Assembly (NCBI GenBank): GCA_035248905.1
Contig: DATFGX010000010.1
Coordinates: 175,468 to 239,467, forward strand
From: Blastocatellia bacterium
Lineage (GTDB): Bacteria; Acidobacteriota; Blastocatellia; UBA7656
Direction: 5' to 3'
DNA: 64,000 nucleotides
The notes beneath the pieces were generated by a model. That model saw nothing but the letters and a program-made list of their open reading frames with translations, was not told the DNA's origin and did no database searches. Below are positions 1 to 64,000 of the stretch, piece after piece; within the stretch, counting starts at the first letter, position 1, and each line of letters starts with the position of its first letter. The position numbers were made by a program, and so were the translations under genes.

Positions 1-26
1 GGACGACCGACCTGGGAAGAAGTGAC

Positions 27-119
27 CAGTTGTCAGTGGCCAGTGGCCAGTTGGGAGAGCGCCGATCAGCCATCGCGCGTCCTTCCTGCTGGCCACTGGC
101 CACTGGCCACTGACAACTG
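27..119. repeat. Unit-built hairpin A: tandem CCAGTGG heptamers, 45-nt spacer, tandem CCACTGG heptamers
   Basis: 27-50 (cagttgtcagtggccagtggccag) is the exact reverse complement of 96-119. Both arms are tandem heptamers. The stem base lies 3 nt before ATG 123. Confidence 0.85.
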
Positions 120-122
120 CTA

Positions 123-896
123 ATGCAAGACCGCGAACAGTTGCAATTCGACTTCGACGCCGACGAGCCGGAAGCAGACCTCGAAGCCATCTTTGATGAA
201 GCCCTGCGGGCGCTGGTCGGACGCGAGCCGCGCCCGGCAGTCGAAGCGCGGTTTTATCCCTACGCCGGCCTCTCTTCGACCATCCGCTTGCGCCAGGGGC
301 GTGTCTACGCGCGCATCTCGGATATCCTCAAGCATTCGCCGCGTGACGTGCTCTACGCGCTCGCCTGCATCCTGGTGGCGAAACTTTATCGTTTGAAAGT
401 CGCCGCCGAGCACGAGCGCATCTACCGCGAGTATGCGCGTCAGCCCTCGATTCTCAACGCCACAGACGCGGCGCGGCGCACGCGCGGTTACAAGCTGACG
501 ACTTCGCCGCGCGGCCAGGTGTATGACCTCGACGAGCTGTTCGACCATCTGAACGCGCGCTACTTCGGCGGCGGGCTTGCCAAGCCGCAATTGTCCTGGA
601 GCCAGCAGAAGACGCATCGCGTGCTCGGCCACCACGACCACCTGCACGGCGCTATCATCATCAGCCGCACGCTCGACGCGCCGCGCATCCCGCGCTTTGT
701 CGTCGAATACGTGCTCTATCACGAGATGCTGCACGCCAAACACCCGCCGCGCCGCGGCAGTGAGCGCACCGTCTATCATTCGCGCCAGTTCCGCGCCGAC
801 GAGCTACAGTTCGAGCGCTATCAAGAAGCTGTCAACTGGCTCGATAAGCTCGCCGCGCCCGTTCGTCGCCAGCGCCGCGCGCGCCGCCGCGCCTGA
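123..896 (+). CDS. HExxH zinc-metallopeptidase-like protein (SprT/DUF45-like)
   Basis: 257-aa ORF with YVLYHEMLHAKH (HExxH) near the C-terminus, preceded by LSWSQQKTHRVLGHH. This layout is typical of SprT/YgjP-type proteins. The antisense ORF 120-779 is judged a GC shadow. Confidence 0.6.
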   Translation: MQDREQLQFDFDADEPEADLEAIFDEALRALVGREPRPAVEARFYPYAGLSSTIRLRQGRVYARISDILKHSPRDVLYALACILVAKLYRLKVAAEHERIYREYARQPSILNATDAARRTRGYKLTTSPRGQVYDLDELFDHLNARYFGGGLAKPQLSWSQQKTHRVLGHHDHLHGAIIISRTLDAPRIPRFVVEYVLYHEMLHAKHPPRRGSERTVYHSRQFRADELQFERYQEAVNWLDKLAAPVRRQRRARRRA

Positions 897-1093
897 ATGG
901 TCGAGTTGTAAAATGTTGTCTCCGCGGCGCCACGTCGGTCGCGCGCCGACGCTTTGGAACAAATTTCGAGCCGCAACGTTTAAGTAACCGAGCAGTGATC
1001 CTGAAGCAGGCCGGGCGGGATGTTACAAGCATTTCTTCCACCGAGATAGGGACCCAGGCTCAGAACAGAACAATATCCTTCTCCTTGGGAAAA

Positions 1094-1128
1094 CGGGGCG
1101 CTCACGCGGGCGCCCCGCTAATTTTTTA
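1094..1128 (+). terminator. Intrinsic terminator (plus strand)
   Basis: 8-bp GC stem, cggggcgc (1094-1101) pairing with gcgccccg (1110-1117), an 8-nt loop, then a T6 run at 1122-1127. Confidence 0.75.
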
Positions 1129-1301
1129 TCCGCAATTTGTGCCCAGGATTTTTGAAACCAGACCGCTGGTGTCGCGTTATTAGCAGTGTGAGTGCACCGA
1201 GCAACCGCAGCGCGATGAACTTAAATGCGCCTGATCATCGCGCTTGCGGGTTGCTATTCTAAGCGTTGTCGCTTGGGGTGAATCCTCCTCCATTACTCAC
1301 C

Positions 1302-1346
1302 GGGCGCCGCGACAGCAAGGATCGCGCGGCGCCCGCCCTTTTCTTT
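1302..1346 (+). terminator. Intrinsic terminator (plus strand)
   Basis: 10-bp GC stem, gggcgccgcg (1302-1311) pairing with cgcggcgccc (1325-1334), followed by the T-rich tail gcccttttcttt. Confidence 0.65.
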
Positions 1347-1432
1347 AGTGACAAGTGACAAGTGACGAGTGACAAGAGAGTGAGCCACTTTTCCCTGTCC
1401 TTCTTGTCACTTGTCACTCGTCACTTGTCACT
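1347..1432. repeat. Unit-built hairpin B: tandem GTGACAA/GTGACGA heptamers and their complement
   Basis: Left arm agtgacaagtgacaagtgacgagtgacaag (from 1347); right arm cttgtcacttgtcactcgtcacttgtcact (1403-1432). It lies immediately 3' of the minus-strand ABC operon stop at 1436-1438. Confidence 0.85.
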
Positions 1433-1435
1433 TCC

Positions 1436-2548
1436 TTAGGCCAGCTTCTTGTGGAACTGCACGGCGCTCAAGACGAGCAGCGCCAGCCCCATCACCGCCA
1501 GCGTCGTCACTTCCGGCAGCAAATCCATGAACGTCGCGCCGCGCAGCACAATGCCGCGGATGATCTCCATGAAGTGCGTCGCCGGCACCAGAAAGCCGAC
1601 GACCTGCATCAGCAGCGGCATCGAATCGCGCGGGAACATGAATCCCGACAGCAGCACCGAAGGCAGCATGATCAGCCACGCCAGTTGCAGCGCCTGCATC
1701 TGGTTCTGCGCCTTCGTCGAGATCAACAGGCCGATGGCCAGCGCCGTGAACAGGAAGATGATCGCCAGCCCGATCAGCAGCAGCAGCGAGCCATTGATCG
1801 GCACGTCGAAGATAATGCGCATGACGGCCAGCACCGTCAGCGTTTCAAAAATGCCGATCAATCCATAAGGCACGAGCTTGCCCAACATCAAGCCGAACGG
1901 GCGGATGGGCGTGACCAGCAATTGTTCGAGCGTGCCGCGCTCGCGCTCGCGGACAATCGAAAACGCCGTCAGCATCGTCGTGATGATTTGCAGGATGACC
2001 GCCACCAGTCCCGGCACCATGAAATTGGCCGAGCGCATATCCGGGTTGAACAGCATCTTCGGGCGCACGTCAATCGGCAGCCCTGATGAATTCATTGAGC
2101 CGACCAGCTTGCTGATCGATTGCGACAAGCCGACCGACGTGGAGACTTGCAGGCTCTGCGACGCAATGCTCGAATCCGAGCCATCGATCAAGACCAGCAC
2201 GGGCGCTTGCTGATCGTTCAACAAGCGGTCGGAATAGTCAGGCGGAATCTTGATGCCGACCTTGGCACGCCCGCTGACAATGGCGCGGTTCAACTCGGCG
2301 TCCGACGTGACATATTCATTAATCAGAAAATAGTCGGTGTTTTCAAAGGCGGCGATCAAGTCGCGCGACTGCTGACCAACGTCCAGGTTATAAACCACCG
2401 TCTTGATGTTGCGCACGTCCGTGTTGATGGCGTAGCCGAAGATCGTCAGTTGCAACATCGGGATGATCAGCATCAGCACCAGCGTGATCGGGTCACGGCT
2501 GATCTGGATGATCTCTTTGTAGAAGATCGAACCGAATCCTTTGAACAT
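1436..2548 (-). CDS. ABC-2 type transporter permease
   Basis: 370-aa ORF with an N-terminal TM segment, a large periplasmic loop and a C-terminal multi-TM block (YhhJ/YbhR-like layout). It starts 11 nt downstream of the ABC ATPase gene. Confidence 0.85.
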   Translation of the reverse strand: MFKGFGSIFYKEIIQISRDPITLVLMLIIPMLQLTIFGYAINTDVRNIKTVVYNLDVGQQSRDLIAAFENTDYFLINEYVTSDAELNRAIVSGRAKVGIKIPPDYSDRLLNDQQAPVLVLIDGSDSSIASQSLQVSTSVGLSQSISKLVGSMNSSGLPIDVRPKMLFNPDMRSANFMVPGLVAVILQIITTMLTAFSIVRERERGTLEQLLVTPIRPFGLMLGKLVPYGLIGIFETLTVLAVMRIIFDVPINGSLLLLIGLAIIFLFTALAIGLLISTKAQNQMQALQLAWLIMLPSVLLSGFMFPRDSMPLLMQVVGFLVPATHFMEIIRGIVLRGATFMDLLPEVTTLAVMGLALLVLSAVQFHKKLA

Positions 2549-2558
2549 AGCCTGCCTC

Positions 2559-3506
2559 TCAGTGCCCGTTGCCGGCGTGGCGGCGCGTCAAGGTCACAAA
2601 CACGTCTTCGAGCGAAGGCCGCGCCGGCGTCGCTTCGACCTCATGGATGCCGATGTCTGCGAGCGTTTCCTTGAGCCGCTCAATCGGCACGTCGCTCTTC
2701 ATCAGCAAGTGAATCGATTGCCCGAAGATCGTCGCGCTCTGAACATAATCGGCGCGCTTTAGCTCGGCCAGCGCGACGGTCGTGTTCGCGCAACTGACCT
2801 CGGCCCACTTCATGTCGGGCGGCGTCACTTCGGCCATCTGCTTGAGCGTGTCGGGCGCGCCGTAGGTAATCAGCCGCGAGTTGTAGATGTAACCGACACG
2901 CGCGCAGCGTTCAGCTTCATCCATGTAATGTGTCGTCACAAACAAAGTGATGCCCTGGCCCGAAAGCTGAAAGAACAAGTCCCACAGCTCGCGCCGCGCT
3001 ACGGGGTCGATGCCGGCGGTCGGCTCGTCGAGAAAGATGATCCGCGGCTCATGCACCAGCGCGCAGGCCAGGGCCAGCCGCTGCTTCCAGCCGCCCGATA
3101 GCCGGCCTGCGCGCCGGTCTGTGAAGCGGTTGATGTGTGTCAGATCGATGACCGCCTGGCGGCGCTCCTTCAAGCGCTCGCCCTTCAAGCCGTAGACGTG
3201 CGCGTAAAAGTTGATGTTCTCCCAGACCGTCAGGTCCGTGTAGAGGCTGAACTGCTGCGACATGTAACCGATGCTCTGGCGAATCTCATCGGTCTGTTTG
3301 AGGATGTCGAAGCCGGCGACCGTCGCCGTCCCGCCGCTCGGCGTGATCAGCCCGCAGAGCATGCGGATGATCGTTGACTTGCCCGACCCGTTGGGGCCGA
3401 GAAAGCCGAAGATCTCGCCGTTGGCCACGGCAAAGCTCACCTCGTTGACGGCGGTGAAATTGCCGAAGCGTTTCGTCAGCCCATGAATTTCGATTGCTGC
3501 GTCCAT
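2559..3506 (-). CDS. ABC transporter ATP-binding protein
   Basis: Walker [10 protein letters not shown], signature LSGGWKQRL, Walker [13 protein letters not shown]. Confidence 0.9.
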
Positions 3507-3522
3507 AGTGGGTTTCGGGTGT

Positions 3523-3595
3523 CAGGTGTTGGGTGTTGGGTGGCGGATTGCAAAGTCGGGCATTCTGAAACCCGACACCTAACACCCAACACCTG
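3523..3595. repeat. Unit-built hairpin C: tandem GGTGTTG heptamers and their complement, intercistronic
   Basis: caggtgttgggtgttgggtg (3523-3542) pairs with cacctaacacccaacacctg (3576-3595) with one mismatch. There is an inner hairpin, tcggg...cccga. It fills the 93-nt gap between the HlyD stop (3600) and the ATPase start (3506). Confidence 0.8.
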
Positions 3596-3599
3596 GCAC

Positions 3600-4751
3600 C
3601 TATTTCATGATGCTCACGTCGGCGGCCATGCCGGCGCGCAGCTTGTGCGAGCTGTTGTCAATGCGGACGCGCAGGGCGAAGACCTGGTGCTCGCGCTCGC
3701 TGCGCGTCTGCACGTTGCGCGGCGTGAACTCGCCGCGACTGGCGATCTGCTCAATCGTCCCTTTGAAGCTCTCGTTCTTGTAGGTGTCAACTTTAACCGT
3801 CACCTCTTTGCCGAGCTGCGCGTAGCCCAGCTCCGGCTCAGGCATGTAGACGCGCACCCACAGGCGGTTCAATTCGACCAGCGTCGCGACCGGCGCGTTC
3901 GGGTTGATCAAGTCGCCGGGCCGCACGCGCAGCACTTCGATGAAGGCGTCGGCGGGCGCGCGGACTTCAAGCTCGCCGAGCTGCGTCTTGATCTGTTCGA
4001 GCGTGGCGCGGGCGCGGTCGAGCTGTGCGCGCGCCGCGGCGATGTCTTCCTTGCGGGAGCCATTGCGCATCATCTGATATTGCGCGGCGGCTTCGTTGTA
4101 TTGCCGCTCGGCGCGCTTGACCTCTTCGCTGCGCGTGCCGGCCAGCAGCATGTCGAGCCGCTGTTTGGCGGCGTCGCGCTGGCCGGCGGCGCGGTCAAAC
4201 GCTGCCTTCGCGTTGTCGTAGTCCTGTTTTGATTGAATGCCATCACGCACCAGTTTCTCGACGCGAGCGAGCGTCGCGCGCGCCACTTCGTAGTCGGCGT
4301 TGGCCGCTTCCAACTGGCCGCGCGCCGCTTCAATCTCCTGGCGGCGCGGGCCATTGCGCGCTTCTTCGAGCGCCATCCAGGCGGCCTCGGCCTGCGCCTT
4401 CGCCTGCGCCACTTCTTCGGGGCGAAAGCCGTTTACCAGCTTTTGATAATTGGCGTCGGCCTGCGCGACGGCGGCTTCGGCGTCAGCCCGCCGCGCGTTC
4501 AGGTCATAGGCTTCGAAGCGAATCAGCGGGTCGCCCTGCTTGACCTCCTGGCCTTCGCGCACCAGAACTTCACTGATGCGCCCGCCGAGCTTCGAGCCGA
4601 TGTGAATCTCGTCGGCTTCGATGTTGCCCGAAAGCACGATGCGGTCGGTGGCGGCGCGGCTGGTGAAATACTTGACGGTCGCCGCCGCGCCGACCGCGGC
4701 GAGCGCCAGCGCGCCGATCAATAGCGTCTTGCGAAATCTGCTGGTCATCAT
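3600..4751 (-). CDS. HlyD-family membrane fusion protein
   Basis: 383 aa with an N-terminal TM segment, a long Ala/Gln/Arg-rich coiled-coil centre and a C-terminal beta domain. Its start overlaps the TetR stop by 4 nt. Confidence 0.85.
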   Translation of the reverse strand: MMTSRFRKTLLIGALALAAVGAAATVKYFTSRAATDRIVLSGNIEADEIHIGSKLGGRISEVLVREGQEVKQGDPLIRFEAYDLNARRADAEAAVAQADANYQKLVNGFRPEEVAQAKAQAEAAWMALEEARNGPRRQEIEAARGQLEAANADYEVARATLARVEKLVRDGIQSKQDYDNAKAAFDRAAGQRDAAKQRLDMLLAGTRSEEVKRAERQYNEAAAQYQMMRNGSRKEDIAAARAQLDRARATLEQIKTQLGELEVRAPADAFIEVLRVRPGDLINPNAPVATLVELNRLWVRVYMPEPELGYAQLGKEVTVKVDTYKNESFKGTIEQIASRGEFTPRNVQTRSEREHQVFALRVRIDNSSHKLRAGMAADVSIMK

Positions 4752-5431
4752 CGTTGCCCCTTTCGGCGGCGCGTCGCCGTCGCCCGACGGGCGCGCTTGC
4801 CGGGGTTGTCTTGACTGGCGCGGGCCGCGCCGTTGAAGAAAAGATCGATGGTGTGCGTCGCCAGCCGCTCGATGAACGGCTCGTCGAATTGCAGCTTGCC
4901 GAAAGCCATCGTGATGATCGGGCGCAGAAGCTGAAAGACGACGATCATGCCGATCAAGCTGATGGGCGCAAGGTCTACGTCAATCGCGCGCAGCTCGCCG
5001 CTGCGCACGCCTTCGGCCATCGCCTCGCGCAGCATGCCGTAATTGGTCGGGCCGTACTTTGGAAAGACCTGCATGAAGTGCTTACCGCCCGACAGCATCT
5101 CGCGCGACAGGATGCGCGCCAGATGCGGGTGGTCGAAGAGGTAGCCGGCGTAGGCGCGGACGAAGCGCGTCAGCCGCTCTTCAAGCGTGCTCGCGCTCTG
5201 CATGGCTTCGGCGATCAGGCCGCGTACGGTCGAGGCGGCGTTCTCGATGACGGCGAGGTAGAGGTTCTCTTTGTTGCCGAAGTAATAATGGATCATCGCG
5301 CCGTTGACGCCCGCCGCTGCGGCGATCTGGCGGACGCCGACGCCGGCAAAGCCGTGCTCGGCGAATAGCGTCTCTGCCGCCGCCAGAACGTTCGCGCGCG
5401 CCTTCGGGTCATCGGTCTTCGGTCTTGCCAT
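4748..5431 (-). CDS. TetR-family transcriptional regulator
   Basis: N-terminal HTH (AAAETLFAEHGFAGVGVRQIAAAAGVNGAMIHYYFGNKENLY). ATG at 5431 is preceded by GAGG; GTG at 5437 is an alternative start. Confidence 0.9.
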   Translation of the reverse strand: MARPKTDDPKARANVLAAAETLFAEHGFAGVGVRQIAAAAGVNGAMIHYYFGNKENLYLAVIENAASTVRGLIAEAMQSASTLEERLTRFVRAYAGYLFDHPHLARILSREMLSGGKHFMQVFPKYGPTNYGMLREAMAEGVRSGELRAIDVDLAPISLIGMIVVFQLLRPIITMAFGKLQFDEPFIERLATHTIDLFFNGAARASQDNPGKRARRATATRRRKGQR

Positions 5432-5443
5432 ACCCACCTCGAA

Positions 5444-5463
5444 TTAATCAAACGTTTGATTAA
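5444..5463. promoter_or_regulatory. Perfect 20-bp palindrome, candidate TetR operator
   Basis: ttaatcaaacgtttgattaa is its own reverse complement. It lies 13 nt upstream of the TetR ATG, in an AT-rich patch of a GC-rich genome. Confidence 0.6.
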
Positions 5464-5605
5464 AGAATAGAGTTCGCAGAAAGCTTAGTCAAGGCCGGGG
5501 CTTGCGGCGGGTCGGCGGGTGGACTTAGAATGATTTCAAAGGACACTTGCCGACGATCAGCCGACCTATTGAGCACCAACTCCCCAGAAACTGAAGACGT
5601 TGATT

Positions 5606-6784
5606 ATGCCGAGCAGAATTTTGCTTGCGGTTTCTGACCCACAACTGCGGCGCGCCGCCACCGAGGCGCTCCAGGCCGAGAAGATTCAAAGCATCGGCGC
5701 GGAAGACGGCAATACCGCGCTGGGCTTGCTGAACGCCTTGTCGCCGGACGTGCTGGTGGCCGAGATCGCGCTGCCGGGCAAAGATGGCTATGCGCTTTGC
5801 CAGTACGTCCGCCAGTCGGCCAACTTCCAATCGCTGCCGGTGGTGCTTCTCGATCACCACTTCGACGCCATCAATCGCAAGATCGCTGTCAGGGTCGGCG
5901 CTACGATCTATCTGAATCAGCCGTTCACGTCGGGCGAGCTGGTCGAAGTCGTCCGCCGGTTGCTTGTGAACAAGGCAGAGGCGAAGGCCGAGACAGAGAC
6001 GCCGCCGGTTGAAAAGAAAGTTGAGGTGAAAGTCGCAGCGCCACCGCGACCGACGCCGGTCGCCACCGAACTGCACGCGACCGAGATGGCGCTTGCGCCT
6101 TACAGGCAAAAGGCTGCGTTGTTGCCGCGTGACAAGCCATCGCACCGACCGCACGGCTATCTGGCGTTCTTTGCCGTCGCCTTGATCGTCTTGCTCGTCG
6201 GTGTCGCGCTGGCGTTCTGGTTGCGCGCGCAAACGGCAGATGGTCACCTGAGTCTGGCGCAGCCGGCCATCGATGTTTCATTGCCTGAGCGGAGCAGCGC
6301 GGCGGCGATTCAACCCGATCAGGCCGCGACGCCGCAGCCTGCGGCTGAAGCGGGCGCGAGCGCCGAATCATCTCCACAAGTGGAGAGCCGACCGGCGGCC
6401 CCGACAGCGCAAGCCCTGAACAGACGTGTTGCGCGCCGTGCGCCCGCAGGCATCGCCAGCCTGCCGAATCACAGGCCGAAGTCGCCAACGCGGCAGCAGG
6501 AACCGCCGCGCCCGGTGACTGCCGCTGCGCCCGCCCATCCGGGGCCGCCCGCCGCCACCCACCGCCCCCAGGATACGCCTGCGGCTCGCACGTCTGCTGC
6601 AAAGTCGAACCCGAACGGCAATTCATGGCAAAGAGCCGGCCAGGAGATGGCGGCTGCCGGCGAGCACTTCGCCAGCGGCATTAAGCACGTCGGCAAGGGG
6701 AGCGGGAAATTCTTTCTCTGGCTCGGCAAGAAGGTGGGCAGCGGCTTCAAACAGGTCGGCAAGACCGTGAAGCGCGCCTTCTGA
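5606..6784 (+). CDS. Membrane-anchored protein with a degenerate (pseudo) receiver domain and a Pro/Ala-rich tail
   Basis: REC-like N-terminus with the acceptor position as Glu (PDVLVAEIALPGKDG) and KPF as QPF (YLNQPF). One TM segment (YLAFFAVALIVLLVGVALAFWL), then a low-complexity P/A-rich region. A TTG start at 5600 is also possible. Confidence 0.6.
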   Translation: MPSRILLAVSDPQLRRAATEALQAEKIQSIGAEDGNTALGLLNALSPDVLVAEIALPGKDGYALCQYVRQSANFQSLPVVLLDHHFDAINRKIAVRVGATIYLNQPFTSGELVEVVRRLLVNKAEAKAETETPPVEKKVEVKVAAPPRPTPVATELHATEMALAPYRQKAALLPRDKPSHRPHGYLAFFAVALIVLLVGVALAFWLRAQTADGHLSLAQPAIDVSLPERSSAAAIQPDQAATPQPAAEAGASAESSPQVESRPAAPTAQALNRRVARRAPAGIASLPNHRPKSPTRQQEPPRPVTAAAPAHPGPPAATHRPQDTPAARTSAAKSNPNGNSWQRAGQEMAAAGEHFASGIKHVGKGSGKFFLWLGKKVGSGFKQVGKTVKRAF

Positions 6785-6806
6785 GGTGGCTCTCAAATAC
6801 GCAGCG

Positions 6807-6905
6807 CTGTAGGGGCAGGGCTTGTCCCTGCCCGGATGGCGCGTAGCGCCATGACTGGTCATCGCCTATCGGCGATCCGGGCAGGGACAAGCCCTGCCCC
6901 TACAG
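6807..6905. repeat. 99-bp palindromic REP/MITE-like element, copy 1
   Basis: Perfect 29-bp terminal inverted repeats, ctgtaggggcagggcttgtccctgcccgg and ccgggcagggacaagccctgcccctacag. Each arm is itself a hairpin. The centre carries atggcgc-gta-gcgccat and atcgcc...ggcgat palindromes. A near-identical copy is at 47834-47930. Confidence 0.9.
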
Positions 6906-6926
6906 TTAAACGCGATTGAAAACCGG

Positions 6927-9900
6927 TTAGAAAGTTTGTCCGAAGCGGATGTGAATGACGCCCTGCGGCTGGCGCAGGATGACGCCGGTGGCGCTGACGA
7001 ACGACGGCGGGTTGAGCAGGTAACCGTAATCGATGCCGACCGGGCCGATAGGCGTATCTAATCGCAATCCCAAACCGACCGTGTGCGTCATGTTGCCAAA
7101 GTTCATGTCGCTGACGCGGCGAAAGACGTTGCCGAAATCGTAGAACGGCACCAGCCGCAACTGCTTGGTCAGCGGATAGCGCAGCTCGAAATTCATCACC
7201 AGCATCGCGTCGCCGCCCAACGGCACCAGCGTCGGCAGCTCCATCTCGTTGCGCGGTTCGAGAATGGCTTGCGGGCCGGCCTGCTCGAACTTGAAGCCGC
7301 GCAGCGTCGTCGCGCCGCCGGCGAAGAAGCGCTGGCTGATCGGCAGCACTTGATCGGCGTCGGTGAGCGTGCCGTTCGGCCCAGAGCCGCGAACCGCGAA
7401 CGGCTTGGCCAGTCCAAGGCGCGCCGCGAACGCCAGCACAGTGTCACGCAGCACCGGCGTCATCTTGTCGAATTGATAATAGCGCTGGTAGTTGGCGAAG
7501 AATTTGTTGAACGCTTCGTTGCCGCCGAACGGGCGCGCGGCGATGGAATGCTCGACGCTGATCAGCTCACCTTTGGTTGGATTGAGCGCCGAGTTGCGCG
7601 TGTCGCGCGTCAGCCCCGCAGAGAACAGGCCGAGCCGGATCGTTTGCTCGTTGCGGGCAATCTCTTCGACGGGAATGTTCTCCGGGTTGATCAGCTTGCT
7701 GCTTTCGATGCTGTAACGGAAGTGCAGCGAGGTGATGTCCGAGAACTTGCGCTCGACTTGCAGGAAGGCGACGAAGCGGTTGATGCCGAAGGTCTGCCCG
7801 TTGGTCGTCGTGCCGCCGCCGACCAGCCGCCGCTGCACCAGCGTGTGCAGGTTGGTGTTGCGGTCGTAGAAGGCCGAGGCCGTGTAAGACCAATCGCTGC
7901 TCCAGAGCCGCAGGTCCGTGTACGACAACTGCAAGAGCTGCTCGCGGAAGCTGGCGCGCGTCCGCATCGAGATCGAATTCGCCCGCCCGAACAGGTTGCT
8001 GTCCGTCAGTTGCAGCAATCCGCGCGGCCCTTCGTCGGTCGAAAAGCCGAGACCGTAGACCGCAAGCAAAGGCTTCGCTTCGGTGACGCGCACGGTGACG
8101 CGCCGCGCATCAGGACCCGCGCCCGGCATCGGCTCGTGGTGGATAGCGATCTCGCTGAAGGCGCCCGTGGCGTACAGATCACGTTGCGTGTGGCGGATCA
8201 AGTCGGGCGTCAGCACATCGCCTTCTTTGAAAGCGAAGAAGCGGCGGATCGACGCTTCGCGGGTCTTGGTCTGGCCGGTCACTTCGATAACGGCGACAAT
8301 GGCGCGCGGGCCTTCGGCGATGTTGTATTGCAGCGCCACGCGATCTTCGGCCAGATCAACAATCGTGTACGGCGCGGTCGTGTCGAGGAAGCCGTGGTCG
8401 CCGTAATAGTTCTTGATGTTCTTCGTCGTCTCGCGCGCCTTCGACGGCGAGAAGGCGTCGCCTGCTTTGAGCGCCTGCCGCTGGCGCAGCTCGTCGGCGG
8501 CAAAGACGGCGTTGCCGTTGAATGTAACGTCGGCTACGGTCGCGCGCGTGCCCTCGTCAACGCGGAAGACCAGCACCATGTCTTCGCTGTTCGGCTTGGT
8601 CTCGATGCGCGAGGTGATGCGCGCCGAACGGAAGCCGAGGTCGGCCATGCGGCTGCGGATGGTTTCGCGGTCGCGGCGGATGCGGTCGTTGCTGGTGATG
8701 CCGCGCGCCAGGCCGCCGATCAGCGGCAGACTGCGGAGAATCGGCACCGCGCCGACGAAGCTCGCCTTCTTTGATTGCAGGTCGCCGCTCACGTCGCCAA
8801 TGCCTAGCTCCTTCGTGCCTTCGAGGCGGATGTCGTCCAGGTCAAGGCGCTGCCCCGGCTGCACATCATAAAACACGTGGACGGTGGGGCCACTGCAATC
8901 GGCAGGCTCGCAGCGCTCGTGAACAGTCGCGAAGAAGTAGCCCTGCTCCTGAAGATAGTTTTCGAGATTGCGCTCGCCGAGTCGCGCCAGCGCGCGGCTG
9001 AAGCCTTGCGTCTCGACCGGAATCAATTCGCGCAGCTTGCGATTGCTCAGCTTGACGCCCGCGGGGTTGACCATCGTGACTTCGGCGGGCGGCAGCGGCG
9101 CGCGCGCTGGCGCGGTGTTGCGGCCCGGCGCGACGCTCACAGGCTGTTCGAAGCCGAGCGCGAAGCGCGTGCGCCCGCGCACCTCAATCGTGAAGTTGCT
9201 GTCGGTCGAAGCGCCGTTGCTGACCGTCCCGCCCTGCGTGTACGACGCCAGGCCGGAGAAGCGGTTCGTCAAAACGTACTCGACGAGGGCGCTCTGGTCT
9301 TGCTCGCTGCCGACGTTGGTCGAGTAGGTGAACGACAGGTCACGCGTCAACTGTTTGCCGATGGTCAGCCGCGCCGCCGGGTTGGAGTTCGGCTCAAGCA
9401 CGGGGTCGAGTTGAAAACGATTCAAGCCGAGCAAGGATTCGGTCGGCTGCGAAATGAACTGCTCGGAGAGCAGCGACGCGGCGGCGCCGAGTCCCGATGA
9501 AACTAAATCCTGGCTGGCGAGCGTGCTCGAATTGATGTGGCCGGTGGCGACCAGCGACAGCACGTCCGAGCGCGGCAGGTCGGGGTCGGAGCGCAGCGTC
9601 ACTTCCATCTGATCGAGCGGCCCCTGCAAGCCGACATAAACATGATAATTGCTGATGTCGGCTTCGGTCTGTAGGTTGACCACAGGCGTTGCGCCGCCGC
9701 CCGGAAAGTCGAGCGTGCCGGTGGTGATGTCATAACGCTGGGCGCGCAGCTTGATCGTGCCGCCTTCGACAGAGACACGCCCGGTGATGTTCGGATCGGT
9801 CGCCGTGCCGCTGACCGAGAGCGCCGCCGAGCCGACCGTATTGACTTGCTGGTTGCGGATCAACAAGGTGCCCGGCGCATTGATGCGCAGGTCGAGTCCG

Positions 9901-12900
9901 AGCGGCGGCAGTCCGAGCGGCCCGCGGCCAGCGGTCGAGCCGCCGCTGCCGCCGCCGAAGACCAGACCGTCCGCGCCGCTCGCGTTGCCGCCTGCCATGC
10001 TGCCGAAATCGATGTTCGTCGTGTAATCGCCTTCGGGGATGTTGACCGTGCCGCTCAACACCTGACGGTCGGTGTTGCCCGTGAGGTCAAGGTTGGCATT
10101 GGCGATGATCGAGGCGCCGCCTTCGATGACGTTGACGTTGTCGGCAGTGGCGGTGAAGTGCCAGTCTTGCAGCTTCAGCCCGCTCAAGCGCACCTCGCCG
10201 CTGGCCTTGAGGTTGCCGTCGTTGGCTTGTGCCGTAAAGCTTTCGAGCGTGATGCGGTCACTGGCCATGACGATGCGGCCATTGCCGTTGAAGATGCCGA
10301 GCGGCAGGGCTTCGCCCGAAGCCGCAATCTGTTCCAGACGAATCTCGCCCGCAAGTCGCGGGTCGCTGAGCGTGCCGGTCAATCGCGTATCGACCGTGAT
10401 AGTGCCGCCGAGGTCGAGATCGGGACTCACCTGGCCGAGTTCATTGAGTCGCGCCGCGCCGTTCAAAGCGAAGTTCACCGGCGCGTCGCCGTTCAACGCC
10501 AGCGTGCCGCCGAGTCTGAAATCAAAGCCCTGGCCGTAGATGCGCGTTTGGCTCAGAGCAACTTCAGGCCCGGTCATCGTCACCGACAGCGGCGCCTGAA
10601 TGTTGATCGCTCGGCCCTCTACGTTGAGCGCGACGGTGTTCAGCGTCAGGTCGCCGCGCAGGTGGTCGAGCGTCATCACGCCCTGGTCGTTTTCAATCGG
10701 GCCGATGATGTAGAGCCGGCCATTCACCATGCCTGTGATCTGTGCATCGGGCGCGAAGGCGGCGACCAGCGGCGCGAGGTCGAGGTTATTGAAATTCGAT
10801 TCGACGGTGAGCGGGCGGCCCGGACGGCGCAGCTCGATACTGGCATGCACCGCCTGCGGCTGGCCCGTGATGCCTGTGACAAAATCAACATCCACACGCC
10901 CGCCGGGATTGGTGCGCGCCGTCAGGTTCAACTCGCCGGCGCTGCGGCCATTGATCGTCACGTCTTTGCCTTGCGCCGTTGCTTCGACCTTGAGTTCGCC
11001 GAGGTCTTTAGTGTTGCCGGTCGCTTGCACGGTGGCGCTGGCCATGCCTGTGACGCTGGCCGAGAGGTTCAGCGAAGTCGTCAGTTGATTCAGGTCAACG
11101 TTGTCGGCGCGGGCTTGCAGTTGAAAGTCGCTCGTCTTTAGATCGTACTGGCCGCTGGCGGTCAACTGCCCTTGCGCGAATTTCAGGTCGGCGCGCTCAA
11201 GCCGCGCCGTGCGGCCATCGAAGACGAGGCTGGCATTCGCATTTTCAGCGGCCTGGCCTTCAATCGTGCCGTTGTTCAGTGTGACGGTCGCCGTCCCTGT
11301 CGGCGAGTCGGGCAAGCCCGTCAGATGCGCTTCGCCGTTGAGGCTGCCGGAGATGAGTTTCTGTTGGCTCGACATGCCGGCGGCTGCGGTAATCGTTTCA
11401 ATGTTGATGTGATCGATGACCGCGTCGAGGCGTCCAGACGTAGCCAGCTCGGCGCGCGGCGCTGAGTAATTAAATTTCGCCGAGCCGCCGTCAACGGTCG
11501 CCAGCACGCCGTTTTCAAAAGCGACCTCTTGCGGCGTGAAGCGCAGGTGGCCGGTCAGGCTGCCGACCGTTTGCTCGTGCGCGCCGATGTTCGCGGCGTT
11601 CAAGTCGCCTTCGAGTGACGGGTCGCTGAGCGAGCCGGTGACGCGACCGTCGAAGTGAAAGTCGCCGGCCAGTCGCGGCTCGTACGACGACACAGCGTCT
11701 TTCACGCTGTTGATCGAGTAAGCGATGGTTTGCAGCTCTTCGGCCCTGGTCGAAGCGAGCGAGAAGCGCAGGTCGGACGAGTTGCCTTTGGTCGCGACGC
11801 GCCCGTTTGCGGTCAACTGTGTCGCGCCTGTGTCGAGCGTCAATTGATCGACGTTGAAGTTGCCGCTCTGTGCGCGGAGGGCAACGTCGCCGGTGACGGG
11901 GATGACGCCTTCCGTCTGCGTCGTCTGCGCCGTCAGGTGCGCCGTGATGTTGCCGCTCGCGGCTTCAAAGTTGGTGCCGGGCCAGCTCACGCGCACCTGG
12001 CTGTTGATCTGGCCTGTGAGCGGCTGGTTGTTGACTTCGAGAAGCTTAAAGACTTCACCGGTCTTCAGGTTGTTGAGGCTCGCGGTCAAGCGCGACGCGC
12101 CGCGGCGGCCCGTGGCGATGACGGCGTCGCCGCTGGCTGTGCCGCCCATCAACGAGGCGTTGAAGCGGTTGAGCGCCACGGCATTGTTATCGGCGACCAG
12201 TTGACCGCGCACAGGGCCGACCTCGCTGCCGCGGATATTGCCGCCGCGCACGTCGAGGCTGCCCTTGACTTGATAAACACCGTTGTTAATGTTCGCCGCC
12301 GTGTCGCGCAAGGTGATGCCGTTGATCTGCCCGTCTTTGAGCGCGACGCGCGCGACTGTAACTTGCTTTACAGTCGCTAGCGTGCGCCCGTCGCGCAGTT
12401 CGGCGCGGATGTCTGCGGCGCGCACGTCTTGCACTTGACCCGCGGAGAGACCGACGCGCCCGACGGCGACTTGCTGCACGTTGGCCGTCGTCACGCCGTC
12501 TTTGATCTCGCCGCTGATGCCGCTGATACGGACACCGGCCAGTTGATTGCCGGCGACCGCCGCGCCGCTGGCGTTGGCGCGACTGCTCGTGAAGGTGATG
12601 CGCTCGCCGTCGGATTCGACGTTGATCTCTTCGACGCTGGCTGTGCGCACGCGGTCGCCGGCGGCGGTCAGGTCTTCGGCGGTCAACGCGCCGATGACCT
12701 TGTATTTCGCGCCGTCGCCTGTGACGTTACCGTTGAAAGTCGCCGCGCCTTGCAAACGCACATCGGGCGCGAGCACGCGCGTCGCTTCGGCGAGTGCGAT
12801 GCGCGTCTGCACGTTGGCTTCGTAATGCAGGCCGGTCACCTGATTCAGCTTGCCGCTGCTGTTGACTTCGGCGATGGGCGATTTCAGCGTGAAGTGATCG

Positions 12901-13616
12901 AGCGTCACACCTGTGTCGGTGATCTTAGCGGCGAGGTCAAGGCTATCGATACGGGTGTCGCGGCCCTGGTAACGCAGGCGGCTCGTGCCAACGTTAAATT
13001 GCAGGTCGTTGCCATCTGGCCCTGGCCGCACAGACAGGTGCATGCCTTCGAGCGCGCCGCTGACCTGATGCTGCTGATCGTTGATGTGCAGCGTGCCGGT
13101 CGTCAGTGTGCTGACGAGGCTCGAAAAGTCGAAGGTGATACGACCAGGCGCAGACGGCGGCGGGTTGTGCAGCCCATCGAAGTTCGTGTGCCCCTGCGCG
13201 TCTATGTCAACGTAGGCTTGCAGGTTGTCGACGTCGACGGTCTTGAAGATAATCTCGCGCTTCAGCCGCAGCGCGTAGAGGTGCGGCGTCTCGACGACAA
13301 TCCCGACGTCGTCCATCGTGGCAATCAGTTGATCGGTCTGCGCGTTGTAGAGCTTAATGTCGTGCGCCTTCGCCGTGCGGATGCCCCAGGTCAGGTCAAG
13401 CCCGCCGACCTCTGCGCGCACGCCGTAATCCAAGAGCGCCTTCTGCACCTGAACGATGATGAAGTGATTGAGCCGCCCGGAACGGATGAAGTAAACCGCG
13501 CCGATGACAAGCACGAGCACGAGCAGCAAGACACTTCCGCCCGCGATCAACAGCGAGCGTTTATGTCGTCTAGCCCAGCTTGGCTTAGCCTCAGGCGGAT
13601 CGGGTATCTGGCTCAT
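6927..13616 (-). CDS. TamB/AsmA-like translocation module fused to a POTRA + Omp85 (BamA/TamA-like) outer-membrane barrel
   Basis: Single 2229-aa ORF. It has an N-terminal signal-anchor (LLIAGGSVLLLVLVLVIGAVYF) and a long repetitive beta-rich body ending in a DUF490-like segment (LNRFQLDPVLE...LTIGKQLTRDLSFTYS...ALVEYVLTNRFSG). A Pro-rich linker follows, then POTRA-like repeats and an Omp85 barrel ending IHIRFGQTF with a terminal Phe. Confidence 0.85.
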   Translation of the reverse strand: MSQIPDPPEAKPSWARRHKRSLLIAGGSVLLLVLVLVIGAVYFIRSGRLNHFIIVQVQKALLDYGVRAEVGGLDLTWGIRTAKAHDIKLYNAQTDQLIATMDDVGIVVETPHLYALRLKREIIFKTVDVDNLQAYVDIDAQGHTNFDGLHNPPPSAPGRITFDFSSLVSTLTTGTLHINDQQHQVSGALEGMHLSVRPGPDGNDLQFNVGTSRLRYQGRDTRIDSLDLAAKITDTGVTLDHFTLKSPIAEVNSSGKLNQVTGLHYEANVQTRIALAEATRVLAPDVRLQGAATFNGNVTGDGAKYKVIGALTAEDLTAAGDRVRTASVEEINVESDGERITFTSSRANASGAAVAGNQLAGVRISGISGEIKDGVTTANVQQVAVGRVGLSAGQVQDVRAADIRAELRDGRTLATVKQVTVARVALKDGQINGITLRDTAANINNGVYQVKGSLDVRGGNIRGSEVGPVRGQLVADNNAVALNRFNASLMGGTASGDAVIATGRRGASRLTASLNNLKTGEVFKLLEVNNQPLTGQINSQVRVSWPGTNFEAASGNITAHLTAQTTQTEGVIPVTGDVALRAQSGNFNVDQLTLDTGATQLTANGRVATKGNSSDLRFSLASTRAEELQTIAYSINSVKDAVSSYEPRLAGDFHFDGRVTGSLSDPSLEGDLNAANIGAHEQTVGSLTGHLRFTPQEVAFENGVLATVDGGSAKFNYSAPRAELATSGRLDAVIDHINIETITAAAGMSSQQKLISGSLNGEAHLTGLPDSPTGTATVTLNNGTIEGQAAENANASLVFDGRTARLERADLKFAQGQLTASGQYDLKTSDFQLQARADNVDLNQLTTSLNLSASVTGMASATVQATGNTKDLGELKVEATAQGKDVTINGRSAGELNLTARTNPGGRVDVDFVTGITGQPQAVHASIELRRPGRPLTVESNFNNLDLAPLVAAFAPDAQITGMVNGRLYIIGPIENDQGVMTLDHLRGDLTLNTVALNVEGRAINIQAPLSVTMTGPEVALSQTRIYGQGFDFRLGGTLALNGDAPVNFALNGAARLNELGQVSPDLDLGGTITVDTRLTGTLSDPRLAGEIRLEQIAASGEALPLGIFNGNGRIVMASDRITLESFTAQANDGNLKASGEVRLSGLKLQDWHFTATADNVNVIEGGASIIANANLDLTGNTDRQVLSGTVNIPEGDYTTNIDFGSMAGGNASGADGLVFGGGSGGSTAGRGPLGLPPLGLDLRINAPGTLLIRNQQVNTVGSAALSVSGTATDPNITGRVSVEGGTIKLRAQRYDITTGTLDFPGGGATPVVNLQTEADISNYHVYVGLQGPLDQMEVTLRSDPDLPRSDVLSLVATGHINSSTLASQDLVSSGLGAAASLLSEQFISQPTESLLGLNRFQLDPVLEPNSNPAARLTIGKQLTRDLSFTYSTNVGSEQDQSALVEYVLTNRFSGLASYTQGGTVSNGASTDSNFTIEVRGRTRFALGFEQPVSVAPGRNTAPARAPLPPAEVTMVNPAGVKLSNRKLRELIPVETQGFSRALARLGERNLENYLQEQGYFFATVHERCEPADCSGPTVHVFYDVQPGQRLDLDDIRLEGTKELGIGDVSGDLQSKKASFVGAVPILRSLPLIGGLARGITSNDRIRRDRETIRSRMADLGFRSARITSRIETKPNSEDMVLVFRVDEGTRATVADVTFNGNAVFAADELRQRQALKAGDAFSPSKARETTKNIKNYYGDHGFLDTTAPYTIVDLAEDRVALQYNIAEGPRAIVAVIEVTGQTKTREASIRRFFAFKEGDVLTPDLIRHTQRDLYATGAFSEIAIHHEPMPGAGPDARRVTVRVTEAKPLLAVYGLGFSTDEGPRGLLQLTDSNLFGRANSISMRTRASFREQLLQLSYTDLRLWSSDWSYTASAFYDRNTNLHTLVQRRLVGGGTTTNGQTFGINRFVAFLQVERKFSDITSLHFRYSIESSKLINPENIPVEEIARNEQTIRLGLFSAGLTRDTRNSALNPTKGELISVEHSIAARPFGGNEAFNKFFANYQRYYQFDKMTPVLRDTVLAFAARLGLAKPFAVRGSGPNGTLTDADQVLPISQRFFAGGATTLRGFKFEQAGPQAILEPRNEMELPTLVPLGGDAMLVMNFELRYPLTKQLRLVPFYDFGNVFRRVSDMNFGNMTHTVGLGLRLDTPIGPVGIDYGYLLNPPSFVSATGVILRQPQGVIHIRFGQTF

Positions 13617-13779
13617 TGGAAGAGGTTTGGAACAAGGTCAGATGAGCGTCCAGGGAGGATACTAGCAAGGGCGCGGGACTAATGACAAGCCCTAGTTGTC
13701 ATGCCCAGGCAAGCTGTGTAAACTGTGTCTGCCTCGCATTGGGATCGAGTCATAACCTTCGGGCCAGGGTGGTGTCGCG

Positions 13780-16329
13780 ATGAAAGATGTAGCCGCTTAT
13801 TCGAACTCGCCTGCTAACCCTCTGGAGACCATTTACCATTTGATCGCGGCGATTGGCCGGGTCGAGCGCCTCGAAGAGATTTATGAAGCGACCTTGAAGG
13901 GCTTGCTCGGCGCGCTCAAGGCGGATCGCGCGGCGATCCTGCTCACGGACGCCGACGGCGTGATGCGCTTCAAGGCGTGGCGCGGACTCTCCGACACCTA
14001 TCGCCGCGCCGTCGAAGGCCACACGCCCTGGTCGAGCGATGACCGAGACCCGCAGCCCGTGCTCGTCGCTGACGCTGAGCGCGCGCCGATGGCCGAGACC
14101 TTGCGCCGGGCGCTCAGCCGCGAAGGCATCCGCGCCATCGCCTTCCTGCCGCTCGTCAGCCGCGGGCAATTGCTTGGCAAATTCATGGTCTACTACAACG
14201 CGCCGCACGCGCACGCCTCGGGTGACGTGCAACTGGCGCAGATCATCGCCGGCCACGTCGCTTTTGCCATCGAGCGGAAGCGCGCCGAGCAGGTCTTGAA
14301 GGCGTCCGAAGAGCGCTTCTCGAAAGCCTTCAAAGCCAACCCCGACCCGATGGCCATTCACGCCATCCGCGATGGCCGCTTCGTCGAAGTCAACGACAGC
14401 TTCCTGCGCATCAGCGGCTACCGCCGCGACGAAATCGTCGGTCGCACGATTGCTGAACTCGGCTTCCTCGCCGACCCCGGTTACTTCGACCGCGCCGCGC
14501 GCTTGCTCGCCGAGCGGGGCCGGCTGAAGGAGTTCGAGTTCGAGTATTGCACGCGCAGCGGCGAGCGGCGCTGGGGCGTGATCTCCGCCGAGATTATCCG
14601 GATTGACAACGAGCCGTTCATCCTGAGCACGACCAGCGACATCACCGCGCGCAAGCAGGTCGAAGAGACGACGCGGCTGCACCGCAGCGTCGAAGAACAG
14701 CTCTCGCTGTTGATCGATGCGTCGGGGGCGCTGCTGACTTCGCTTCAGCCGCAAGCCGTGCACGGCGCCATCCTCGACCTCGCTCGCCGGCTGGTGCCCG
14801 CCGACGCCTACGCCATCTGGCGCTACTGCGAGCGCGAGCAGCGCTGGGAGATCGGCTGCGCCGATGGCCTTTCGGAAACCTACAGACAAAGCACGATAGA
14901 TATGCTCGGCGGCGTCTCGCCGGCGCAGGTGCCGCAGGTCATGAGTGAAGATGTCGAGCAAGAACCGATGCTCGACAGCCGCCGCGAACTCTACCGCGCC
15001 GAAGGCATTCGCTCGCTGCTGGCCGTGCCGCTGCACCTGTACGGCGAAAGCGCCGGCACCATCGCCTTCTATTTCAAAGCGCCGCATCGCTTCACGCAGG
15101 CCGAGCGGCGCATCGCCACGGCGCTCGCCAACCTGGCGTCGGCGGCCATGACCACCGCCGAGTCGTTCCAGGAGCAGCGGCGCTTGCGCGTCCACGCCGA
15201 AGAGTCGAACCGTTTGAAAGACGAATTCCTCGCCACCGTGTCGCACGAGCTGCGCACGCCGCTGACGCCGCTGCTCGGCTGGACGCACATGCTGCGCACG
15301 CAAAAGATGGACGCGAATATGCGCGCCGCCGCGCTCGAAGTCATCGAGCGTAACGTGCGCTCGCAGACGCAGATCATCAACGACATCCTCGACGTGTCGC
15401 GCATCATGACCGGCAAGCTGCGGCTGGAGATTCAAGCCGTGCAGCTGGCGCAGATCATCGAGTCGGCCATCGACACCGTGCGGCCTGCCGCCAGCGCCAA
15501 AAAGATTCGCCTGTGCACCGAGCTCGATCAGCCGGTCGACGAGGTGCGCTGCGACCCCGACCGCTTGCAGCAGATCGTCTGGAATCTGTTGTCGAATGCC
15601 ATCAAGTTCACGCCCGAAGGCGGCGAGGTGAGCGTCGCGTTGTCGAATCAAGCGGGCCGCGCCGCCATCACTGTGAGCGACACGGGGCAGGGGATTAGCG
15701 CAGACTTTCTGCCGCACGTCTTCGACCGCTTCCGCCAGGCCGATAGCTCGTACACGCGCAAGCACGGCGGCCTCGGGTTGGGCCTGGCCATCGTCCGTCA
15801 CCTGGTCGAATTGCATGGCGGCACGGTTGAAGCACACAGCGAAGGCCAGGGCCGCGGCGCGACCTTCACGGTCTCTCTGCCGCTGGCCGACCAGATAACT
15901 CTGCTCGCGCCGCCGGTCGCGGCGCAGGCCGAACCGGAGACGCGCTGGTCGCTTGCCGGCGTGCGGTTGTTGCTCGTCGATGACGACGAAGACACGCTCG
16001 CCATGCTCAGCCTGGCGCTCAGTCAGCGTGGCGCGACGGTCGAGCGCGCGACCTCTGCGGCGCGCGCCTTTGAGTTGTTGCGGCAATCGCCGCCCGACGT
16101 GCTGGTCTGTGACATCGGCATGCCCGGCGAAGATGGTTTCGCGCTGATCGAACGGGTGCGCCTTCTCGGCGCCGATCAGGGCGGCAACGTCAAAGCCGTG
16201 GCGCTGACGGCTTACGCCCGCGCCGAAGACCGCCAGCGGGCGCTGGCCTGCGGCTTTCAACACCACCTGCCGAAGCCCATCGATCCTGATGAGCTAACCG
16301 CCCTGCTCGCCACAGTCATCGCCGAATAG
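13780..16329 (+). CDS. Hybrid sensor histidine kinase (GAF-PAS-GAF-HisKA-HATPase-REC)
   Basis: H-box SHELRTPLTP, N/G boxes (NLLSNAIKFTPEGG, DTGQGI, GGLGLGLAIV) and a C-terminal receiver (LLLVDDDED...VLVCDIGMPGEDG...LPKPI). The 838-aa antisense ORF is treated as a shadow. Confidence 0.9.
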   Translation: MKDVAAYSNSPANPLETIYHLIAAIGRVERLEEIYEATLKGLLGALKADRAAILLTDADGVMRFKAWRGLSDTYRRAVEGHTPWSSDDRDPQPVLVADAERAPMAETLRRALSREGIRAIAFLPLVSRGQLLGKFMVYYNAPHAHASGDVQLAQIIAGHVAFAIERKRAEQVLKASEERFSKAFKANPDPMAIHAIRDGRFVEVNDSFLRISGYRRDEIVGRTIAELGFLADPGYFDRAARLLAERGRLKEFEFEYCTRSGERRWGVISAEIIRIDNEPFILSTTSDITARKQVEETTRLHRSVEEQLSLLIDASGALLTSLQPQAVHGAILDLARRLVPADAYAIWRYCEREQRWEIGCADGLSETYRQSTIDMLGGVSPAQVPQVMSEDVEQEPMLDSRRELYRAEGIRSLLAVPLHLYGESAGTIAFYFKAPHRFTQAERRIATALANLASAAMTTAESFQEQRRLRVHAEESNRLKDEFLATVSHELRTPLTPLLGWTHMLRTQKMDANMRAAALEVIERNVRSQTQIINDILDVSRIMTGKLRLEIQAVQLAQIIESAIDTVRPAASAKKIRLCTELDQPVDEVRCDPDRLQQIVWNLLSNAIKFTPEGGEVSVALSNQAGRAAITVSDTGQGISADFLPHVFDRFRQADSSYTRKHGGLGLGLAIVRHLVELHGGTVEAHSEGQGRGATFTVSLPLADQITLLAPPVAAQAEPETRWSLAGVRLLLVDDDEDTLAMLSLALSQRGATVERATSAARAFELLRQSPPDVLVCDIGMPGEDGFALIERVRLLGADQGGNVKAVALTAYARAEDRQRALACGFQHHLPKPIDPDELTALLATVIAE

Positions 16330-16332
16330 GAT

Positions 16333-16359
16333 GTGGCGCAAGCTGTTAGCTTGCGCCAC
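16333..16359. terminator. Bidirectional terminator hairpin between convergent kinase genes
   Basis: Perfect 11-bp stem, gtggcgcaagc / gcttgcgccac, with a 5-nt loop. It lies between the stops at 16329 (+) and 16361 (-). There is no T tract. Confidence 0.55.
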
Positions 16360-16360
16360 T

Positions 16361-18274
16361 CTACTTGTCTAAAACCTCGCGCACCTTGCGAACCAGCGCC
16401 AGCGGCGTGAACGGCTTCTGCAAGAATGACAGCCCGGAGTCGAGCACGCGGTGATGCACGATGGCATCGTCCGTGTAACCGGACATGTAAATCACGCGCA
16501 TCTCCGGGTGCAGCGGCTCAAGGCGGTTGGCCAGCTCGCGCCCGCTCATCTCCGGCATCACCACGTCTGTGAGCAGCAGTTGAATCGGCCCTTGATGGCG
16601 CTCGCAGATCAACAGCGCCGCGCCGCCGTTGGCGGCTTCAAGGACCTGGTAGCCGTACATCTCCAGCACTGCACGCGCCAGTTGCCGCACCATCTCTTCG
16701 TCCTCGGCCAGCAGGATCGTCTCGCTGCCGCGCAGCGCTTCTTCGACTTTGGCGTCCGGCTGATAGGCCGGCGCGCCTTCGCCGCAGTGCGGCCAGTAGA
16801 CCTTGAAGGTGGTGCCGCGGCCGGGTTCGCTGTAGACCCAGACGCTGCCGCCCGACTGCCGGGCAATCCCGTAGACCGTCGACAGCCCCAGCCCCGTGCC
16901 CAGCTCTTTGGTCGTGAAGAACGGCTCGAAGATGCGCTTCTGCGTCTCGGCGTCCATGCCGATGCCCGTGTCGCTGACGGCCAGCATCACGTGAGCGCCG
17001 GGGGTGACGCCGAGGTGATATTTCGCATACGTGTCGTCGAGTTCAACGTTGGCCGTCTCGATCGTCAGCTTGCCGCCCTGCGGCATGGCGTCGCGAGCGT
17101 TGACGCAGAGGTTCATCATCACTTGCTCGACCTGTCCGGGGTCGGCTTTGACGTAGCCCAGCCCTGAAGCCAGCACCGTGCGCAGCTCGATGTCTTCGCC
17201 GATGACGCGGCGCAGGATCTTTTCCATCTCCGCGACGATGGTGTTGAGGTCGAGGACTTTCGGCTGCAAGATCTGCTTGCGGCTGAAGACCAGGAGTTGA
17301 CGGGTCAGCGCCGCGGCGCGCTCGCCGGCTTTGTGTATCTCTTCAAGGTGGTGGTAGAGCGGCGCGTCGGGGTCGAGCTGCATGAGCGCCAGCTCGCTGT
17401 AGCCATTAATCACCGTCAGCAGGTTGTTGAAGTCATGGGCGATGCCGCCGGCCAGGCGACCCACGGCTTCCATCTTCTGCGCCTGACGCAACTGTTCTTC
17501 GAGCTGCCGCCGCTCGGTGACATCGCGGGCGATGCCCTGCACGCCGACCGGCACGCCGTCCTGATAGATCAGCCGCGTGTTGACTTCGACGGCGATGCGC
17601 CGGCCATCCTTGGCGATGATCTCCAGGTCGTAGATCGTCGGCGCTCCACCGGCCAGTTTATTTACCATCATCTGGCGGGCCTTCTCGATGTACTCTGGCG
17701 CGACCGTCTGCGTGAGGTTCATCTTCATCGCCTCTTCATGCGTCAGCCCGGTGATCAGCTCGCCGGCTTTGTTCATCGAGGTGTAATTGCCTTTGAGGTC
17801 ATGCGTGTAGATAATGTCGCGGGCGTTCTCGACCAGATCGCGGTAGCGCTCCTCGCTGTCGCGCAATTCTTTCTCGGCCTGGTGGCGGGCGCGGCGGTGC
17901 TCGGCCTCGCGCCGCTCGCGCTCGATGGTCGGCACCAGGCGCACGAGATTATCTTTCATCAAGTAATCTTGCGCGCCGGCTCTCATCGCGGCGACCGCGA
18001 CCTCTTCGCCGACGGTGCCGGAGATGATGATAAAGGGGATGTCCAGCCCCATCTCGTGCAGCACAGCCAGGGCTTCGAGGGCGTTGAACTGCGGCATGGA
18101 GTAGTCGCAGAGGATCACATCCCATGGCTGCGCCCACAGCGCGGCGCGCATCGCCTCGGCGGTCTCGACGCGCTCGGCAACCAGGTCGTAGCCGGCGCGC
18201 GACAGATGGCGGTCAAGCAGCGCCTGGTCGCGCTCGCTGTCTTCGATGTGTAAGACTCGTAATCGTTGCGTCAT
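16361..18274 (-). CDS. Hybrid sensor histidine kinase (REC-PAS-HisKA-HATPase-REC)
   Basis: Canonical N-terminal receiver (VILCDYSMP, IIISG, YLMKD), a PAS domain, H-box GIAHDFNNLLT, an ATPase domain (DTGIGMD, GTGLGLS) and a C-terminal receiver (LLLTDVVMPEMSG, LQKPF). Confidence 0.9.
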   Translation of the reverse strand: MTQRLRVLHIEDSERDQALLDRHLSRAGYDLVAERVETAEAMRAALWAQPWDVILCDYSMPQFNALEALAVLHEMGLDIPFIIISGTVGEEVAVAAMRAGAQDYLMKDNLVRLVPTIERERREAEHRRARHQAEKELRDSEERYRDLVENARDIIYTHDLKGNYTSMNKAGELITGLTHEEAMKMNLTQTVAPEYIEKARQMMVNKLAGGAPTIYDLEIIAKDGRRIAVEVNTRLIYQDGVPVGVQGIARDVTERRQLEEQLRQAQKMEAVGRLAGGIAHDFNNLLTVINGYSELALMQLDPDAPLYHHLEEIHKAGERAAALTRQLLVFSRKQILQPKVLDLNTIVAEMEKILRRVIGEDIELRTVLASGLGYVKADPGQVEQVMMNLCVNARDAMPQGGKLTIETANVELDDTYAKYHLGVTPGAHVMLAVSDTGIGMDAETQKRIFEPFFTTKELGTGLGLSTVYGIARQSGGSVWVYSEPGRGTTFKVYWPHCGEGAPAYQPDAKVEEALRGSETILLAEDEEMVRQLARAVLEMYGYQVLEAANGGAALLICERHQGPIQLLLTDVVMPEMSGRELANRLEPLHPEMRVIYMSGYTDDAIVHHRVLDSGLSFLQKPFTPLALVRKVREVLDK

Positions 18275-18283
18275 GCTCAGCGC

Positions 18284-18724
18284 TCATTCGTTGGGGGCGA
18301 CCTGATTCAAGACCAGCCAGTAGAGGCCCAACTGCCGGGTCGCTTCGAGGAACTGTTCGAAGTCCACGGGCTTGCGGACGTAGCTGTTGGCCCCCAGGTT
18401 ATAGCTCTTCACCAGGTCTTCTTCTTCGCCGGACGAGGTGAAGATGACCACCGGCAGCCGCCGCGTGCGCTCATCGGCGCGGATCGCTTCGAGGACTTGC
18501 AGGCCATCCACCTTTGGCAGCTTCAGGTCGAGCAGCACGACCTGCGGCATCTCGCGCAGGTCGCGGCCGTTGTAGCTGCCGGTGGCGAACAGATAATCGA
18601 GCGCCTCGACGCCGTCGCGTGTCACGACAACCTCATTGGCGATGTTGCTCTTGCGCAGGGCGCGCAAGGTCAAGGCTTCGTCTTTGGGATTGTCCTCAAC
18701 CATTAAGATCACTTTCTTCTCCAT
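18284..18724 (-). CDS. Single-domain CheY-like response regulator
   Basis: MEKKVILMVEDNPKDE...VVLLDLKLPKVDG...IFTSS...VRKPV; all phospho-acceptor pocket residues are canonical. The start at 18724 is chosen over the ORF-track start, giving a 29-nt overlap with the upstream kinase. Confidence 0.85.
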   Translation of the reverse strand: MEKKVILMVEDNPKDEALTLRALRKSNIANEVVVTRDGVEALDYLFATGSYNGRDLREMPQVVLLDLKLPKVDGLQVLEAIRADERTRRLPVVIFTSSGEEEDLVKSYNLGANSYVRKPVDFEQFLEATRQLGLYWLVLNQVAPNE

Positions 18725-21371
18725 GTTTGTGCTCCCTGAAATCTGCCAGTGTAAAGTAGAACGTGGCACCTGCGTTCACCTGGCCTTCGGCCCAGACGCG
18801 CCCGCCGTGGCGGCGGACGATGCGCTGCACGGTCGCCAGGCCGATGCCTGTACCTTCGAACTCCTTGCCGCTGTGCAAGCGCTGGAAAGCTCCGAACAAT
18901 TTGTTGACATAAGCCATGTCGAACCCTGCGCCATTGTCGCGGACGAAGTAGACCGCCTCGCCCGCCTGCCGCGTCTGCTCGAAGGTGATCTCGGCCTGCT
19001 CGCGCCTGGCGGTGAACTTCCAGGCGTTGCCCAGGAGGTTGCTGAGCATGACCTGGAGCAGTCGCTTGTCGCCGTGCGTTACCAGGCCGTCAGCAATCTG
19101 CACGCGGACGTTGCGCCCGGCGTCACGTTTGCGCAGATCGGCGATCACGGCGTGGGCGACTTCGCTCAGGCTGACTGTCTCGCTGCGCATCTCGCTGCGT
19201 GTGACGCGCGCCAGTTGCAGCAGGTCGTCAATCAACTGCGCCATCTCGCGGCTGGCGTCGCGCACCTCTTGAAGATAGCCTTTGCCCTCATCGTCGAGGC
19301 GGTCGGCGTAATCTTCGAGCAGCGCCTGCGAGAAGCCGTTGATGTGCCTGAGCGGCGCGCGCAGGTCGTGCGACACCGAATAAGAGAAGGCTTCCAGCTC
19401 GCGGTTGGCGGCTTGCAATTGTGCGGTGCGCTCGGCGACGCGCTGTTCGAGTTCTTCGTTAAGGCGGCGCACCTCTTCTTCGATGTGCTTGCGCTCGGTG
19501 ATGTCGTTGTTGACTTCGACAATGGCCGTCGGCTCGCCCTGCTCGTTCTTGTGCAGCATCCAGTGGCTGGCGACGACGATGCGCCCGCCGTCGCGGCGCG
19601 TGTGCACCATCTCGCCTTCCCAATGCCCGGCGACGAAAACGGCGGCATTAATCTCTTCCAGCGGCTGCGGGAATTCTGTGCGCAGCAGGTCATGGGAGAC
19701 CTGGGCGATGGCTTCGTGTTCGGCCCAGCCGTACATCTGTTCGGCGCCGGTGTTCCAGAACATCAGGTGGCCTTCGAGGTCACGGATGAGCACCGGCGCG
19801 AGGTCGAGCATCTGCGCCTGTTCGCGCAACACCTCCTCGGCGCGCTTGCGCTCGGTGATGTCTATCGAGGCGGTGATCATGTGCGGCTTTCCGTCCAGCT
19901 CGATGATCTCGGCTGAGGTCAGGAAGGTGCGCAATTCGCCGCCCTTCATTCGGTAGCGGGTCTCGCGGTTGCGAATGCGCCCTTCGCGCTGGAGCCAGGC
20001 GACGGCTTCGGCGCGTGCCTGCGGCGTCGGCCAGATGCCAAGGTCGGCGGAGGTGCGCCCGATCACCTCTTCGCGGCTGTAGCCGGTCAGGCTCAGGAAC
20101 GTGTCGTTGGCGGCGACGTAGCGCCCTTCGTCGAGCGTCGCGATCACCGAAGAGATGGGGCTGGCGTTGAAGGCAATCGAAAAGCGCGCTTCGCTGGCGC
20201 GCAACGCCTGCATCGTGTGGTCGCGCTCGCTGATGTCGCGCATGATGACGGTGTAGAACTTCTGATGGTCGGACTCCAGTTGCGAGATGGAGGCTTCGAT
20301 GGGAAACTCCTGGCCGTCGGCGCGCAAGCCGTAGACCGCCCGCGAGCCGGCCATGGCGCGCGTCGTGGTGCCGGTCTGCCCGAAGGCGCGGATGTGGTCG
20401 GCGTGCTTGGCGCGGAAGCGCGCCGGGATGAAGCGGTCGAGCGGCTGGCCCAGGGCCGACGAGGCCGGGCAGCGAAACATCCTTTCGGCCGCCGCATTGA
20501 ACAGGATGATGCGCTGCTCGCCGTCCGCCGTGATGATCGCGTCCATCGCCGAGCGGATGATGCCTGCCAGTTGCTCCTGGCTGCTGCGCAAGGTCTCTTC
20601 GATGCGTTTGCGCTCGGTGATGTCGACGATGGTGCCCAGCACCATCATCCCCTGCTCGGTCTCTAGCGGGTTCAGGCCGATCTCGACAGGGAACTCGCTG
20701 CCATCCTTGCGCAAGCCGTAAAGGTCGCGCCCCGCGCCCATCGGCCTGGCCGTCGGCGCGCTCAGAAAGCTGCTGCGGTAAGCCGTATGCCCGGAGCGGA
20801 AGCGCGCCGGCACGAGCTTCTCTATCGATTCGCCGATCAACTCATCACGGCTGTAACCGAATAGGTTCTCGATCTGCGTATTGACCAGGGCAATCTTGCC
20901 TTCCGAGTCGACCATGACCATGCCGTTCGGCGCCCGCTCGATGACTTGATGGAAGCGCGCCTCGCTCGCGCCCACGGCTTCGCGCGTGCGCCGGCGCTCG
21001 ATCAGTTGCGCGACTTTGGTGACCAGATGCAGCGCCTCGAAAGGCGCTTCAAGATAATCATCCGCCTCCGCCTGCAATTCGGCGGCGAGCCGCGCTTGAT
21101 GGTGCCGGTCAATGATCAGCAGGATCGGCGTCGCGCCCAGCCCTGCATGCGCGCGCATCCGGCGGCAGATGTCGATGCTCCCCATCGGCTGCGCCCCGAC
21201 TTCGCTGATGATGATGTCCGGAGATTCGCCCTGCGCCAGAGCAAAAGCCGCGCCGGCATCCGCCGCCGTCAAGACCGTATAGCCGGCGCGTTCCAGCAGG
21301 AGCCGCATCTGGCCGAGCTGGCGGCGGTTCTCGCTCATCAGTAGCGCCTTGTTTATGGCTTCTCTTTGCAT
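18696..21371 (-). CDS. Sensor histidine kinase with an N-terminal degenerate receiver and four PAS domains
   Basis: The REC-like N-terminus has Glu at the acceptor position (PDIIISEVGAQPMG) and APF for KPF. Four PAS-like segments follow, then H-box SHDLRAPLRHI and an ATPase domain (GNAWKFT, DNGAGFD, GTGIGLATV). Confidence 0.9.
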   Translation of the reverse strand: MQREAINKALLMSENRRQLGQMRLLLERAGYTVLTAADAGAAFALAQGESPDIIISEVGAQPMGSIDICRRMRAHAGLGATPILLIIDRHHQARLAAELQAEADDYLEAPFEALHLVTKVAQLIERRRTREAVGASEARFHQVIERAPNGMVMVDSEGKIALVNTQIENLFGYSRDELIGESIEKLVPARFRSGHTAYRSSFLSAPTARPMGAGRDLYGLRKDGSEFPVEIGLNPLETEQGMMVLGTIVDITERKRIEETLRSSQEQLAGIIRSAMDAIITADGEQRIILFNAAAERMFRCPASSALGQPLDRFIPARFRAKHADHIRAFGQTGTTTRAMAGSRAVYGLRADGQEFPIEASISQLESDHQKFYTVIMRDISERDHTMQALRASEARFSIAFNASPISSVIATLDEGRYVAANDTFLSLTGYSREEVIGRTSADLGIWPTPQARAEAVAWLQREGRIRNRETRYRMKGGELRTFLTSAEIIELDGKPHMITASIDITERKRAEEVLREQAQMLDLAPVLIRDLEGHLMFWNTGAEQMYGWAEHEAIAQVSHDLLRTEFPQPLEEINAAVFVAGHWEGEMVHTRRDGGRIVVASHWMLHKNEQGEPTAIVEVNNDITERKHIEEEVRRLNEELEQRVAERTAQLQAANRELEAFSYSVSHDLRAPLRHINGFSQALLEDYADRLDDEGKGYLQEVRDASREMAQLIDDLLQLARVTRSEMRSETVSLSEVAHAVIADLRKRDAGRNVRVQIADGLVTHGDKRLLQVMLSNLLGNAWKFTARREQAEITFEQTRQAGEAVYFVRDNGAGFDMAYVNKLFGAFQRLHSGKEFEGTGIGLATVQRIVRRHGGRVWAEGQVNAGATFYFTLADFREHKHGEESDLNG

Positions 21372-21773
21372 CTTCGGAACATTCCGTAACTATGGGACGA
21401 GGCGAGGTTCATCCCGCATCGCAAGCTCCGCCCTTGCTTGCTGGTCTATGCAATCATTCGAAGCAGTTCGCTACTGTTAAAGTGACGGTCTGCGATCAAT
21501 CGTCGCATGTTTTATGCACTTAGCCGCACGTAATCACCTGAAGGCCCTGTCGAATCGTCCTTTGAATCCGTGCGCTTCTCCAATCAATCGTCAGCGACCG
21601 CTCTTAGATAGCAGCGAGGTTATCTGGGCACTGATTCATAGGCTAGACTGCTCAATTATAACAAAATGAATAATTGATGCACGTCGGGGCAATGTTAATT
21701 TTTGTGTGGGGAATATCCCTACACACTTGTCCCCACGGCAAAGACAGGTAAAGCGGGATGATGGCCACCGCGA

Positions 21774-22049
21774 TTACTGGAGCATTTGCGCCATCCGCTC
21801 GGCGGCTTCGCTTGAGGTAACGACCGGCAGGATTTCGAACTCGACCAGGTCTTGCCAGGCCGCTACCCACTGAGGAAAGAGCGTGGCGTCGTCGGCTTCC
21901 ATCAGTTGAAAGCAACGGCCCAGGTCGGCTTCGACCCAGCTATCAACGTAGCGCAGCCCCGCCGGCAACATGCGACCTTTCTCACGGAAGCGGCGATAGA
22001 CCTCGCCGGCACAGCCTTCCTTGAAGCGTTCGATCACCATGAACAACAT
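21774..22049 (-). CDS. Small DUF3303-like protein
   Basis: 91 aa beginning MLFMVIERFKEG. Size and N-terminus are typical of the DUF3303 family as I recall it; no catalytic motif. Confidence 0.5.
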   Translation of the reverse strand: MLFMVIERFKEGCAGEVYRRFREKGRMLPAGLRYVDSWVEADLGRCFQLMEADDATLFPQWVAAWQDLVEFEILPVVTSSEAAERMAQMLQ

Positions 22050-22073
22050 CGCCTCTCCTCGCCCGCGCCGTCA

Positions 22074-22988
22074 TCAGCCGTGTGTCTTGATGAACGCCAG
22101 GCCGCGCTTGATGATCTCGCGCGACCGCTCGTTGTTGTCATCCACGTCAAAGCCATGATGACCTGCCGGGTGGTTCATCACTTCGACTGTGAGATTATTT
22201 GCCAGCGCCATCTGCACGAAGCGGTCAACGCCGCTGTTCAGGTCGGCGGCGTCAAGCCCGGCGCGAGCAATGAAAATCGGCGGCGTGTTTTTCTTGTTCT
22301 GGCTCAGGTGATAGACCGGCGAGAAGGCTCTCAACGTTTCGTCACTGACGGAGGCCGGCGCGACCCGCCGCAGGTTCTGCAAATCCAGCTCGGCGTAAAA
22401 ACAGACCAGGCAGCGGACGAATGGCGGCGCGTCACGCAGCGTCTGGCTGAGAAAGATTCCGCCCGCCGAAACCGCCCATAAAATGATGCGATCCCGATCA
22501 ACGCCGAGCGCCTCGGCATGGCTGCGGACATAGTTGACCGCGTCCGTCACGTCGCTCTGCGAGTCGGCCAGACTCTCCCAGGCATAGAAGCGGTGATTGA
22601 ACGTCACGCCGACCATCCCCGAAGCCGCGACCAGTTGCCCGTAAGAAACAAAAGCTCCCCAGTCTTTCGGCGTGGTGCGCAGGCCCCGCGGGATGCGACC
22701 GCCGTGAATGAAGATGACAGCCGGGCGCCGGGCCGATGGGCGCGCGCTGGCGGGCGAGTACACGTCCATCTTCAGCTCGCTACCGGCGACCTGTTTGTAA
22801 GTCAGGTTCTTTTGCACGCGGACGCGCTCCATGCCTGGGAGCGCGTAGACGATGCGCTTGGCCGCCAGCGCTTTAATCCACGGCGGGTCTTGCAACTGGC
22901 CGCCCTGCTGAAGCGGCTGCGCATCGGCTGCGAGCAACGCCGTCGCGATCACCACAAGCATCGCCATCCAGCTTTGAGTATGCTTCAC
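22074..22988 (-). CDS. Secreted alpha/beta hydrolase (esterase/lipase-like)
   Basis: Signal peptide (MAMLVVIATALLAADAQ), oxyanion-type IFIHGG, nucleophile elbow variant AVSAGG, and a C-terminal HHGF. Confidence 0.75.
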   Translation of the reverse strand: MKHTQSWMAMLVVIATALLAADAQPLQQGGQLQDPPWIKALAAKRIVYALPGMERVRVQKNLTYKQVAGSELKMDVYSPASARPSARRPAVIFIHGGRIPRGLRTTPKDWGAFVSYGQLVAASGMVGVTFNHRFYAWESLADSQSDVTDAVNYVRSHAEALGVDRDRIILWAVSAGGIFLSQTLRDAPPFVRCLVCFYAELDLQNLRRVAPASVSDETLRAFSPVYHLSQNKKNTPPIFIARAGLDAADLNSGVDRFVQMALANNLTVEVMNHPAGHHGFDVDDNNERSREIIKRGLAFIKTHG

Positions 22989-23049
22989 CGGGTCGTCTCC
23001 AATGTGATTTCGGCTGCGGGCGGCTCCAGTATACTACAACCTGCTTGAT

Positions 23050-25839
23050 TTAGATCAGCGGGCCGATGAGCGGAAACAGCTTGTCGTCAGGTTGCTCAGT
23101 GCTTGAGGACGAATCGTGAACGTGCGCGGCTGCGGGTTGCCGGCTCGCCTCGGTGAGCGGGATGGTGTCGGCGTCGTGCCAGTGAATCGCCACCTCGCCG
23201 CCGGGGTAAGCAAACGTGGTCGGGCGTGATTCGTCGTCAATGCCGAGTGACGAGAGAACGCGACCGAGCCAGTGGTCGCCCTTCACGCTACCCATGCCCG
23301 GCGCCGCCGAAATCATCAGGTGGTCGCGCGCCCGCGTCGCCGCGACGTACAGCAAACGCTTCTTCTCGGCGCGATCCATCTGCTGCTCGATCTCCTGAAA
23401 CATCACGTACGAAGCCGCCTGTAGATCATTGTGCGGCTCCAGATGATCGGCGCCGATGCGCACGGCGATGCCATAATCGACGTGCGTGGCAATCAGATCG
23501 CGCGACACGCGGCCTTTATAAGTCGCGTCCACCAGCCAGACGATGGGGAACTCCAGGCCCTTCGATTTGTGAACCGTCATCAAGCGCACCGCGCCGGCTT
23601 CTTCGACCGTCGCCTCGCCTTCGCGCGCCTCGCGAAACTGCATCTGGCCGACGCGCTCGACCAGCTCTGCCAGTGTCATTGAAGCAAGCGCCCGCGCCTG
23701 CTCGATGAACTTCTCGACGTTGGCCACGCGCCGCTCGCCGTGCGGCAAGCGCATCAAGGTCGCCAGGTAGCCCGTCGCTCTGAGCGCTTCAACGATCAGT
23801 TCGGCGGTGCTGACGCGCCCGGCCCGCGCCCTGAGCCGCGCGAGCACGTCACGCGCCGCCCGCACCGCCTCGCCTTCGGCTGCCGTGTGTTCGACCTTCT
23901 CGTCGCAGAGCGCTCGCCAGAGCGTGCGCCGCGGCGGCTCGCTGCGTAGTCTGAGCAACGTCTCATCCGACAGCGCGAAGATCGGCGAGCGCAGCACTGC
24001 CGCCAGACTCAGGTTGTCGTTCGGGCTAACGAGAAAGCGCAGCAGGTTCGTCAGGTCTGTGATCTCTTGCCGGTCATAAAAGCCGCGCCCGGCGATTGTC
24101 ACGTAAGGCACATTGGCGTCGGCGAGCGCCTGCTCGAAGAGGTCGAAGCTGGTCGAGGCTTGAAAGAGCAGCGCGAAGTCGCCGTACTGCGCCGGGCGCG
24201 GGCGGTCATCTCGGTCGCAGACGCAGAGGGTTTCTCGCTCGACGATCTCTCGGAAGCGGCGCGCCACCAGCGCCGCTTCGCGCTCGCGCAGCTCACCGGC
24301 CTTCAGCTTCTCGCCCGCGTCTTTGCTCTGCGTGATGATGTGCAGCTCGACCGCCGCCGCGTCGGCAGCCATGCGCCGGTGCGCGGTCATCGCTTCGTAG
24401 TCTGTGTCGTAACGGTTCTCGCGCCGGAAGATCGAATGGAAGAGATGATTGACGAACGCGATCAAGCGCTCGTGCGTGCGAAAGCAGGCGTTCATCGAAA
24501 CGTCGCGCCCGCCGCTGCTCGACCAGCCGTCGCGGATTTCATGAAAGACCGTCAGGTCGGCGCCGCGAAAGCGGTAGATCGATTGCTTGGCGTCGCCGAT
24601 GATGAAGAACTCGCCCGACTGCGGCGCGAGCCGCTTGAGGATGCGCGTCTGAATCGGCGCGGTGTCTTGAAACTCGTCTACCATCAGGGCGCGAATCAAG
24701 CCGCGCTCGGCGTTGTGGTATCGCTTGCAAATCTCTTCGTGCGTCGCGAGCATGCGCTCGGTCAGCTCTTCGAGGTCATTGAAGTCGAGCGCCGAACGGC
24801 TGCGCTTGAGCGCCGCGAACTGTTGCCGCGTCCGCCTGTACAACTCAGCGAGCCGCGCCGCGACTTCTGCCGCCGCGCGGTCGGCGTCATTCAATTCAAG
24901 CACGAGCAGCGCCTCGCCTTTGATCAAATCGCGCATGCGCGTGAGCGCATCTTTCACGTCGCCGAGCGCCTCCTGCGAAGGCCACTTCTTCGCCGAGCCG
25001 CCGCGCAAGACAATCACCGAACGGATGTCGAGCAACCGCTGTGGCAGCGCCGCATCCGGCGAATCGTTGATCTCTGCCAGCCGCGCCGCGACTTCGGCGC
25101 GGACTTGCTCGATCTTGTCTGTCGCATCAAGCGCCGCCAGCCGCGCGACCGCGCGCGCAGACTCGCGCCACTCGTCGCTTTCGACAAGGGCGCGCGCCGC
25201 CGCTTCACGCGCCTCGCGGAGCGATTGCTGCCACTCAGTGAAGATGTCCGCCGGCGTTTTGTCTTCCAGGCGGGCCATCGCCGCGGTAGCGCCCGCGCCT
25301 TGCCTGACCAGCGAGGTGAGCGCGGCTTCGACTTCGTGCGCCGACAGGTAGCTGAAGATGTCGATGAGAGACAGAGCCGATGGTCTGCTTTCGCGGGCGG
25401 CGGCGGCGAGCGTCGCTTCGATCGCCTGTTCGAGCAGCATGTCGGCTTCGATCTCTTCGAGCACAGTGAACGCCGGATCGATACGCGCCTCTGCCGGGTG
25501 GGCGCGCAGCAGCGCCGCGCACAGCGAATGGATCGTGCCGATGCGCGCCGAGTCGAGCGCGTTGCGATGCGCCCGCCAGCGCTCGCGCGCTTCCAGGGAT
25601 TCGGCGGCTTCGATGCGTTGGCGAATCTCGCGGCGGATGCGCGACACCATCTCGCGCGCAGCCTTTTCGGTGAACGTCACGGCGACGATGTCCGGCACAT
25701 TCCACGACGGGTTCTCTTCAAGCAGTCGCAAGAAGCGCTCGACCAGCACGCGCGTCTTGCCCGACCCGGCACCCGCCGAAACCAGCACGCGCTGCCGGCG
25801 CGTCTCGATTGCTTCGCGTTGTGCTTCAGTCCACTGCAT
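23050..25839 (-). CDS. UvrD/PcrA-family ATP-dependent DNA helicase
   Basis: Walker A GAGSGKT, then VDEFQDT, IGDAKQSIYRFRGA, TVHKSKGLEF and LYVAATRARD. The start is taken at MQWTEAQREAIE. No recognisable C-terminal nuclease domain. Confidence 0.85.
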   Translation of the reverse strand: MQWTEAQREAIETRRQRVLVSAGAGSGKTRVLVERFLRLLEENPSWNVPDIVAVTFTEKAAREMVSRIRREIRQRIEAAESLEARERWRAHRNALDSARIGTIHSLCAALLRAHPAEARIDPAFTVLEEIEADMLLEQAIEATLAAAARESRPSALSLIDIFSYLSAHEVEAALTSLVRQGAGATAAMARLEDKTPADIFTEWQQSLREAREAAARALVESDEWRESARAVARLAALDATDKIEQVRAEVAARLAEINDSPDAALPQRLLDIRSVIVLRGGSAKKWPSQEALGDVKDALTRMRDLIKGEALLVLELNDADRAAAEVAARLAELYRRTRQQFAALKRSRSALDFNDLEELTERMLATHEEICKRYHNAERGLIRALMVDEFQDTAPIQTRILKRLAPQSGEFFIIGDAKQSIYRFRGADLTVFHEIRDGWSSSGGRDVSMNACFRTHERLIAFVNHLFHSIFRRENRYDTDYEAMTAHRRMAADAAAVELHIITQSKDAGEKLKAGELREREAALVARRFREIVERETLCVCDRDDRPRPAQYGDFALLFQASTSFDLFEQALADANVPYVTIAGRGFYDRQEITDLTNLLRFLVSPNDNLSLAAVLRSPIFALSDETLLRLRSEPPRRTLWRALCDEKVEHTAAEGEAVRAARDVLARLRARAGRVSTAELIVEALRATGYLATLMRLPHGERRVANVEKFIEQARALASMTLAELVERVGQMQFREAREGEATVEEAGAVRLMTVHKSKGLEFPIVWLVDATYKGRVSRDLIATHVDYGIAVRIGADHLEPHNDLQAASYVMFQEIEQQMDRAEKKRLLYVAATRARDHLMISAAPGMGSVKGDHWLGRVLSSLGIDDESRPTTFAYPGGEVAIHWHDADTIPLTEASRQPAAAHVHDSSSSTEQPDDKLFPLIGPLI

Positions 25840-26740
25840 ACAGCGCGCGGTAGAGCGGCCTGGCAACGAGGATGACCACGATGGCGGTTGCCGCGCCGGC
25901 CAGAACATCGATGACGTAGTGATAACGCAGATACACGGTCGCCGCGATCAAAGCGCTACCGACGGGCAGCATCAACCAGAAGGTGCGACGATGAAAGCGA
26001 TGCGCAAAATACAAGACGAGCAGCGTCAGCTCGGTGTGGCCGCTCGGAAAGCAGTCGCGGGTGACGCCTTCGGCGCGGTCGAGGGTGTCGCGCAAGCCTT
26101 GAAACAACCAGACGCCGGTGAGCGGGATTGCCTGCGCCGCTTTGATCTCTGGCAGAAAGCGCGGCCCGGTCGCCGGCACCGTAATGTAGCCTAGATAACT
26201 AACATAAAATCCGAGCGCGACGACGAAGACCCAGAAGCGAAACGTCTCGAACTGCCGCTTGTGCCACAGCACCGCGCCGAGCATGATCGGCAGGAAGTAG
26301 TAAGTCGCGTAGGCCAGTTGTAAGACTTCGGTGAGCGCCGGCCAGTTGAAGCGTTCGAGCCACACGGTCGGATGCACGCCGAACAGCCGATGATCTATCG
26401 CCGCCAGCTCGACATCAAAATCGCGCGGGTGGACGAGCGGGATCAAGTACGTCAGCTCTTTGTAGGTCGCGGAGATCAGCGCCACCGGATACCAGCCGTG
26501 GATGAAACGGCTGAAGCGTGCGACGCGGAGAGGAGCCGCGCGATCCCATCTCGCGAGCAGCACGACGAGGCCGATGGCCAGCGCATGCGCGACGATGAGT
26601 TGCGGCCATGCGGGGATGCGAAAGCTGAACGCGACAATCAGCGCGGCGATGAGGGTGATGTAAGCGATGACGACTTTGTCAGCCGGATGAAGCAGCGGCT
26701 GATGGGTCGGGACGGACGTGTCTTCGCGTCCCGCCGTCAC
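25826..26740 (-). CDS. PAP2-superfamily integral membrane protein
   Basis: Multi-TM protein with the PAP2 motifs FPSGHT and RYHYVIDVLAG. The GTG start overlaps the epimerase stop (GTGA). Confidence 0.7.
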   Translation of the reverse strand: MTAGREDTSVPTHQPLLHPADKVVIAYITLIAALIVAFSFRIPAWPQLIVAHALAIGLVVLLARWDRAAPLRVARFSRFIHGWYPVALISATYKELTYLIPLVHPRDFDVELAAIDHRLFGVHPTVWLERFNWPALTEVLQLAYATYYFLPIMLGAVLWHKRQFETFRFWVFVVALGFYVSYLGYITVPATGPRFLPEIKAAQAIPLTGVWLFQGLRDTLDRAEGVTRDCFPSGHTELTLLVLYFAHRFHRRTFWLMLPVGSALIAATVYLRYHYVIDVLAGAATAIVVILVARPLYRALYAVD

Positions 26741-27738
26741 AGCCAGCCCTCGCGCTTGTACCAGTCTATCGTCTCGCGCAAGCCTTCTTCGATGGGAATC
26801 TGCGGTGTGTAACCTAGCTCACGTTTAGCGCGCTCGATGGAACAGCCCCAGCAGCGCTCCGACAGGTCGCGCACTTTATCGCGGTTGATGACCGGCGGCT
26901 TGCGCGTCAGCGCCGCGACGCCTTCGGCGGCGAGCGCCACGCCGAAGGCAAGCGGGCGCGGGATTGCCAGTTGCCGCGCGCGGCGGCCCATCATCTCGGC
27001 GATGCGCGCCGCAAGCTCGCTCATCGAATAGACCTCGTCGCTCGAAATGAAGTACGCGCGCCCCGTCGCGCGCTCGCTCTCGCCCGCCAGGATAATCCCC
27101 GCCGCCAGGTCGCGCGCATGCACCAGACTGACACGCTTGTCGTAGCGCCCGATCATCGGCATCATGCCGCGCCCGATGGCTTTGAACAGTTCGAGCAGCG
27201 CGTAATCGCGCGGGCCGTAGACCGCAGGCGGCCTGACGATGGTCGCCGGCAACAGGTCGCCGACGGCGCGCACCGCTTCTTCACCCATCAGCTTGCTCTG
27301 GCCATACGGGGTGATCGGCGCGGGCGGCGCGTCTTCGTCAATCGGCGTGCCGTCGCGCGCCGGGCCGATGGCCGCGAGCGAGCTGACGAGCACGAACTTC
27401 TTGATCTGCTCGCGGTGCTTGAGCGCCGCCCCCAGTATCCGTTCAGTGCCGCGCTGGTTGACTTCGAAGTAATCACGCGCCCGCCGCGCAAACGTCAGCC
27501 CGGCGACGTGATAGATGGTGTCTACGCCGGCGAGCGCCGCGTCCCAATCCGTTTCGTCGTCGAGGCCGCCGTAAGCGAATTCAATGCGCGGGTCTTTGAG
27601 GTAACGAAGATTACTTGAGCGGCGCACCAGGCAGCGCACCGTGCGCCCGCCTTCGAGCAGGCGGTCAACGACGTGGCTGCCGACGAAACCGGTCGCGCCC
27701 GTGACCAGGGCGACTGCTTGCTTGTTCGATTCCATCAT
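26737..27738 (-). CDS. NAD-dependent epimerase/dehydratase (SDR family)
   Basis: Rossmann motif VTGATGFVGSHVV and a YxxxK-type segment (PYGQSK). The start is taken at MMESNK. Confidence 0.85.
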   Translation of the reverse strand: MMESNKQAVALVTGATGFVGSHVVDRLLEGGRTVRCLVRRSSNLRYLKDPRIEFAYGGLDDETDWDAALAGVDTIYHVAGLTFARRARDYFEVNQRGTERILGAALKHREQIKKFVLVSSLAAIGPARDGTPIDEDAPPAPITPYGQSKLMGEEAVRAVGDLLPATIVRPPAVYGPRDYALLELFKAIGRGMMPMIGRYDKRVSLVHARDLAAGIILAGESERATGRAYFISSDEVYSMSELAARIAEMMGRRARQLAIPRPLAFGVALAAEGVAALTRKPPVINRDKVRDLSERCWGCSIERAKRELGYTPQIPIEEGLRETIDWYKREGWL

Positions 27739-27894
27739 TGGACGATTGCTTTCTTTCAGGTTGCTGGATGAGCCGCGAGTGATGATAGCAGACAACGGCG
27801 GCGGCGGGGAATGCGCCTGTGATAGGATTGAGGAACCTGAGCGCTCGCCCGGCGTTCACCCATCTAATCGCTCATGGATTTGCAAGGAGGCCAT

Positions 27895-28605
27895 ATGAAT
27901 CGCTTTCGCCTTTCTCTTGTCGTGATGGCGTTCGCCCTGGTGTTCTTGGTGGATGCCGACGGCCGCGCGCAATCGCCGGATCGCGCCCAACTGGAAAAAG
28001 AGATTCAATCATTGCGCGAACAGTTGCGGCAGAAAGAGCAAGAGTTTCTCGCGCCGTCGGCGGAAGACCGCGCGGCGTTTGCCGAGTTTCTGAGCCAGCC
28101 CAACACCGGCCTGGTTCGCTTGCTGCCGCGCGAGAAGTATGACGGCAAGCTGACGGCGCACGGCGGCGGCGCCTATTATTCGTTTAGCTTGCTGAAGCAC
28201 GAATATGACAATGGCTCTGACATCGAATTGCAACAAAACGAACTCAGCGTCGGCTTTGCCGGGGCGAACTGGGGATATCTCGCGAAGCTCGGTGATGTGC
28301 CGCTGGAGACCGTCGGCCTCGATCACTTTGCCGTCCAGTTCCTGGCAACGCTTGAAGTGCCGTCGCGAGAGTTGGGGGCGCGAGAGCAACAACGGCTCAG
28401 CGGGTCAGGCGTGACAGTCAATGCGGCGAGGTATGCTCGCAGGGGTCCCGCGCTGGTCAACACAACCTATGTTTTGCGTTCAATCAATTATCACACCTCA
28501 GACGTGCTGGTGGCGTTCCGCATTGTCCGGCAGGATGCCGACGGCAGCATGACGCTGCTCTGGAAAAAGCTGAAGGAGTTTCCTCAGCCCGCGCTCAAGC
28601 CATAA
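27895..28605 (+). CDS. Hypothetical secreted protein
   Basis: ATG is preceded by AAGGAGG (27884-27890). Signal peptide MNRFRLSLVVMAFALVFLVDADG, then a short coiled-coil. No recognisable domain. Confidence 0.55.
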   Translation: MNRFRLSLVVMAFALVFLVDADGRAQSPDRAQLEKEIQSLREQLRQKEQEFLAPSAEDRAAFAEFLSQPNTGLVRLLPREKYDGKLTAHGGGAYYSFSLLKHEYDNGSDIELQQNELSVGFAGANWGYLAKLGDVPLETVGLDHFAVQFLATLEVPSRELGAREQQRLSGSGVTVNAARYARRGPALVNTTYVLRSINYHTSDVLVAFRIVRQDADGSMTLLWKKLKEFPQPALKP

Positions 28606-28661
28606 ACGAATGGAGGCCGATTTACTCAACCATTCATCAATTGCGAATCGGCCTCGCCTTC

Positions 28662-29942
28662 CTACTTGCCGCCGGCGTGGCGGTCGAGATAATCGAGCAG
28701 CACGTTCGCCATCACCTTGACGCCGACGACCAGCGACTCTTCGTCGACATCGAACTCGGCGGTGTGCCACGCGGCGGTGATGCCGCGGGCCTTATTGCCG
28801 ACGCCGAGGAAGTAAAAGAAGCCGGGGACGATCTTTTGATACTCCGAGAAATCTTCCGCCGGCATGAACGGCTTCGGCGCGATCAGGTTCTTGTCGCCGA
28901 CGATGCGGCGCATGGTCGGCAAGGTCTCTTCGACCAGGCGCGGGTCGTTGTAGGTCACAGGGTTCGAGCCATCGAATTTCAGATCGAAGCTCGCGCCGTA
29001 AGCCGCCGTGACGTTCTGCAAGGTCTCGCGCATCAACTGCTGGGCGCGCTGGCGCACCTCTTCGCTGAAGGTGCGCATGGTGCCGGTCATCTGCACTTCG
29101 TCGGCGATGATGTTGTTGCGGTCGCCGCCTTTGATCGTGCCGATGGTGATGACCAGCGGTTCGAGCGGATCGATGCGGCGGCTGTGAATCGTCTGCAAAG
29201 CGGTGACGCACTCGGCGGCGACGACGATGGCGTCAACGCCCATCTGCGGCTGCGCGCCGTGCGACTTCTTGCCGCGAACCGTGATCGAGATGCGATCCGA
29301 AGAGGCCATCGCCGGGCCGCTGTGATAAGCGATCTGCCCGGCTTCGATCAAGGGGTTCGTGTGCAGGCCGAAGATGACCTGCGGGCGCGGATTTTCTAAA
29401 GCGCCTTCTTTGATCATCAACTTTGCGCCGCCTTCTTCGCCGGGCGGGGCGCCTTCTTCGGCGGGCTGAAAGATGAACTTGATGGAGCCGCTGATCCGGT
29501 CGCGCATCTTCGACAGGACTTCGGCGACGCCAAGCTCGACCGTCATGTGCACGTCGTGACCGCAGGCGTGTTTAACGCCGGGGTTCTGCGATTTGTACGG
29601 CACGTCCATTGTCTCTTGAATCGGCAGCGCATCCATGTCCGTGCGCACGGCGATGATCGGGCCGGGCTTTGCGCCCTTGAGCAGCGCGACGATGCCGTGA
29701 TGCGCGACGTTGGTTCTGACTTCATCAAAGCCGAGGGCGCGCAAGCGTTCGGCGACGACGCGCGCCGTGCGCTCTTCGCGGTTTGAGAGTTCCGGGTGCA
29801 TATGAAAATCGCGGCGGCACTCGACGAGCCGCGCGCGCAAGCCTTCGGCGGCCTGGGCGATCTGCTGATCGCGCGACGCGGCTTGCGGCGCTGCCGGCGC
29901 GGCAAGCAACAGGATCATGGCGATGACTAAAGTCAGCTTCAT
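28662..29942 (-). CDS. M20D-family amidohydrolase (aminoacylase/hippurate hydrolase-like), secreted
   Basis: HACGHDVH metal-binding motif, FIFQPAEEG, and signal peptide MKLTLVIAMILLLAAPAAPQA. Confidence 0.85.
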   Translation of the reverse strand: MKLTLVIAMILLLAAPAAPQAASRDQQIAQAAEGLRARLVECRRDFHMHPELSNREERTARVVAERLRALGFDEVRTNVAHHGIVALLKGAKPGPIIAVRTDMDALPIQETMDVPYKSQNPGVKHACGHDVHMTVELGVAEVLSKMRDRISGSIKFIFQPAEEGAPPGEEGGAKLMIKEGALENPRPQVIFGLHTNPLIEAGQIAYHSGPAMASSDRISITVRGKKSHGAQPQMGVDAIVVAAECVTALQTIHSRRIDPLEPLVITIGTIKGGDRNNIIADEVQMTGTMRTFSEEVRQRAQQLMRETLQNVTAAYGASFDLKFDGSNPVTYNDPRLVEETLPTMRRIVGDKNLIAPKPFMPAEDFSEYQKIVPGFFYFLGVGNKARGITAAWHTAEFDVDEESLVVGVKVMANVLLDYLDRHAGGK

Positions 29943-30022
29943 CAGTTTTCTCCGGTGAATTGCAAGCGAGCGATTGACGAGCAAAGGCAGGATAGGAGTT
30001 GCGTCGCCGGTTGGTCAAGCGG

Positions 30023-30664
30023 CTACCAGCCGAAGCGCGAGAAGTAGAAGGCGTAAAAGACCACCCAGACCGCCGCCAGCACCGCCCATTCAACAGCGGC
30101 GCGGTGGCCGGTCAGCGGTTCGATCAGCCGGGCGATCAAGCGCGTCACGACGGCGCTCAGTGCGAAACGAACCCAGCGCGCAGGGATCGAGATCAACAAG
30201 AAAGTGAACAGCGCGCCGCCGCGCTGGCCCCACTCGACGGCGTAGATTTTATACGGGATGCCTTTGAGCGGGCCGAACAGCACGGCGACCAGACCCAGCT
30301 CGTCCACCTGCCCGGCGACGCGTTCGAGCAGGTGCGCGTTGATTCCCGGAATGTGCAACAGGAAAGCATGCATGGCTTCGGGCGAGGCGTGCGCCAGAGC
30401 CACCATCAGCGCGCCGCCGGCGAGCGCGCCGGCGAGCGCCGCAAGCGACGCCTTGATCGCAGCAGTGAGCGAGCGCGTGGCGATCCAGGTCAGCAGCACG
30501 TCGGGCACGATGAAAAAGAAGGCCGCTTCGCCGAGTCCCCAGGCGCAGGCCAGCGCCAACACCAGAGGCCCCGCGACCAGACGGTCGAAGCGTCCGCCGC
30601 GCGTACCTTCGTCGGTTGCTTGAGTAGGTTCAGAGGCGGAAGCGTTCGTGGTGGAGGGCGTCAT
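30023..30664 (-). CDS. Hypothetical integral membrane protein
   Basis: 213 aa with 4-5 hydrophobic segments. No motif recognised. Coding is inferred from ORF length and its fit between neighbouring genes. Confidence 0.5.
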   Translation of the reverse strand: MTPSTTNASASEPTQATDEGTRGGRFDRLVAGPLVLALACAWGLGEAAFFFIVPDVLLTWIATRSLTAAIKASLAALAGALAGGALMVALAHASPEAMHAFLLHIPGINAHLLERVAGQVDELGLVAVLFGPLKGIPYKIYAVEWGQRGGALFTFLLISIPARWVRFALSAVVTRLIARLIEPLTGHRAAVEWAVLAAVWVVFYAFYFSRFGW

Positions 30665-30676
30665 GCGCGCATGACT

Positions 30677-31579
30677 TTAACAGATTTTCTGATCCAGGAA
30701 TATCGTGTCGTAGACGCCGGCGGTCGCGAAGCCGTTGCGACAATAAAAATCCTGCGCACTGCGGCGGCTCTCGTTCACCAGCACGCAGATGGCGCGGCTG
30801 TGCGTCAATAATTCGCCGGTCAGTTGTGACAGGCAGCGTTTGCCGTAGCCTTTGCCGCGCTCCGTGGCGTTCACCCAGACGCCTTCGAGGTAGATGAGTT
30901 CGGGCGTATCGCTGAACACATCGGATTTGAAGATCAGCCGCCCGCCTTCGATCAAGACCCAGGTCTGACGGTTCTCGATGCGTCGCAGACAGCGGCTGCG
31001 AAAGGCTTCGGCATCTTTACGCAAAGGGTTGTCGCCGCACTCTTCAAACACCATCTGCGCATGCACGGGGACGATCAGCTCAAGGTCGTCGGGCCTCGCC
31101 AGCCGCAGCCCCGCGACCGGCGCGCGCGCCGCGCTCGGCCAGCGTTGTTCTAACATCAACTGACGGCAGAAGAGCCGCGCCTCCGCGCCGCCCGGCGCGT
31201 AGTAGGACCAGAAGGTCTGCACGTCTTCATGATCGCCGAGCAGCATGTAAACCGCCGGGCACTGCTGCGCCAGGCGCGCGAAGGCCGCGATCACGGCTTC
31301 GTTGCGCGCTTCAAATAACAGGTGATGACCGATCAGCGCCACGCCTTGCAACTCGCCGCGCGCGTCGCGGCAGGCGTAAAACGTGCCGCGATTGTGCGCG
31401 CTGATCAGGCCGTTGCCGTGAATGAAACCGAGCAGGCCGAAGGTGCGGTCAGGTCGCTGGCTGAGGAAGCGGATGACTTCAGCCTGCTCAGTGGCGGCCA
31501 GCTTGCTGACGCGCAGCGTCGCGTCGCCCGCCGGCGTTTGCAACAGCCTGTTTTCTTTGAACTGAAACTGCGTACGCAT
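30677..31579 (-). CDS. GNAT-family N-acetyltransferase (two-domain)
   Basis: The C-terminal half carries an acetyl-CoA-binding-type segment, VNATERGKGYGKRCLSQL. Confidence 0.65.
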   Translation of the reverse strand: MRTQFQFKENRLLQTPAGDATLRVSKLAATEQAEVIRFLSQRPDRTFGLLGFIHGNGLISAHNRGTFYACRDARGELQGVALIGHHLLFEARNEAVIAAFARLAQQCPAVYMLLGDHEDVQTFWSYYAPGGAEARLFCRQLMLEQRWPSAARAPVAGLRLARPDDLELIVPVHAQMVFEECGDNPLRKDAEAFRSRCLRRIENRQTWVLIEGGRLIFKSDVFSDTPELIYLEGVWVNATERGKGYGKRCLSQLTGELLTHSRAICVLVNESRRSAQDFYCRNGFATAGVYDTIFLDQKIC

Positions 31580-31665
31580 GATTGACCAATGCCCTGGGCT
31601 ATCGAAACTGAACGGCGGCGCGGCCAGATCGCCTGAGGTGACGGGCCGCCCCGACTTGCAGCAGA

Positions 31666-33855
31666 TTACCTGGACGGCGTCTTCGCGCCGGCGGCATTCG
31701 AATAGCCGCTGTTGCCGCTGCCGTTGTAGGCACGCACGCGATAGATGTAAGTCGTGTTGGCGCTCAAGCCTGTGCTCGAATACGTAGTGACGTTGGCGCC
31801 GACCGTGGCGATTTGCGTGTAACCCGCGCCGTTGGTCGAGCGCTCGATTTTGTAGCCCGTCTCGTTGACGCTATTGTCAGCCCACGAGAGATTGATCTGA
31901 CTCATGGAAGCGGCGCGCGCCACCAGGCCCGTCGGATAGACCGGCAGCGGCTCCGTTACGGCATGCATGCATGTCGTGTTGTCGCCGAGCCGTGCCGCTA
32001 ATGCCGACTGGCTCGTCGAGGTCGAAGACATGATCACCGAATCCGACAGCAGCGTGCCGTCGGCCAGCAAGCAGCCATCGGCCAGCAGGCAGCCATCGGC
32101 GAGCAGCGCGCCGTTCGTCAGTAAGACGCCATCGGCGAGCAAAGCGCCGTCGGCCAGCAGTGCGCCATTGCTGAACAACACGCCATTCGACAGCAGCGTG
32201 CCGTCGGCCAGCAGCACGCCGTTGCTGAACAGCACGCCGTCCGAGAGCAACACGCCAGAGCCGTAGACGTTCTGGTACTGCGTGATCAGCGGGCTGCCGT
32301 AGACGAAGTCCCACTTTTGGATGATGCCGCCGCCCCACGGAAAATTCGCGCCGGCGATGGTCGTCGTCGGCGTTGGCGCCGCGCAGGTCGAACAGAGCAG
32401 CGGTGAGCCGAGCGTGCAGGCGGTGAGGTCTGTGCGGATCAGGCCGGCGAGCCGCGCCGCGCCTTCGACGTTGACCAGCCCCGCACCCTGCTCGTAGGTG
32501 TTGAAGTTGGCCAGCGGGTCGGCGGTGTATTCGAGGATGGCTTTGACGAGGTTCGGCGTCAACTGCGGCGCGCGCTGCACGAGCAAGGCGGCAGCGCCGG
32601 CGACCACCGGCGTCGCCATCGAAGTGCCGCTCAGGTACATCTGCTTTTGCCGCCAGTTGGTGCTGACGTTGGCGTCGAGCGAGGGATTGGCGGTCACCAG
32701 GTGGTTGTCGTGCGCTTCTGCTTCGATGAGCTTGTTACCCGGGGCAATGAGATCGGGCTTGAGCAAGTCATCATAATGGTTCGTGCCACTATCATCCGTG
32801 TAGTAGCCGCGCGTCGGGCCGCGCGAGCTGTAGGTCGTCACCACGTCGTCCGTGCGCGCGTCCGTGCCGAAGGTGTTGGCCGCGCCGACGGTGATGGCCG
32901 ACGGCTCCATGCCGGGCGACTCGATGCTGCCATACAGCTTGTTGCCGTAATCGTCTTTGCCCGTGTTGCCGGCGGCGACACAGGCGACGATGCCCGCGTC
33001 AACGGCGCGGCGCACCGCCTGGCACAGCGGGTCTTGCGCGTAGGTGGCGACGGCGGTCGCGCCGAGGCTGAGATTCATCACGCGGATGTTGTAAGCCGCG
33101 CGGTTCGAGATGCACCAGTCAATGCCGTTGATCACGTCGGTGGTGCGCCCCTGCCCCTGCGAATTGAGCACGCGGACGTTGAGGAGGTTGGCGTTGGGCG
33201 CTATGCCTGTGTAAGCGCCTTGCGACACCGAGCCGTTGCCGGCTGCCGTCGAGGCGACGTGCGTGCCGTGACCGTAAGGATCGTCGAAGCGGCCTTCGCC
33301 GGTGAAGTCAACCTGCGCGACGATGCGCGAGTTGTATAGCGCGTCGCCGAACGCGACGTGTCCTGAGTCAATGCCTGTGTCGAGGATGGCGATGCCGACG
33401 CCCGTGCCATCGAGTGCGCCGGTCTGCGCCGTGCCATAGTTGCGCGCCTGGTCTGTGCCGGTCGTCGTCTCAAGGTGCCCCTTCGCCTGTGCCATGCGGT
33501 CGTAGGCGATGAAGCTGATGTCCGAGCGCGCGGCGATGGCTTGCAGAACACCGAGCGGCAGCGTCGCCGCCAACATATTGAAGTTCGCGAACTGCTTGCG
33601 GATCGTGCCGCCGTTGTTGGCGATGTTCTGCTTGAGGTTGGTCGACGGCGCGCTCGGCGTGCGGATAATCACCGGCACTTGATTGTTGTTGCTCTCGTAT
33701 CTGGCCCAGTCACCATTGACCAGATCGCTGGCGAGCTTGGGGTTGCTGGAGCCACCGGAAGCATGGACGGTGCCCGTCAGCCGCGGCGTCAGGAAGCCGG
33801 CGGTGAGCAATAATGAGATGGCCGTGATATTTAATAGTGCCAGGAATTGTTTCAT
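31666..33855 (-). CDS. Secreted S8 (subtilisin-family) serine peptidase with a hexapeptide-repeat insert and a C-terminal FN3-like domain
   Basis: Catalytic triad motifs DTGIDSGH, HGTHVAS and GTSMATP. Signal peptide present. The C-terminus has an FN3-like signature, LSWADNSVNETGYKIERS...YRVRAYN. Confidence 0.9.
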   Translation of the reverse strand: MKQFLALLNITAISLLLTAGFLTPRLTGTVHASGGSSNPKLASDLVNGDWARYESNNNQVPVIIRTPSAPSTNLKQNIANNGGTIRKQFANFNMLAATLPLGVLQAIAARSDISFIAYDRMAQAKGHLETTTGTDQARNYGTAQTGALDGTGVGIAILDTGIDSGHVAFGDALYNSRIVAQVDFTGEGRFDDPYGHGTHVASTAAGNGSVSQGAYTGIAPNANLLNVRVLNSQGQGRTTDVINGIDWCISNRAAYNIRVMNLSLGATAVATYAQDPLCQAVRRAVDAGIVACVAAGNTGKDDYGNKLYGSIESPGMEPSAITVGAANTFGTDARTDDVVTTYSSRGPTRGYYTDDSGTNHYDDLLKPDLIAPGNKLIEAEAHDNHLVTANPSLDANVSTNWRQKQMYLSGTSMATPVVAGAAALLVQRAPQLTPNLVKAILEYTADPLANFNTYEQGAGLVNVEGAARLAGLIRTDLTACTLGSPLLCSTCAAPTPTTTIAGANFPWGGGIIQKWDFVYGSPLITQYQNVYGSGVLLSDGVLFSNGVLLADGTLLSNGVLFSNGALLADGALLADGVLLTNGALLADGCLLADGCLLADGTLLSDSVIMSSTSTSQSALAARLGDNTTCMHAVTEPLPVYPTGLVARAASMSQINLSWADNSVNETGYKIERSTNGAGYTQIATVGANVTTYSSTGLSANTTYIYRVRAYNGSGNSGYSNAAGAKTPSR
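32041..32256 (-). repeat. 12 tandem 18-nt repeats encoding the hexapeptide G-x-L-[LF]-x-[DN] inside the S8 peptidase
   Basis: Encodes GVLLSD GVLFSN GVLLAD GTLLSN GVLFSN GALLAD GALLAD GVLLTN GALLAD GCLLAD GCLLAD GTLLSD. That is exactly 216 nt. Confidence 0.9.
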
Positions 33856-34054
33856 CAGTAGACTTTATTGTGCTGCTGTCTGGTCGCCCAACGACATTGA
33901 GACCAACGCTCGACACCCCTCTGTTCAAATGCCGTGCCGCGCGGCAAAGCGTTGTATTGTCTGATCGCAGAACTTTACAGACAGAGCGAAGGTCAGCATG
34001 ACGATAAGGCGTCTGGCTGTTCGGTCAAAATGATGGAGAGATGCCGGCGGCGGT

Positions 34055-34729
34055 TTACGCCTCTTTCAGTGCGCGCACCGCGTCTTCGAGTGTGTGGACG
34101 ATCTGTTGCCGCGGGCCGCTCAAGTGTAATGGTTCGCCGAGGCGAATCTCGCAGAAGAAAGGCACGGGAATGATCTCGCCTTTCGGCAGGCTGCGGCCCA
34201 TGTTGGCCAGGTAAGCCGGCACCACCGGCACGTCTGGGAGCTTCCTGACCAGGTGCGCGATGCCCGAGCGGAACGGGCCGATGTCGTCACCGCTGCCGCG
34301 CGTGCCTTCGGGGAAGAGGATCAGCGAATGGCCTGCGGCGAGCGCCTGCTGCATGCGTTCGATGGGATTGTTCTCGGCCGTGATGCCGCGGCGCGCGATG
34401 GGCAGGATGTTAAAGAACGTTTTGCTGAGCAACGAGACAAAGCGATTGCGCTCGAAATAGTCGGCGGCGGCGACAGGCCGGATCGAGCGCAGCCGCGTCA
34501 AAGGGAAGAGCGACAGCAGCGAGACGGTGTCGAGGTGGCTCGAATGATTGGCGACGAGGATGAACTGCCCATCGCGCGGCAGGTGCTCGCGCCCGCGCAC
34601 GCGCAGGCCGATGAACAAGGTCATGAACGGCTTGACCAGCAGCGCGAACAAGACGACCTGCACGATGTCGCGCGCCGTCCACCGGCGCGAGGGCGACGTC
34701 TCTGGTTGGCTTGCCGTGCCGCTCGACAT
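34055..34729 (-). CDS. plsC: 1-acyl-sn-glycerol-3-phosphate acyltransferase-like
   Basis: Acyltransferase motifs NHSSHLD (HxxxxD) and FPEGTRG. Confidence 0.85.
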   Translation of the reverse strand: MSSGTASQPETSPSRRWTARDIVQVVLFALLVKPFMTLFIGLRVRGREHLPRDGQFILVANHSSHLDTVSLLSLFPLTRLRSIRPVAAADYFERNRFVSLLSKTFFNILPIARRGITAENNPIERMQQALAAGHSLILFPEGTRGSGDDIGPFRSGIAHLVRKLPDVPVVPAYLANMGRSLPKGEIIPVPFFCEIRLGEPLHLSGPRQQIVHTLEDAVRALKEA

Positions 34730-34743
34730 AACTCGCTGGTCGT

Positions 34744-35697
34744 TTAACCCCAGTAATGAAAATAGCGCACGTAGTGAAAGAAGAACGGCGCGGCGTAGCA
34801 GAGCGAATCCACGCGGTCGAGCATGCCGCCGTGACCGGGTATGGCCGCGCCGAAATCTTTGACGCCAAAGTCGCGCTTGACGGCGCTCATCACCGCGCCG
34901 CCGCAGAAGCCCGCCACGGTGATGATCAGCGACACGAGCAACGTCTCCCGCACCGTGAACGGCGTCAGGAAGCGAATCAACAGACTCAAGCCCATGGCCG
35001 ACAGCACGCCGCCGATGAAGCCTTCCCAGGTCTTGTTCGGGCTGATGGCCGGGATGATCTTGTGGCGGCCCAGGGTCTTGCCCCAGACGTATTGCAGCAC
35101 GTCGCTCATCTCGACGACGAAGACCAGAAACAAGACGAGCATACGCCCGTTGACCGGCGTGTCATCGATCTGCGGCACGGTCAGCAGGAAGGCCATGTGG
35201 CTGAGGCCGAAGACGAAGATCATCAACCCCCATTGAATCTGCGACGCCGAGGCGACAAAGCCGCTCGTCTCTTTCGCGAGCACCAGGCGCACAGGCAGCA
35301 TCAACATCATGTAAACCGGGATGAAGACGATGAACATGCCATACCAACCAATGCCGACCCAGAGGTATTGCACGGGGATGGCCAGGAACGTAAAGACCAA
35401 GGCGTGATGATCTGCCGGGCGCGTCTTGAGCAGCGTGACATATTCTTTCATCGCCCAGAAACTCATGAAGGCGAAGAAGACCAGCGACAGCCGGTTGCTG
35501 ACGACGATGGCGGCAAAGAAGACCGCCGCCATCACCCACCAGGCGCGGACGCGCGCCGCAAGCTCTGTGAAGTCTGCCTGCGGGCGCGCACGCCTGAGCG
35601 CCGCGACCGCCACCGAAGCCACGACCAGCACGCCCAGCACGAGCAGGCCCATCTGCGTCACCGGCGAGAGGCTTTTGATCGTCGCCGCAAGGTTCAT
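34744..35697 (-). CDS. cdsA: Phosphatidate cytidylyltransferase
   Basis: CdsA signature SAVKRDFGVKDFGAAIPGHGGMLDRVDS in a multi-TM protein. Confidence 0.9.
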   Translation of the reverse strand: MNLAATIKSLSPVTQMGLLVLGVLVVASVAVAALRRARPQADFTELAARVRAWWVMAAVFFAAIVVSNRLSLVFFAFMSFWAMKEYVTLLKTRPADHHALVFTFLAIPVQYLWVGIGWYGMFIVFIPVYMMLMLPVRLVLAKETSGFVASASQIQWGLMIFVFGLSHMAFLLTVPQIDDTPVNGRMLVLFLVFVVEMSDVLQYVWGKTLGRHKIIPAISPNKTWEGFIGGVLSAMGLSLLIRFLTPFTVRETLLVSLIITVAGFCGGAVMSAVKRDFGVKDFGAAIPGHGGMLDRVDSLCYAAPFFFHYVRYFHYWG

Positions 35698-35701
35698 CCG
35701 T

Positions 35702-36328
35702 TCAACCTCCGCTCGCTTTCGCCTTCGCTAGCTCCGTGAGCGCCCGGCGCAGTCGGTTCAAGCATGTGGTGATGGTCAGCAGCGCCGCAATCGCAAAGAC
35801 CCAGGGCCATGCCTCAAAGACGCGCTGGCTGATGAAGGTGATTAAGCCGAGCGCGCCGACGACGAAGGCGCGGTCGCTTTTGCCCATCGGCCCGTCGTAG
35901 CGACGTGACGCGCCGAGCGCGCGGCTGGTGACGCCGCAGAATTCGGTCAGCACCGCGCCGATGGCAAAAGCGACGACCGGCCAGCGTGCCTGCTCATCAA
36001 CGAAAGCCAGCGGCAGATACAACCCGAGATCAGAGAGCGCGTCACCCAGCTCATTCAACACCGCGCCGAGGTTCGAGGCCATGCCCAGTTCGCGCGCCAT
36101 CATGCCGTCAATGGCGTTCAAGGCCATGCGCGCGAACAGCCACACAGGCAGCAGCAACAGCAGCCATGCATGCCTGCCAGCTTGCGAGACCGCCGCGCCG
36201 ACCGCGACCGAGCCGACCAGCGCCACGAGCGTCACGGCGTTCGGCGTCAGACCGACCCGCGCCAGCCCGCGCATCAGCGGGCGCAGCAAATTTTGAAATC
36301 GCGGTTTGAGATCGTAGACCGAAGGCAT
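35702..36328 (-). CDS. CDP-alcohol phosphatidyltransferase
   Basis: Motif DGMMARELGMASNLGAVLNELGDALSD (D-G-x2-A-R...G-x3-D-x3-D). The start is set at MPSVYDL, because the upstream part of the ORF only translates hairpin D. Confidence 0.8.
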   Translation of the reverse strand: MPSVYDLKPRFQNLLRPLMRGLARVGLTPNAVTLVALVGSVAVGAAVSQAGRHAWLLLLLPVWLFARMALNAIDGMMARELGMASNLGAVLNELGDALSDLGLYLPLAFVDEQARWPVVAFAIGAVLTEFCGVTSRALGASRRYDGPMGKSDRAFVVGALGLITFISQRVFEAWPWVFAIAALLTITTCLNRLRRALTELAKAKASGG

Positions 36329-36337
36329 ATTTGAATC

Positions 36338-36434
36338 GTGACAAGTGACAAGTAAACCGTGACAAGAGGAACTGCGCCGGCTAAAGTTTGGCGTGACGCG
36401 GAGTGACAACGTCTTGTCACTTGTCACTTGTCAC
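36338..36434. repeat. Unit-built hairpin D (GTGACAA heptamers)
   Basis: gtgacaagtgacaag (36338-36352) pairs with cttgtcacttgtcac (36420-36434), and the inner gtgacaag pairs with cttgtcac. The left arm ends 9 nt from the ATG (36328) of the minus-strand gene. Confidence 0.85.
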
Positions 36435-36518
36435 GTTCTTTGGGGCTGCACGCGCTGGCGATTATACCACGCCTCGCACTGGATGCCATTGTTCAAATAG
36501 GCTAAGCCAGGGAAGCTG

Positions 36519-36580
36519 CCACAAAGGCACGAAGGCACAAAGAATCACGAAGAGGTTTGTGTTCCTTCGTGCCTTTGTGG
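36519..36580. repeat. Unit-built hairpin H (CACAAAGG/CACGAAGG octamers)
   Basis: ccacaaaggcacgaagg (36519-36535) is the exact reverse complement of ccttcgtgcctttgtgg (36564-36580). Inner pairing is cacaaa/tttgtg. Confidence 0.85.
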
Positions 36581-36664
36581 CGAATTCTTCTAAACTGATT
36601 CCTGCGCAAACAGGCAGGGACACCCTGCCACCTTAGTTAGAGCACCAAGAGCGACGAAAGATAC

Positions 36665-37384
36665 ATGGAATTGCGAATGCATCTGCCGGAGGATTTCCCG
36701 AATGAGCTGAGACACACGGACGCCGACACGCCTGTGCCGACCTGGGCGCAGGTGACGCGCAGCGTCAGCGCCGCCAATCAACAAATGATTACGCAGGTCG
36801 CGCGCCTTGTCGCTGACACCGATGACGAGCCGACGGCGCGCGCCGTGTGGGAGTCGTGGCCGGGCAATTATCGGCGCTCGACGGCGCTCATCATCGATAA
36901 GGTTTACGCACAAGGCTGGCTCGACGCGCTCGGCGCGATTGATGGCTGGCCGTGGGATGGCGGCTTCTACTGTCGCCCGGCTGAGACGGCGCGCGGCGCG
37001 TTCGCCGACGTGCTCGATTCATTGTCCGATGGCGACAGACCATTCATCGCCTGTACGCTGCGCAATGGTCTGTTCGCTTACTTGAATGCTTACCCGCACA
37101 AAGCATGGCGGCGCGGCTGGATGGAGACTGACACGGCGACGGCGGCGCTGCACGTCGGCTTGATGAAGGATGGCCGCGCCGAGATTCACTTCGATGTCTT
37201 CAACCCGCTGTTCATCAGCGGCGCGCCCGCTCGCGATGTGATCCGCATTCCGCTGGTCGGCGCGTTCAACCGAAAACAATTCGTCTTGCATCGGCGCTGG
37301 GAGCAATCCGACTTCGGTCCTTACTCGCGCACCTCTGCGAACCTCTACCACCTGATGCGCGACCGCGTGCCGCTGTCGTTTTAG
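36665..37384 (+). CDS. Hypothetical protein (no recognisable domain)
   Basis: 239-aa ORF in a region with no better alternative. The antisense 110-aa ORF is shorter. Its stop overlaps the convergent ABC gene stop within TTAG (37381-37384). Confidence 0.45.
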   Translation: MELRMHLPEDFPNELRHTDADTPVPTWAQVTRSVSAANQQMITQVARLVADTDDEPTARAVWESWPGNYRRSTALIIDKVYAQGWLDALGAIDGWPWDGGFYCRPAETARGAFADVLDSLSDGDRPFIACTLRNGLFAYLNAYPHKAWRRGWMETDTATAALHVGLMKDGRAEIHFDVFNPLFISGAPARDVIRIPLVGAFNRKQFVLHRRWEQSDFGPYSRTSANLYHLMRDRVPLSF

Positions 37385-38100
37385 CCGGCGAGCTGAAAGA
37401 AGACATCTTCAAACGGCGCGTCGGGCATGGCGGTCAGCTCGCGCAGGCGTGCCGGCGTGTCTTCGGCGACCAGCAGGCCGGCGCGCATCACGCCGACGCG
37501 GTCGCTGACGCGCTCGACGAAACTCATGACGTGCGACGACACGACGATGGCGCGCCCGCGGCGGCGCTCGTCTTCCAGCCGCAGCCGCAGCTTGCGCATC
37601 ATCTCAACGTCGAGGCCGTTCAACGGCTCGTCCAGCATGAAGACTTCCGGCTCGCCCAACATCGCCGCCGCAAGCCCCAGCTTCTTGCGCATGCCGAGCG
37701 AGTAGCCGCCGGCGAGCTTGTCCGCCGCCGCCTCCAGCTCGAAGAAGCGCAGCGCCTCGGGAACCTGCGCGGCGTCCGCCGTTTTCAAGCCGGCCACCAG
37801 CTCAAGGTACTCGCGCCCGGTCAGCCGGTTGTAGAGCGTCAGCTCTTCCGGCAGGTAGCCGAGGTGGCGCTTCGTCGTCGCCCCCTGGTGCGTGTGGTCT
37901 TCGTTACAAATCAAGACGCGGCCCGTGTCGGGCGTCGTCAGACCCATAATCATGCGGATCAGCGTAGACTTGCCCGCGCCGTTGGCGCCGACCAGGGCGT
38001 AGATTTCGCCGGCGCGCACGCGGAGGCTGACGCCGGCGACGGCGACAATCGCGCCGTAGCGTTTGACTACCGCTTCAACTTCGATCAGCGTGTCGCTCAA
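37381..38100 (-). CDS. ABC transporter ATP-binding protein (ABC-2 exporter type)
   Basis: Walker A GANGAGKST, signature variant YSLGMRKKL, Walker B FMLDEPLNGLD. Confidence 0.85.
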   Translation of the reverse strand: MSDTLIEVEAVVKRYGAIVAVAGVSLRVRAGEIYALVGANGAGKSTLIRMIMGLTTPDTGRVLICNEDHTHQGATTKRHLGYLPEELTLYNRLTGREYLELVAGLKTADAAQVPEALRFFELEAAADKLAGGYSLGMRKKLGLAAAMLGEPEVFMLDEPLNGLDVEMMRKLRLRLEDERRRGRAIVVSSHVMSFVERVSDRVGVMRAGLLVAEDTPARLRELTAMPDAPFEDVFFQLAG

Positions 38101-39533
38101 TCGCCCTCCGTCAACAAGTAAAGCCGCGCCATGTGGCGGCCCCGCTCTCTGAGCGAATGCGTCGCCTGCACATGAATGATCAAGCCCGCAGGCCAGAAGA
38201 TGACCGCCAAGGCGCCAGCGGCCAACTGGCCCGTCGTCAGCACAATGATTGCGAGTCCGGGCCGCGTCGGCATTTCAAACGCCAGCCAACCCGCCAGCGA
38301 ACTCATCATCCACCACAGCCACAGGCATTCCGCAAGCAACGGCAGCAGGTAAATCGCCGGCACCTGCCGCGTCAGCAATGCGACCAGCCATGTGGCGAAC
38401 GGCGCAATCAGGCTCACGGCGCGGGCGTACCAGAGCTTGGCCGTGCAGAGGTCAAGACCGCTCATCGCCGTCGCGCGCTCCTGCCACATCATCGGCAACT
38501 CGTAAGCCACCAGCAGCGGCACGAGCGCCGCGAGCACCGCCACCATCAATGCGCAGGCGCTCTTGATGGCCAGGACTTGCGGCGTCCACGTCAGGTCGAG
38601 CCAGCCGCCGCTCGCCGCGGCAGGCGGCAATAGATGCGTCAATAGAATTGTGGTTAAGCCGCCGACGACGAGCGCCGCCATGCCGCCGACCACATAGACC
38701 GCCGACGAAAAGGCGCGCAGGGTCAGTTGCAGGTCGCGCGCCAGTTGCGCCGCCACCGCGTAAGCGAAGCGCCGGCGCAGGCGTTCGAGGCTCACCAGAC
38801 GCAAATGGTTCGACGATTGCAGCCGCCGCGCGTATTCCATGTCGGCGGCTCGCCAACGCCCATGCTGAAGGCGAACGACGAAGTAGAAGATCACCGAAAT
38901 GAGTGCCGCGCTCAGCATCAGCCATCGTTTTGTGCTCGCCGAGAAAAGGTCGCCGCTGACCGCCATCGCCAGCAACGCGCCGCAGGCAGCGGCGGCGGGG
39001 AAGAGAAGCAGCAGCGCCAGGGCGGCGACGCGCTGATTGCGCGTGTGGCCCCAGTGAATCCAGTTGAGCGCTGCCAGCGTCTCTGTAAGCGATGTCACAG
39101 AAACCAGCAGGACAAGCGGCAGCCAACTCAGCGGTTCAATCCACGCGCCGCCGGCCATGCGATGAGCGGCGCTGGCGGCGATAGCGACCACAAGCGTGCG
39201 ACCGGCGCGCGCCGCCAGCGCCGCATGCAAGTGTGTGGCGGGCGTGAGCGGCAGCGCGTCGAAGTAGGCTTCCGGACGGCGCAGGTGATAAATCTCCGCG
39301 GCACCGCGCGACAGGCTCAGGGCGATGAGTGCGCCTTCGAAAGCGATGGCCGCAACGATGAGGGTCGACGCTGATGGCTGCCAGTCCGACAGGTTGTCGA
39401 CGACGCGGGCGACGGTGAAGGCAGTGAAGCCGACGATCACCGGCCCGAGCACGAGCCAGTAGTACAGGTGTTCGCGCGCCCAGCGAAGTTGTGAGCGCAG
39501 CGTCGCGCCGATGAGCCGTCGAAATGGGTTCAC
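38097..39533 (-). CDS. Polytopic membrane protein, putative permease partner of the adjacent ABC ATPase
   Basis: 478 aa with about 10 hydrophobic segments. A 4-nt overlap with the downstream ATPase gene suggests coupling. No family motif recognised. Confidence 0.55.
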   Translation of the reverse strand: MNPFRRLIGATLRSQLRWAREHLYYWLVLGPVIVGFTAFTVARVVDNLSDWQPSASTLIVAAIAFEGALIALSLSRGAAEIYHLRRPEAYFDALPLTPATHLHAALAARAGRTLVVAIAASAAHRMAGGAWIEPLSWLPLVLLVSVTSLTETLAALNWIHWGHTRNQRVAALALLLLFPAAAACGALLAMAVSGDLFSASTKRWLMLSAALISVIFYFVVRLQHGRWRAADMEYARRLQSSNHLRLVSLERLRRRFAYAVAAQLARDLQLTLRAFSSAVYVVGGMAALVVGGLTTILLTHLLPPAAASGGWLDLTWTPQVLAIKSACALMVAVLAALVPLLVAYELPMMWQERATAMSGLDLCTAKLWYARAVSLIAPFATWLVALLTRQVPAIYLLPLLAECLWLWWMMSSLAGWLAFEMPTRPGLAIIVLTTGQLAAGALAVIFWPAGLIIHVQATHSLRERGRHMARLYLLTEGD

Positions 39534-39569
39534 GGTTGCAAGGAGTGTCGCGCCGGCGCGCGGCTCGCG

Positions 39570-40010
39570 TCACCCGACGCCGAGCAGTTCGATTTCGAAG
39601 ATGAGCGTCGCGTTCGGCGGAACATTACCCTTGCCCGCCGCGCCATAGCCGAGGTCAGGGGGAATGATGAGCTTGCGCTTGCCGCCGACGTGCATGCTCA
39701 AGATGCCTTCTTCCCAGCCGGCGATGACCGTGCCAGTGCCGAGTTTGAAGCTATACGGCTGGCCGCGATCAACCGAGCTATCGATCTTCGTGCCGTTTTC
39801 GAGCCAGCCGGTGTAATGGACGATGACGGTACGGCCAAGCCGCGCCTTGTCGCCAGTGCCGACGACTTCGTCAATGTACTTGAGGCCGGAAGCGGTCTTG
39901 ACTTCCTCGCCGCCGCTGCTTTTTTTACCGCAGCCGGCGAGCGCCAGGGCGCAGGCGATGGCCAGCGCCAGGCCGAGCCATCGTGAATGAATTGGGTGAC
40001 TGAACGACAA
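39570..40010 (-). CDS. FKBP-type peptidyl-prolyl cis-trans isomerase, lipoprotein
   Basis: Lipobox LALAGC. FKBP core VHYTGWLENGTKIDSS...F.LG...VIAGWEEG...IPPDLGYG. Confidence 0.85.
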   Translation of the reverse strand: MSFSHPIHSRWLGLALAIACALALAGCGKKSSGGEEVKTASGLKYIDEVVGTGDKARLGRTVIVHYTGWLENGTKIDSSVDRGQPYSFKLGTGTVIAGWEEGILSMHVGGKRKLIIPPDLGYGAAGKGNVPPNATLIFEIELLGVG

Positions 40011-40190
40011 GCGTATTCCTCCTTATGAATGCGTCTGCTGGCCACGCGCCGGGCCAAGCGACATATTCGGAGCCACGCGCCCGCCTTGTCAAGCAGCGGC
40101 GCGGGAATCCGATCTGCCGCCGGCGGCGTAGAGGCTGGTGTGCAACTTATTCGCGACCCACTAACTATAAGAGAAGGAGTCTACACACAT

Positions 40191-40655
40191 ATGCGTAAAA
40201 GTTTGGTAGCCGTGGCAATCGCTTTTGTCTTCGCGCTCGGCACGCTGGCGCCGGCGCTCGCCGCGAAAGATAAGACGATGAAAGCGCCGTCGCTCTATAA
40301 CCAACTGGGCGGCAAGAAAGGCATCAAGAAGGTCGTTGATGACTTTGTCACGAACGTCGGCGGTGATAACCGCATCAACAAATTCTTCGCCGACACGGTG
40401 AAGGACAAGCACCGCCTGGATAAGTTCAAAGGCAATCTGGTCGACCAGATTTGTAAGGCATCCGGCGGTCCCTGCAAGTACACCGGCAAAGACATGAAGA
40501 CGGCGCACACGGGGATGGGGATCACCGACGCGGACTTCAACGCGCTGGTCGACGACCTGGTGAAAGCCCTCGACGCCAATCACGTCTCTGCTGACGCCAA
40601 GAATACGCTGCTCGGGGCGCTCGGCCCGATGAAAGGCGACATCGTCGGTCAGTGA
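40191..40655 (+). CDS. Group-1 truncated haemoglobin-like protein with a signal peptide
   Basis: The core LYNQLGGKKGIKKVVDDF...FF...GGPCKYTGKDMKTAH...I matches the trHbN layout. It is preceded by MRKSLVAVAIAFVFALGTLAPALA, and SD GAAGGAG is at 40173-40179. Confidence 0.7.
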   Translation: MRKSLVAVAIAFVFALGTLAPALAAKDKTMKAPSLYNQLGGKKGIKKVVDDFVTNVGGDNRINKFFADTVKDKHRLDKFKGNLVDQICKASGGPCKYTGKDMKTAHTGMGITDADFNALVDDLVKALDANHVSADAKNTLLGALGPMKGDIVGQ

Positions 40656-40683
40656 GCCACCACGCATCGCTAAGCCAAACCGG

Positions 40684-40720
40684 GGAGCGAGTGACCGCGA
40701 GGCGCTCGCTCCTCTTTTTT
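40684..40720 (+). terminator. Intrinsic terminator
   Basis: Stem ggagcgag (40684-40691) / ctcgctcc (40705-40712), followed by tctttttt. Confidence 0.75.
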
Positions 40721-40894
40721 GCGCGCGGTTTGTCACACCTGAGGTAAGGCAAGCATCGCGCTTACATCATGCGACGCCGCAGGTTTGCAACTTTTTGCAT
40801 CTCGCCGGCACTTTTCACAGCCTTTGACATTCCCGCCCGCAAAAATGAACCGCTGCCGAGGTTCCTTCGTTAAAGAGCCTAAAGGAGCAAGGGT

Positions 40895-41674
40895 ATGTCT
40901 GGGGAGTCCTCTGTCCGTGCATTGATCGTAGACGATGAACCGCTGGCGCGCGAGCGCCTGCGCGACATGCTGAAAGCCGACCGCCGCGTCGAGATCATCG
41001 GCGAGTGCGCCACCGGCGAGCAGGCCATCGAAGCGATTCAACACCTCGCGCCCGACCTCGTCTTTCTCGATGTCGAGATGCCCGGCAAGGATGGCTTCGC
41101 CGTGCTCGAAGCGCTCGACGCCGACCGCCTGCCGGTGGTTATCTTCGTCACTGCCTATGACCAGTACGCGGTGCGCGCCTTCGAGTTTCACGCGCTCGAT
41201 TACCTGCTCAAGCCATTCGACCAGGAGCGCTTCGACAAGGCCACGGCGCGCGCCATCGCTCACATCCGCAACGAGAAGAGCGAGAACCTGACGGCGCGCC
41301 TCTTGAAGATGCTCGAAGAGATGAAAGCGCGCCCGGTCCACCTGGAGCGCCTGGTCATTAAGATGAACGGCCACGTCTTCTTCGTGAAGACCGAAGAGAT
41401 CGATTGGCTGGAAGCCGAAGGCAACTACGTGCGCCTGCACGCGGGTAAAGAGTCTTACCTGCTGCGCGACACCATTTCGGCGCTCGAATCGCAGCTCGAC
41501 CCGCGCAAGTTCGTGCGCGTCCACCGCTCGGCCATCGTCAACATTGACCGCATCGAAGAGCTCCAGCCGTGGTTCCACGGCGAGTATCGCATCCTGCTCG
41601 GCGAAGGCGTGCAACTGACGCTGTCGCGCAGCTACCGCGAGCGCCTGCACGAAGTCCTCGGACGCCCCCTCTGA
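40895..41674 (+). CDS. LytTR-family response regulator
   Basis: Canonical receiver (LIVDDEP, LVFLDVEMPGKDG, YLLKPF) plus a C-terminal LytTR DNA-binding domain (FVRVHRSAIVN). SD AAAGGAG lies upstream. Confidence 0.9.
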   Translation: MSGESSVRALIVDDEPLARERLRDMLKADRRVEIIGECATGEQAIEAIQHLAPDLVFLDVEMPGKDGFAVLEALDADRLPVVIFVTAYDQYAVRAFEFHALDYLLKPFDQERFDKATARAIAHIRNEKSENLTARLLKMLEEMKARPVHLERLVIKMNGHVFFVKTEEIDWLEAEGNYVRLHAGKESYLLRDTISALESQLDPRKFVRVHRSAIVNIDRIEELQPWFHGEYRILLGEGVQLTLSRSYRERLHEVLGRPL

Positions 41675-41757
41675 CAAGTGACAAGTAAACAGTGACAAGT
41701 GACAAGAGGCTGTCGCGCCGGCTGCCTTCTTGTCACTTGTCACTTGTCACTTGTCAC
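41672..41757. repeat. Unit-built hairpin E (GTGACAA heptamers)
   Basis: Left arm tgacaagtgacaagtaaacagtgacaagtgacaagagg, 16-nt spacer, right arm ccttcttgtcacttgtcacttgtcacttgtcac. The LytTR stop TGA (41672-41674) is the first triplet of the first unit. Confidence 0.85.
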
Positions 41758-41883
41758 GCCTCCCTTCCGTGTCATCCCAAAGTTGTACCGGCAGATCGCC
41801 CACGACGCTTAGACTGCGAGCATAAACGGCGGCGCGACAGAGGCGGCAAGCGCCGACCGCGAGCTTCTGCGGTTGGAGTCGTT

Positions 41884-42480
41884 ATGAAACTTGTCGCGCG
41901 ACTTGCCTGTTTCGTCCTGTGCTTTGCTCCGGCACTGGCTCACGCCTTCCCCCTCTACCCCCTGCCGCTCCTGTTGACGCGATGGCCCGCGGCGCACACA
42001 GAAGCCGAGCGCGCGGGCATCGCGGTCCCCCGCCTGTCCGGCCTCGACCTCGTCCTCTCGACATTCGATAGGTCGGTGGTCAGCAAGTTCCGCCAAGCCT
42101 GGCAGCGCGTCGGCAGCGGCATGCTGCCGTCGGAGAGCGTCGTCCTGATTCTCCGCATGCGTGACGGCAGCTACGACACGTTCATGCCGAAGCCGACGAA
42201 CGAGTATAAGCGCTTCACCTTCGCCTGGCATCCGGCGACGATTGCCATTGTCCACACCCACCCCAACAGCGCTCCGGCGACGCCCGAAGGCTGCGACCTC
42301 GACCTCGCAGAAAAGTACAAGGTGCCGATCTTTACCATCACCTCGCGCGGCATGTTCGTTTACGACCCGGCGACGCACAGGACGACGCGCGTGCTCGCCG
42401 GCATCGAGTGGCGAGAGGACGCCGCCTGGGAACGGATGCATGCGCGGCTGGCGGGCCGCACAACCGTCGACGGGCGATGA
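41884..42480 (+). CDS. Secreted hypothetical protein with a JAB/MPN-like HxH segment
   Basis: Signal peptide MKLVARLACFVLCFAPALAHA. IVHTHPNSAPATPEGCDLD resembles the JAMM HxH...S-x2-D motif but deviates from it, with Glu for Ser and one extra residue. Confidence 0.45.
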   Translation: MKLVARLACFVLCFAPALAHAFPLYPLPLLLTRWPAAHTEAERAGIAVPRLSGLDLVLSTFDRSVVSKFRQAWQRVGSGMLPSESVVLILRMRDGSYDTFMPKPTNEYKRFTFAWHPATIAIVHTHPNSAPATPEGCDLDLAEKYKVPIFTITSRGMFVYDPATHRTTRVLAGIEWREDAAWERMHARLAGRTTVDGR

Positions 42481-42677
42481 GACTCGTCATCCGTTCAGGC
42501 CATCTGGTCACGCGAATCCGGACGCTCGTCCCAAACTTGTTCACCGCCGGCGGCCGCTTTCGTAGACTCGATGGTGCTTTAGCCGAACGTTCGCCCAACA
42601 ACCAGCCTGTCGCTCGCGGCCCGTTGCCGCTTGACGATGGCAGAGAGCCGTTTCAACCGCTCGATTCAGGAGGCACA

Positions 42678-45600
42678 ATGAATAGTAGTCAAGCATACAA
42701 ACAAAGGAGCCGGGCGTGGCGCGCCCTCGTTGTCTTGGCGATGACTGTGGCGCTGGCGGCGCAGAGCGCACTGGTGGCGCTGGCGCAGACCGAAACCGGC
42801 CAGATCACTGTAAAGGTCACAGACCCGCAGGGCGCCGCCGTCTCCGGCGCGAGCGTCACCGTGCGCTCGGTCGAAAAAGGCACCGCCGTCCCCGCCGTCA
42901 CCACCGGCGACGAAGGCACGGCGACGATCACCAACCTGCAACCCGGCCTGTACGAGGTCGCCGTCACCTCGCAAGGCTTCGCCAACTTCACGCAGCGCGC
43001 ACAGGTGACGGTCGGCGCGAAACTCGCACTTGAAGTTCACCTGACGGTCGCCGGCAGCGGCGAAGTCGTCAACGTCATCGCCGGCGAAGGCGGCGTCGAA
43101 GTCAACACACAGACGCAAGAGCTTTCGACGGTCGTGTCGACGGCGCAGGTGCGCGAGCTGCCGACCATCACGCGCAACCCGTATGACCTGGTGACGCTTT
43201 CCGGCAACGTCTCGGACGGCGACCAGGTCAACCTGACCAACCTGCGCGGCACAGGCTTTAACATCAACGGCCAGCGCTCGTCGAGCACCAACATCCTGCT
43301 CGACGGCGGCGAGAACGTGAATACCTTTGACACGCTCGTCGGCCAGAGCGTGCCGCTCGACGCGGTGCAGGAGTTCCGCATCATCACCAGCAACTTCTCT
43401 GCCGAATACGGGCGCGCTTCGGGCGGCATCGTCAACGTCACGACCAAGGCCGGCACCAACGATTTTCACGGCACGCTGTTCGAGTTCAACCGCGTCTCGG
43501 CGCTGGCCTCGAACAGCTTCGACAACAACGCCCGCGGCCTGGACAAAGATGTCTTCACGCGCAACCAGTTCGGCTATTCGGTCGGCGGTCGCGCCATCAA
43601 AGACAAGCTGTTCTTCTTTAACTCGACCGAATGGATTCGCGTCCGCAGCGGCGCAACGCAGACCATCTTCGTGCCGACGCCGGAACTGATCGCGGCTGCG
43701 AACGCGCGCACGCAGGCGGTCTTTTCGACCTTCCCGTTGCGCTCAGACCTGTCGTTCGGGCGCCAGCTTACGGTCGGCGAAGTCATCAACAACCTGAACG
43801 TCGGCGCGGGGGCGTTTTCGAACCTGCCGCACAGTCTGCCGGCGTTTCGCGAAGCGCGCTTCGTGATACCGGGCAATGTCGGCGGCGGATTGCCGCAGAA
43901 CTCTTACGAGACCGTGGCGCGCGTTGACTACAACTACAGTCAAAACACGCAGCTTTATGGCCGCTACGCGTTGCAGAGCCAGGACTTCTTCACCGGCACG
44001 AATGGCTTCAGCCCGTACGCAGGTTTCGACACGCCGATCACGAACTTCAATAACAACTTCCTGCTCAACCTGACGCACCTCTTCTCGCCGAAGCTGGTGT
44101 CGCAGAGCAAGCTGGTCTTCAACCGCTTGAACCAGCAGCAGCCGCTCAACCCGGCGCAGCCGCCTGTGCCGTCCTACTTCTTCCGCACCAACGTCGTGCT
44201 GACGCTCGAAGGCTCGGCGGTGGCGCTGCCGGGTTACTTGCCATTTACGCCGGGCAATGCCATCCCGTCGGGCGGCCCGCAGAACTTCCTGCAAGCGTAT
44301 GAAGACTTGAACTGGACGCGCGGCAATCACCAGTTGCGTTTCGGCGGCGTCTACATACACATCCGCGACAACCGCACCTTCGGCGCGTTCCAGAACGCCG
44401 TCGCCGGCTTCGGCACGACGAGCACGACGACCGGCTTTAACAACTTCATCAACGGCAACCTCGCACGCCTGCAAGTCGCCATCGATCCGCAAGGACGGAC
44501 GACGCCGGGCGCGACGATCAGCCTGCCCGTCACGGCCCCGAGCTTCAGCCGCAGCAATCGCTACCACGAGTGGGCAGCGTATGCGAACGACGCCTGGCGC
44601 TTGCGCCAGAACCTGACCGTGAACCTCGGCATGCGTTACGAATACTACGGCGTGCAGCACAACGCGCGGCGCGAGCTGGATTCGAACTTCTACCTGGGGT
44701 CGGGCAGTACGTTGCAAGAGCAGATCGCCGGCGGCTCGGCGATGCGCGCCATCGATTCGCCGGTCGGGGCGCTGTGGCACCCGGACAAGAACAACTTCGC
44801 GCCGCGCCTGGGCTTCGCGTGGGATGTGTTCGGCGACGGCAAGACGAGTCTGCGCGGCGGCTACGGCATGTCGTATGAACGGAATTTCGGTAACGTGACG
44901 TTCAACGTCATCCAGAACCCGCCGGCTTACGCGGTGCTGACGATCAGCCCCGGCGCCGCGGGCTTCCCGACTCTGCCGGTGCCGACGACGAACTTCGGAT
45001 TGCTCAGCGGCACGGGCACGGCGACGCTGCCGGGCCAGATCAACATCCGCCATGTTGACGAGAACATCGTCAACGCCTATGCACACTTCTGGAGCCTGGC
45101 CTTCGAGCGCGAAGTCGCGCCGCAACTGATCGCCTCGGTCGAGTACTCAGGCTCGGCAGGTCGGCACTTGTACGACCTGACGAACGACAACCGCATCGGC
45201 TACGGCTTCCGCTTCTTCGGCGATGCGGCGGCGACGCCGAACAACCCGCTGCTGCTGATCAACCCGAACTACTACCCGCTGAACACGCGCAGCAACCGTG
45301 GGCGCTCGAACTACAACGCGCTGATTCTGGAGTTGAACAGCAGCAACCTGCACAACTATGGCTTGCAGTTCACGGCGCGTTACACCTACTCGAAGGCGCT
45401 CGACAATCTCAGCTCGACCTTCTCGGAATCGATCAACGACTTCAACCTCGGGCTGCTCGACCCGTACAACCCGAACCTCGATTATGGCCCGGCAGCCTTT
45501 GACGTGCGCCACCGCTTTGTGGCGAGCGCCAACTGGTCTATCGGCGGCAACCGGCCTTTCAGCACGGGCTTCCTGAATCAAGCCTTCGGCGGCTGGACGC

Positions 45601-46082
45601 TGACCGGCATCTTCACGGCGCGCACCGGCACGCCGTTCACGATCTTCGACTGCCTGAACGCCGCCGAAGTCTGTCCGCGTCTGTCGCCGACCACTGCGTT
45701 GCCGAAACGCGTGCCGAACGACCCGGCGCAGAATCCTTCGGGGGCGCCCAATAGCTTCGTGCTGATCGATCTGAGCAATCAGGTGCCGATTGACCCGACG
45801 GTGCCTGAGCTTGGCATCACCGACTGGAACTTCTTGCCGAGCATGCTCGGTCGCAACACCTTCCGCGGGCCTGGGCTGTGGAACCTCGACGCAGGTCTGT
45901 ACAAGAACTTCCGCGTCGCCGAAGGCAAGACCGTGCAACTGCGCGGCGAGTTCTACAACCTCTTCAACCACGCGAACATGTTCTTGAACGGCGCGTCGAC
46001 CGAGATTTCGTCGAGCACGTTGGTCGAAGGCTTCCGCAACGGACGCCGCAACGTGCAGGTGGCGCTCAAGTTCATTTTCTGA
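42678..46082 (+). CDS. TonB-dependent receptor with an N-terminal carboxypeptidase-regulatory-like domain
   Basis: SD CAGGAGG, a signal peptide and a CarbopepD_reg-like segment (GQITVKVTDPQGAAVSGASVTVRS...LQPGLYEV). A plug-like region (INGQRSSSTNILLDGGENVN) follows, then a long beta-barrel ending ALKFIF. Confidence 0.85.
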   Translation: MNSSQAYKQRSRAWRALVVLAMTVALAAQSALVALAQTETGQITVKVTDPQGAAVSGASVTVRSVEKGTAVPAVTTGDEGTATITNLQPGLYEVAVTSQGFANFTQRAQVTVGAKLALEVHLTVAGSGEVVNVIAGEGGVEVNTQTQELSTVVSTAQVRELPTITRNPYDLVTLSGNVSDGDQVNLTNLRGTGFNINGQRSSSTNILLDGGENVNTFDTLVGQSVPLDAVQEFRIITSNFSAEYGRASGGIVNVTTKAGTNDFHGTLFEFNRVSALASNSFDNNARGLDKDVFTRNQFGYSVGGRAIKDKLFFFNSTEWIRVRSGATQTIFVPTPELIAAANARTQAVFSTFPLRSDLSFGRQLTVGEVINNLNVGAGAFSNLPHSLPAFREARFVIPGNVGGGLPQNSYETVARVDYNYSQNTQLYGRYALQSQDFFTGTNGFSPYAGFDTPITNFNNNFLLNLTHLFSPKLVSQSKLVFNRLNQQQPLNPAQPPVPSYFFRTNVVLTLEGSAVALPGYLPFTPGNAIPSGGPQNFLQAYEDLNWTRGNHQLRFGGVYIHIRDNRTFGAFQNAVAGFGTTSTTTGFNNFINGNLARLQVAIDPQGRTTPGATISLPVTAPSFSRSNRYHEWAAYANDAWRLRQNLTVNLGMRYEYYGVQHNARRELDSNFYLGSGSTLQEQIAGGSAMRAIDSPVGALWHPDKNNFAPRLGFAWDVFGDGKTSLRGGYGMSYERNFGNVTFNVIQNPPAYAVLTISPGAAGFPTLPVPTTNFGLLSGTGTATLPGQINIRHVDENIVNAYAHFWSLAFEREVAPQLIASVEYSGSAGRHLYDLTNDNRIGYGFRFFGDAAATPNNPLLLINPNYYPLNTRSNRGRSNYNALILELNSSNLHNYGLQFTARYTYSKALDNLSSTFSESINDFNLGLLDPYNPNLDYGPAAFDVRHRFVASANWSIGGNRPFSTGFLNQAFGGWTLTGIFTARTGTPFTIFDCLNAAEVCPRLSPTTALPKRVPNDPAQNPSGAPNSFVLIDLSNQVPIDPTVPELGITDWNFLPSMLGRNTFRGPGLWNLDAGLYKNFRVAEGKTVQLRGEFYNLFNHANMFLNGASTEISSSTLVEGFRNGRRNVQVALKFIF

Positions 46083-46111
46083 AGCCAGTGACTTTTCTCC
46101 TAAGTAACTCA

Positions 46112-46138
46112 GGGGGCCGCCCGGCCCCCATTTTTTTT
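46112..46138 (+). terminator. Intrinsic terminator
   Basis: Stem gggggcc (46112-46118) / ggccccc (46123-46129), followed by T8 (46131-46138). Confidence 0.85.
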
Positions 46139-46319
46139 GCCGCCCCGCCGCCCGTTTTCCCCGCGTTCAATCTTTTTATCAGTTGATTCCTTCAACAAGG
46201 AACCGTGGCCGGATTCGCACTATTTATTTGGGTAAGCAGAATGAGCAGAAGCAGGGAAGCCGGCCCGCTGTGTGCCCCGCAGCCTGGACGCCCGGCTGAT
46301 TCAGACTGGAGGACGGCCA

Positions 46320-46607
46320 TTGATTGAGCGAAGAACAGGAAAACGATTCGATGTGGACTGGCCGGTCAAGGTAGAAGGCGGAGACGGCAGGCACGCAATC
46401 CGCGGCGAGGGCCGCGTGCTCAACATTAGTACTGGCGGCGCTCTGGTTGATCTGGCCGAGCCGGTTCGGCAAGGCATGCGATTAGACGTTTACATCAAGC
46501 TGCCATTCAAGAAAGACAACTGGATGAAGTACGCCGCCGAAGTCTTGCGGGTCGAAGACGGCCACGCCGCCGTCAAGTTCGAAGGCCCGCGCCCCGGCTT
46601 CGCCTGA
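46320..46607 (+). CDS. PilZ-domain protein
   Basis: RRTGKRF...NISTGG matches the RxxxR / [DN]xSxxG c-di-GMP-binding motifs. TTG at 46320 follows GGAGGA (46308-46313); the ORF could extend to GTG at 46272. Confidence 0.65.
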   Translation: MIERRTGKRFDVDWPVKVEGGDGRHAIRGEGRVLNISTGGALVDLAEPVRQGMRLDVYIKLPFKKDNWMKYAAEVLRVEDGHAAVKFEGPRPGFA

Positions 46608-46619
46608 AGCGATGGGCGG

Positions 46620-47252
46620 TTACGGCGACAGCCGCTCGATGAGCCAGCGGCCATCGGCCTGCCGCGTGTAGCGCAAGCGGTCGTGCAGACGGCTCAGGCG
46701 GTTCTGCCAGAATTCAATCACCTCGGGCGCGACGCGATAGCCGCCCCAGTACGGCGGCAGCGGCACCGCGCCGCCTTCGTACTCCCGCATCAACTGGCGC
46801 ATCTTTTCTTCGAGCACCTCGCGGCTGGCGATCACTGCGCTTTGCCTTGAAGCCCACGCGCCGAGCTGGCTGTCAACGGGCCGCGTGTGAAAGTAGGCTG
46901 CGGATTCTTCGCCGGTCGTCGGCGTTACACGCCCCGAAATGCGCACCTGCCGGTCCAGCTCCGGCCAGTAGAAGCAGAGCGCCGCACGCGGGTTCGCCGC
47001 AAGCTCGCGCCCTTTCTGGCTCTCGTAGTTGGTGTAAAAGACGAAGCCGTCCGCGTCGAACTCTTTCAGCAAGACGACGCGCGCCGCCGGCACGCCTTCC
47101 GGGGTCGCCGTCGCCAGCGTCATGGCGTTCGGCAGCTTGATGCCTGTGGCCGTAGCGTCGGCGAACCAGCGAGCGAATTGCTCAATGGGGTTCGGGTCAA
47201 CGGTCGCTTCGTTCAATTCGGGCAGCTCGTCTCTGCCTTCGTCTTCAATCAT
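46620..47252 (-). CDS. pdxH: Pyridoxamine 5'-phosphate oxidase
   Basis: RVVLLKEFDADGFVFYTNYESQKGREL...WGGYRV.P..IEFWQ...RLHDR..Y is the characteristic PdxH sequence. The start is taken at MIEDEG. Confidence 0.9.
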   Translation of the reverse strand: MIEDEGRDELPELNEATVDPNPIEQFARWFADATATGIKLPNAMTLATATPEGVPAARVVLLKEFDADGFVFYTNYESQKGRELAANPRAALCFYWPELDRQVRISGRVTPTTGEESAAYFHTRPVDSQLGAWASRQSAVIASREVLEEKMRQLMREYEGGAVPLPPYWGGYRVAPEVIEFWQNRLSRLHDRLRYTRQADGRWLIERLSP

Positions 47253-47271
47253 CGTCTGTTGGTCTTCCTTT

Positions 47272-47763
47272 TCAGCGCGCAGGCATGGCGGCGGCGACTT
47301 CGTGAACCGGCAGCACTGCTTTGAGCACCTGCGGGTCGAGCGACACGAGAAAGCCGCGCTTGCCGCCGTTGATGTAAATCCGTGGCAGCTCGAAGATCGT
47401 GCGCTCGGCGTAGACCGGCAACGGCTTGCGCGTGCCGAAGGGGCTGGTGCCGCCGACCATATAGCCTGTGTGTTTCTGCGCGACGTCGGGCTTGCACGGC
47501 GTAACCGAGCGTGCGCCGATGGCACGCGCCAGCTCTTTGGTCGAGACTTCGCGGTCGCCGTGCATCAAGATGAGCAGCGGCTCGCGCCGGTCGGTTTCCA
47601 TCACCAGCGTCTTAACGACCGCGTGCTCGTCTACGCCAAGCTCTGCGGCAGAGCGCGCCGTGCCGCCGTGCTCTTGATAATCGTAAAGGTGCGGCTCGAA
47701 GCTGACTTGCCTGTCGCGCAGCAGGCGCACCGCCGGCGTCACCGGGTAATCGGCCTTGCTCAT
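47272..47763 (-). CDS. ybaK: Cys-tRNA(Pro)/Cys-tRNA(Cys) deacylase YbaK-like
   Basis: MSKADYPVTPAVRLL...KTLVM...GYMVGGTSPFG is YbaK-like. The upstream ORF extension only translates the REP-like element. Confidence 0.8.
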   Translation of the reverse strand: MSKADYPVTPAVRLLRDRQVSFEPHLYDYQEHGGTARSAAELGVDEHAVVKTLVMETDRREPLLILMHGDREVSTKELARAIGARSVTPCKPDVAQKHTGYMVGGTSPFGTRKPLPVYAERTIFELPRIYINGGKRGFLVSLDPQVLKAVLPVHEVAAAMPAR

Positions 47764-47833
47764 AACAAGAGTAATCGTAAACCGAAAGGCGGGGGATTGA
47801 AAATCGGGAAAGAAAAAAGGCTGATGCCAAACG

Positions 47834-47930
47834 TGTAGGGGCAGGGCTTGTCCCTGCCCGGATGGCGCGTAGCGCCATGACGGTTCATCGCCTGCGGCGA
47901 TTCGGGCAGGGACAAGCCCTGCCCCTACAG
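47834..47930. repeat. 99-bp palindromic REP/MITE-like element, copy 2
   Basis: Near-identical to 6807-6905, with the same 28-bp arms and a few central substitutions. It lies 22 nt from the IS630 left end. Confidence 0.9.
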
Positions 47931-47963
47931 TTACGCACAATCGAAAACTGCTCTAGTGTTGTG

Positions 47964-48656
47964 TCAGCCGTGAATTGATGGGTAAAGCCGCTTCAACTTG
48001 ATCCGTGCATCGGCGGTGCTGAACCGCCAATCGACCTTCGCACTCTCCGCGTTGCGCGACTTCTCCCAAGCCGCCACTTCCTTGGCCAAGGTCTCTCGAT
48101 CCTCGATCCGTCTCTTCAAACATTGCCGACTCATCACGCTCAATTCAATCTCTGCCATGTTCAACCACGAGCCGTGCTTTGGCGTATAGTGAATCTCCAA
48201 CTTCCTGGCGATCTCTCGCGCTTGTTCCGGCTCATACACCTCATACAACGACGCCAGCTTGTGCGTGCTCAAGTTGTCCATCACCAACGTGATGCGCTCG
48301 GCCTGCGGGTAATGCACCTCGACCATCTCCCGGATGCATTCCGCCCAATCTCGATTCGTCTTGCGCTCGCGCACCGTCACCTGGCGTCGAGCCGCCAACG
48401 GCTCAAAGAACATAAAGAGATTGGCCACCCCATTGCGCTTGTACTCAAAGTCGAACCGCTCGCTCTGTCCCGGCCTGGCTTTCATTCGACGACGGGTCTC
48501 GCCGATCAACTGCACCGGCTTTTCATCCATCGTCACTAGCGGATGCTTTGCTTCATAAGGCCGCGTATACACCTCAAGGACATCTTCCATCCGACAAACA
48601 AACTCGGCACTCTGCTGTGGCGGGATGCACCACTGCTTGACGAGCCAGGGCTTCAA
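47964..48656 (-). CDS. IS630 transposase, DDE catalytic part (orfB frame)
   Basis: LKPWLVKQWCIP junction motif, with DDE-type residues in MDEKP, MDNLSTH and WLNMAEIE. Confidence 0.85.
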   Translation of the reverse strand: MKPWLVKQWCIPPQQSAEFVCRMEDVLEVYTRPYEAKHPLVTMDEKPVQLIGETRRRMKARPGQSERFDFEYKRNGVANLFMFFEPLAARRQVTVRERKTNRDWAECIREMVEVHYPQAERITLVMDNLSTHKLASLYEVYEPEQAREIARKLEIHYTPKHGSWLNMAEIELSVMSRQCLKRRIEDRETLAKEVAAWEKSRNAESAKVDWRFSTADARIKLKRLYPSIHG

Positions 48657-49099
48657 TTCGTTTTTTTTAGCACCCCGCGGACGGTCTCGTGCGAAAGGCT
48701 ATCGACGAGCTTGAGCGCAATCATCCGATTGCGCAAGAGGCGCAAGGTCCAGCGCTGTCTCCCCTCGGGAGGTTGACTACAAGCCAGGGCAATCAAGTGC
48801 GCCTCTTGCTCGCCGTCGAGCTTGCGTTTGTAGTGGCGTCCGGGGCGCCGCGAATGGAGCGCGGCCTCAAAGCTCTGCATCACAAAGCGCCGGCGAGTTC
48901 GCCAGACGGTCGGCGAACTGACATCCAAAGCCTTGCAGATGTCGGCATCGGTCCAGCCCCTGCGTGAGCCAGCCGAGTCGGCTTTCAGAAGGATACGAGC
49001 ACGAGTGAGTTTGGGGGCAGAGGCTTTGCCGCAGTGGATCAGTTTCTCAAGTTCAGCGCGTTCCTCATCGGTCAGAGTTACGATATACTTCTTAGGCAT
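48653..49099 (-). CDS. IS630 transposase, N-terminal HTH part (orfA)
   Basis: MPKKYIVTLTDEERAELEKLI...TRARILLKA is a typical IS630 DNA-binding N-terminus. It ends ...VLKKTN* just after the A8 run. Confidence 0.85.
   Translation of the reverse strand: MPKKYIVTLTDEERAELEKLIHCGKASAPKLTRARILLKADSAGSRRGWTDADICKALDVSSPTVWRTRRRFVMQSFEAALHSRRPGRHYKRKLDGEQEAHLIALACSQPPEGRQRWTLRLLRNRMIALKLVDSLSHETVRGVLKKTN
48661..48668 (-). other. A8 slippery run: candidate programmed -1 frameshift site joining orfA and orfB
   Basis: The minus strand reads CTA AAA AAA ACG AAT TGA. A -1 slip gives ...L K K N E L K P W L V K Q W C I P, continuous with orfB. Confidence 0.6.
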
Positions 49100-49187
49100 C
49101 AGCCGTGTCCTCCGTGGTGATTGATCTTGTTTCCACCGCAGAGGATACGGCATCAGTTCTACTATTCAAAACACGGCTGACACAACA

Positions 49188-49982
49188 CTAGTTGTGCACG
49201 AGGCTGACGCTGCCGGAAGACGAGCGGATGCGCAGGGTGCGCGAGCCGCTGCCCAGGCGACCGTGCGCCGAGCGCCGCGAGCCGTGCTCAGGCTCATTTA
49301 CGGACAAGGCAAAGTCGGTCTTCAGGTTGCCGCTGATGCAAGACATCTCGACATCTGCATCCAGGTCGGCGGGCGCTTTGACGCGCACGTCGCCGCTCGC
49401 CGAGGTGAACTCCATGTTGCTGGTGCCGACGACGCCGGCCAGGTCAACTTCGACATCGCCGCTGGCGCTGCGGGCATTGACCGTGCCGACGGCTTTGCGG
49501 ACGCGCACATCACCGCTTGCCGACGACGCGCTGATGCTGCCCTCGACCTCTTCAATCGTCACGTCGCCGCTGGCCGAGCGCCCGTTGATGTCGCCGGTGA
49601 CGCCGCTAATTTTGATGTCGCCGCTCGCCGAGCTAATCTTATCGAAGCTATATTTCACGCCGCGCGGCACTTGCACGGTGAAATTGATGCTGGCTTCGCA
49701 GTTGCACTGCTCGGGGTAGCGCGAGCGCAGCTCGACGCGGTCGCCTGTGCTCAGGTCTTCGATTTCGACCATGTCGCGGTCGCGGCCCTTCTTCGTCGCC
49801 GTCACCAGCACGGCGCTGCCGTTGTAGCCGGTGATTGTCACGTCGCCCGACACGCTGTGAATGTTGATGTGCCCCCCGGCCCCGAGTTCGTATTTCTTGC
49901 TGAAATCCTGCGCCGCGCCCGCCGCTGCCATCGTCAGCACGACACCGCAGACGGCGACCAAACGATAAAATGCTCGGTTCAT
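49188..49982 (-). CDS. DUF4097-like putative adhesin (repetitive beta protein), secreted
   Basis: Signal peptide MNRAFYRLVAVCGVVLTMAAAGAAQ, and repeated S(A)SGDV/GDVTI motifs as in DUF4097 proteins. Its stop TAG lies within the CTAG at the IS630 right end. Confidence 0.7.
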   Translation of the reverse strand: MNRAFYRLVAVCGVVLTMAAAGAAQDFSKKYELGAGGHINIHSVSGDVTITGYNGSAVLVTATKKGRDRDMVEIEDLSTGDRVELRSRYPEQCNCEASINFTVQVPRGVKYSFDKISSASGDIKISGVTGDINGRSASGDVTIEEVEGSISASSASGDVRVRKAVGTVNARSASGDVEVDLAGVVGTSNMEFTSASGDVRVKAPADLDADVEMSCISGNLKTDFALSVNEPEHGSRRSAHGRLGSGSRTLRIRSSSGSVSLVHN

Positions 49983-50084
49983 GATTCGCCTTCTCCTTCT
50001 CAAGAATATTTCTCTGCGTAACGCTCAGTTAGTGGGCGCAATGGCGAAAAGGTTTCAGCGCGGCGGGAAAAATTTTGAGGGCGG

Positions 50085-50954
50085 TCAACGACCGGAGCTG
50101 AATTCATTGCCGAAATCGATGACATTGTTTTCGCTGGCGGCGGGCGGCGCGAGGTCGAGCGCGCGCACGACTTCTTCGACGATCTCGCGGGTGATGACTT
50201 CGCTGTTCGCGGCATAGCCGTAGAGCAGCGCGTTGTCGCAAATGTTATTGATGATGCGCGGGATGCCCTGCGAGACCTGGCCGATCAGCTTGACGGCGGC
50301 ATTGTCGAACAAGCCGACGTTGGCCGCGCCGGCCTGCTTGAGGCGAAAGCGTATGTATTTGCTGATCTCGAAAACGCTCAGCGGCTTGATGCTGCAACGC
50401 AGCGAGACGCGCTGTTTGAGCTGGCGCAGTTGCGGGCGGTTCAAGGTCTCGGCCAGTTCGGGCTGGCCGCACAAGACCACCTGCAAAAGTTTTTCGCTGT
50501 TGGTTTCAAAGTTCATCAGCAGGCGAATCTCTTCCAGCAGCGCCGTCGGCAAGCCGTGCGCTTCATCCACAATCAGCACGGTGCGCAACCCGGCGGCGTG
50601 GCGCTCGGCAAGCATGCGGGCCATGACCGCGAGCATCTCCGGCTTCGACACCGTGCGTGGCAGACGCAGGTCCATCTCGGCGGCCAACTGCTCGAAGAAC
50701 TCGCCGGCGGTCAGGAAGGGATTGAAGATGTAGACGGCGAGCACTTCGTCGCCGAACGTCGAGAGCGCGGCGCGCAGGATCGTCGTCTTGCCGCAGCCGA
50801 CTTCGCCGCTGACGACGATCAAGCCCTTGTTCTGTTCGACGCCATACTTGACGGTCGCCAGCACCTCAAGGTGGCTCTCCGTCTTGAAGATGTATCGCGG
50901 GTCCGGCGTCAGGCTGAAGGGACATTCTTTCAGCCCATAATATTCAAGGTACAT
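50085..50954 (-). CDS. ExeA/GspA-like AAA ATPase (short form, as found in EPS loci)
   Basis: N-terminus MYLEYYGLKECPFSLTPDPRYIF, Walker A GEVGCGKTT, Walker B LLIVDEAH, then LLQVVLCGQPEL. Confidence 0.85.
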   Translation of the reverse strand: MYLEYYGLKECPFSLTPDPRYIFKTESHLEVLATVKYGVEQNKGLIVVSGEVGCGKTTILRAALSTFGDEVLAVYIFNPFLTAGEFFEQLAAEMDLRLPRTVSKPEMLAVMARMLAERHAAGLRTVLIVDEAHGLPTALLEEIRLLMNFETNSEKLLQVVLCGQPELAETLNRPQLRQLKQRVSLRCSIKPLSVFEISKYIRFRLKQAGAANVGLFDNAAVKLIGQVSQGIPRIINNICDNALLYGYAANSEVITREIVEEVVRALDLAPPAASENNVIDFGNEFSSGR

Positions 50955-50957
50955 GGC

Positions 50958-51863
50958 TCACCCTTTCCCTGCTTGCCGCGCCGCGTCGAGCGCGACCTTG
51001 AATTCGGCGGCGCTCGCGAAGCGATTCTCCTGCTCTCGTTCGAGCAACTTCATGATGACTTCGGAAATGGCTTCTGGCAATTCCGTCGCGATCAGGTGCG
51101 GCGGCGCCGGTGTGTATTGCAACTGCCGCTCGCGCACGTAATCGGCGTCGTCGGAATCGAACGGCACGCGGTCGGTCAGCATTTCATAAAGCATCGCGCC
51201 GAGCGAATAAAGATCGCTGCGCTCGTCGCACGCCGCGCCGCTCGCATGCTCAATGCCGGCGTAGATGGCATTCAGGCGTCGCGCCCGCTCGCCGTGCGCC
51301 CAGGCGAGTTGTGATGCCCGCTCGATGCCGAAGCCGGCGACCGTCGTGCGACCGTTCGGCTCGACCCAGACGCAATCGGGCGAGAGCTGCAAATGCAGCA
51401 CGCCGAGCCGGTGCGCGTAATCCATCGCGCCAGCTATTTGATCGGCAATGTCGCAAGCTGCGCTCATCTCCAGCCAGCCGTTGCGACTGAGCAGGTCGCG
51501 CAAGCGGGCGGCTTCGGGTTTGTACTCAGTCACACGAAAGTGCAAGCCCTCGACCTGCTGCGGCTTGCTGGAGCGTGCGATGTTCGGATGCGTCAGGCGC
51601 GCGGCGGCGAAGGCTTCGAGGTAAAACAGCTCGCGCTGCCGCGCTTCCGCGGCCATCATGGGCTGCAAGACTTCGAGCTGCACTTCGACATCGGCGCGGC
51701 CCCCCTGCGCCGTGAAGCGCAGCGCGCGCGCGTCCGTCTGTAGCAGCCGCAGCGACGTGAACCACTGCGACAGCACGGCCTGCGCCTTCTCAACAGCCGC
51801 GGGCATGACCGCGTGCCCGGTCGTCGCAACATTTTTCCCAGATTGAGTCGTCAAGTTGTTCAT
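50958..51863 (-). CDS. Ser/Thr protein kinase-like pseudokinase
   Basis: Hanks-type fold markers are present: LTHPNI, AMDYAHRLGVLH, SDLYSLGAMLYEMLTDRVPF, RFASAAEF. However, HRDLKPxN reads HLQLSPDC, DFG reads GFG, and there is no Gly-loop or VAIK Lys. Confidence 0.75.
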   Translation of the reverse strand: MNNLTTQSGKNVATTGHAVMPAAVEKAQAVLSQWFTSLRLLQTDARALRFTAQGGRADVEVQLEVLQPMMAAEARQRELFYLEAFAAARLTHPNIARSSKPQQVEGLHFRVTEYKPEAARLRDLLSRNGWLEMSAACDIADQIAGAMDYAHRLGVLHLQLSPDCVWVEPNGRTTVAGFGIERASQLAWAHGERARRLNAIYAGIEHASGAACDERSDLYSLGAMLYEMLTDRVPFDSDDADYVRERQLQYTPAPPHLIATELPEAISEVIMKLLEREQENRFASAAEFKVALDAARQAGKG

Positions 51864-51874
51864 CGCTTGCCGCG

Positions 51875-53188
51875 TCACCAACAGATGCCTTGATAGTTCC
51901 GGCGGTTGTCTTGAACGTCGAACAGCCGCACCAGATCGATGACCATGCGCCCGTCGCTCATGCGCTCGGCCAGGGCGCGGAACTCGTCTTCCTTCTTGCC
52001 GACGATGACGACTTCCGCGTGCTCGATCACTTGATTCAGGTCTGCGCACATCAAAGACGAGATGTGAGGAATCTCGCGCTCGATGTATTCCTTGTTGGCG
52101 CCGAACAGCCGCGCCAGCTCGACGTCGCGGTCATAGATGGCGAGCTTCAGCCCCTTGCCGATCAGCGTTTCGATCAATGCCACCATCGGGCTTTCGCGCA
52201 AATCGTCTGTGCCCGACTTGAAGCTCAAGCCGAGCACGCCGACGCGCTTGCGTCCGGTTTCGAGCACCGCTTCGACGACGCGCTCAACTTGCCGGCGGTT
52301 GCTCGCCAGGATCGCACTCAACATCGGCACGTCAACGTCCAGCTCTTTGGCTTTGTAAGTAATCGCCCGCAGGTCTTTCGGCAGGCACGAGCCGCCGAAG
52401 GCGAAGCCCGGCTTCAAGTAATAAGGCGAGAGGTTGAGCTTGGTGTCTCGGCAAAAGACTTCCATCACTTTGTGGCTGTCGACGCCGAGCGCCTTGCAGA
52501 CGTTGCCGATCTCGTTGGCGAACGTCACCTTCAACGCGTGAAACGTGTTGCAGGCGTACTTGACCATCTCGGCTTCTTTGACGCGAACGGTGAGTAGCGG
52601 CGCATCGATGCCCGCGTAGAGCCGCGCGAGCAGGCCGGCGGTGTCATCGTCGTCAGCGCCGATCAACGTAAACGGCGGGTTGTTGAAGTCTGTGAGCGAC
52701 GTGCCTTCGCGCAAGAATTCGGGATTGATGGCGACGCCGAAGTCACGGCCCGCGCGCTTGCCCGAATAGACTTCGAGTGTCGGGATGACGGTCTGTTCGA
52801 TGGTGCCCGGCAGCATCGTGCTGCGTATCACGACGATGTGAAAGCGCGTTTGCGCCGCCAGCGCTTCGCCGATCTGCTGGCAGGCGCGCTTAATGTGCGT
52901 CAGGTTCAAGCTGCCGTTCGCATGGCTCGGCGTGCCGATGCAGACGAGCGACACAGCACTCGCGGCGACGGCCTCAGTCGCGTCGGTGGTCGCGCGCAGG
53001 CGGCCCGCCGTGACTGCTTCGCGGATCAGCTCTTCGATGCCCGGCTCGACAATCGGGCTGCGCCCGCCGTTGATGATGTCAACTTTGGTCTGGTTGACAT
53101 CAACGCCGACGACTTCGTGGCCGGCCCTGGCAAAGCAGGCCGCCGAGACGCAGCCGACATAGCCCAATCCAAAAACGCTCAACTTCAT
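51875..53188 (-). CDS. Nucleotide-sugar 6-dehydrogenase (UDP-glucose/GDP-mannose dehydrogenase family)
   Basis: N-terminal Rossmann motif MKLSVFGLGYVGCVSAACFA and catalytic Cys motif GGSCLPKD. Confidence 0.9.
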   Translation of the reverse strand: MKLSVFGLGYVGCVSAACFARAGHEVVGVDVNQTKVDIINGGRSPIVEPGIEELIREAVTAGRLRATTDATEAVAASAVSLVCIGTPSHANGSLNLTHIKRACQQIGEALAAQTRFHIVVIRSTMLPGTIEQTVIPTLEVYSGKRAGRDFGVAINPEFLREGTSLTDFNNPPFTLIGADDDDTAGLLARLYAGIDAPLLTVRVKEAEMVKYACNTFHALKVTFANEIGNVCKALGVDSHKVMEVFCRDTKLNLSPYYLKPGFAFGGSCLPKDLRAITYKAKELDVDVPMLSAILASNRRQVERVVEAVLETGRKRVGVLGLSFKSGTDDLRESPMVALIETLIGKGLKLAIYDRDVELARLFGANKEYIEREIPHISSLMCADLNQVIEHAEVVIVGKKEDEFRALAERMSDGRMVIDLVRLFDVQDNRRNYQGICW

Positions 53189-53224
53189 TTCGTGCCTCTG
53201 ACCAATCGTTAATCACTTCAACAA

Positions 53225-54463
53225 TCAAACCGCCGCCGCCGATGCCTGCGCTGGCTGCCCGGCTTCACTCGCGTTTGTAGTCTTCGCCACACGCTCCAGA
53301 ATCTCTGCGAAGCGCCCGGCGATGACCGACCAGTCGTACTGCGCCGCCTTGCGCGCCGCCGCCGCTTCGATGCGCCGGCGCAGCGCCTCATCGCGAATCA
53401 ATTCGATGACCGCCTCGGCAAAGCTCGCGGCGTCATCGGCCAGGCGGATGTCGCGCCCGTCTTCAACGTCCAGCCCTTCAGCGCCTATCGAAGTCGAGAC
53501 GGTCGCTTTGCCCATCGCCATGGCTTCGTAAATCTTCAAGCGCGTGCCGCCGCCGATCCTCAGCGGCACGATATTAATCATCGCTGCTTCGTAATGCTCG
53601 ACGACCGACGGCACGGTGCCGGTGACTTCAATCGAATCGTCGGCCCAGCGCGTCACGCGTGCGTGCGGGTTGCGACCGACCAGCCGCAGCGTCGCGTCGG
53701 GCACGGCCCGTTTGACCTGCGGCCAGATGTCGCGGCAGAAGAAATCGACGCCGTCAATGTTCGCCTCCCAGTCCATCGAGCCGACGAAGACAACAACCGG
53801 ACGCGTCGCGTGCGTGCCGCTTGCCGCAGCGAACTGCTTGAGGTCAACGCCGGTCGGCACGACGCTGATGCGGTCGACGGCAGTCATCGCGGCCATCTGC
53901 TCGCGGTCTTGCTCAGAGACGGCGATGACGTGATGAAAGCGGTTGACCGCGCGCCGTTCGTAGCGCGCCATCTTTGCGGCTTCGACCTTGAAGGCCGCGC
54001 GCTGAATCCAGTTCGGCTCGTGCGCTGCCTGCCGCCGCCACAGCAGCGACTCGACGTTGTGCTGAAAGAGCACCGTCGGCGTGTCGAGGCGCGCAGGGAA
54101 ATTCAAAGTCGCCGACAGAAAATCACAGACCGCGACATCGAACCGCCGCTCGTTGAGCGCTCGCTTCAACCACTGCTCGACGGCGGGCGAATGAAACTTC
54201 GTCACCGCGTATGGCGCGCGGCGCGGCAGGCGGCGCAAGTAATCGCGGGCGCCGCCATCGGGCGCGGCGGTGTGAATCGTCACCGCGCCGGGGAAGCGCG
54301 CCTCAATGTCGCGTTCGTAATCTTCATCACGCTTGCCGCCGTAGTAAGTCAGCAACGTGACTTCATGCGTTGTCGCCAACTCGCGCAGGATGTTGAACGA
54401 GCGAATCTTGCCGCCCGTGTCCACGGGCAGCAGCTTGCCGGCTTTGACCCAGAGCGTTTTCAT
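53225..54463 (-). CDS. Glycosyltransferase family 4 (GT-B)
   Basis: The N-terminus has LPVDTGGKIRSFNILREL. The C-terminal half has VGS.DW..N and E(x7)E-like EGLDVEDGRD features. The start overlaps the AsnB stop by 4 nt. Confidence 0.8.
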   Translation of the reverse strand: MKTLWVKAGKLLPVDTGGKIRSFNILRELATTHEVTLLTYYGGKRDEDYERDIEARFPGAVTIHTAAPDGGARDYLRRLPRRAPYAVTKFHSPAVEQWLKRALNERRFDVAVCDFLSATLNFPARLDTPTVLFQHNVESLLWRRQAAHEPNWIQRAAFKVEAAKMARYERRAVNRFHHVIAVSEQDREQMAAMTAVDRISVVPTGVDLKQFAAASGTHATRPVVVFVGSMDWEANIDGVDFFCRDIWPQVKRAVPDATLRLVGRNPHARVTRWADDSIEVTGTVPSVVEHYEAAMINIVPLRIGGGTRLKIYEAMAMGKATVSTSIGAEGLDVEDGRDIRLADDAASFAEAVIELIRDEALRRRIEAAAARKAAQYDWSVIAGRFAEILERVAKTTNASEAGQPAQASAAAV

Positions 54464-56433
54464 CGCGTGATTACACCGACTGCCGACGATTGACCGCCGA
54501 CCGCCGCCAGAGTTGCGTGTCTTTCATTCGTCGCCGCCTCATTGTCGAAGAAACGACGCTGCCAGATCTCAAAGTTGATCAGCGCCCACAACCTCTCCGC
54601 ATGGTTTTCTCCGGCCTCGTGTCTCGCGACCAGCTCGCGCACGTATTGCGGGTCGAAGACGCCGCGTGCCGCCGCCCGTTCGCTCAAGACATATTCCTCC
54701 ACGACGTGGCGATACCGCCCCCGCAGCCACGCACCCACAGGCACCGGGAAGCCCATCTTGCGGCGCGTCAGAATCTCGCGCGGCAACACTCCCTTCATCG
54801 CCTGCCGCAAAATGTGCTTCGTCTCTAGCCCGCGCAACTTCATGCGTTCCGGCAGCGCACAGGCCAATTCGACCAGATGGTGATCCAGGAACGGCACTCG
54901 GCTCTCGATCGAGGCCGCCATGCTCATCTGATCCTGCTTCATCAACAGCTCGTGCAGGTAGGTCTTCATATCTGCCGCCAGCAATTGATCCAGCAATGTC
55001 TCGGCGTCCGACCCGCTGATCTGCTCAAGCGACGCACGGTACGGCTCGCCCTCGCCCATCTGCTCGCGCGCCTCAGCCGTGAACAAACGCCCCTGCATCG
55101 CCCGCGTGAAGACCGCGAAGTTGTCGAAGTAGATGTGCTGTAACTCAGGCTCTAAACACAGGAAGGTCCGCTGCAGCTTCTGCCGCACACGTGAGCTGCC
55201 GCGCAGCCCTTGAATCGTTTGCGCCACGGCGCGCTTCATCCAGGCTGGCGCAAAGCGATGATAGCGCCTTCCGAGCGCCAGGTTGTAAACCGTCTTGCGA
55301 TACTTGTCATAGCCGGCCAGCAATTCGTCCGAGCCTTCGCCCGTCAGCACGACTTTGACGTGCTGACGGGCCAGCTCCGAGACGAAGTAGAGCGGCACCG
55401 ACGAAGGGTGGGCGATGGGTTCGTCTTCCTGATAGACCATCTGCGGCAGCGCCGCGAAGAACTCGTCGGGGCTGACGACGACCTCGTGATGCTCGGTCTT
55501 GAAGGCGCGTGCGACCAGCCGTGCGTACTCCAGCTCGTTGGCTTCGCGTTCGGCAAAAGCGACCGAGAAGGTCTTGATCGGCTCGCGCACCAACTGGCTC
55601 ATCACCGCGGCGATGGCCGACGAATCGATGCCGCCCGACAGGAACATTCCCAGCGGCACGTCGGCCATCAGCCGCAGGCGGACGGCTTCGCGGAAGAGTT
55701 CATCAAAGCGCGCGACGTAATCCTCATCGCTGAGGGTTTCATCGGGCTTGGAGAAGCTGACATCCCAGTAGCGGTTGATTTGGACGCGCCCGTCTTGCCA
55801 CTCCAGCGTGTGGCCGGGCAGCAAGCGTTTGACGCCGCGAAACAGCGTCGCTTCGCCAGAGGTGGCGCGGTTGGCGGCATAATCCGAGAGCGCCGCGTAG
55901 TTCAGCTCGGGTTTGATTGATTTAGCCTCAAGCAGCGCCTTGATCTCGGAAGCAAAGTGCAGCGTGCCGTCCTGCGAGAGGGTGTAATAGAGCGGCTTGA
56001 TGCCGAGGCGGTCGCGGGCCAGCAGCAAGCGGCGACGTGGCCGATCCCAGATGGCGAAGGCGAACATGCCGCGCAGGAATTCGACGCAGCGGCGACCATG
56101 CTCTTCATAAAGATGCAGGATGGTCTCGGTGTCGCAGTGCGAGCGGTAACGGTGGCCGCGCGCTTCCAGATCGGCGCGGTAGTCGCTGTGATTATAGACT
56201 TCGCCGTTGTAGACGATGGCGATCGACTCGTCTTCGTTGAACATGGGCTGGTGGCCGCCCGCGAGGTCAACGATAGACAAACGACGATGGCCGAGGGCAA
56301 CGTGCGCATCGAGCAACAAGCCGGCATCGTCCGGGCCGCGATGCATAAGCGTGTCACGCATGCGGGTGAGGGCCGCGGCGTCAACCTGACGCGGAGCGTG
56401 TTCGGGGATAGCGATGCCGCAGATTCCGCACAT
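54460..56433 (-). CDS. Asparagine synthase (glutamine-hydrolysing)-family amidotransferase
   Basis: N-terminal nucleophile MCGICGI, GATase-II domain and PP-loop FLSGGIDSS. Confidence 0.9.
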   Translation of the reverse strand: MCGICGIAIPEHAPRQVDAAALTRMRDTLMHRGPDDAGLLLDAHVALGHRRLSIVDLAGGHQPMFNEDESIAIVYNGEVYNHSDYRADLEARGHRYRSHCDTETILHLYEEHGRRCVEFLRGMFAFAIWDRPRRRLLLARDRLGIKPLYYTLSQDGTLHFASEIKALLEAKSIKPELNYAALSDYAANRATSGEATLFRGVKRLLPGHTLEWQDGRVQINRYWDVSFSKPDETLSDEDYVARFDELFREAVRLRLMADVPLGMFLSGGIDSSAIAAVMSQLVREPIKTFSVAFAEREANELEYARLVARAFKTEHHEVVVSPDEFFAALPQMVYQEDEPIAHPSSVPLYFVSELARQHVKVVLTGEGSDELLAGYDKYRKTVYNLALGRRYHRFAPAWMKRAVAQTIQGLRGSSRVRQKLQRTFLCLEPELQHIYFDNFAVFTRAMQGRLFTAEAREQMGEGEPYRASLEQISGSDAETLLDQLLAADMKTYLHELLMKQDQMSMAASIESRVPFLDHHLVELACALPERMKLRGLETKHILRQAMKGVLPREILTRRKMGFPVPVGAWLRGRYRHVVEEYVLSERAAARGVFDPQYVRELVARHEAGENHAERLWALINFEIWQRRFFDNEAATNERHATLAAVGGQSSAVGVITR

Positions 56434-56439
56434 AGATGC

Positions 56440-58854
56440 TCAAGCCCTGTCGGTCAACGTCCAGCCTGATTCTCCGAGAGCAAAAGCGACGTTGGCGCAT
56501 TCGCGCACAACGGAGAAGCGCGCGCCGTTAACCACGACGCTTCGAGGAGGCTGGCTAAAGGATAATTCAAAGCGGCTGGTGCCGTGAATAGTAATTTCAA
56601 GCGCGTCGTCGGCAACCGTAATCTCCGCGAAGTCAATCAGCGAAGCGTCGGCGAGCGTCAACGTGTTTGCGATCTCGATTCGCCGGCCCCGCACGAGACA
56701 GGCGCGCGTCAGTCGCTGGTTGACGAATCGCGCCATCGCCATCTCGGCTTGCGCCTTGAGCTGATCGCTTGTGCTGTCGCCGGTGATGATGAGATCGAGC
56801 GTGTCGCCCGATGACAGAAGAAACGCCGAGCCGTCGCCCGTGCATGAAATTGAACCGTTCGCCGGGACGATGAAGGTGACAAGCGCTTGCCGGCCCGCGC
56901 CCTCGCTTTCGATCACCGCGACCGGCGCCGGTTGGCGCTCGCCGTACGCGCGCGACACCCAGCCGCTTTCAATCCGTGCGGCGGCGGCTGATGAACCGAA
57001 GGCATGGATCGAAAGCTGGCCCTCTGCTGAAGTGGCACTGATGACATGGCTTTGTGCCGTGGCCATGCAACCGGCGGCGAAGTGATAGCGCGCCGCATAA
57101 CGATGCGCCGCCCGCGCTTCGAAGCGGTCGCGCACGATCAGGTACGAAGGCAACGCGGCATCATCCGCTCGCACGAACAACAGCGCGCGGCGGTGCGTCA
57201 CCGGGTCAGTCAAGCGCTCGTAGCCGTTGTGCGCGCCTTCAAAGTAAACCGCGCCGCGCGCCTCGAAGAACCAGCGCGCCAGCGGCTCGGCAATCTGCGC
57301 CCACGCGAACGGCCCGGCGGTGGTCGATTGTTGCTCGCCGTCAACCGTGACCGTGTTGTGCGCCGCGGTCGAGCGGAACCAGTCGCGCATCTCTCGGTCG
57401 CCCGTGTAGGTGAAGGTGCCGGGGTCAACCAACCACGTCTTGCCGCGCGCGGCAAATTCAAAAGCGAGCTGATCGGCGTGCGCGTGACCGCACGATTGCA
57501 CGCCGTGCGCGCCGCAATCGATCACCGCATAGCTTGCCGCCGCCGCCCAGCCGTCGCGCATCACGAAGTAACCGCTTTCGGCAAACGCCTGCGCGTTGCT
57601 CGCAGGCGGCTGCGCCGTGATCGCGTCGAAGCGCGTCAGGGCTTCCGGCCCGAGCAGCCAGAGCGTTTCCGCCGCCGCAGTGCCGGCGACGAATTTCCAG
57701 TCGCCGCGACTCAGCAACGCCGCGCCGGTCGCCAGCGTGTCGCGGAAATCGTCTGCCGAACGCGCGCCCAGTTGAATCAGTCTGCCGCCGTCATCGTCAC
57801 CGACGAGCGACGCGTGACCGTCGGGCCGCGTCGTCCACATCAGGTAATCGAGCGCCGCACTGAGCCGCGTTTCGACTTCGACCGGCAATGTAAGATTCAT
57901 CACGCGCGCCAGCATCGTCAGGTGCAGGTAAAAGTCTACGGTATAGCGGTGGTAGTAAGTCGTCTGCTCGAAATAGACGCCGTCCGTGCGCAGATGAATC
58001 GGCAGTTGTTCGAGCAGGATGCGCAGCCCGGTCGCGCGCCAGCCGGCGGCGCGGCGCAGTTCCGGCAACGCCGCGCCGAGGTAGAAGAGGCCGAGCGCTT
58101 CGCCGGTCAGATGCGTGTTCGGGCTGAAGTATGTCGAGAGATATTTTTCGATGTGCCGCCCGTGAGCGATCAAACATTTAAGCAAGCGCGCAACGAACGC
58201 CGCATCGAGCGCCGGTGAATCGCTCAGCAGGTGTAGCGCCCACAGCCAGGCGATGGCGCGAAAGCTCACCTCTAAACTGCTCGCCCAGTTGATGCCGCGC
58301 CCGACCGGGTTGGCGTCCATCCAGGCCGTCGCTTGCTCGACGAAGGCTGCGGCGAAACGCTCGTCGCCGGTCATCCAGTACGCCTGCCCGAACGTGACGA
58401 AGTGCCCGCAACGATTCAGCTCCCAGGTGATCTTCTTGTCGCCTGCGACTTCTGTGTCTAAGTAAGCGATGCGGCTCCAGTGATCGAGCGGCGTGCGTTT
58501 GCCGGCGCGCGGTTCAAGGTGCCAGTCGATCGGCAAGCCGAAGCTCAGGTCTTGGATGCCGAGCAGGTCGAAGCGCCCGCGCCGCGCCCGTTCGGCGCGT
58601 TCGATGATCGTCGCGCGCTCTGCCGCGAAGCGTTCGCTCATCAACTGCGCAATCGCGCTGCGATGCGCAAGCGCCGGCAAAAAAGCCGTCGTGCGCGCGG
58701 CGGCCTGGATTTCGCGGCGCAGCGCCGCCTCGCTCAACTCGCGCGTGCCGAGCAGGCGTTCGCTCATCTTGGCCAGTTCCTGAAGGCCGCGCACGCCAAT
58801 CTCGCTGAGGCTCTTGCCGCGCAATTTCTTCAGTTGTGCGAAACCGCTCTGCAT
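56440..58854 (-). CDS. Heparinase II/III-like polysaccharide lyase-family protein
   Basis: About 800 aa with WELNRCGHF, a SCGHAHADQLAFEF-type segment and a beta-rich C-terminal domain. ATG 58854 is preferred over TTG 58911. Confidence 0.7.
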   Translation of the reverse strand: MQSGFAQLKKLRGKSLSEIGVRGLQELAKMSERLLGTRELSEAALRREIQAAARTTAFLPALAHRSAIAQLMSERFAAERATIIERAERARRGRFDLLGIQDLSFGLPIDWHLEPRAGKRTPLDHWSRIAYLDTEVAGDKKITWELNRCGHFVTFGQAYWMTGDERFAAAFVEQATAWMDANPVGRGINWASSLEVSFRAIAWLWALHLLSDSPALDAAFVARLLKCLIAHGRHIEKYLSTYFSPNTHLTGEALGLFYLGAALPELRRAAGWRATGLRILLEQLPIHLRTDGVYFEQTTYYHRYTVDFYLHLTMLARVMNLTLPVEVETRLSAALDYLMWTTRPDGHASLVGDDDGGRLIQLGARSADDFRDTLATGAALLSRGDWKFVAGTAAAETLWLLGPEALTRFDAITAQPPASNAQAFAESGYFVMRDGWAAAASYAVIDCGAHGVQSCGHAHADQLAFEFAARGKTWLVDPGTFTYTGDREMRDWFRSTAAHNTVTVDGEQQSTTAGPFAWAQIAEPLARWFFEARGAVYFEGAHNGYERLTDPVTHRRALLFVRADDAALPSYLIVRDRFEARAAHRYAARYHFAAGCMATAQSHVISATSAEGQLSIHAFGSSAAAARIESGWVSRAYGERQPAPVAVIESEGAGRQALVTFIVPANGSISCTGDGSAFLLSSGDTLDLIITGDSTSDQLKAQAEMAMARFVNQRLTRACLVRGRRIEIANTLTLADASLIDFAEITVADDALEITIHGTSRFELSFSQPPRSVVVNGARFSVVRECANVAFALGESGWTLTDRA

Positions 58855-59010
58855 CCGTCGCCTATCATCTCGCACGCCGACACCTCGGCCCAGAATGCTT
58901 GATGCATTCAACCAGAAGAAATGACGATTGCCGGCGAGTTTCCAAAATCCTCACACGCGCCACCGCAGGGTATTGCTTTTCGCGCTGCGGTGGGTGTAGA
59001 TTCGCCGCAG

Positions 59011-60033
59011 ATGAACACCAGCCTTCGCCATGCGGTTTTGCTCGTGAGCCTCTGCCTGGCCTCGCCGCGCGCGGCGCAGCCCGTCGCCGAGAAGCCGGAG
59101 GCGCAGGACGAAGCCGTGCGTTTGCGGACAGAGCTGGTCTTGCTCGAAGCCGAAGTGCTCAACAAGCGGACGGGGCAGGCAGTGGGCGGGCTGAGCAAGG
59201 AAGACTTCTTGCTCTACGAGGACGGCGTCAAGCAAGAGATCACGCACTTCAGCAAAGACAAGCTGCCGCTTTCGGTGCTGCTGCTCATCGATGTGAGCGG
59301 CAGCGTCTGGCCGACCATGAAAAAATTGCGCGACGGCGCGCTCGACGCGTTGCAGAATCTCAAGCCCGAAGACGAAGTCGCCGTGATGGTCTTCGCCGAG
59401 CGCGCCCGGCTGACGCTGAATTTCACCAAAGACAAGCAGCTCGCGGCCCAGGCGATTCAGATGGCGGGCGCGCGCGACACCGGGTCTGAAACCAACATCA
59501 ACGACGCCGTGCAGCGCGCCGCCGCTTACATCAAGAACGCCACGAACCCGGATAACCGCCGCGTCATCATCGCCATCAGCGACGACGTTTCGACTCACAA
59601 AGTGCCGCTCTACGCCAAGGGCCAGACGATTCAAGAGCTGCTGGAATCGGGCGGCATCATCTGCGGCCTGCTCTTTGACAGCATCTACAAAGCGAAGCCT
59701 GAGCCGGTGACGACGCCGGACGCGCCCGGCTTTCAGCGTGCGTTGATCGCCGGCGAAACCGACATCATCAAATCGTTTGTCGAGCGCCTGGGCGGCGTCG
59801 CCATCCAGGCCGACCAGGAGAACGTCAAAGAGCAGTTCGTGCGGCTCATCGAACGGCTGCGCACGCGCTACAGCCTGGGCTACGTCTCGTCGAACGAGAA
59901 GCGCGACGGCAAGTTTCGCAGGATTCGCTTGAAGGTTGCGCCCGAAGTGGACAAACGTGAGAAGGGCGTCGCTGTCAGCACCAGGCCGGGCTACTACGCA
60001 AAGAAGAAAGAAACCACAGATGAACACAGATGA
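59011..60033 (+). CDS. VWA-domain protein (acidobacterial VWFA-type), secreted
   Basis: Signal peptide MNTSLRHAVLLVSLCLASPRAAQ, an N-terminal beta segment (LVLLEAEVLNKRTGQAVGGLSKEDFLLYEDGVKQEI) and MIDAS motif LLLIDVSGS. Confidence 0.8.
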   Translation: MNTSLRHAVLLVSLCLASPRAAQPVAEKPEAQDEAVRLRTELVLLEAEVLNKRTGQAVGGLSKEDFLLYEDGVKQEITHFSKDKLPLSVLLLIDVSGSVWPTMKKLRDGALDALQNLKPEDEVAVMVFAERARLTLNFTKDKQLAAQAIQMAGARDTGSETNINDAVQRAAAYIKNATNPDNRRVIIAISDDVSTHKVPLYAKGQTIQELLESGGIICGLLFDSIYKAKPEPVTTPDAPGFQRALIAGETDIIKSFVERLGGVAIQADQENVKEQFVRLIERLRTRYSLGYVSSNEKRDGKFRRIRLKVAPEVDKREKGVAVSTRPGYYAKKKETTDEHR

Positions 60034-60091
60034 ACACGGATGAGAGAAGAAGATTTTCTATCTCTGTTTATCTGTGTTCATCTGTGGTTTC
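60010..60091. repeat. Unit-built hairpin F (GATGAACACA decamers) spanning two convergent stop codons
   Basis: gaaaccacagatgaacacagat (60010-60031) is the exact reverse complement of 60070-60091. The left arm plus spacer contains gatgaacaca gatgaacacg gatgag. Confidence 0.9.
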
Positions 60092-60973
60092 ATTTCCCTC
60101 CGTCTTTTCAAACACAAATTCGTTGCAGCCCAGGCCGACGCCGCCGCACTTCAGCTTCGTTAAGCGGAAGCCGCGCGCTTTGTAAAACTCAAAAATCTCT
60201 TCGGGCGCGGCGGCCTCGTAAGGATAGCCGCCGACCCAATCGACGATGTCGCGCCAGCGGCTCATGCCGCGCGCGATGCCCGTGCCGCGCCACGTCTTCA
60301 GCCATTCAAACAGCCGCCCGCCGACGAGCGCCGACACACAGGCTTTGGCCTCGTGCGGCAACATCACGGCGACGGTGAACGGCGCGCGCAGCCAGCGCGG
60401 CAGCGTGTTGTACATCTTCTTGATCTTCTTCCAGCGCGCCGTCTGACTGCCCGTGTCGTTGTAGATGGCAACCCACAGCTTGCCGTTTGCCGCGACCGGC
60501 AGCCGCGCGTGATCGAGCGCCTGCCACATCGCTCCCGTGTGGTGCAGCACGCCCCACGAATAGACCACATCGAACTGATCAAGCGAGCGCACGTAGTTGG
60601 CGTCGAGTACAGAGGCTTCGGCCACCGTCCACTGTTCGTCGCCTGGGAAGTAGCGCCGCCGCAGCTCCGTCGTGCAGGCGACCGATTGCGGGTCGTAATC
60701 GAACGAGTGGATGCGCGCCCCCAGGCGTCGCGCTGCCAGCGAGAACAAGCCGCTGCCTGAGCCGATGTCGAGGAAGCGTTTGCCGCTGAGGGTTTCAACT
60801 TCGAGCATCCGCTTCAGCGACGCTTCGGCCTGCGCGATGCGCTCGTCGTCGAGGAGTTCGAGAAAGCGGCTCCAGTTTTCGCCGAACTCGAATCGCTCGC
60901 CTTTGCGCACCTCTTCGCCATGCGACTGTGCGGCCCGCGCCGGTTGATTCATGGTCTGTTGCTTTGCGCTCAT
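60068..60973 (-). CDS. Class I SAM-dependent methyltransferase
   Basis: Motif I FLDIGSGSGLFSLAARRLGA. N-terminal FGENWSRF. Confidence 0.85.
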   Translation of the reverse strand: MSAKQQTMNQPARAAQSHGEEVRKGERFEFGENWSRFLELLDDERIAQAEASLKRMLEVETLSGKRFLDIGSGSGLFSLAARRLGARIHSFDYDPQSVACTTELRRRYFPGDEQWTVAEASVLDANYVRSLDQFDVVYSWGVLHHTGAMWQALDHARLPVAANGKLWVAIYNDTGSQTARWKKIKKMYNTLPRWLRAPFTVAVMLPHEAKACVSALVGGRLFEWLKTWRGTGIARGMSRWRDIVDWVGGYPYEAAAPEEIFEFYKARGFRLTKLKCGGVGLGCNEFVFEKTEGNETTDEHR

Positions 60974-60997
60974 TGGAACCTTTCAAAAGCGGGGCGG

Positions 60998-61807
60998 TCA
61001 TTGCGCCGGATACGTGCAATAGAGATGCCCGCGATAGGCAACGTCCGAGTTGTCTGTGGTGATCTGTGTGCCGGTCTCGACGTGCTGGATGACGTAACCC
61101 AGCTCTTCGATCAGCGCAACGACGCGGCGCGCGTTGGCGGTCTTGTCCTGCCGGTCGCTGCCGTGTATCTCGATGAACAGCCGCGGGCGGTGCTGTTCGA
61201 TGGTGCACCGCATGCCGCGCAAGGCGTACCACTCCATGCCTTCCACGTCGAGCTTGATGAGGTCGGGCGCGGGCAAGTTGAGGCGTGCCATCTCGTCGTC
61301 GAGCGCGGCGACTTCGATCTCGCAGCGGACGGCGTTCTGCTCTTGCGCGACCTGCGTGCGCACAGACAGCGCGGCACTGCCGCGCGCCGGCTCGGATTTC
61401 GGAAAGACGAAGGTGAGGCGCTCGGCGCGCTCGCCCAGGCCGAGGGGCAGAACGCGGACGTTATCAAAGCCGTTCAAACGGACGTTGGTCAGAATGCGTT
61501 GATAGCTGCGCGGGTTCGGCTCAAAGACGATGACGCGGCCCGCCAGGCCGACGTGACGGGCCAGGAACAGCGTGAAGATGCCTTGATCGCCGCCGACATC
61601 ATAAACCGTCAGCCCCGACCAGTTGATCTGTTCGAGAAAGGCTTCTTCGGCCTCCCACTCGTGGCCGCGCGGCACGAACGCCGGCAGCCAGCCCATGCCG
61701 CCCTGGCGCTTGAGGCCGCGCGCCGGGCCGTAGCGCACCGTGTAGACATGGCGATCAACCACCGCCAGTTGATTGATTCTTGAAACCAGGGCGCGTTTAA
61801 TGCTCAC
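60998..61807 (-). CDS. FkbM-family methyltransferase
   Basis: VYDVGGDQGIFTLFLA, VIVFEPNP and LIKLDVEGME. The GTG start follows GGGAGA and overlaps the upstream stop (GTGA), so the longer ORF-track N-terminus is rejected. Confidence 0.8.
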   Translation of the reverse strand: MSIKRALVSRINQLAVVDRHVYTVRYGPARGLKRQGGMGWLPAFVPRGHEWEAEEAFLEQINWSGLTVYDVGGDQGIFTLFLARHVGLAGRVIVFEPNPRSYQRILTNVRLNGFDNVRVLPLGLGERAERLTFVFPKSEPARGSAALSVRTQVAQEQNAVRCEIEVAALDDEMARLNLPAPDLIKLDVEGMEWYALRGMRCTIEQHRPRLFIEIHGSDRQDKTANARRVVALIEELGYVIQHVETGTQITTDNSDVAYRGHLYCTYPAQ

Positions 61808-62973
61808 AGCAAATCTCCCGAAATGGATTTCACGTCGACGGGCGCGGCGGCACGGCGCTTTACCTTCGCGTCGCCCAGCTCGCCGTAGAGCTTCAGCCAG
61901 TCGCTTCTGACCGCCGCCCACCGATACTTTTCGCACACGCGCCGGGCGCGCCGGGCGATGGATAAAGCAAGCGCTTGATCTTCGAGCAAACGGATCGCGC
62001 CGCGCGCCATCGCTTCGTGATCGTTGCACTCGACCAGCAAGCCTGTCTCTGCGTGCGTGATGATGTAAGGAATGCCGCCGGCGTTGGTGCTGACTACGGC
62101 TAGCCCTGCGGCCATGCATTCGATGAGCGAGCTGGGCATATTGTCGAGGTCGTTAGCGTTCAGATAAATGTCAGCCGCGTCGAGCAGGTCAGGCATCTGC
62201 TGGTAATCTACCTTACCGATGAACCGCGTGTGCCGTAGACCGAGCTCGCCCGCGAGCCGTTCGAGCTTGCCGCGCTCTGTGCCGTCCGCGGCGATGGTCA
62301 GTTGCGCGTCGGGGTAACGCTGCTGGATGAGCGCAAAGGCGCGCAGCGTACAGGCGACGTTGTAGAGCGGCTCAAGCAGCCGCGCGCTGACGAACAGCGG
62401 GCGCATCGAGCCACGCTCGCGATAGCGGAAGCGCTCAAGCTCAATCGTGTTGAAAACCACGGTGGCCGGCAGATGGAAGCGCGCGAAGAGATCGGCCAGA
62501 TAAGCCGACGGCACGACGATGCGGTCGGCCCATCGCAAGGTGCGCACGGCACTCGGCCAGCGTGTGAGGTGGTCCGCGGCCTCACCGCTGCGATAGTTGA
62601 GAATGACTTTCTTGCCGTACAGCTTGCCTGCGAGCAGCGCCGGCACCGCCGACAGCAGGTACGAGTAATACGACGCAGTGAAGACGTGAATGATGTCGTA
62701 ACGCCATGCGCGAGCCAGCAGCATACAAAGATAAGCCAGCGTTGTGGCCAGCGTGCGAACGTAGCGAAGGCGTTGCAGCCACTTGAAGCCGCGCGGCAGT
62801 TGCGGGTTGTGCGGCTGGAAGGCGACCGTAAGCGTCGGCTCCTGGCGCAGCCGCTCGACGAGCCGCGCCGCCATCAACGCCTGGCCGCCATAGATTTCCA
62901 GCGACGGCGCAGCGATCAGCACGCGGATGCGCCGCCTGAGATCATTTCCCTTGTTGTTCGCTTCAGGCGTCAT
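61804..62973 (-). CDS. Glycosyltransferase family 4 (GT-B)
   Basis: RIRVLIAAPSLEIYGGQ N-terminus and a C-terminal GT1-type fold (NMPSSLIECMAAGLAVVSTNAGGIPYII.H..TGLLV). Confidence 0.85.
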   Translation of the reverse strand: MTPEANNKGNDLRRRIRVLIAAPSLEIYGGQALMAARLVERLRQEPTLTVAFQPHNPQLPRGFKWLQRLRYVRTLATTLAYLCMLLARAWRYDIIHVFTASYYSYLLSAVPALLAGKLYGKKVILNYRSGEAADHLTRWPSAVRTLRWADRIVVPSAYLADLFARFHLPATVVFNTIELERFRYRERGSMRPLFVSARLLEPLYNVACTLRAFALIQQRYPDAQLTIAADGTERGKLERLAGELGLRHTRFIGKVDYQQMPDLLDAADIYLNANDLDNMPSSLIECMAAGLAVVSTNAGGIPYIITHAETGLLVECNDHEAMARGAIRLLEDQALALSIARRARRVCEKYRWAAVRSDWLKLYGELGDAKVKRRAAAPVDVKSISGDLL

Positions 62974-62978
62974 TCTTA

Positions 62979-64000
62979 TTAATTGAGCTTAGCGGCCTCG
63001 CGTTGCACACGGTCAACCGGGCGCGCGACGCGGCGTAGGTTGGCTGCGAGCAACCGTTCGTAAAGCGCTGTGGTCGCCGCGAGCTGCGCGGCGCACGAGA
63101 ATCTTTGCTCGACGATCTGGCGGCCACGCTCGCCCATCGCTCGCGCCTGCTCCGCGTCGTCGAGCAGCGCCAGGATGTGCGCCGCCATCGCTTCGTCCGC
63201 GCCGGCGGGCACGACGTAACCTGACTCACCATCAACGACGGCTTCACGCGCGCCGCCCACGTCTGTGACGACGACGGGCCGCGCCGCCGCCATGTATTCG
63301 AGAATCGAATTCGCGAAGCCTTCGGCCTGCGAGCTGAGCACGCAAACGTCGGCAGCGGCCAGCAGCTCGGCGACACGTTCAGCGCGGCCAATGAAAAATG
63401 TTTCGTCGACAATGCCGAGTTGCGCGGCCAACACTTTCATCTCATCCGTCAGCTTGCCTTCGCCGGCGATGACGAAGCGCGCCGCAGGACACACCGCACG
63501 CACGCGGCGGGCGGCACGCAGAAAGGTCGGATGATCTTTGACGGCGTGGTGGAGATTGGCCACCAGGGTGACAAAACGCAGCTCCGGCGCGGTCGGCAAT
63601 CCAAAAGATGTGAGCGCCGCCGTGCGGTTGAACGCTTCGGGCACGCGCACGCGGTCAAGGTCGATGCCGTTATGCACGGTGACGACTTGGCGGTCGGCGA
63701 CGCCTTCGGCGATCAACTGCCGGCGCACGGCTTCAGAGTTGGCGACGATGGCGTGCGCGAAGCGGTAAGCCTGGCGCTCGACGATTCTTTGAGCCAGCGT
63801 GCGCCACCCCGTCGTCTCGCGCCGCGCCGCGATGCGCACGCGGACGCCGGCCAATCGCGCCGCCGCCATGCCGAAGATGTTCGAGTAAAAATCGTGCGTC
63901 TGAATTATGTCAATGCCACGCGTCTGCAAATGCAAAGCGAAGCGGCGCACCTGCATCAGCGCGTTGCGGTCATAAAAACTGGTGAGGCGATATTCGGGAA
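62979..64000 (-). CDS. Glycosyltransferase family 4 (5' end outside the window)
   Basis: EGFANSILEYMAAARPVVVTDVGGAREAVVDGESGYVV is a GT1 C-terminal signature. The reading frame stays open upstream of the first Met to the window edge. Confidence 0.8.
   Translation of the reverse strand, partial: PEYRLTSFYDRNALMQVRRFALHLQTRGIDIIQTHDFYSNIFGMAAARLAGVRVRIAARRETTGWRTLAQRIVERQAYRFAHAIVANSEAVRRQLIAEGVADRQVVTVHNGIDLDRVRVPEAFNRTAALTSFGLPTAPELRFVTLVANLHHAVKDHPTFLRAARRVRAVCPAARFVIAGEGKLTDEMKVLAAQLGIVDETFFIGRAERVAELLAAADVCVLSSQAEGFANSILEYMAAARPVVVTDVGGAREAVVDGESGYVVPAGADEAMAAHILALLDDAEQARAMGERGRQIVEQRFSCAAQLAATTALYERLLAANLRRVARPVDRVQREAAKLN

Follow-up and report, generated by a model that had tools for sequence, protein, structure and literature searches.

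The window analysed here, a 64 kb stretch of DNA, carries on its minus strand a very long reading frame in which a TamB-like protein appears to continue into an Omp85 outer-membrane barrel. Such a locus raises two questions: is this one gene or two neighbours merged in error, and, if it is one, what might a chain of this kind do?

The reading frame and its domains

The fused tamB::omp85 is one uninterrupted ORF, from an ATG through 2229 codons to a stop, as the preliminary description of this DNA had claimed, and the motifs quoted there are all found in the 2229-aa translation. At 63.6% GC, the computed chance of 2229 stop-free codons is ~3e-27. The gene is monocistronic, with a convergent response-regulator gene on one side and a divergent hybrid histidine-kinase gene on the other. 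A candidate promoter, by consensus match only, lies ~45 nt 5' of the ATG (TTGTCA and a TG-extended TAGTAT, 18 nt apart). The features are as follows.

5600-6784, plus strand: response-regulator gene, convergent with the fusion
6927..13616, minus strand: whole fused tamB::omp85 ORF, 2229 aa (stop at 6927-6929)
6930..8078, minus strand: 16-strand Omp85 barrel, residues ~1847-2229 (Pfam PF01103; AF2 strands; Foldseek)
8079..9086, minus strand: four POTRA, residues ~1511-1586, 1592-1687, 1693-1765 and 1773-1846 (Pfam; AF2 units)
9087..9161, minus strand: Pro/Ala-rich linker, ALGFEQPVSVAPGRNTAPARAPLPP, residues 1486-1510, 25 aa (alignment; AF2 disorder)
9162..9200, minus strand: last TamB strand, SNFTIEVRGRTRF, residues 1473-1485 (homology to free TamB C-termini)
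9162..10241, minus strand: TamB/DUF490 C-terminal domain, residues 1126-1485 (Pfam PF04357; AF2 secondary structure)
10242..13484, minus strand: all-beta body, predicted to span the periplasm, residues 45-1125 (AF2, NCBIfam, homologue Pfam matches)
13485..13559, minus strand: N-terminal signal-anchor, SLLIAGGSVLLLVLVLVIGAVYFI, residues 20-44 (Kyte-Doolittle scan; AF2 helix 15-45)
13659..13688, minus strand: sigma-70-like -35/-10 candidate (consensus match only)
13780-16329, plus strand: hybrid histidine-kinase gene, divergent from the fusion

The presence of both modules, TamB and Omp85, in one chain was confirmed by an HMM domain scan, in which TamB (PF04357), POTRA (PF07244) and Omp85 (PF01103) all pass the Pfam thresholds. 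TamB is matched over residues 1126-1464 (E = 3.6e-39; 135.5 bits, cut-off 22.4). The module had been described as ending at ~1480; its identity holds, while the true end is F1485, where the last strand finishes. TamB_N (PF27051) is precomputed on the fusion protein and its homologues. The sole hydrophobic transmembrane-like segment of the protein in a Kyte-Doolittle scan is the signal-anchor, preceded by RRHKR. In the AF2 model of residues 1-1100 (pLDDT 86.9) a transmembrane helix is followed by the beta body, made up of ~70 consecutive antiparallel strands and a few short helices. Positions 370-891 of the NCBIfam TamB model align to residues 458-1018, and homologues of the fusion have Pfam matches to AsmA, DUF748 and YhdP. 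The TamB module is nevertheless far under the NCBIfam equivalog cut-off (101 bits vs 825), so its function is extrapolated over a large distance. The DUF490 domain contains a Gly-rich disordered loop (~1206-1230), helices and six terminal beta-strands (~1400-1485), the latter modelled with a pLDDT of only 50-74; a six-strand, two-helix layout of this kind has also been described for E. coli TamB (PMC12800296).

In the Omp85 half, the expectation of about four POTRA-like repeats and a 16-strand-type barrel was borne out by four PF07244 stretches (E = 3.2e-36), four beta-alpha-alpha-beta-beta units in the AF2 model, and a PF01103 match at residues 1874-2229 (E = 4.5e-48), the barrel having a loop-6 LRGF motif at 2105-2108 and the end ...IHIRFGQTF. 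The BamA model TIGR03303 aligns to this half only from model position 84, and the equivalent of POTRA1 is therefore missing. The AF2 model of residues 1101-2229 (pLDDT 77), which matches BamA chains in Foldseek at E ~1e-38, comprises the six strands that end TamB, the linker (disordered), four POTRA and 16 barrel strands. The scan found no hydrophobic segment outside residues 20-44, so the Omp85 half lacks a separate signal peptide and could reach the periplasm only as part of the fusion; the stand-alone relatives P0160 and P0176 each carry a signal peptide.

The fusion point and the proposed bridge

The join coincides exactly with the point where free acidobacterial TamBs naturally end (...RxRF). 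These free proteins terminate in ...RFRKR[FY] or ...RLRKRF, and residues 1473-1485 of the fusion are homologous to their extreme C-terminus (...NFNFEIRFRKRF, then stop); here the strand (76% mean identity across the family) is internal and runs straight into the linker. The Pro-rich linker reported earlier is indeed present, with its position corrected from nt ~9084-9173 to nt 9087-9161. Among 52 family members its length is 25-35 aa, the indels are whole codons, and mean identity is 38% vs 71-76% in the flanks. AF2 gives a pLDDT below 50 at residues 1492-1505.

Our preferred reading, to which we give a probability of roughly 0.6 (0.62), is that the fusion is a single-chain TAM, in which the last strand of TamB, now internal, would join strand 1 of the barrel in the same chain. 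A hybrid barrel of the last TamB strand and strand 1 of the Omp85 protein TamA is established in E. coli (PMC12800296; PMC13119328) and an equivalent pairing has been modelled for Borrelia TamB-BamA (PMC13382580); the proposed pairing in cis would match both. Following Sec-dependent export, the N-terminal helix would remain in the inner membrane, the ~1400-residue beta-groove of the TamB module would span the periplasm, and the six C-terminal strands would engage the barrel of the same chain, with strand 1473-1485 against barrel strand 1 and the linker looping from the periplasmic rim back to the first POTRA. The mature protein would probably be uncleaved and located in both membranes, with a hybrid barrel in cis. 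Covariation (MI/APC) of the last TamB strand with the barrel strands showed a clade-driven signal only. [quoted passage not shown]

The properties of the linker could also suit a precursor, exported as one chain and cut there by a periplasmic protease into separate TamB and Omp85 in a 1:1 ratio. A disordered, Pro/Ala-rich stretch of 38% identity is what a dispensable tether would look like, and cleavage would restore the free C-terminal ...RF seen in free TamBs. We consider this unlikely, however. Apart from a short L-G after RF and P.A.V before the POTRA nothing in the linker is conserved. It has no conserved cleavage motif and, in the Kyte-Doolittle scan, no hydrophobic segment of the signal-peptidase type. 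Pro-rich linkers are typically protease-resistant, no dedicated protease gene adjoins the fusion, and cleavage is not needed to account for any observation.

Related genes and conservation of the fusion

A different role would follow if the Omp85 half were, as in the Borrelia hybrid, the main or only insertase, serving all OMPs, with the TamB part as an accessory. The isolated half just reaches the cut-off of the BamA equivalog model (298.2 vs 297.15 bits), Thermoanaerobaculia fusions score 378, the loop-6 RGF and the terminal F are retained (the latter in 81 of the 86 fused representatives described below), and some fusions are named 'outer membrane protein assembly factor BamA' by NCBI (the JGI product name is 'BamA/...TamB'). 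A secreted TPR protein that loosely recalls BamD is encoded directly upstream in two distant lineages, but NCBIfam does not support a BamD identity. Several lines of evidence make this role improbable. A second, stand-alone bamA, considered in the preliminary description, is absent from the 64 kb window but appears in the related Blastocatellia MAG GCA_035274905.1, which has a fusion (P0006, 74% identical to the query) and, in the same genome, a split, translationally coupled operon in which tamB (1467 aa) and omp85 (1033 aa), in that order, overlap by stop and start in TGATG. The Omp85 of this operon scores higher (336.9 bits) and has a conserved operon context; a separate BamA-type insertase is thus available in that genome. 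The genomic context of the fusion is not conserved. The fusion has four POTRA, not five, and its TamB strands, if they sat in the lateral gate for good, as they do in E. coli's stable hybrid barrel, would hinder general insertase turnover. A sole BamA would also have no other BamA to fold it. The biogenesis puzzle raised earlier, of a barrel that must be folded while the N terminus stays in the inner membrane, is softened, because the BamA-family protein of the related MAG is a candidate folder of the barrel.

In neighbour-joining trees without support values the split-operon genes are sister to both halves of the Blastocatellia fusion, which therefore looks like a paralogue of the split operon. 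Fusion would have involved loss of the stop codon of tamB and of the signal peptide of Omp85.

The family is large. In 51 full-length homologues from independent assemblies (46-92% identity) the frame is kept through the linker. Among the top 147 cluster representatives at the 50% identity level, 86 have both modules and a length of at least 1900 aa, so the architecture occurs in no fewer than 86 different clusters. A terminal strand, a Pro-rich linker and POTRA follow one another in the same way in distant members from Thermoanaerobaculia, Polarisedimenticolaceae and Vicinamibacteria. Judged from these proteins, the fused architecture is common across the phylum Acidobacteriota, to which every fused protein bearing a taxon name belongs. 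A frameshift inside the barrel is seen in one distant lineage and a copy split mid-gene within one cluster, which might be read as decay of an evolutionary accident without a role, but this is very improbable, given that conservation extends over all 2229 codons (family-wide mean identity 61%), that the functional motifs are the best conserved (DUF490 70-79%, barrel end 77-83%) and that the fusion recurs in several classes. Adjacent tamB and bamA genes could have been merged through a stop or frameshift overlooked in the linker, and Blastocatellia do have split operons in this gene order whose stop and start overlap, but this reading is effectively refuted: 8380 nt including the entire gene are identical in a separate Logan assembly of SRR5195117, the 51 close and more than 80 distant representatives, drawn from ENA, JGI, NCBI and Logan, are in one frame with whole-codon linker indels (which excludes such an error as far as comparison allows), the Omp85 half lacks a signal peptide and a start-codon context for an exportable product, and the split operon of GCA_035274905.1 is a different locus, only ~34% identical, with conserved cmk-rib neighbours. 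The comparison thus confirms a real conserved gene and not an assembly artefact.

Comparison with known systems

A full-text literature search that took in the principal TAM papers, both evolutionary and review, turned up no account of the fusion. The earlier description, which was not aware of a characterised example, agrees with this, but the architecture is abundant and auto-annotated in the databases, and is uncharacterised rather than unseen. We regard it as a variant of the known TamB/Omp85 system, real and new to the literature found.

Like the E. coli TAM, the fusion has an inner-membrane signal-anchor, a long beta-groove bridge, a DUF490 domain with six terminal strands and an aromatic last residue, and a POTRA-bearing 16-strand Omp85 partner. 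Unlike the two subunits TamA and TamB, it is one polypeptide, and the last TamB strand is therefore internal instead of a free C-terminus. Its Omp85 half is BamA-like (298 bits) and not TamA (105 bits, cut-off 625), has four POTRA vs three and lacks its own signal peptide, and the TamB module is longer (1485 vs 1259 aa).

With the Borrelia burgdorferi BamA-TamB hybrid, in which modelling suggests that the C-terminal TamB strands complete the BamA barrel (PMC13382580; PMC5582053), it shares a BamA-type partner and the order tamB then bamA (PMC4494059). There, however, the two are separate proteins and the five-POTRA BamA is the sole one, whereas the fusion unites both in one covalent chain and is, in at least one related Blastocatellia MAG, an additional copy. 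The Blastocatellia split operon (cmk-ribE-ribBA-tamB-omp85; L005, L006, L009) has the same gene order and a TamB with the same ...RxRF ending, and both halves group most closely with its genes in the unsupported trees mentioned above. It differs in consisting of two genes, which overlap by TGATG or lie 98 nt apart. Its Omp85 (1033-1094 aa) has a signal peptide and a longer N-terminal part, and its proteins are only ~30-37% identical to the matching halves.

Two further systems resemble the fusion in outline. In the elongated MlaD of Veillonella parvula and other diderms, a single chain has been proposed to connect an inner-membrane MCE domain to an outer-membrane beta-barrel as a lipid bridge (PMC10665443), but MlaD is an MCE hexamer of unrelated fold, not an AsmA-like groove, its barrel is not Omp85 and its proposed direction is retrograde, not anterograde. 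In chloroplasts, the inner-envelope TamB homologue TIC236 is linked to the outer-envelope Omp85 TOC75 (10.1101/2021.04.25.441383), there as separate proteins of a eukaryotic organelle with a role in protein import.

The fused gene and its place beside BamA

The preliminary description had singled out a very long reading frame joining a TamB-like protein to an Omp85 outer-membrane barrel. The frame is indeed single and uninterrupted; with 63.6% G+C in this region, so long a run without a stop would arise by chance with a probability of ~3e-27. The gene stands alone, and a sigma-70-like sequence (a consensus match only) lies ~45 nt upstream of its ATG. The fusion and the other genes of the window that concern us here are:

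6927-13616, minus strand: TamB-Omp85 fusion, ATG start, 2229 codons
5600-6784, plus strand: response regulator, convergent, downstream of the fusion
13780-16329, plus strand: hybrid histidine kinase, divergent, upstream of the fusion
1436-5437, minus strand: putative efflux operon on one strand (TetR regulator, HlyD-type adaptor, ABC ATPase, ABC-2 permease), past the response-regulator gene
16361-18274 and 18696-21371, minus strand: two PAS/histidine-kinase/receiver hybrid genes
42408-46082, plus strand: 1224-aa outer-membrane protein (CarboxypepD_reg, OMP_b-brl_4 and a TonB-dependent-receptor-type barrel)
51875-58911, minus strand: polysaccharide-related run (UDP-glucose/GDP-mannose dehydrogenase, GT4 glycosyltransferase, asparagine synthase, heparinase II/III-like protein)

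Both PAS-containing hybrid genes (region 16339-21782) are missing from the otherwise syntenic, ~83% identical locus of another Blastocatellia MAG (L001), and this insertion or deletion adjoins the hybrid kinase gene upstream of the fusion. An Rfam search of the window gave no matches.

Pfam models recovered both modules proposed from the sequence. The TamB/DUF490 domain (PF04357) covers residues 1126-1464 with 135.5 bits against a gathering score of 22.4, four stretches exceed the gathering score for POTRA, and Omp85 (PF01103) covers residues 1874-2229 with 164.9 bits, also above its gathering score. The sole hydrophobic 19-mer found by a hydropathy scan lies at residues ~20-44 (by wider limits ~18-49), preceded by RRHKR, which agrees with the single N-terminal signal-anchor described before; the same scan found no comparable segment in or near the linker.

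A first question is whether the fusion could be the main BamA of the cell. Its score on the BamA equivalog TIGR03303 is borderline (the whole protein reaches 295.0 bits and the Omp85 half taken alone 298.2, with the cut-off at 297.15), and the alignment starts at model position 84, so that the fusion has one POTRA domain fewer than BamA. For the Blastocatellia clade this role is unlikely, because a higher-scoring stand-alone gene coexists with the fusion, which has four POTRA domains and a genomic context that varies among Blastocatellia. The coexistence is seen in a related Blastocatellia MAG, GCA_035274905.1, that carries both arrangements: contig 298 encodes a fusion (P0006, 2239 aa, 74% identical to the query), and contig 395 has tamB (1467 aa) and omp85 (P0174, 1033 aa) as two genes in this order, with a TGATG stop/start overlap. 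On the BamA model, P0174 reaches 336.9 bits. A stand-alone gene of the BamA family, as the preliminary description proposed to look for, is present in this relative; within the 64-kb window there is no second Omp85 or TamB. The fusion may still have the BamA role in other clades, where a gene for a secreted TPR protein lies directly upstream of it. In two distant fused loci, on contigs of 6.9 Mb and 2.6 Mb (L010 5313-5954, L011 5384-5971), this gene encodes ~200 aa with a signal peptide and lies 30-47 nt upstream of the fusion. Its identification as BamD was rejected, as it has neither a BamD model match nor a lipobox; its product may be a periplasmic partner. No TPR gene adjoins the fusion of the window.

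The junction and its conservation

The way in which the two modules are joined can be read by comparison with free TamBs. Those of Acidobacteriota end in ...NFNFE[IL]RFRKR[FY] and that of the Blastocatellia split operon in ...LGFDVRLRKRF, in both cases directly before the stop codon. Residues 1473-1485 of the fusion, SNFTIEVRGRTRF (...RGRTRF), are homologous to this terminal strand and the chain continues, which places the join exactly at the natural C-terminus of TamB. The linker ALGFEQPVSVAPGRNTAPARAPLPP follows directly, and then the first POTRA strand. Among 52 aligned family members the linker measures 25-35 aa with 20% Pro and 14% Ala, bearing out the Pro-rich linker noticed earlier. Its length differs by whole codons, and its mean identity is 38%; the last TamB strand reaches 76% and the first POTRA domain 71%. 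Where the Omp85 half has stand-alone relatives, these start with ordinary signal peptides; the half within the fusion has none, so that the barrel can be exported only as part of the long chain. Cleavage of the chain within the linker, leaving two separate proteins, may occur but finds no positive support: the linker lacks a conserved site and a hydrophobic region, and there is no adjacent protease gene.

The gene is not peculiar to one assembly. An identical stretch of 8380 nt including the whole fusion gene is present in an independent Logan assembly (run SRR5195117), and the L001 locus carries a syntenic copy with 85% protein identity over residues 1-2229, the one true relative retrieved by a contig scan with the single fusion protein as query. 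A first homologue search (ENA, JGI, NCBI and Logan) returned 51 full-length proteins of 2158-2287 aa, 46-92% identical and with the same Pfam architecture. We then extended the comparison to 1.84 billion cluster representatives, searched exhaustively by HMMER with residues 1101-2229 as query. Both modules and a length of at least 1900 aa were found in 86 of the best 147 new representatives; among these fused proteins, Phe is the last residue in 81, and 67 have a hydrophobic segment at the N-terminus. Distant members share the design, with a terminal aromatic-ended strand followed by a Pro/Ala-rich linker and POTRA. These homologues, the identical Logan sequence, the syntenic copy, the in-frame linker with its whole-codon length differences and the lack of a signal peptide in the Omp85 half effectively exclude an assembly or sequencing product.

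The search for fused forms suggested in the preliminary description yields many of them, and every taxon name attached to them belongs to Acidobacteriota. Named full-length proteins come from Blastocatellia, Thermoanaerobaculia, Candidatus Polarisedimenticolaceae and 'Acidobacteria/Acidobacteriota bacterium', and fused fragments of 1796 and 931 aa are labelled Vicinamibacteria and 'Candidatus Soli...'. The fusion is confirmed as real, conserved and phylum-wide in Acidobacteriota, an abundant soil phylum, and the interpretation first given to it is supported. Its members are named inconsistently in databases ('BamA', 'YaeT', 'TamB domain-containing', 'insertion porin family'; at JGI also 'outer membrane protein assembly factor BamA/autotransporter translocation and assembly factor TamB'), and anyone tallying the BAM and TAM components of this phylum can be misled by such names.

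Interrupted copies were seen in two places. In the protein cluster of P0110, one ENA contig has adjacent members of 1123 and 1054 aa where other members measure 2211-2213 aa; the break is mid-gene, away from the TamB/Omp85 junction, and is probably an assembly frameshift. In the lineage of the fused homologue P0449 (L011 12380-12778, L012 7074-7423) there is a frameshift in the loop-6 region of the barrel, just before FFAGGGTTIRGF, which leaves the final 95 aa of the barrel in an ORF of their own. As this break is common to a long-read contig and a short-read Logan assembly, it may be a real pseudogene.

The earlier remark that no characterised example of the fusion was known agrees with the literature. 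We found no description of it in the literature, although subscription journals were poorly covered and the absence is no proof; it is not mentioned in an analysis of TAM evolution (PMC4494059), a survey of Omp85 proteins (PMC4104836), a survey of outer-membrane-protein fusions (PMC4827864) or a 2024 review of the TAM (PMC11014939). At the level of sequence, the architecture itself is well represented in databases.

Split operons and the origin of the fusion

BamA-TamB operons have been reported in Acidobacteria (PMC4494059). The split arrangement of GCA_035274905.1, cmk-ribE-ribBA-tamB-omp85, is conserved in Blastocatellia/Pyrinomonadaceae MAGs (L005 3598-11102, L009 2947-11285), one of them from Pyrinomonadaceae; in L005 the two genes of the pair overlap by stop and start as TGATG. 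A 267-aa gene after the split operon is weakly similar to a peptidyl-prolyl isomerase.

Neighbour-joining trees were built for the Omp85 and the DUF490 modules, and in both the Blastocatellia fusion clade adjoins the split-operon genes. Other fused clades are placed elsewhere, beside other free TamBs; the Thermoanaerobaculia fusions, for example, stand beside a free Thermoanaerobaculia TamB. This placement suggests that a tamB-omp85 pair was duplicated and then fused, and that more than one fusion (or fission) event took place within Acidobacteriota, a reading that is provisional because the trees carry no support values. A more far-reaching reading, to which as a whole we would give roughly three chances in ten, has TamB fused several times independently with a BamA-type Omp85 (in Blastocatellia, Thermoanaerobaculia and two further large clades). 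Were this tentative reading true, the Omp85 partner would not be a turnover insertase but would serve the lipid bridge permanently as its dedicated port in the outer membrane, an internal beta-signal locking it in a cis hybrid barrel. Phospholipid would then have a main anterograde route through the fusion, which would also be a natural case of an outer-membrane barrel assembled while the same chain is still embedded in the inner membrane.

Predicted structure, mechanism and known systems

The chain was modelled with AF2 in two parts. Residues 1-1100 (64-sequence alignment, mean pLDDT 86.9) are predicted as a long N-terminal helix (15-45) followed by ~70 consecutive beta-strands and a few short helices; these strands may form the long periplasm-spanning groove (beta-taco) of TamB/AsmA-like proteins. 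Foldseek searches of this part against the PDB gave only weak matches (the ApoB100 lipid belt, LptD and the TamB chain 9xdc_B, E = 0.014), which is unsurprising since, to our knowledge, the PDB holds no full-length TamB structure; phmmer of the DUF490 region against PDB sequences gave nothing at E <= 0.01. The model of residues 1101-2229 (77 sequences, mean pLDDT 77, pTM 0.62) begins with further beta-sheet, a disordered Gly-rich loop and helices. Six terminal TamB strands follow, the last at residues 1473-1485, and residues 1492-1505 are disordered. Four beta-alpha-alpha-beta-beta POTRA units (~1511-1846) and 16 barrel strands complete the model, in line with the domain count first proposed. 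BamA chains match this part at E ~1e-38. The best TM-scores were to substrate-engaged BAM (0.61-0.63, against 0.50-0.56 for closed states), a difference too slight to build on, as the score depends mostly on how the POTRA domains are oriented.

The mechanism can be interpreted by analogy. In E. coli, the C-terminal nine residues of TamB are its last strand and form a hybrid barrel with strand 1 of TamA, and the TamB groove is held by the TamA POTRA domains (PMC12800296, PMC13119328). The same hybrid barrel has been modelled for TamB-BamA of Borrelia (PMC13382580). The two 2026 cryo-EM studies of E. coli differ on the persistence of the TamA-TamB barrel, PMC13119328 proposing a long-lived, stable state. 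Along these lines, the last TamB strand of the fusion would pair in cis with strand 1 of its own barrel. At the periplasmic end of that strand the chain would emerge from the membrane, and the 25-35 residues of the linker, spanning at most ~85-120 Å if extended, would lead it back to where the first POTRA domain begins. MI-APC covariation of the last TamB strand with the strands of the barrel (219 fused sequences, Neff ~181) showed no pairing pattern, its signal being dominated by clade-specific columns. As for biogenesis, the whole periplasmic part would be exported by Sec before the barrel is folded by a separate BamA-type insertase, a protein that at least one related genome encodes. By extrapolation from the TAM, the cargo may be phospholipid, outer-membrane proteins or both.

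For work on TAM and BAM the fusion is a useful experiment made by nature; for Acidobacteriota it is an annotation issue. The partners appear to have been covalently tethered repeatedly in nature, and the terminal strand of TamB was kept though it is no longer a terminus. This provides independent evolutionary (Rosetta-stone) support for TamB working with BamA-type barrels beyond Proteobacteria and spirochaetes. It also lets one ask, in a construct that occurs naturally, whether a free TamB C-terminus or dissociation is required, and it is a model for threading a ~240-kDa chain that starts in the inner membrane and ends as a folded barrel in the outer. A single chain residing in both membranes has been proposed before, for the elongated MlaD of Veillonella (PMC10665443).

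Compared with the known families, the fusion belongs to the Omp85 superfamily by its POTRA domains, 16 predicted strands, loop-6 LRGF (2105-2108) and ...GQTF end. BamA carries five POTRA domains and a cleavable signal peptide of its own; the fusion has four, and no such peptide precedes the POTRA region. TamA (NF047950, cut-off 625 bits) has three POTRA domains, compared with four in the fusion, which scores 99.5-105.4 bits; TamL (NF052279, cut-off 400 bits) has a lipobox that the fusion, at 94.9-104.3 bits, lacks. The proteobacterial TamB equivalog NF047952 (cut-off 825 bits) is matched partially, at 101.4 bits. The modelled TamB end has the same layout as the E. coli TamB C-terminal domain, six strands and two helices (PMC12800296), with the last strand conserved but internal, 744 more residues following it. 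We file the fusion as a putative TAM in a single chain, whose barrel is of the BamA type and whose terminal TamB strand has become internal. It reveals no new kind of machine; the partnership that it encodes is already known.
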